26,451 bases of DNA from Chthoniobacteraceae bacterium (GTDB taxonomy: Bacteria; Verrucomicrobiota; Verrucomicrobiia; Chthoniobacterales; Chthoniobacteraceae). Shown here piece by piece: positions 1 through 26,451 of this stretch. Position 1 is the stretch's first letter. Each line of letters begins with the position of its first letter. The translations under genes were made by a program, and so were the position numbers. The notes beneath the pieces were generated by a model that saw only the letters and a program-made list of their open reading frames with translations, was not told the DNA's origin and did no database searches. The stretch is taken from NCBI GenBank assembly GCA_031409335.1, contig JANNWY010000092.1, forward strand, positions 1 through 26,451, read 5' to 3'.

Positions 1-1
1 A

Positions 2-142
2 GTCGCTAAAAAAACGGCTGCCGAGGAGCCAGAACCAACGCCGGCGAGCCAAACCGAACCATCGAAGGCCCAATCGACGCCCCGCGCTCCCACCAACACC
101 AACCGGCTTAACGAAATCGGTCACCGGTGGGACAGGCCCTAA
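2..142 (+). CDS. 3' end of an unknown protein truncated by the window edge (Pro/Thr/Glu-rich tail)
   Basis: Open frame from base 2, VAKKTAAEEPEPTPASQTEPSKAQ...GHRWDRP, ending at TAA 140-142; followed by a palindromic intergenic element facing a convergent gene. Confidence 0.45.
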   Translation, partial: VAKKTAAEEPEPTPASQTEPSKAQSTPRAPTNTNRLNEIGHRWDRP

Positions 143-150
143 CCTAGCTT

Positions 151-312
151 CGGCGATGGGAACCGCGGACGCTGCGGAAGACACGGAGAACGCGGAGATT
201 GCGAGTCTTGAGCCACTTACCCAATCGGTGAACGACGCCCTCCCGGCGACCCGCAACGACACCTCTTCCTCATCCGCGTCATCCGTGTCCTCCGCGGCAA
301 TCTCCATCGCCG
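151..312. repeat. Inverted tandem repeat element with 9-nt units
   Basis: Left arm CCGCGGACG-CTGCGGAAG-ACACGGAGA-ACGCGGAGA (163-198); right arm CATCCGCGT-CATCCGTGT-CCTCCGCGG (271-297); outer perfect 9-bp inverted repeat CGGCGATGG (151-159)/CCATCGCCG (304-312). Confidence 0.8.
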
Positions 313-401
313 CTCATTGGGCTGAACGAAGATCAGCGGACATCACTCAAAAAGGCGCGGACACCCTGCGCGATGAGAAGATGCGCTGTAACTCAGCCGA
401 A

Positions 402-1844
402 TCAAAACCCCTTGGGTATTTTCTTCAGCGCGTCCTTGAGCAGCTTCTCCGCTTCCTTCTCGATATCGTCGCCATCGGCATCGTCTTCATCCTTGGGCTT
501 GCGCTTGGGTTCAGGCGGTTTCCCCTCATCGCCACCGGTCCAGTCGAGTCCCTCCGTAAAAACTTTCACGACGCTGCCAGCCGACGTCGGCTGAACCATG
601 ATCGTGAGCTTCGCGTCGCCCTGTTCGCGTTTGAGAATCGCATTCGTTTTTCCCATCAAATCCCGTCCGCTCTCCTTCCAGCCTTGCTGCTTTAGCTTGG
701 TGGAAAACTCACCCGCCACTGCTGCGACGGGCTGCGGGCTGGAAAACTGAATGTGCTGCACGAGTTGCTTGTATTCCACGTCGGTCGCGGCGTTCGGCAG
801 CGCAAGTTTTCGCGCGGCGATCGACGGGCCAGCCGGCGCTTTTGGCTCCTTCTTCATTTCGTGCGGTTCGCTCGCGACTGGCTTTGGCGCAGCCGCGGGC
901 GCGTTGCGCAGCTTCTCCGGCAAGGGCGCGGCGAATTTCAAATCGACGTCCCACTTTTCCCCGAACGTATCGAGCATGTTGCCCGTGCTCACCTGCCCCT
1001 TCACGTTCCCGCCCTTGATCTCAAATTCGACCATGTGAATTTCCCCAAGCGCGGTGAAACCCTGTTTCTCATGCGCGCTGTGCGCCACCTGGCAGCCGAA
1101 AATCCCGCCATCGTGATGCACGTTCAAGATCAGCGCGCTTCCCAGTTTTCCGAACATCGCGTCGAACGAAGGTTTCCTCGCCGTCGCCGGATCTTTCTCG
1201 GTGAAAATCAGTGTCACCGCCGGCTTCCCGCTAAACTCCTCGTGTCCCTCCACCGTCACAAACTTCACCGCCGCATTTTTCCCATTGCCAACAAACTTCC
1301 CGCTGACCGTTGGCTTCACCGGCGGATCGAGTTTCACAGGGCCGGCCACCTTCGGCGGAGCGTCAATCGCGACATCGAAAACCATCGACACGTCCTTCGA
1401 AAAATCGCCCGCCTCGACCAGCTTCAAGCTCCCACGAATTTTGCCATTGGCGATCACAGCCTTGCCCTCGAGCGGCGCACCCCGGCCGCCGAACGAGACA
1501 TTTTCACCGCGTGCACTGATGCACCGCAGCGTGCCATCTTCCAAAAACGCCGCCTTCAAATAAAGCCCGCCCACCTCCGCGTCCACGTTGTCCTCCGCGT
1601 CCTTCGCCTTGATTTTCTGCAAAGCCTCCGCGCTCATCGCGACCCCCGTCGCCAGCACGATTACGCGCTTTTCCCCGTAGTAATTTCCGGTCAGCGCCAC
1701 CACGTTTTTGAAAACGTGACGCCGCCCGCGGACATTGAGATTTCCCTGATTTGCCGGTTTCTGCGCGTGAGTGAGATCGGGGAAAAACGCGGCGGCGAGG
1801 ATGGCGGCGATTTGCCAGAAACGAAGCGGGCGGAGTGTCGTCAT
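402..1844 (-). CDS. Secreted hypothetical protein, 480 aa, multidomain with Pro/Ala/Lys linkers and a charged C-terminal tail
   Basis: Signal-peptide-like N-terminus (MTTLRPLRFWQIAAILAAAFFPDLTHA-Q), protein-like composition, linkers APPKVAGPVKLDPP and APAAAPKPVASEP. Confidence 0.8.
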   Translation of the reverse strand: MTTLRPLRFWQIAAILAAAFFPDLTHAQKPANQGNLNVRGRRHVFKNVVALTGNYYGEKRVIVLATGVAMSAEALQKIKAKDAEDNVDAEVGGLYLKAAFLEDGTLRCISARGENVSFGGRGAPLEGKAVIANGKIRGSLKLVEAGDFSKDVSMVFDVAIDAPPKVAGPVKLDPPVKPTVSGKFVGNGKNAAVKFVTVEGHEEFSGKPAVTLIFTEKDPATARKPSFDAMFGKLGSALILNVHHDGGIFGCQVAHSAHEKQGFTALGEIHMVEFEIKGGNVKGQVSTGNMLDTFGEKWDVDLKFAAPLPEKLRNAPAAAPKPVASEPHEMKKEPKAPAGPSIAARKLALPNAATDVEYKQLVQHIQFSSPQPVAAVAGEFSTKLKQQGWKESGRDLMGKTNAILKREQGDAKLTIMVQPTSAGSVVKVFTEGLDWTGGDEGKPPEPKRKPKDEDDADGDDIEKEAEKLLKDALKKIPKGF

Positions 1845-2030
1845 AGCGTGCGGGGGTTGGATTATTCCGGGAAGTTAGCGCGCCGGACCGGTCCGATGCC
1901 AGCATTGAGTCGCGCGCGCCGCCTGCTTCTCCAGAAGCTTGCGCGAAGTCCGGTTTACAGTGCGCCGCAAACCGATTATCTCGGCTCTCTTCCTGATGAA
2001 ACCCGCCCACTTCGCGCGAAGCTGGCCAGC

Positions 2031-3392
2031 ATGAACTGGCGCAAGCACGCTTTCCTCCTCGCGCACGATGCGATCGGCTCCGAGCTGCGCGGGCACTACG
2101 CGGAGTTTCTCGCGTCGGCGCGCTGGTCTGAAAAGCGTTTGGAAAAGCTGCGCGCGGCGCGACTGGATGCCCTGCTGCTGCATGCGTCGAAGGTGGTGCC
2201 GTTTTATCGCGAGCGCGCAACGCGGCCGGAGCTGGCCGCCTTCCCGATCCTGCGGAAGGAAGACATCCACGCGCATTTCGACACGCTGATGGAGCCGTCG
2301 CTGCTGGCAGAGTTTCGCGCTTCGAAAAAGCCGCGCGGCTACTCGTGGGTCGAGGTGAAAACGGGCGGCTCGACCGGGACGCCGACGACGGTGATCCACG
2401 ACAAGGATTTCCGCGACTGGGGCCGCGCGGGGCGGCTGTATTCGCAGTGGCTGTGCGGGTTTCCGATCGGCACGCCGTTTTTCCAGCTCTGGGGCTCGAT
2501 GCGCGACATCAATGACGCGAAGGATTCCACACAAAAGCGCGTGCTGAATTCGCTCCTGCAAGTGCATCCGATGAATGCCTTCCTGATGGACGAAGCGCGC
2601 ATGGCCGCTTACCTGAGCGAGATCGGCGAATCGCGGATCGATCACCTGATGGCCTATGTCGATGCCGCGGATCAGCTCGCGCGTTTCCAGGAAAAAAGCG
2701 GGAAGCCGATGCGCCCGCTGAAAAGCATCATGGCCTGCGCGGGCACGGTGACGGACGAAGTGCGCGAGAAACTCACCCGCGTCTTCGGCGCACGCGTTCA
2801 CAACAAATACGGCAGCCGCGAATGCGCCGACATGGCGTGCGAATGCGCGGCGGGCGGCTTCCACATTTATGCGACCGGCATTCACCTCGAAATCGTGGAC
2901 GACGCTGGCCAGCCCGTGCCCGCCGGAACGACCGGGCGCATCCTCGTAACGCTGCTGCAAAACCGCCGCTTCCCGATCATCCGCTACGAGATTGGCGACA
3001 TCGGCGCGCTGAGTTTGGCGATGTGCTCGTGCGGATCGCCGCTGCCGCTGCTGGAGCGTGTCGAGGGGCGCATTTCGGAAATCATCACCGCGGCGGATGG
3101 TGCCTACGTCAGCCCGGTTTTCATCCGGCATGTGATCGGCGTGACGCACAACGATGGTTCCATAGAGCGATTCCAATTCGTGCAAACCGGCGCGGCGGCT
3201 TACACGCTGGCATTGCAGTTGGATACCGCATTACCGGCGGAAAGATTCGCGCAAATCGTCGCGCCGCTGCGGAGCGATCTCGAGACAGTGCTCGGCGCGG
3301 GCGCGCAACTTGAGATCGGGCGGGTCGCGGACATTCCGCTCGGCGAAAGTGGGAAGTTTCCATATTTGCGAAATCTCCACCAATTCAGATGA
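2031..3392 (+). CDS. Phenylacetate-CoA ligase-like / CapK-like adenylate-forming enzyme, copy 1 (453 aa)
   Basis: P-loop-like KTGGSTGTP, YGSRE, IRYEIGD, VEGR and terminal SGK motifs. Start set at ATG 2031 (MNWRK) by alignment with the paralogue at 4711; the 753-2030 extension in the ORF track is antisense to the 480-aa gene. Confidence 0.88.
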   Translation: MNWRKHAFLLAHDAIGSELRGHYAEFLASARWSEKRLEKLRAARLDALLLHASKVVPFYRERATRPELAAFPILRKEDIHAHFDTLMEPSLLAEFRASKKPRGYSWVEVKTGGSTGTPTTVIHDKDFRDWGRAGRLYSQWLCGFPIGTPFFQLWGSMRDINDAKDSTQKRVLNSLLQVHPMNAFLMDEARMAAYLSEIGESRIDHLMAYVDAADQLARFQEKSGKPMRPLKSIMACAGTVTDEVREKLTRVFGARVHNKYGSRECADMACECAAGGFHIYATGIHLEIVDDAGQPVPAGTTGRILVTLLQNRRFPIIRYEIGDIGALSLAMCSCGSPLPLLERVEGRISEIITAADGAYVSPVFIRHVIGVTHNDGSIERFQFVQTGAAAYTLALQLDTALPAERFAQIVAPLRSDLETVLGAGAQLEIGRVADIPLGESGKFPYLRNLHQFR

Positions 3393-4714
3393 ACGAAATC
3401 GACATTGCCCTCGGGCCGGACACCGACCCCGTGCCGTTCATTCTGCGCAATCTGCCGGACGGCAATTTCCGCCGGATCGTGCTCAAACCAAACTGGGTGA
3501 AGCACGAGGAGCACGCCGAATTTCCCATCGCGGCGCTTGTCACGGGCACGGCGCTCATCGAGGCGTGCATCGAGGCATGCCGGAAAAAATATCCGCGCGC
3601 GGAGAAAATCATCGTCGGCGATGTGCCGCTGCAAACATGCGATTGGGCGGCCCTTATCCGGCAGACGGGCGTGGACCGGCTGATGGAAAAATATCGCGGG
3701 AGCCTCGTGCAGTTTCTGGATTTGCGGCGCGAGCGATGGATCCCGAAGGACGGCTTCATGGAACTGGAATCCGCGCACCCCGGCGATCCGCTCGGCTACA
3801 GTGAGATCGTCATCGACCACACCAGCCTGCTCGAGGAAGTGAGCCACAACGCGGATTCGTTTCGCGTCTCGGACTACAATCCGGCGGAGACGATCAGCGT
3901 GCATCGCAAAGGTGTGCATCGCTATCTCATCGCGAAAACCGTGCTGGAAGCAGACCTCTTCATCAATCTTCCGAAGATGAAGACGCACCAGAAATCCGGG
4001 ATCACCGGCGCGTTGAAAAACATCGTCGGCATCAACGGCTCGAAGGCGCATCTCGTGCATCACCAGCTCGGCTTTCCCTCGCAGGGCGGCGATGAGTTTC
4101 CCGAGGATGCCTCGCGCCTCATCTATTGGCAGGCGCGGCTGCGTGAGCGGTTTCAAAAAAAATCAAAAGTCGTTTTCAATCTGCTGAAGCGCGGCTGGGA
4201 GGTGGTCAAGAAACTGCGCTGCATCAAGACCGTCGGCACGAGGGAAAATCTCGGCGGCACCTTTTACGTCGGCTCCGGCTCGTGGTACGGCAACGACTCC
4301 ATCTGGCGCATGGTCTATGACCTGAACATGATCATCCTCTTCGCGCATGCCGACGGCGGCCCGCTCCGCGCCGAGCCCCAGCGCACGGTGCTCTCGATCA
4401 TGGACGGCCTCGTCGCTGGCGAGGGCAACGGCCCGCTCCAGCCGCTGCCGGTAAAAGCGGACGCGCTGCTAGCCTCACGCAATCCTTTCCTCATCGACTT
4501 CGCGATGGCGAAGCTCATGGGCTTCGACGTCCGAAAAATCCGGTTGCTCGCCCACTACCGGCGCTTTCCCTACGCGCCGTTCGCCGCGTTAGAGCCGGAA
4601 AAATTCGCGGTCACTTTGAATGGCGTGCGCTCCGAGACCGGGCTCGACGCGCTGCCGGTGATTCATCGCTTCATCCCAGCGCCCGGCTGGCGCGGCCACA
4701 TCGAACTCGCATGA
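3389..4714 (+). CDS. DUF362-family protein, long form (441 aa)
   Basis: IVLKPNWV, INLPKMKTHQKSGITGALKNIVG and DGLVAGEGNGP motifs; ATGA overlap with the upstream stop codon. Confidence 0.85.
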   Translation: MNEIDIALGPDTDPVPFILRNLPDGNFRRIVLKPNWVKHEEHAEFPIAALVTGTALIEACIEACRKKYPRAEKIIVGDVPLQTCDWAALIRQTGVDRLMEKYRGSLVQFLDLRRERWIPKDGFMELESAHPGDPLGYSEIVIDHTSLLEEVSHNADSFRVSDYNPAETISVHRKGVHRYLIAKTVLEADLFINLPKMKTHQKSGITGALKNIVGINGSKAHLVHHQLGFPSQGGDEFPEDASRLIYWQARLRERFQKKSKVVFNLLKRGWEVVKKLRCIKTVGTRENLGGTFYVGSGSWYGNDSIWRMVYDLNMIILFAHADGGPLRAEPQRTVLSIMDGLVAGEGNGPLQPLPVKADALLASRNPFLIDFAMAKLMGFDVRKIRLLAHYRRFPYAPFAALEPEKFAVTLNGVRSETGLDALPVIHRFIPAPGWRGHIELA

Positions 4715-6072
4715 ACTGGCGCAAACCAGCGTTTCTCTTCGCGCACGATCTCATCGGCTCCGGACTGCGCGGGCACTACCGCGAATTTCTCGCCGCCGAG
4801 CACTGGCCCGCCGCGCGGCTGAGTGAATTGCACGACCAGCGCCTCGCCGCGCTGCTCCGGCATGCGGTGAAAGACGTGCCGTTCTATCGCGACCGCGCGC
4901 GCGCACCGGAGCTGTCCGCTTTTCCGATCCTGCGGAAAGAGGACGTTCACGCACACTTCGAGGAACTGATGGAGCCGTCGCTACTTGCCGAGTATCGCGG
5001 CGAGAAAAAAAAAGAACGCTATTCATGGGTCGAGGTGAAAACCGGTGGCTCCACCGGCAAGCCCACGGTCGTGATCCACGACCGGGATTTCCGCGACTGG
5101 GGTCGGGCGGGCCGGCTGTATTCGCAGCATCTCTGCGGATTCCCGCTTGGCACGCCCTTCTTCATGCTCTGGGGCTCGATGCGCGACATCAATGAGTCGA
5201 AGGACTCCGTGACGAAGCGCGTGCTGAACACGCTCCTCCACGTCCATCCACTCAACGCCTTTCTCATGGACGACACGCGCATGCACGACTACGCGCGGCA
5301 GATCAACGGGTCGTCCATAGGACACCTCATGGCCTACGTCGATGCCGCGTATCAGCTCGCGCGTTTTCTCGAAAAGAGCGGCGTGAAAATGCGCCCCATC
5401 GAATCCGTGATGGCCTGCGCGGGCACGGTTACGGGCGACCACCGCGCGATCCTCTCCCGCGTTTTCGGCGCGCGCGTCCACAACAAATACGGCAGCCGCG
5501 AATGCGCCGACATGGCCTGCGAATGCGCGGCGGGTGGGTTCCACATTTACACCAGCGGCGTGCATCTCGAAATCGTCGATGACGCCGGCCAGCCCGTGCC
5601 CGCAGGCATAACGGGCCGCATCCTCGTCACGCTCCTGCAAAACCGCCGCTTCCCGGTCATCCGCTACGAGATCGGCGACATCGGCGGGCTGAGCACCAAG
5701 CCATGTCCTTGCGGTTCCCCGCTGCCGCTGCTGGAACGCGTAGAAGGCCGCATCTCCGAAGTCATCACCAAGGCCAACGGCGCTTACCTCACCCCGTCGT
5801 ATATCGTCCATCTCGTCGGCGTCGTGCATAATCCTGGAGCCGTCACGCGTTTCCAGTTCGTTCAGACCGGCGCGGCGGAATACACGCTTTCTATCGCGCT
5901 CGATGCAGAGTTTTCGGACGATGAATTCGGACGGCTCACCGTGGCCCTGCGACGCGATCTTGAAGCTGTGCTCGGTCCGGGCACGCAGCTCGGCATCTCC
6001 CGCGTCACCGACATTCCGCCGAGCGAAAGCGGCAAGTTTCTTTACGTGCGCAATCTGCATCGGGGTCGATGA
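4711..6072 (+). CDS. Phenylacetate-CoA ligase-like / CapK-like adenylate-forming enzyme, copy 2 (453 aa)
   Basis: KTGGSTGKP, YGSRE, IRYEIGD and SGKF motifs; colinear with 2031-3392; ATGA overlap at 4711-4714. Confidence 0.9.
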   Translation: MNWRKPAFLFAHDLIGSGLRGHYREFLAAEHWPAARLSELHDQRLAALLRHAVKDVPFYRDRARAPELSAFPILRKEDVHAHFEELMEPSLLAEYRGEKKKERYSWVEVKTGGSTGKPTVVIHDRDFRDWGRAGRLYSQHLCGFPLGTPFFMLWGSMRDINESKDSVTKRVLNTLLHVHPLNAFLMDDTRMHDYARQINGSSIGHLMAYVDAAYQLARFLEKSGVKMRPIESVMACAGTVTGDHRAILSRVFGARVHNKYGSRECADMACECAAGGFHIYTSGVHLEIVDDAGQPVPAGITGRILVTLLQNRRFPVIRYEIGDIGGLSTKPCPCGSPLPLLERVEGRISEVITKANGAYLTPSYIVHLVGVVHNPGAVTRFQFVQTGAAEYTLSIALDAEFSDDEFGRLTVALRRDLEAVLGPGTQLGISRVTDIPPSESGKFLYVRNLHRGR

Positions 6073-7232
6073 GCACCCGCATTCTCTACATCCACAACAG
6101 CGCAGACATTTACGGCGCGAGCCGTTCGCTGGTGCGGCTGCTCGGCGTGCTCGACCTAGGAAAATTCGATCCGCTCGTGATGCTCCCGGAGGAGGGGCCG
6201 CTGGCGGAGCAGTTCCGCGCGCTGCCGGTGCGGGTGATTATTTTTCCGGCGCTGAGCGTGATTGACCGGGCGGTTTTCAAATCGTGGCGGCTGCCGTTTT
6301 TTCTGCTCGGCATTCCGGTCTCAGTGCTCCGTCTCTGGCGAATCCTGAAGCGCGAGAAGATCGACCTCGTGCATACGAACACGGGCGTGGTGCTTTCGCC
6401 GGGGCTGGCGGCGAGGATGGCGGGTGTGCCGCATGTCTGGCATATCCGCGACTGGTTTCAGGAGTTCGCGGGGTTCTGGCGGTTTTATGAAAAGTGGATG
6501 CGTGCTTTTGCGACGCGAATCATCGCGGTGTCGGGACCGATCGCGGGGCAGTTCACGGATCGGGCGAAGGTTTGCGTGATCAATAACGGGTTCGATCCGG
6601 CGGAATTTGAGCTGGGTGATCCGCGTGTGGGTGTGGCGTTCCGCGAAACCTACGGGCTCGGTGCAGCACCGGTGGTGGGGTGCGTCGGGCGAATCAAATT
6701 GCAGCGCAAAGGGCAGGAGGTTTTTCTTCGGGCGGCAGGGATTTTGAAAGCTCGCGGCATTTCCGCGAAGTGGCTCGTCGTTGGGGCACCATTTCCGGGG
6801 AATGAATCGCACCTCGAAGCCCTGCGCGACATCGTGCGCGAGCACCATCTGCGCGACGACGTGGTTTTCACCGGCGAGCTGAAAGACCCGCGCCCGGCCT
6901 ACGCGGCGATGAGCATTTTCGTGCTGCCCTCCGCGCAGCCGGAGCCCTTTGGCGGCGTGGTGATGGAGGCGATGTGCATGGGGCTTCCCGTGATCGCGAC
7001 GAACATCGGCGGCTCCACCGAGCAGGTCGCCGATGGCGAAAGCGGCTGGCTCGTCCCACCGAATGATCCCGCGGCGCTCGCGGACAAACTGGAAATGCTG
7101 CTGCGCGATGAGGCGCTCCGCAAATTCTTTGGCGAAGCGGGACGGCGGCGCATCGCGGAACGCTTCACGCTGAAGGGCATGGTCGAAAAAATCACCGCCG
7201 TTTATGACGAATGTCTGAAAAACCGGCGTTGA
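6069..7232 (+). CDS. GT4-family glycosyltransferase (387 aa)
   Basis: N-terminal YGASRSL, DLVHTN and VWHIRD motifs; C-terminal EPFGGVVMEAM (E-x7-E) and PVIATNIGG; ATGA overlap at 6069-6072. Confidence 0.93.
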   Translation: MSTRILYIHNSADIYGASRSLVRLLGVLDLGKFDPLVMLPEEGPLAEQFRALPVRVIIFPALSVIDRAVFKSWRLPFFLLGIPVSVLRLWRILKREKIDLVHTNTGVVLSPGLAARMAGVPHVWHIRDWFQEFAGFWRFYEKWMRAFATRIIAVSGPIAGQFTDRAKVCVINNGFDPAEFELGDPRVGVAFRETYGLGAAPVVGCVGRIKLQRKGQEVFLRAAGILKARGISAKWLVVGAPFPGNESHLEALRDIVREHHLRDDVVFTGELKDPRPAYAAMSIFVLPSAQPEPFGGVVMEAMCMGLPVIATNIGGSTEQVADGESGWLVPPNDPAALADKLEMLLRDEALRKFFGEAGRRRIAERFTLKGMVEKITAVYDECLKNRR

Positions 7233-7236
7233 GGAA

Positions 7237-7310
7237 CTCACGCAAAGGCGCAAAGACGTCAAGATTCTGCCTGGCACTTCTTCCTTTGCGCCTCTGCGCC
7301 TTTGCGTGAG
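7237..7310. repeat. Inverted tandem repeat element with 8-nt units (CGCAAAGG)
   Basis: CTCACGCAAAGG-CGCAAAGA-CGTCAAGA (7237-7264) and CTTTGCG-CCTCTGCG-CCTTTGCGTGAG (7284-7310). Confidence 0.85.
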
Positions 7311-7327
7311 AAAATTCCGAGCTGCCC

Positions 7328-8350
7328 ATGAACCCGAATCCCATCGTTTCCATCCAGAGCCTCGTCGATACCGGCTATCCGGCAGTGATCGAAAAGACGC
7401 TGACGGAGATTGGTTTCTTCCGCGATGTGCCGGCCGGCGGGCGCGTTTTTCTGAAGCCGAATCTGACGTTTCCCACGTTCCGGCCGGGCGTGATGACTTC
7501 GTTCGATTGCCTGAGCGCGGTGACGAAATGTCTGATCGCACACGGCTATCGCGTGGTCATCGGCGAGGCAGACAGCGGCGGATACAACCGGTTTTCGATC
7601 GACGAAGTTTTCAAAGGGATGGGCATCGACCAGCTCGCGAAGGACACCGGCGCGGAGATTGTGAATGTCAGTTTCGCCGAGCCGGAGTGGCTGGAAATCC
7701 GCGCGGGCTGGCGGACTTTGCGCGCGCCTTTTCCGAAGATGATGCTCCGCGAGATCGACGCTTTCATCACGCTGCCAGTGCCGAAGATTCACATGAACAC
7801 GCTGGTTTCCATGTCGATCAAGAACCAGTGGGGCTGCATCCAGGAGCCGAATGAGCGGCTGAAGCTGCATCCGTATTTCGCGGAGACGATGTATGAATTC
7901 GAGACGCGGCTGCCGCGCGCGTATTCGATCATCGACGGGCGCTACGGGCTGAATCGCACGGGGCCGATGCTGGGCGATGTGGTGGATTTTAATTTCGTGC
8001 TCGGCTCGAACGATCTCGTCGCCGCCGACCGCGTGTGCTGCCGCATCATGCAAATCGACGAGGCCGATGTGGCGTATCTGCGTTATTTCAAATCGCGTGG
8101 CTGGTGGACGCCGTGGGAAAGCATTCGCCTGAACGACGACCCGGCGCGTTTTCAAAAGGGAAAATTTTTTCTGGAAAGAAAATGGACCGATTATCCCGGC
8201 CTCATCTGCTTCAACAACGCCTTCCTCGCCTGGCTCGGCTACCACTCGCCGCTCGCCGGTTTCGCGCACTGGCTGCTCTATTTATTCCGCGAGCCGTTTT
8301 ACGAATACGACAAGGAAAAGTCGAAGCTGCGCGACGAGGCGAAGAAGTAG
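7328..8350 (+). CDS. DUF362-family protein, short form (340 aa)
   Basis: VFLKPNL, VIGEADSG, ITLPVPKIHMNTLVSMSIKNQWG, IIDG...GP and DLVAAD motifs. Confidence 0.87.
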   Translation: MNPNPIVSIQSLVDTGYPAVIEKTLTEIGFFRDVPAGGRVFLKPNLTFPTFRPGVMTSFDCLSAVTKCLIAHGYRVVIGEADSGGYNRFSIDEVFKGMGIDQLAKDTGAEIVNVSFAEPEWLEIRAGWRTLRAPFPKMMLREIDAFITLPVPKIHMNTLVSMSIKNQWGCIQEPNERLKLHPYFAETMYEFETRLPRAYSIIDGRYGLNRTGPMLGDVVDFNFVLGSNDLVAADRVCCRIMQIDEADVAYLRYFKSRGWWTPWESIRLNDDPARFQKGKFFLERKWTDYPGLICFNNAFLAWLGYHSPLAGFAHWLLYLFREPFYEYDKEKSKLRDEAKK

Positions 8351-8363
8351 CGCGGCTTTTCTT

Positions 8364-8459
8364 AAACACAGAGGCACGGAGGACACAGAGGTTCACAGAG
8401 ACGGAAGACGACCCTGACTTTCTCTGTGCAACTCTGTGTCCTCTGTACCTCTGAGTTAA
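8364..8459. repeat. Palindromic CACAGAG-array element, copy A (upstream of carB)
   Basis: AAACACAGAGG-CACGGAGGA-CACAGAGGTT-CACAGAG (8364-8400) with an inverted arm CTCTGTG-CAACTCTGTG-TCCTCTGTA-CCTCTGAGTT (8422-8457). Confidence 0.88.
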
Positions 8460-8539
8460 AGTTCTTTTCCGGCCACGGCGAAAGACCGTTTGCGCCCACC
8501 ACGGCGCGCTGTTAGAACCTGCGCACTTTTCGCCCGGCC

Positions 8540-11500
8540 ATGCCCAAAGACCCTTCGCTTCACAAAATTCTCGTCATCGGCTCCGGCCCCATCGTCATCG
8601 GGCAGGGGTGCGAATTTGACTACTCGGGCGTGCAGGCTTGCAAGGCGCTGAAGGAGGAGGGCTACACGGTCATCCTCGTGAACTCGAACCCGGCGACGAT
8701 CATGACGGACCCGGAATTTGCGCACCGGACTTACATCGAGCCGATCACGCCGCAGATCGTGGAGCTGATCATTGAAAAGGAAAAGCCGGACGCGCTGCTG
8801 CCGACGCTGGGCGGGCAGACGGCGCTGAATTGTGCGATGAAACTTTTTGAATCCGGCGTGCTGGAAAAGCATGGTGTGAAAATGATCGGCGCGAATGCGG
8901 CGGCGATTCACAAGGGCGAGGACCGGCAGGCTTTTAAGGACGCGATGATCAAGATCGGCATGGATATGCCGCACTCCGGGACGGCGCACACGATCGAGGA
9001 TGCGCGCAAAGTTTTGACGGAAATCGGGACGCTGCCGCTGATCATCCGGCCCGCTTTCACGCTCGGCGGTTCGGGCGGCGGGATTGCTTACAACAAGGAG
9101 GAATTCGAGACGATCGTGGCGCGCGGGCTCGATCTTTCGCCGGTGAGCGAAGTGCTGATCGAGGAGTCGCTGCTCGGCTGGAAGGAATTTGAGATGGAGG
9201 TGATGCGCGACCGTCACGACAACTGTGTGATCGTGTGCTCGATCGAGAATGTGGACCCGATGGGCGTGCATACCGGCGACTCGATCACGGTCGCGCCGAT
9301 CCAGACGCTGACGGATCGCGAATATCAGATGATGCGCGATGCGTCGTTTGCGATCATCCGCGAGATCGGGGTGGAAACGGGCGGATCGAATATCCAGTTC
9401 GCGGTGGAGCCGGACACGGGGCGCATGATCGTGATCGAGATGAATCCGCGCGTGTCGCGTTCATCGGCGCTGGCGTCGAAGGCGACCGGCTTTCCCATCG
9501 CGAAAATCGCGGCGCGGCTCGCGGTCGGCTATACGCTCGATGAAGTGCGCAACGACATCACGCGAGTGACGCCGGCGAGCTTTGAGCCGACGATTGATTA
9601 TGTCGTGGTGAAATGCCCGCGGTTCACTTTCGAGAAATTTCCGCAGGCCGATCCGGTGCTGACCACGCAGATGAAAAGCGTCGGCGAGGCGATGGCAATC
9701 GGGCGCACTTTCAAAGAGGCGCTGCAAAAGGCGCTGCGTTCGCTGGAGATCAAACGCTTTGGATTCATCGGCGATGGCAAGGATGTCGTGGTCGATGACG
9801 AGACGCTGCGGACGAAATTGACGGTGCCGAATGCGGAGCGGATTTTCTTCCTCGGCCTCGCGCTGGCGCGCGGCTGGAGCGTTGAGGAAATCTTCGAGCT
9901 GACGAAGATCGACCGCTGGTTTTTGGAAAACATGCGGCAGATCGTGGCGGCTGATGCGCAGATGAAATCGCCCGCCGAAAAGGCGCAGCCGCGCAGCCTG
10001 CTTTCGCCGTGGAAATCGCAGAACGCAACCGGCCTGCTCGAAGATCGCGCGGCGCTCGTGCGCGCGAAGAAGCTCGGCTTTTCCGATGTGCAAATCGGCG
10101 TCGCGACGGGCACGACCGCGGCGGCGGTGCGCGCGGCGCGGCACAAGCACGGGGTCATCCCGACTTACCGGCTCGTCGATACGTGCGCGGCGGAGTTCGA
10201 GGCTTACACGCCTTACTATTACTCGACGTATGGCGATGAGAATGAGCGGCGCGATTCGGGAAAGAAAAAGGTCATCATCCTCGGTGGCGGACCGAACCGC
10301 ATCGGACAGGGCATCGAGTTCGACTACTGCTGCGTCCACGCCGCGTTCGCGCTGCGCGAGGAGGGCTTCGAGACGATCATGGTGAACTCGAATCCCGAGA
10401 CGGTTTCGACCGACTACGACACGAGCGACAAGCTGTATTTCGAGCCGCTCACGCTCGAAGACGTGCTCAATATTTGCGAACAGGAAAAGCCGTGGGGCGT
10501 CATCGTGCAATTCGGCGGGCAGACTCCGCTGAACCTCGCGAACGGACTCGCGGAAGCGGGCGTCCCGATCATCGGCACTTCGCCGAAATCGATCGAGATC
10601 GCGGAAGATCGGAAGCTGTTCGGAGCGATGCTCGACAAGCTCGGCATCCGGCAAACGCACGGCGGCACGGCTGTCACTGAGAGCGAAGCGGTGGCCGTCG
10701 CGGACAGAGTTGGCTATCCCGTGCTCGTGCGCCCGAGCTTCGTGCTCGGCGGACGTGGGATGATGCTCGTCCACAACGAAGCAGACCTGCGGAAGTATGT
10801 CCGCGACGCGATGGAAAGTGGCACAGCCGTCCCGGCTGTGGGGCCCGCAAGCGTTACGCTTGCTTCAAGCGACCTGGTCTTCAAAGCCTTCGATCCGCGA
10901 GCCGAAGTGCAAATTTCCCGGCGAGATCTTCCTCACTGGCAGCAAAACGATGTCGCGTATTTCGTCACCTTCCGCCTCGCGGATGCGGTGCCCCAATCGC
11001 TGCGCCGCGAATGGTCCGAAGAAATCGAAACGTGGCGGCGGCATCATCCCGAACCGTGGGATGCGGCGACCCGTTACGAATATCAAAAGCGTTTTCAAGA
11101 TGGCCGCGAGCAGTGGCTCGATCAGGGGCACGGGGAATGTCTGCTCAGGCGGGCCGACGTCGCCGCGCGGGTCGTCGATGCCTTGCGGCATTTCAATCGC
11201 GACCGCTACGTGCTCGACGCGTTCGTGGTGATGCCGAATCATGTTCACGTTTTGGTAAAGCCCATCCGTGGACACGGGCTGAGCGACATCCTGCACTCGT
11301 GGAAATCTTTTACGGCAAAGGAAGTGAACAAGCTACTCGGGCGCGACGGGGTTTTTTGGCAGGACGAAAACTTTGACCGGATCGTACGCGATTTCGACGA
11401 ATTGGTGCGGTGCCGGGCTTACATCGCCAATAATCCTGCGCAGTCGGGATTGCGCAGTGGGGAAATTTTTTTGGACGCGGCGGGAGCTTTGCAGAATGAT

Positions 11501-12547
11501 TTGGCAGGCGGGACGCCTGCTGGCCCCACAGGCAGGATGCCTGTGCCACAGGCCGCGCGCGCGCAACATCCCATTCTCGTCGATCATTTCCTCGAAGACG
11601 CGACTGAAGTGGATGTCGATTGCATCAGCGATGGCGAGACGGTTGTCATCGGCGCGATCATGGAGCACATCGAAGAAGCCGGCATCCACAGCGGCGACAG
11701 CTCGTGCGTCATCCCGCCGTTTTCGCTGAGCGAAGAGGTGAAGGCCGAAATCACGCGCAGCACGAAGGCGATGGCCAAAGAGTTGAACGTGCGCGGCTTG
11801 ATGAACGTGCAGTTCGCCGTGCAAAACGAAACGGTTTACGTCCTCGAAGTGAACCCGCGCGCCAGCCGCACCGCGCCCTTCGTTTCCAAAGCGATCGGCG
11901 TCCCGCTGCCCAAACTAGCCGCAAAAATCATGGCCGGCAAAACGCTCATCGAACTCGGCTTCACCACCGAAATCGTGCCGCCACATTTCTCCGTGAAAGA
12001 AGCCGTCTTCCCCTTCATCCGCTTCCCCGGCATCGACATCGTGCTCGGCCCCGAGATGAAATCCACCGGTGAAGTGATGGGCATCGACCGCACGCTCGGC
12101 CTCGCTTTTGCCAAATCGCAAATGGCCGCCGCGCCGCCGCTCCCGGCCAAAGGCAACATCTTCATCAGCGTTGCCGATCGCGAAAAAGGCCGCGTCGCCG
12201 ACTTTGCAAAAGGCTTTGTCGAAATGGGCTTCACGCTCTTCGCTACCAGCGGAACCGCCGCCGCACTCAAGGCCGCGGATGTTCCCGTAAAAAAACTGCA
12301 CAAGCTCAACGAAGGCCGCCCCAACGCGCTCGACATGATCAAAAACGGCGAACTCGCCATGATCGTGAACACACCGAGCGGCAAAGTCGCCCGCGAGGAC
12401 GAAGTAAAAATCCGCAGCACCGCGACCGGAAATCGCATCCCCGTCTTCACCACCCTCCGCGGAGCCCGCGCCGCGCTCGAAGGCATCCGCGCCGTCCGCG
12501 AGCACGGCCTCAGCGTGAAGCCGCTCCAGGAGTGGCATCCAAAGTAG
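8540..12547 (+). CDS. carB: Carbamoyl-phosphate synthase large subunit with an in-frame RAYT transposase insert (1335 aa)
   Basis: MPKD...[71 protein letters not shown] and a C-terminal MGS-like allosteric domain; about 244 extra codons after residue 759. Confidence 0.97.
10818..10863 (+). repeat. Left REP doublet (GTGG tag plus two hairpins)
   Basis: GTGG-CACAGCCG-TCC-CGGCTGTG-GGGCCC-GCAAGCG-TTA-CGCTTGC. Confidence 0.9.
11504..11549 (-). repeat. Right REP doublet, an inverted copy of 10818-10863
   Basis: Reverse complement reads GTGG-CACAGGCA-TCC-TGCCTGTG-GGGCCA-GCAGGCG-TCC-CGCCTGC; 37/46 identical to the left copy. Confidence 0.9.
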
Positions 12548-12565
12548 CGCGCCAAAAAACTCGCA

Positions 12566-14785
12566 CTACTCCCGCATTGTCCGCTTGCCGGATGAAGGGT
12601 CGGCCATCCTTGGAGCCTGTCTGCACTTTACCGCCCTAAACACAGAGGTACAGAGGACACGGAGGATCACAGAGAATTCTCCGATACGGATTCCTCCTCT
12701 GTGTTTCTCGGTGCCCTCTGTATCTCTGTGTTTCAAAAAAGCTAAACAGGCATGAAGGGCTCTATCGGTGCCGCCGCGCCAGCCGATCAGCCCGAGCAGG
12801 CCCATCGCGGTCGCCACGCTCCCCGGCTCCGGCACGGGCACCACTTCGCCGAAGCCTCCGGTGAACCCCGAAAATCCCGGCGCGAAAGGCAGGAGCGTCG
12901 AGCCCGCGTCGCTGTAAAATTTGATCTGCAAAAGCTGACTGGCCACGAGGCCGGTCCCGCTGCCGTTGCCGAAATAAAGCTGATCGGTCCCGCTGCCGGT
13001 GTTCTGATTTCCCGACCAATTCCAAATGCTGAGCGTGCCCGTCCACAAAGCCGCGATGGCAGGCGCGGAGCTATCGGCAAAGCGCAGCACGCTCGCGCCC
13101 GCGCCCATGTCGATGACCGAACTCGCGGACAGCGTGAGCGTGCCCACCGTCTCCGAAAGCCCGCCCGTGCTGAGCTTCCCGCCCGCGAGGGTGAACCCAG
13201 CGGCGTCATTCACACGATCACCCGTCCCGCTCAAAAGCAGCGTGCCTCCCGTGTTGATGATGACGCCGCTGGTCCCCCCGAGCGCGCTGCTGCCCGCCGC
13301 CTCCAGCACCCCCCCGCTGACCGTCGTCCCCCCCGTGAAAGTATTCGCGCCGGTCAAAGCGAGCGTGCCCAAGCCGGTCTTGGTCAGCGCGCCGTTTTGC
13401 AGCGAAGCGGAGATGCGCAGATCGACCGCCGCCGAGCCGTCATGCACCGAAAAAGTGCGCGTACCGCCCAAGTCAATCGCGCCGGGGTTCGTCCCGCTGC
13501 CGCCGCTCAGGATTTGCGCGGTGCCGGAGGTCAGCGTGTTGTCCACCGTCACATTGTTCGTGAGCAGGATTTTGCCGGGCACCGAGTTGGAGGAATCCAG
13601 CGTGATCGTCGGGCTGCCCGTGCCGCCAAAAGTCAGGCCCGCGCCCGCATTCGTCACCGCGAGCACCGATCCCGTCGTGCCGCCATTCACGGTAAAAGTA
13701 CCGCCGGTGAGCGTGACGGCCGGTGCCGCGATCTGCCCGCCATTGCTCAGCAGCGTGGCTCCCCCAGTTTGGCTATAGGCATTGGCCCCCGGAAGCGTGA
13801 GCGTCGTCCCCGCGCCATCCACGGTCACATTGCCGGAGTTAGCGAGTGCGCCAGCCGTCGTCAGGTCGCGATTGTTCTTCAATGTGAGGTTGGCCTGAAT
13901 GCCCTGATTGCTACTGAGCACGGTCGTGAATTTGGTAAAGCTCGATCCCACGCCATCGAGCGTCACGCTGCCCTGGTTCGTCGTGATATTGCTGCCCGTC
14001 GTGATGTTGATGATGGCACCGTTGCTCACGTTCCAAGTCCCGCCGATGAGGTCAGTGCCGCTGTGCTGCGTCACGGCGCCCGACAAGGTGAGCGTGCCGC
14101 TCTGCACGTCGACCGTGCCGGTGTTGTTGAAGGTCGAACCGAAAGTGGTCGTCCCGCCCCCGGCGCTCTTGGTGAAGGTGCCCACGTTGTTGAAGATCGA
14201 GGTGCCGAGGCCGCCCTGGTTGTTCAGAAAGCTGCCGTCAAAGTTCGTGTCAAAGGTCGCCCCGAGCTGGTTGTTGAAGACCGACCCGTTGCCCGTGCTC
14301 AACTGGCCCGCCGTCCACATCGCCGCCCCGGTGTTGTTGAGCGTCCGCCCGTTCAGCGTTTTGGTTGACCCAGCCAGACTCAGCCCGCCATTCGCATTGA
14401 ACGCGCCGGGACTCGCGCCCGTCGCGCCGATTATCCCGCCGCTCCACGTGAACAACTCATTCGTCGTTAGTCCAAGGTTTCCCGTCACCGTCCCCGTGGA
14501 CATGGTGAACTTTTGGATCGTGATGTTCTGATCGAGCGTGACGGTGCTGTTGACGCCGAGGACCGCATCGTAGGTCGGGGTCGGCAACCCGTTATTCGGG
14601 GACGTGCCGGGCGCGCCGGGCGTGGTCCAATTCGCGCCGGAACTCCAGACAGCGCTCCCACCCGTCCAGGTGGAAGTAAAGGTGGCGGCGAACAGCGGCG
14701 CGGCGGAGAAGGCGAGCCCCGCCAGAGCGAGGCGGCGCGCGGCATTCGCTGATCGGATGGAGAGAGAGGCAGATCGTTTTTTCAT
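12566..14785 (-). CDS. PEP-CTERM sorting-domain protein with autotransporter-associated beta-strand repeats; C-terminus apparently frameshifted
   Basis: Likely start ATG 14785 (MKKRSASL...APLFA signal peptide); Gly/Thr/Asn-rich beta-helix-like body; LTKTGLGTLALTGANTFTGGTTVSGGVL passenger repeat; VPEPGSVATAMGLLGLIGWR sorting motif. The canonical stop is probably TAG 12764-12762 in an adjacent frame. Confidence 0.88.
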   Translation of the reverse strand: MKKRSASLSIRSANAARRLALAGLAFSAAPLFAATFTSTWTGGSAVWSSGANWTTPGAPGTSPNNGLPTPTYDAVLGVNSTVTLDQNITIQKFTMSTGTVTGNLGLTTNELFTWSGGIIGATGASPGAFNANGGLSLAGSTKTLNGRTLNNTGAAMWTAGQLSTGNGSVFNNQLGATFDTNFDGSFLNNQGGLGTSIFNNVGTFTKSAGGGTTTFGSTFNNTGTVDVQSGTLTLSGAVTQHSGTDLIGGTWNVSNGAIINITTGSNITTNQGSVTLDGVGSSFTKFTTVLSSNQGIQANLTLKNNRDLTTAGALANSGNVTVDGAGTTLTLPGANAYSQTGGATLLSNGGQIAAPAVTLTGGTFTVNGGTTGSVLAVTNAGAGLTFGGTGSPTITLDSSNSVPGKILLTNNVTVDNTLTSGTAQILSGGSGTNPGAIDLGGTRTFSVHDGSAAVDLRISASLQNGALTKTGLGTLALTGANTFTGGTTVSGGVLEAAGSSALGGTSGVIINTGGTLLLSGTGDRVNDAAGFTLAGGKLSTGGLSETVGTLTLSASSVIDMGAGASVLRFADSSAPAIAALWTGTLSIWNWSGNQNTGSGTDQLYFGNGSGTGLVASQLLQIKFYSDAGSTLLPFAPGFSGFTGGFGEVVPVPEPGSVATAMGLLGLIGWRGGTDRALHACLAFLKHRDTEGTEKHRGGIRIGEFSVILRVLCTSVFRAVKCRQAPRMADPSSGKRTMRE
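12638..12733. repeat. Palindromic CACAGAG-array element, copy B (downstream of carB)
   Basis: AAACACAGAGG-TACAGAGGA-CACGGAGGAT-CACAGAG (12638-12674; 33/37 identical to the left arm of copy A) with an inverted arm at 12697-12733. Confidence 0.88.
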
Positions 14786-14950
14786 GGTGTGATTTTGTGG
14801 AAGTGAAGGCGTCATTCCTGCCCTCCACGCATCCGCCAAAAGCGAACCGCGCGAAGGCTGGCTTTCTTCTTTTGCCAACGCAGCGCGGAAAGTTTCCGAA
14901 AATCTTTTCCCACTTTGCGCCTGGCGCGCGGTGTGGCAGCGTGCGGGCAA

Positions 14951-15172
14951 ATGTTCACCGACCCGACAGACGAATGGCACGAGTGGTACCGCCTCGCGCC
15001 GCTCGCGCGCTGGCGGGAAAGCGAAAAACTGTGGGCGCAGTATCTCGCCCAAGGAGGCAGCCTTGATCCCGAACCCGATTCGCAAAGTCCTTTCGACTTT
15101 CCAGAACTGCGCGGTGCGCGCCCTGTTGATGGGCGGGCAGGCCTGCGTGTTCTACGGCGCGGCGGAGTTTAG
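14951..15172 (+). CDS. Small acidic Trp-rich protein (73 aa), candidate antitoxin/partner of the downstream nucleotidyltransferase
   Basis: ATG 14951: MFTDPTDEWHEWYRLAPLARWRESEKLWAQYLAQGGSLDPEPDSQSPFDF...; the L-x-P-x-x-R-W pattern resembles small ORFs that precede minimal nucleotidyltransferases. Confidence 0.65.
   Translation: MFTDPTDEWHEWYRLAPLARWRESEKLWAQYLAQGGSLDPEPDSQSPFDFPELRGARPVDGRAGLRVLRRGGV
15051..15057 (+). promoter_or_regulatory. Shine-Dalgarno sequence for TTG 15063
   Basis: AAGGAGG lies 5 nt upstream of TTG 15063, inside the upstream small ORF. Confidence 0.6.
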
Positions 15173-15800
15173 CCGCGACACGGATTTCGCCATCCTCGCC
15201 GACGCGGAAAATCTCGCGCGGCTCCAGCGCGCGCTGGACGAACTCGCGGCGACCGTCATCGCCGTGCCGCCCTTTGACGTCGCCTATCTCGAACGCGGGC
15301 ACGCGGTCCATTTTCGCTGCCACCACCCCGAGGCCGCGGGGCTGCGCGTGGATGTGATGGCGAAGATGCGCGGCGTCGCGCCCTTTCCCGCGCTCTGGGA
15401 ACGGCGCACCACGCTGAGCGCGGATGATGGCGCGAGCTACGAACTGCTCGCGCTGCCCGATCTCGTCGCGGCGAAAAAAACGCAGCGCGACAAAGACTGG
15501 CCGATGATCCGCCGGCTCATCGAAGCGGACTTCGCCGCGACCGCCGCACCGACGCCGGAGCAAGTGCGCTTCTGGCTCGCCGAGGCGCGCACCCCGGCGC
15601 TCCTCGCGGAACTTGCCGCCCGCTTTCCGGCGGAATGCGCCGCGCAGGCGGAGTCGCGCGCGCTCCTGCGCGCGGCGGGTGGTTCCCCGGAAGAAATCGA
15701 GCTGGCGCTGCGTGCGGAGGAACACGCCGAGCGCGCGGCGGATCGCGCCTACTGGCTGCCGCTGCGGCGCGAACTCGAAGCACTGCGCCGACGATCGTAG
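15063..15800 (+). CDS. Pol-beta-superfamily nucleotidyltransferase (AbiEii/MenT-like), 245 aa
   Basis: LLMGGQACVFYG...FSRDTDF (GG-x-A and D-x-D), RVDVM (third Asp), DLVAAKKTQRDKDW; TTG start preceded by a strong SD. Confidence 0.75.
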   Translation: MIPNPIRKVLSTFQNCAVRALLMGGQACVFYGAAEFSRDTDFAILADAENLARLQRALDELAATVIAVPPFDVAYLERGHAVHFRCHHPEAAGLRVDVMAKMRGVAPFPALWERRTTLSADDGASYELLALPDLVAAKKTQRDKDWPMIRRLIEADFAATAAPTPEQVRFWLAEARTPALLAELAARFPAECAAQAESRALLRAAGGSPEEIELALRAEEHAERAADRAYWLPLRRELEALRRRS

Positions 15801-15847
15801 CCGCGCGGTGTGTAAAAAGAGGCTGGCGGTTTGCGTGGAGCGGCGCT

Positions 15848-16007
15848 GGCGCGCAAGGAGCGGCGATTTCCAAATCGCCGACCCACCCTCCGCTACAGAG
15901 CAGCCACACAGATGGCGAGGAGGCGGGAGTGGCGCGCGCCCTCGGAGAGTTTGGCGCTTCGCGCAGGTTGGGGTCGGCGATTTGGAAATTGCCGCTCCTT
16001 GTGCGCC
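15848..16007. repeat. REPIN-like pair: 37-bp inverted repeats, each with a GGAG-tagged hairpin
   Basis: GGCGCGCAAGGAG-CGGCGATT-TCCA-AATCGCCG-ACCC (15848-15884) and its inverse at 15971-16007; 35/37 match. Confidence 0.88.
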
Positions 16008-16123
16008 CCGCTCCGCCCTATCTCTCGCCAGCGTCCCGTTTGCCGCCCATCGCGCATTTTTCGCGCAGTTTTCGTTTGTGGAAAAACCGCACGTGTGTTG
16101 AGCTTCGCGCCACCGCGAGACTG

Positions 16124-18034
<1,911 letters not shown>

Positions 18035-18065
18035 GGCGGCTGGCAACAAGTCGAGGCGCGCGGTG

Positions 18066-21000
18066 CTACTGGCGATGCACCGCCGCCCACGCCGCTCGCA
18101 GTTCTTCGCGCGTGAGCGGGACGAGGCCGCCGCCGGGTTCGAGGCGGTGCATTGAGAGCACGCGGGCGAGCGCATCCATCTCGGCGAGCGGACGCGGTGG
18201 TGCGGTGAAATCCCACACGTTCACGCCGCCGCGGCTGTCGCCGCTGGCCACGCGCCCGGCGCGGCTCCAGTGGGCGCTCACGATTTCGTCCTCCGCCATC
18301 GTGCCATCGCGCTGGTTCTTTGGCTTGCGCGGCGGCTGGCCTCGATGATGTAGAGTGGCTGCGGCGTCGCCGGTCGCGGTTTCCCAGATGCGGAATTCGC
18401 GGTTCGAGCGAATCCAGACGAGCAGGCCATCGGGCGAAAATCCCACGTCGCTGATCCGGTCATCGTGCTGGATGGGCGCGAGTGCGCGCTGCCCGTCGCG
18501 CAAGCGCCAGAGCCAGAGCCGCTGATCGCGCGTGCCGGTGGCGAGCAGATCGCCGGCGGGTGAAAACGCGGCCTGCTTCACGGCGGCGGCGTGTTTGAAA
18601 CGCGGGAGAATTTCGCGCCCCGTCGCCGCATCGATCACGCGCAAATCTCCGGGCAGCGTATCCGGCCACGACCACCAGACGGCGAGCCGTCGGCCCGTCG
18701 CGTCGAAGCGCGCGCCCGCCTCGCGCCATTTGCCGCCTTCGATAAAAGGCTCGCCAATGCGCGCGCCCGCCGCCGCGTCCCAAAGCTGCACGGCATCATC
18801 CGCGATCGTGACGAGCCGCGCGCCGTCCGCGCCGAACGCGCAGTGCAGCGCGCCGCCGCTCGCGAGCGTGTGCTGCACGGTGCCGGTGGCCGGATCGCAG
18901 AGCAGCGTTTCTTTTTCCAAAAGCACCGCCGCGCGCCGCCCGTCCGCGCTCAGCGCCACATCGCGGATCGCGCCCGCGCAGGGAATGAGCGGCCCGGCAG
19001 GCTCGCCGCTCTCCGCATCCCACAGCCGCGCGCCGTGCGTGCCGCCGACGAAAACCAACCGCCCCGTCGCATCCGGCGCGGCGCAAGTCGCCGCTTCACC
19101 TAGCACGCGATCTTCTCCGGCGGGCTCGAAAATGCGGAGCGGGTCCGGGCGAAAAGGAACCGCTTCCTCGTCGAGCTTGCGCTCGGCGATTACGGGCCGG
19201 CCGGTGCTCGCATCGCGTGCGCTGAGCCGCGCATCCCCGCCGATGCTGTGCAGGACAGTGCCCGCGGCATTCCACCACATGGCGAGTGCGGGCGATGTTC
19301 GCTCCGCGCTCCACGCGGTGCCATTGAGCGCGGGCAGTTTCCACAGCCGCACCGCAGGCTCGCCGCTCAAGCAAAGAAGCGTCCTGCCATCGGGACTGAG
19401 GGCGACGCCGCCGGGCCGTCCATCCGCCCAGAGCAAGGGCGTGAGCGGCCTGGCCGCGTCCGCATCCCAGACCTGCGCCGCGCCGTTTTCGCCCGCGAGC
19501 GCGAAGATATTGCGCCGGGCGGCAAAGGTCGCTGCCGCGGTGCGCGCACCGATGGGGACATCGAAGAGCAGCCGGTCGGTCGCGCCTTCGCGCAGCATCG
19601 AGCCGCCGACGGCGCGCGTGAGCACCACCCAGCGCGTGCCGCTGAGCCAGCCGTGCTTGATGCTGCCGCTGGCCTTCGTCTCGCCGCGCGCCACGATCGC
19701 GCCATTGGTGAGATCGAGGACCGCGAGCCGGCCCTCGCCTTTCACGCGCAATCCGGCGAAGCGGCCGGCGGGGTCGAAATTTCCAAAGTCCGGCTCGCCG
19801 CCGAAATCCAGCGGCGGCATCACGAGCGAGCGCGATTCGACATCCCACAGCATCAGACTGCGCTTCGAGCCGGCGAGGAGGCGCGTGCCGTCGGGCGAGA
19901 TCACGACCCACTCGATTTTTTCCGGCGGCGAAAAGGTCGCGTCCACCGCGCCATCGAGCGCGGAGACGCAGGTGGCAATGCCCGCGGCGCGCTGCCACGC
20001 GGCGAGGCGCAGGCGCGGCCCGCCGAACACGGCGCGCACATGCGGTTCGCCCGGCAGGGTGGCGAGCGCGGTGCTGGTGGTGGCATCCCAAATCGTGATC
20101 TGGTCGTCCCGCGTGCTGGTCACGATGCGGGTCGCGCGCGCATCCGTCCACACCCGCCGCACTTCGCCCAAGTTCCACATCGGCGGCGAAACTGCCGCAC
20201 CCGTCGCCGCATCCCACACGCGCGTTTCGTTGCCGGCATTGATGATCACGCGCCCGCTTTCCCCGGCAAACTGCACATCGCTCGCCGCCTCCGGCAGCCA
20301 GAGCTGCGCGAGCCGCGGAGCCTGGCGCACCGCCATTTCAAAACGCAGCCGCGCCACCTGCTCCCGCGCCGGATCGCCGAGCCCGAGCCGCAGCGCCTCG
20401 ACAAAATGCGGCAGCCCACGCAGCGCATCGCGCTCGTCCGCCAGGCGCAGCCCGGCGCGGATGTGCGCGTGCGCGAGCCGTTCGCGCGTTTTGCGTTCCG
20501 CCGCCTCCGCGCGCCGCCACTGCACCGCGATGCCCGCGGCGCTCGCGGCGAGCAGCACCGTGGCGATGGCCGTGAGCGCCACGAGCGTCGCAAGCGCGGG
20601 ATTTCGCCGCGCCCACAGCGCGGTTTTTTCCAGCGGTGAAACGGGCCGCGCCGCGATCGGGCGTCCCTCCAGCCAGCAGCGCAGATCGTCCGCCAGCGCA
20701 CCCGCGCTCGCGTAGCGCCGCGCCGGTTCCTTCGCGAGCGCCTTTAGCGCGATGATGGCGAGATCGCGCGGGACTTCGCGCAGCGGCGCGGGTTCCGTGC
20801 CGGTGATCGCGCGCAAGACCGCCGGGATCGAGTCGCCCTCGAAAGGCCGGCGCTGCGCGAGCAATTCGTGGAGGATGACGCCGAGGCTCCACACGTCGCT
20901 CGCCGTCGTCGCCGCGCGGGCGCCGTGCTCGGCGATTTCCGGCGCGAGATAGTGCGGCGTGCCGAGCACGGCGGTGGTGCGCGTGAGTTCGGAATCCGCC

Positions 21001-21590
21001 ACATCGAGCAGTTTCGCGAGACCGAAATCGCTGACGAACGCGTGCGCGCTTTCATCGAAAAGAATGTTCCCCGGCTTCAGATCGCGATGCAGCACCGCGC
21101 GCATGTGCGCGTGCTGCACGGCCTCCGCGACGCGCGCGATCAGCGCCGCGATCTCGCGCCACTTTCCCGCGTAGCCGCCGAGCCGCTGCGCGAGCGTGCC
21201 GCCAGCCGCGAGCTTCATGGTGAAATACGGGATGCCATCCTGCTCGCCGAATGCGAACACCGGCAGGATCGCGGGGTGTTCGAGATCGGCCATCGCCTTT
21301 GCCTCCTGGCGAAAGCGCACGAGCGCGCCCGGCGAATCCAGCTCCGCCCCGCGCATCGTTTTCAAAGCAACCACCCGCTCCGGCTCGCGCTGCCGCGCGC
21401 GATAGACCACGCCCATTCCGCCGCGCGCGATTTCGCCGATCAACTCATGCCCGCCGATGTTCCCGAGCGCGCCGTCCTCCACCGCGACTCGGAACGCATC
21501 CGAAAACAAACACGCCGGGCAATGCCCGTGATGCCGCGATACGTCGAGCGGAGCGCCACAGGTGTTGCAGGTGGTTTGAGGGGAGATCAT
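18066..21590 (-). CDS. Hanks-type Ser/Thr protein kinase with N-terminal Cys knuckle, hydrophobic helix and WD40 repeats (about 1174 aa)
   Basis: CNTCG...CPAC; GEIARGGMGVVY, VALK, HRDLKPGN, DFG and GTPHYLAPE; hydrophobic LATLVALTAIATVLLAASAAGIAVQW; many (V/L)WD repeats. Start placed at ATG 21590 because the upstream GTG 21641 overlaps a repeat element. Confidence 0.92.
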   Translation of the reverse strand: MISPQTTCNTCGAPLDVSRHHGHCPACLFSDAFRVAVEDGALGNIGGHELIGEIARGGMGVVYRARQREPERVVALKTMRGAELDSPGALVRFRQEAKAMADLEHPAILPVFAFGEQDGIPYFTMKLAAGGTLAQRLGGYAGKWREIAALIARVAEAVQHAHMRAVLHRDLKPGNILFDESAHAFVSDFGLAKLLDVADSELTRTTAVLGTPHYLAPEIAEHGARAATTASDVWSLGVILHELLAQRRPFEGDSIPAVLRAITGTEPAPLREVPRDLAIIALKALAKEPARRYASAGALADDLRCWLEGRPIAARPVSPLEKTALWARRNPALATLVALTAIATVLLAASAAGIAVQWRRAEAAERKTRERLAHAHIRAGLRLADERDALRGLPHFVEALRLGLGDPAREQVARLRFEMAVRQAPRLAQLWLPEAASDVQFAGESGRVIINAGNETRVWDAATGAAVSPPMWNLGEVRRVWTDARATRIVTSTRDDQITIWDATTSTALATLPGEPHVRAVFGGPRLRLAAWQRAAGIATCVSALDGAVDATFSPPEKIEWVVISPDGTRLLAGSKRSLMLWDVESRSLVMPPLDFGGEPDFGNFDPAGRFAGLRVKGEGRLAVLDLTNGAIVARGETKASGSIKHGWLSGTRWVVLTRAVGGSMLREGATDRLLFDVPIGARTAAATFAARRNIFALAGENGAAQVWDADAARPLTPLLWADGRPGGVALSPDGRTLLCLSGEPAVRLWKLPALNGTAWSAERTSPALAMWWNAAGTVLHSIGGDARLSARDASTGRPVIAERKLDEEAVPFRPDPLRIFEPAGEDRVLGEAATCAAPDATGRLVFVGGTHGARLWDAESGEPAGPLIPCAGAIRDVALSADGRRAAVLLEKETLLCDPATGTVQHTLASGGALHCAFGADGARLVTIADDAVQLWDAAAGARIGEPFIEGGKWREAGARFDATGRRLAVWWSWPDTLPGDLRVIDAATGREILPRFKHAAAVKQAAFSPAGDLLATGTRDQRLWLWRLRDGQRALAPIQHDDRISDVGFSPDGLLVWIRSNREFRIWETATGDAAATLHHRGQPPRKPKNQRDGTMAEDEIVSAHWSRAGRVASGDSRGGVNVWDFTAPPRPLAEMDALARVLSMHRLEPGGGLVPLTREELRAAWAAVHRQ

Positions 21591-21639
21591 CGCCACAGGT
21601 ATTGCGGATGCCGGGGAAAAAGTTTCACGCGGCGAGACC

Positions 21640-21784
<145 letters not shown>

Positions 21785-21793
21785 AGGAGGCCG

Positions 21794-22507
21794 CTAGCCG
21801 CAGTCCGGCGAGCAGAGCACGCGATGCAGGTAGGCGAGTTCCCCGTCGATCTCGTGCGCGGCGCTGACCGTGCGCGCCACCGCCGCGCGGAGTTCCTCGC
21901 GAAAATGCTGCCGCACGCGATGCACCGCCGTCTTCAATGCCGGCAATGAAAGCCCCGCCTGCGCCGCCCCGTTTTCGTAAGTCGGCGGCTGGCTGGCACC
22001 CGGCAGGAATTGCGAAATCACCGCCCACTCGCGCGCGCGTCCACCTTCCAAAAACGGCCGCGCGGCGCCAGCGAGCGCCGCATCCATGAGTTGCCGCGCC
22101 CACTCCCGGTCGAAAACGCGGTCGCCTTCCTCGCTCACTGCCGCCGGCTCGAAACCATTCTCCGCCAGTTCATCGAGACTGCCGATGAACGCCCCACCAC
22201 CCCGGAATTCCGCCTCACCCCGCGCCCGCACCCGCCCGACGACGTGCATCAGCGTGCCAAGCAGAAAGGTGCGAAATTTTCCCCGCGCCCGATCCGCCCG
22301 CTTCCACGCGCGCGACTCGAGCAGGCGGAGAAAAAACTCCTGCGCGAGATCCTCGGCCGCATTCGGCGGGTAGCCGCGCTGGATCAGGAACGCGACGACC
22401 GGCGCACGATACGACTGGCAGAGCCGAGCGAGCGCCGAGCGCGCTTCGGCATCGCCGCTGAGGCTGGCCGCTGCGAGCAGGCTCCAATGGGTGGTGGGGA
22501 AAAACAC
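21794..22507 (-). CDS. ECF-type sigma-70 factor of the kinase-associated type (about 237 aa)
   Basis: FPTTHWSLL N-terminus, LCQSYRAPV, AEDLAQEFF, RGKFRTFL, FDREWA and a region-4-like HTH (YENGAAQAGLSLPALKTAVHRVR); lies upstream of the kinase on the same strand. GTG 22507 preferred as start. Confidence 0.88.
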   Translation of the reverse strand: MFFPTTHWSLLAAASLSGDAEARSALARLCQSYRAPVVAFLIQRGYPPNAAEDLAQEFFLRLLESRAWKRADRARGKFRTFLLGTLMHVVGRVRARGEAEFRGGGAFIGSLDELAENGFEPAAVSEEGDRVFDREWARQLMDAALAGAARPFLEGGRAREWAVISQFLPGASQPPTYENGAAQAGLSLPALKTAVHRVRQHFREELRAAVARTVSAAHEIDGELAYLHRVLCSPDCG

Positions 22508-22513
22508 GCGGAC

Positions 22514-22542
22514 TTTATAGCACAAAAGAAAACTTTCGGGAA
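22514..22542 (-). promoter_or_regulatory. Candidate extended -10 promoter giving a leaderless ECF transcript
   Basis: Minus strand reads TTCCCG-N17-TATAAA with TGc directly before the -10 box; GTG 22507 follows 6 nt later with no SD. Confidence 0.45.
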
Positions 22543-22720
22543 AGTGCACGTCTCGATAAGGCGGGATGGCTTTGCGTTGATCCCGTGAACTCCACGCACC
22601 GATCGCCGATCGCGATTCTCCAGATCATTTTCCACCCGCGAAGACGAAGTGAAAATCCACAGCACCGCCAATGTGAACCGCGGAGCCCGCATCGCCCCCG
22701 AAGGCATCCGAGGGAGCGAA

Positions 22721-22956
22721 CGCAAAGTAGTCCAGAACTTTAGCAGACTGTCGAAGAAGCCGCGGATTCCGATTCCGGATTCCTGCTCGTGCTCCTGCTC
22801 TTGATCTTGCTCCTCCGTTCCACCGAGTCACCGACCCTCGGATCGGGATCACGATCAGGCGCGAGAACAGGATCAGGAGCCCGCGCCGAGGTTTTTCAAC
22901 AGGCTGTTAGTCCGCGGTGGGGGTCCAGACCGACTAAAGTCGCGGACTACTTTGCG
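22721..22956. repeat. GTAG-tagged REP pair interrupted by a MITE-like insert
   Basis: CGCAAAGTAGTCCAGAACTTTAG (22721-22743) and inverse CTAAAGTCGCGGACTACTTTGCG (22934-22956); 20/23 match. Confidence 0.75.
22744..22906. mobile_element. 163-bp MITE-like element with IS5/IS1182-like terminal inverted repeats and a TTAG duplication
   Basis: TIRs CAGACTGTCGAAGAA (22744-22758) and TTTTTCAACAGGCTG (22892-22906), 12/15 match; direct repeat TTAG at 22740-22743 and 22907-22910; internal inverted hexamer arrays. Confidence 0.7.
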
Positions 22957-23008
22957 AGCGGAAAAGATTCCGCGTGCTCTCCGCGCAGTGCCTCGCTAAT
23001 CACTCCGC

Positions 23009-23818
23009 GTGCTCAGACTTCTTTTCCTCGGTGACATCATTGGCGAACCTGGACGCCGCGCGGTGGTCGAATCCCTGCCGCACTTGAAGGAGGAGCGCGG
23101 GCTCGACTTCATCGTCGTGAACGGCGAGAATTCCGCTGCGGGGCGCGGCATCACGCCGAAGATCAGCATCGACCTGCTGCGCGCGGGCGCGGCGGTCATC
23201 ACGAGTGGCGACCACATTTGGGATCAGCGCGAAATCGTGCCGTATCTCGATACCGAGCCGCGGCTGCTGCGCCCGCTGAATTACCCGCCTGGCACGCCCG
23301 GCCTCGGCTCGATCGTGCTCGATACGCCGAAGGGCAAAGTCGCCGTCGTCAACGCGCAGGGCCGCACTTTCATGCAGCCGCCGTTGGACAATCCGTTCCT
23401 CGCCATGCAGGCGGAAGTGGAGCGGCTGCGCCAGGAAACGCGCGTAATTTTCGTGGATATGCACGCGGAAACGACGAGCGAAAAAATCGCGATGGGCCGC
23501 TTTCTCGATGGTAAAGTGAGCGCCGTCGTCGGCACCCACACGCACACGCAGACGGCGGACGAACAGATTTTCCCAGGCGGCACCGCGTTCCTCTGCGATG
23601 CGGGGATGTGCGGTCCGGTCGAGAGCTGCCTCGGGCGCGAGATTGAGCCGATCGTGAAGAAATTTCTCACGGGCAGACCGGTCATGTTTCCCGTCGCGCG
23701 CGGGGCGGTGAAGCTGCACGGAGCGATCATCGACATCGACGAGCAAACCGGGCGCGCGCTGCGCATCGAGCGGTTCGCGCAGATGTTTCAAAACTCCGGG
23801 GATTCGCACGAACATTGA
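23009..23818 (+). CDS. ymdB: YmdB/TIGR00282-family metallophosphoesterase (269 aa)
   Basis: LFLGDIIGEPGR, VNGENSAAGRGIT, TSGDHIWD, LRPLNYP, VDMHAETTSEK, VGTHTHTQTAD and DAGMCGP motifs. Confidence 0.93.
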   Translation: MLRLLFLGDIIGEPGRRAVVESLPHLKEERGLDFIVVNGENSAAGRGITPKISIDLLRAGAAVITSGDHIWDQREIVPYLDTEPRLLRPLNYPPGTPGLGSIVLDTPKGKVAVVNAQGRTFMQPPLDNPFLAMQAEVERLRQETRVIFVDMHAETTSEKIAMGRFLDGKVSAVVGTHTHTQTADEQIFPGGTAFLCDAGMCGPVESCLGREIEPIVKKFLTGRPVMFPVARGAVKLHGAIIDIDEQTGRALRIERFAQMFQNSGDSHEH

Positions 23819-23987
23819 ATGGCAGGCGCGCTGCCCGCGTCTCCGGTTCATGACCAAATTGCTGCTTGAATGTGCTGCCGGTTTCCGGTCGCCTCCCTAG
23901 CGGCATGCGTAGCTTTTCTATTGGCTCCGCAGATGTCTCAAGAGCAATAAACAACCCAACAAACCCAGAGAGAAATCACACTTAGAT

Positions 23988-24446
23988 ATGAAAACCCTGT
24001 TCACCCTCGCCACCATCAGCGCCGTCGCCTTCGCCCTGCCATTGAGCAGCTTCGCCGCTCCGAAAAAAGAAGCCGCGGCAGCGGCCGGAGAAGCCAAGAA
24101 ACCAGCCGCGGCCGCCGCCGATGCAGTCAAAGCCGCCAAGCCGCTCCCGATGCACAGTCGCGCGGACGCGATCGATGCAGCGGGCAAGAGTTTCACGACG
24201 ACGCGCAAGAAGGATGGAGCCTCGATCAAGCACGTCGTGACCGCGACGACTGAGATCAAGAACGGCGATGCGGCCGCGAAGTTCGAGGACATCAAGGCCG
24301 GCGATTTCGTCAATGGCCTGCGCAACAAGAAGAGCGACACCGAATATGAAGTGGTGAAGATCACCAGCTTCGGACCTGCTGCCATGAAGAAAGCGGGCGA
24401 CGCTCCGAAGAAGGAGATGAAGAAGGAAGCGAAGAAAGCCGAGTAA
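23988..24446 (+). CDS. Small secreted Lys/Ala-rich protein with a central beta domain (152 aa)
   Basis: Signal peptide MKTLFTLATISAVAFALPLSSFA; A-rich leader; followed by a terminator. Confidence 0.85.
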   Translation: MKTLFTLATISAVAFALPLSSFAAPKKEAAAAAGEAKKPAAAAADAVKAAKPLPMHSRADAIDAAGKSFTTTRKKDGASIKHVVTATTEIKNGDAAAKFEDIKAGDFVNGLRNKKSDTEYEVVKITSFGPAAMKKAGDAPKKEMKKEAKKAE

Positions 24447-24476
24447 CTTTCCGAACGATCTTCCGCGCAGTTTTTG

Positions 24477-24513
24477 AAACCGGCACCCGGAACGATTCGG
24501 GTGCCGGTTTTTT
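24477..24513 (+). terminator. Rho-independent terminator
   Basis: AAACCGGCACCCG-loop-CGGGTGCCGGTTTTTT, 30 nt after stop 24446. Confidence 0.85.
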
Positions 24514-24613
24514 CGTGGCTGCCGCGCCCTCGTAGCTGCGGCGCCCCGTCGCAGCCACTGCTAAGAAACTTCCCCGCTTGCGCTTTGCACTCGGGAACGA
24601 ATACTTCCCACCC

Positions 24614-26365
24614 ATGCCGCCAGCCACTCTTCGGTCTGAAACTCCCACGGTCTCACTGACCCTCCCGCGCCCGGTGCCGGTGCAGCGTTTTCGCCAGCCG
24701 AAGAAGAACATCCCGCAGACGGCCATCCAGCGGAATCAAGTGCTGGAGCGGTGCCGCAGTTATGTCGCCGAGTTTTCGCCGGTGCCGCCGATGCCGGCGG
24801 AGGAGTTGAAAATTCACGCGGACAAAATCGTCGCGGAACTCGGGCTGGAGCCGATCCATCGCGATTACGTCGGCGTCCTGCTGAACAACGAAATGTGGCG
24901 CGAGCAACTCGCCGGGGTGCCTTTTGAAAAGCGGCTGCTGCTGCTCCCGAAATGTCTGCGCATCGAGAGCAAATGCCCCGCGCCGTTCGATGAATTCGGG
25001 CTGCTTTGCAAACAATGCGGGCTTTGCTCCATTCAGGATTTGCAGGCAGAAGCGGAGCGGCTCGGCTACGCGGTGCTCGTCGCGGAAGGCAGCGCGATCG
25101 TGATGTCGCTGATCCAAACGGGGAAGATCGAGGCGATCGTCGGCGTGAGCTGCATCAGCGTGCTGGAACGCGCGTTTCCCTACATGGAAGCGGCGGCGAT
25201 TCCCGGCGTTGCGATCCCGCTGCTGCAGGACGACTGCATCGACACGACCGTCGATCTCGATTGGATCTGGGATTACATCCACCTCACTGGCGACGATCAG
25301 ACGCGACGAATGGATCTCGGCCAGCTCCGCGAGGAAGTCGATTTCTGGTTCACGCCGCTGAACCTCGACACGATCATGGGGCCGGCGCAGGGCGCTTCGG
25401 AAAAAATCGCGCGCGAGTGGCTCGGGCGCGCGGGCAAACGCTGGCGGCCCTTTCTCACCGTCTCCGCGTATCAGGCGCTGCGCACCACGCCCGGCGCACC
25501 GATCCCCGAAGACCTCCGCAAAGTCGCCGTCGCCATCGAATGCTTCCACAAAGCCTCGCTCATCCACGACGACATCGAGGACAACGACGCGCAGCGTTAC
25601 GGCGAAAAAACGCTGCATGAAGAACATGGCATCGCCGTCGCGCTGAACGTCGGCGACCTGCTCATCGGCGAAGGCTACCGCCTGCTCGCCGCCTGCCGCG
25701 CCGGCGCTGAACAGAAAGCCGAAATGATCCGCATCGCCGCCGAAGGTCAGCGCGAACTCTGCCGCGGCCAGGGTGCGGAACTCGTCTGGGCGCGGAATCC
25801 CGCGCCGCTCAGCTCGCTCGAAGTCATCGACATCTTCCGCCAGAAAACCGCGCCCGCATTTTCCGTCGCGCTCAAACTCGGCGCAATCTACGCCGGGCAG
25901 CTCGAAGATGTGGAAGAAGTCCTGAACGATTACAGCGAAGCGCTCGGCATCGCCTACCAAATCCGCGACGACCTCAGCGACCTCGGTGCCAGTGGCGAGA
26001 CCAACGACATCGCCGGCCTCCGCCCGAGTCTGCTCCTCGCCAGCGCCTACGAGCGCGCCTCGCAAGACACGACGGGATCAGCGAAAACCAAACTCGAAGC
26101 CCACTGGCGCCGCCTCGCCGAATCGTCGCCCGCCGAAATCGAAGCCCTCTTCACCGAACTCGGAGCCGACACCCGCTGCCGCGATCTGCTCGAACGTTAC
26201 AAGGAAGAAGCCATCCGCACGCTCCGCGATGTGGAAAACCCCAACCTCAAGGGCTTGCTCCGCCGCGTGCTCGGGAAGATTTTCAACGACACGGAAATCA
26301 AAGGCTGGTGCAAGGAATTCGAGCAGAAAAACGGGGCGACGGTGATTTCGCTCACAACGGCCTGA
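24614..26365 (+). CDS. DUF116 (Cys-rich) / polyprenyl diphosphate synthase fusion (about 583 aa)
   Basis: N-terminal LLLLPKCLR...C...CKQCGLC...AEGS...IVGVSC...PLLQDDCIDT; C-terminal GKRWRP, HKASLIHDDIED (FARM), GQGAEL, KT and YQIRDDLSD (SARM). ATG 24614 chosen as start. Confidence 0.88.
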   Translation: MPPATLRSETPTVSLTLPRPVPVQRFRQPKKNIPQTAIQRNQVLERCRSYVAEFSPVPPMPAEELKIHADKIVAELGLEPIHRDYVGVLLNNEMWREQLAGVPFEKRLLLLPKCLRIESKCPAPFDEFGLLCKQCGLCSIQDLQAEAERLGYAVLVAEGSAIVMSLIQTGKIEAIVGVSCISVLERAFPYMEAAAIPGVAIPLLQDDCIDTTVDLDWIWDYIHLTGDDQTRRMDLGQLREEVDFWFTPLNLDTIMGPAQGASEKIAREWLGRAGKRWRPFLTVSAYQALRTTPGAPIPEDLRKVAVAIECFHKASLIHDDIEDNDAQRYGEKTLHEEHGIAVALNVGDLLIGEGYRLLAACRAGAEQKAEMIRIAAEGQRELCRGQGAELVWARNPAPLSSLEVIDIFRQKTAPAFSVALKLGAIYAGQLEDVEEVLNDYSEALGIAYQIRDDLSDLGASGETNDIAGLRPSLLLASAYERASQDTTGSAKTKLEAHWRRLAESSPAEIEALFTELGADTRCRDLLERYKEEAIRTLRDVENPNLKGLLRRVLGKIFNDTEIKGWCKEFEQKNGATVISLTTA

Positions 26366-26373
26366 CCCGCGTC

Positions 26374-26451
26374 GTGGCTTGCCGCTCCTGCGACAAGCCG
26401 GAAAAACGGAGGCTCCGCGCCACTTACCCGACTTGTCGCGGGAGCGACAAG
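26374..26451. repeat. GTGG-tagged REP pair, cut by the window edge
   Basis: GTGG-CTTGCCGC-TCCT-GCGACAAG-CCGG (26374-26401) and inverse CCGA-CTTGTCGC-GGGA-GCGACAAG (26428-26451); 21/24 match. Confidence 0.78.

Follow-up and report, generated by a model that had tools for sequence, protein, structure and literature searches.

A REP-bounded RAYT domain in frame within carB of a Chthoniobacteraceae bacterium: a probable translated passenger from a cassette lineage that appears to move

The carB locus and its insert

The window analyzed here is a 26,451-nucleotide stretch of contig JANNWY010000092.1 (assembly GCA_031409335.1) from a Chthoniobacteraceae bacterium. Within it lies carB, and within carB a RAYT domain flanked by REPs. 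The features are listed by coordinates and strand:

8540..12547, plus strand: carB, carbamoyl-phosphate synthase large subunit, one ORF of 1335 aa (PRK05294, 1650.9 bits; cut-off 599)
9950..10070 (approximate bounds), plus strand: site A loop of the oligomerisation domain, without a RAYT here; the RAYT position in most related carB alleles
10697..10817, plus strand: some 120 nt adjoining the cassette on its 5' side, with unusual divergence from the sister allele that lacks an insert; possibly a short conversion tract
10818..11549, plus strand: REP-RAYT cassette at site B, 732 bp foot to foot, 244 codons, in frame
10818..10863, plus strand: left REP, GTGG foot, hairpins at 10822-10840 and 10847-10863; read as a Gly/Pro/Ala-rich linker
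10880..11470, plus strand: HUH-Y1 domain of RAYT/TnpA_REP fold; two additional helices follow the first core strand, and the domain has no stop codon of its own
11240..11248, plus strand: HUH motif, H901-V902-H903
11420..11437, plus strand: catalytic tyrosine motif YIANNP, Y961
11504..11549, minus strand: right REP, inverted, GTGG foot at 11549-11546, hairpins at 11527-11545 and 11504-11520

The initial annotation, made from the sequence alone, described carB as one uninterrupted 1335-codon frame holding a 244-codon segment that runs in frame from GTGG to CCAC, and both the frame and the limits of the insert are borne out. Neither a sigma-70-like promoter nor a terminator was found within 10500-11700. 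The insertion site, site B, corresponds to residues 742-747 of E. coli CarB. In a model of the fusion it falls between a helix and the PILVD strand, a position we take to be inside the lid (B) subdomain of the ATP-grasp, so that the insert would probably sit within the lid rather than after it, as first proposed. Both domains of the modelled fusion fold, the split ATP-grasp matches E. coli CPS (1BXR; Z 32.9, 278 residues, 2.3 Å), and the REP-coded linkers are predicted to be disordered (pLDDT < 50).

While repeats at both ends of the insert, an assembly of 326 contigs, and the possibility that the best-matching run is the source sample itself invite suspicion of a chimera, or of a decaying pseudogene, we consider the chance of either negligible. 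Contigs of public runs X1 and X2 span 10726-11548 with 0 differences, and X2 also covers 11519-11662; both junctions thus lie on independent assembled contigs, and the arrangement recurs at this site in six other lineages. Moreover, carB is single-copy in a genome estimated as 98% complete, with no second, uninterrupted copy, and is accompanied by carA and two transcarbamylase-family genes, with no carbamate kinase over the cut-off.

Structure of the cassette and identity of the RAYT domain

The cassette is bounded by a 46-nt inverted repeat that is 80% complementary and the longest in the 1.7-kb region. Each end consists of a GTGG foot and two hairpins (DNA fold z -2.3 to -3.6), leaving some 60-80 nt of cassette on either side of the RAYT domain; read on the plus strand, the right REP encodes a 15-residue linker. 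The same REP family is dispersed elsewhere in the genome, where HrpA also has an in-frame REP. A near-identical second copy of the cassette is absent from the genome, whose other RAYTs are 36-49% identical, and there is therefore no sign of recent copying.

That the insert encodes an HUH/Y1 transposase is upheld by its match to Pfam Y1_Tnp (PF01797; 29.1 bits, gathering 23). The best structural match to the insert model (pLDDT 85.9) in Foldseek is E. coli TnpA_REP (4ER8, E 1.7e-5), ahead of IS200/IS605 enzymes at E 1.4e-3 or weaker. The insert reaches 64.4 bits against the NCBIfam equivalog NF047646, below its cut-off of 80, and a sequence search of the PDB returned no significant match. An IS200/IS605 insertion sequence was considered and rejected: the tyrosine motif is YIANNP instead of the Y...Q that marks such short TnpA proteins, NF033573 gives 17.4 bits against a required 55, and near-identical copies are lacking. 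The HUH and tyrosine motifs are intact, as originally reported; H141, H143 and Y201 (insert numbering) are invariant in 66/66 aligned relatives, and both motifs are retained in 4/4 site-B rows and 144/145 site-A rows. By comparison of short motifs, the domain resembles TnpA_Y1 subclass 2.4, whose NH[IFV]H, WQ and YIxNNP signatures it matches (Quentin et al. 2018, Table 1; PMC6006769), but it differs in an addition of about 50 helical residues that follow its first core strand. In-frame REP insertions, typical of that subclass, are found within two of the genome's other RAYTs.

Probable expression as a passenger domain

The start of the RAYT is not conserved among 27 loci: an SD-like motif is seen in 3/27 and a start codon is absent in 6/27. 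At the present locus, the claim that the domain has no ATG or SD of its own stands for the SD-like motif, which is missing, but not for the ATG, since in-frame ATG/GTG codons lie 39, 30 and 7 codons before LPHW. RAYT dN/dS has a median of 0.095 and a maximum of 0.24 (7/351 pairs with pS < 0.6). Purifying selection, together with the want of a stop codon and of a conserved start, makes it most likely, from sequence comparison, that the RAYT domain is translated as a passenger of CarB. The 19 runs listed for an expression check include no RNA run.

Removal of the cassette beforehand, by RNA splicing, by protein splicing or cleavage, or by frequent DNA excision, would instead yield a CarB of normal length. 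Such intron-like loss was the alternative first envisaged, and at loci where both feet can be called, the foot-to-foot length is a multiple of three with fixed phase, so exact removal would restore the frame. The proposal that deletion from GTGG to CCAC leaves a near-normal CarB is sound as to length: the deletion would give a loop of 69 residues (the GGR to HSGDS distance), which appears viable because loops of relatives measure 67-74 and one, L156, has exactly 69. The exact allele itself is another matter, as no empty allele matching precise excision was found among the relatives examined; the 3' flank, searched for exact matches among metagenome contigs, occurred at 4 loci, none in carB. 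Nor was a 10817-11550 join present among the joints listed for the four runs compared, which are contigs of one study, drop rare variants, and so would not reveal rare excision. Inteins splice out of their host protein; here, an intein is rejected, as the insert has no Hint family match (in keeping with the reported absence of intein motifs), Ala follows the insert, and the ends differ among alleles. An IStron or self-splicing intron is likewise rejected: Rfam finds nothing in 10818-11549 even with E values up to 5 allowed, and its matches around carB are hairpins below threshold that lie beyond the insert. All 119 CarB proteins listed read through the cassette without a break in frame. Splicing would impose no such constraint, and removal is accordingly a quite improbable explanation that draws no support from assembled contigs or Rfam.

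Empty, REP-only and occupied alleles

Alignment of CarB orthologues, suggested at the outset as a way of finding empty sites, revealed 14 alleles empty at site B among the 30 closest, alongside 10 with REPs only, 5 bearing a RAYT and 1 unclear. A RAYT at site B is also found in P0067/P0071, G084, G087, G092, G093 and G130. The full protein clusters with 9 others, 10 members in all, and site B lies outside the coverage of those 9. RAYTs occur at three different CarB loops, site A being the commonest and site B rarer, and no CarB among 121 rows of the CarB set holds two RAYT domains, too few to call exclusion.

The lineage to which this RAYT belongs is strikingly confined to one gene. Among the closest relatives, 119 of the 120 long-protein matches listed, out of 1675, are in carB, as are 26 of the top 27 genome loci and all of the top 9 non-self family matches; one RAYT clade has 77/79 tips in carB, the other two being in MqnA and a metallo-hydrolase. 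From these sequence relationships, the carB RAYT at site B emerges as one state of a recurrent multi-site system whose lineage specializes in carB.

Such fidelity to one host gene (77/79 clade members), long residence there and strong purifying selection could also be expected of a domesticated domain that serves the host in CarB, for example by coupling REP or ssDNA processing to nucleotide and arginine status. We find this improbable. A sister with 97% identical CarB lacks the cassette altogether, a RAYT is present in only about 10 of the roughly 118 carB alleles that the family yielded, three different loops are used, and the wider RAYT family is nested in unrelated hosts, another family being present in 48/60 long representatives.

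Apparent movement against a background of vertical descent

Much of the history of these cassettes is evidently vertical, as RAYT and host distances correlate (Mantel rho 0.52, 0/999 shuffles as high). A clade with site A occupied is nearly solid (55/56 hosts), and the tests do not reject (p 0.23) a clade uniting our RAYT with the one in the nearest other host that bears a RAYT. Other signals conflict with the host tree. Monophyly of the site-B cassettes is rejected (p 0.0019), and with it a single origin, in AU tests whose groups were mostly picked after the trees were seen and whose RAYT trees are weakly supported at deep nodes. Two host clades are rejected on the RAYT alignment, and three RAYT clades on the host alignment. 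RAYT groups follow REP type: one REP-type/RAYT group is found in four hosts from separate clades, and a grouping foretold from REP type, that of L170, held with support of 98. The mutually rejected clades, together with RAYT groups that track REP type, argue that cassettes move. In L052 and L072, the flanks are 87-100% identical and the cores 57-67%, and the swapped cores also show far greater divergence at third codon positions. On the evidence of these alignments, carB appears to have acquired and shed cassettes and exchanged one for another, across host lineages as well as across sites A and B.

Could the domain nevertheless be translated but passive, an old vertical insertion whose RAYT is kept solely for the sake of the genome's REP population, with apparent swaps due to host recombination at REP doublets, substitution by paralogues from other parts of the genome or tree error rather than homing-like targeting of carB? 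The overall tree correlation and the nearly solid site-A clade accord with that reading, the clade members in MqnA and metallo-hydrolase attest to a pool of paralogues, and the published view is that RAYTs do not move themselves (10.1101/2021.07.10.451892). Yet the replacing RAYTs keep stemming from the carB-resident clade, even though the same genomes hold many free or otherwise nested RAYTs, and neither the REP-type group spread over four separate host clades nor the divergent third codon positions of swapped cores sits well with it. We therefore judge a passive passenger unlikely.

Sequence immediately 5' of the site offers a less certain trace. A mosaic signal is present there (14/22 versus 31/175 informative sites, scan p 0.0005, 2/14 donors tried; best donor identity 0.84), although many of the differences in the tract are private to the sister, which weakens the case for import into our allele. 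It is possible that the tract reflects a short conversion, or that the signal lies in the sister. At site A, no long co-conversion tract was seen at 30-codon resolution.

A proposed homing-like cycle without splicing

We consider it probable that the locus is a REPtron inside a working carB, translated as a passenger, with cassettes that move in a homing-like cycle. The initial suggestion, that a mobile element persists in a surface hinge as a translated passenger, agrees with every test made here, from the disordered linkers and dN/dS below 1 to the tree conflicts. The fusion would use the carB promoter and start codon, and its tethered, monomeric HUH domain would nick single-stranded REP DNA; TnpA_REP itself is monomeric (PMC3479197), and in one engineered REP it is GTGG that directs the cut to CC (PMC8266576). 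Here the GTGG foot may guide cutting at CC, with CCAC at the opposite end offering a CC. Nicking could seed REP doublets, and the cassette could then enter REP-bearing or empty carB loops, whether nearby or in another lineage. Alleles would pass through empty, REP-only and full states in a homing-like cycle that proceeds without splicing. REP doublets without a RAYT do occupy the same carB loops in frame. As to what drives movement, host recombination between REP doublets or RAYT catalysis could each account for the sequence patterns. A bolder proposition, to which we give slightly less than an even chance, is that a carB-specialist, REP-guided ssDNA transposase constitutes a non-splicing homing element, expressed only as a domain of its host enzyme, with in-frame REP doublets sown in tolerant loops as landing pads, hopping between loops of the one gene and replacement of resident cassettes across species.

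Relation to known systems

Among the closest known systems are REPtrons, or RAYT-REPIN systems (E. coli TnpA_REP, 4ER8; PMC3479197, PMC8266576, 10.1101/119735, 10.1101/2021.07.10.451892), which likewise have an HUH-Y1 domain with the fold of TnpA_REP, bracketed by inverted REPs of a dispersed family with GT(A/G)G feet. Described RAYTs, however, are free-standing, extragenic, single-copy and vertical, without evidence of self-movement, whereas the carB RAYT has no stop codon, is nested in an enzyme, and appears to change site and undergo replacement. A RAYT nested in a host protein was not described in the literature searched. In-frame REPs in housekeeping genes are known from Opitutus terrae GTAG repeats and Rickettsia RPEs (PMC3733652), and O. 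terrae GTAG-19 encodes GTGVPPV in HrpA, a peptide of the same type as the cassette linkers; that study described the non-autonomous repeats alone, and its supplements name neither a transposase nor carB.

Inteins and homing endonucleases, and yeast WHO elements (PMC7282813), resemble the carB RAYT in that a nuclease lineage is attached to conserved positions in a single housekeeping gene, whose alleles may be occupied, reduced or empty. WHO elements are described as homing into FBA1 without protein splicing and replacing the 3' end of the gene. These systems employ a double-strand homing nuclease, in contrast to the single-strand HUH chemistry, REP guides and residence in the host polypeptide proposed for the carB RAYT. 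IStrons (PMC4227781) also render an IS-type transposase harmless inside host genes, but splice out via a group I intron, while Rfam detects no intron RNA at the carB cassette.

If the homing-like reading is true, it would add a third route, besides RNA and protein splicing, by which a selfish nuclease can live in essential genes, and would mean that RAYTs move themselves. The carB lineage shows apparent movement that is dated and site-resolved, set against the view of RAYTs as free-standing, vertical and immobile. How REPs spread remains an open question in the field, and because one loop exists in empty, REP-only and full forms among close relatives, the mobility of REPs and RAYTs can be tested there at a defined target. 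A 244-residue nuclease can, it seems, sit in an ATP-grasp lid, and surveys that discard long fusions would miss this class; in the TnpA_Y1 survey, long proteins were discarded as fusions or annotation errors (PMC6006769).

The Verrucomicrobia that carry these alleles are common soil and sediment taxa.

A REP-ended transposase cassette within carB

8540-12547: carB, a single 1335-aa frame
10818-11549: cassette within carB, encoding a REP-associated HUH-Y1 transposase (RAYT) and bordered by a 46-nt inverted repeat

The initial annotation's reading of carB as one uninterrupted frame is borne out, and the product passes the NCBIfam CarB cut-offs in a profile search; other members of the full protein's cluster are labelled Chthoniobacteraceae. 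The GTGG...CCAC segment likewise proves to be a REP-ended cassette: each arm of its inverted repeat comprises a GTGG foot and two hairpins whose fold beats nearly all of 200 shuffles. Profile searches place the inserted domain above the Y1_Tnp gathering score, in keeping with the HUH/Y1 identity first proposed, and below the RAYT equivalog cut-off (64.4 versus 80). Its predicted structure (pLDDT 85.9) has E. coli TnpA_REP as nearest fold. In motifs, fold and REPs the cassette thus resembles REPtrons, in which a RAYT lies between two inverted REPs, but it departs from the free-standing, vertical pattern given in the available portions of 10.1101/119735 and 10.1101/2021.07.10.451892.

The nested cassette is real. 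Assembly artefact is vanishingly improbable: contigs from two public sequencing runs, X1 and X2, match 10726-11548 with 0 differences, and an X2 contig matches 11519-11662, 31 letters of it within the cassette, so that both junctions are crossed. These runs belong to one study, one of them possibly being the source sample of the genome; RAYTs at the same site in the proteins P0067/P0071 (a 99% pair) and the genomes G084, G087, G092, G093 and G130 provide support independent of them. Nor does the genome (7.9 Mb, 98% complete) contain a second, uninterrupted carB that would leave this copy free to decay. Because this is the sole carB, with carA and two transcarbamylase-family genes present and no carbamate kinase above cut-off, it is probably needed by the host.

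Compatibility with a working enzyme

The cassette aligns to E. coli CarB 742-747. Modelling of residues 662-1196 gives both domains with confidence and puts the pair of REP-coded linkers below pLDDT 50. In this model 278 residues of the split ATP-grasp can be superposed on 1BXR at 2.3 Å; the cassette is thus predicted to be compatible with working CarB. It contains no stop codon, and 27 carB loci share no start codon for the RAYT: an SD-like motif precedes it in 3, and 6 lack a start codon within 45 codons. Judged from these features, any RAYT protein must belong to the CarB chain, barring processing. Removal of the cassette is highly unlikely, as no intron RNA was found in it and profile searches gave no intein features, in agreement with the absence of intein motifs noted at the outset.

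In the alignment, the HUH motif and catalytic Tyr are intact in 4/4 site-B and 144/145 site-A rows (site B being the loop that holds our cassette, site A a loop of the oligomerisation domain), as in 34/42 other nested and 77/82 free rows. Of 351 RAYT pairs, 7 are away from near saturation; their dN/dS spans 0.07-0.24, with 0.24 for the only such pair that includes ours. Domestication of the RAYT appears improbable, if marginally less so than removal.

A RAYT lineage specialized on carB

A region search restricted to proteins of 734-2337 aa returned 1675 matches, of which CarB accounts for 119 of the best 120, many auto-named CarB/RayT by JGI; 117 of these lie at site A (106 assigned by rule and 11 on visual inspection), the other 2 at site B. 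As this search is biased towards long hosts, two further, length-neutral searches were run. Among the matches listed from GTDB genomes, carB makes up 26 of the top 27 RAYT loci, and in 151 family genomes the top 9 non-self matches are all carB (4 site A, 5 site B). One clade (support 89) of a 224-row tree has 77/79 tips in carB, one at a third loop; the remaining two lie in MqnA and a metallo-hydrolase. Farther relatives are free-standing or nested in other genes, and 48 of 60 long representatives searched (≥400 aa; 61 in all) carry another family, e.g. restriction methyltransferases, tRNA synthetases, RecG or DnaE.

RAYTs nested in carB occur widely and seem not to have been described in print: a literature search, with most subscription journals outside its coverage, found no published description of RAYTs nested in host proteins. 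A TnpA_Y1 survey (PMC6006769) discarded long proteins, and its two searched supplements hold no match; intragenic REPs are reported in O. terrae in PMC3733652, four supplements of which mention neither transposase nor carB. WHO elements (PMC7282813) and IStrons (PMC4227781) are further known systems set beside the cassette.

The genome holds three other RAYTs in frame with host genes, which are named here by reading of their sequences: inside a 1436-aa sugar kinase/nucleotidyltransferase-like protein (C107:17935-18612), within RecG (C96:35419-35721) and preceding a hydrolase-like domain (C190:4731-5411). The RecG type is without the extra helices that our domain has after its first core strand, and occupies the same site in at least six relatives. 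Defence-type hosts of related in-frame RAYTs (L171, L172, L175, L078, P0159) comprise methyltransferases and a CRISPR-associated NE0113/adenosine deaminase fusion.

Allele states and movement

Comparison of family CarB alleles revealed the empty sites sought, including that of the sister genome G002 (CarB 97% identical). Among the 30 closest alleles, own included, chosen by the 99 residues preceding site B, 14 are short, 10 REP-only (2 of these truncated where a contig ends), 5 RAYT-bearing and 1 ambiguous; REP types vary. Site B is lengthened in 37/134 site-A rows, near-copies included, mostly by REP-like peptides as judged by eye, and P0071 shows the inverse, a site-B RAYT with a REP doublet (a RAYT-less insert) at site A. 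In loci where visual inspection can place both feet, the length of the cassette is divisible by three and its first base falls on the second codon position. A crude codon filter assigns 34 of the genome's 214 REP hairpins to the interior of probable genes, and the cassette's REP family is read in frame in genes that we read as HrpA-, AlaRS-, CusA- and HsdS-like.

In the carB of locus L032 (G034:C14), site A holds a RAYT and site B a REP doublet, and a third insert, REP-derived, closely follows site A. The site A loop (window 9950-10070; loci L135-L160) differs strongly between close relatives in sequence and in length (33-76 by our measure), also where REPs are absent, which suggests frequent replacement. 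Two free-standing RAYTs of the genome (C23:12058-12936, C71:2322-3224) carry in-frame REP-derived insertions between HUH and Tyr, like those described for subclass 2.4.

Site-B RAYTs as one clade are rejected (AU p 0.0019); the RAYT alignment rejects two host clades and the host alignment three RAYT clades, all chosen after the trees were seen. A separate group was predicted beforehand: the cassette of G104 shares its REP type with L070, L075 and L076 and joins these loci with support 98, although in the host segment G104 has 85-89% identity to our clade and 77-81% to theirs. The close hosts L052 and L072 share flanks of 87-100% identity around cores of 57-67%, diverged at third positions too, compared with 77-93% for L052 and L054. 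Against movement we count an overall host-RAYT correlation of 0.52, a grouping of our RAYT with P0015 that is not rejected (p 0.23) and weak deep branches in the RAYT trees. The 120 nt 5' of our cassette are the least sister-like of 12 windows (0.817) and closer to certain alleles from another genus (in a scan, p 0.0005 for 2/14 donors, <0.01 for 5/14, >0.05 for 9/14). None of the 14 is a close donor, and the recombinant here may be the sister allele rather than ours. Passive carriage, with movement by host recombination, is an unlikely account overall, though the least unlikely of the rivals.

Taken with the structural models, these sequence patterns favor a carB RAYT that is probably a translated, active passenger: it would be made as a domain of CarB and spread REP doublets, its cassette moving between tolerant carB loops. 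E. coli TnpA_REP is a monomer according to the consulted part of PMC3479197, a state that fits well with tethering. The GTGG foot of an engineered Marinomonas REP, the one case studied there, directed cutting at CC (PMC8266576, in the portion available); the far end of our cassette reads CCAC, and our enzyme may cut likewise. Tethering to its own transcript could confer a preference for action in cis. That the cassette is a non-splicing homing-like element is a tentative proposal, its chances slightly short of even.

Other features of the window

1944-8350: upstream of carB, a cluster of two similar adenylate-forming genes (presumably PaaK/CapK-like), two DUF362 genes and a GT4 glycosyltransferase
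7240-7310, 8363-8459 and 12640-12731: a second, purine-rich palindromic repeat family, intergenic on both sides of carB, with related words occurring 26-48 times in the genome
About 12566-14785: a PATR/PEP-CTERM-like protein
18066-22549: a Ser/Thr kinase with WD40 repeats adjoining an ECF-type sigma factor

The kinase-sigma pair and the PATR/PEP-CTERM-like protein are ordinary in this phylum.
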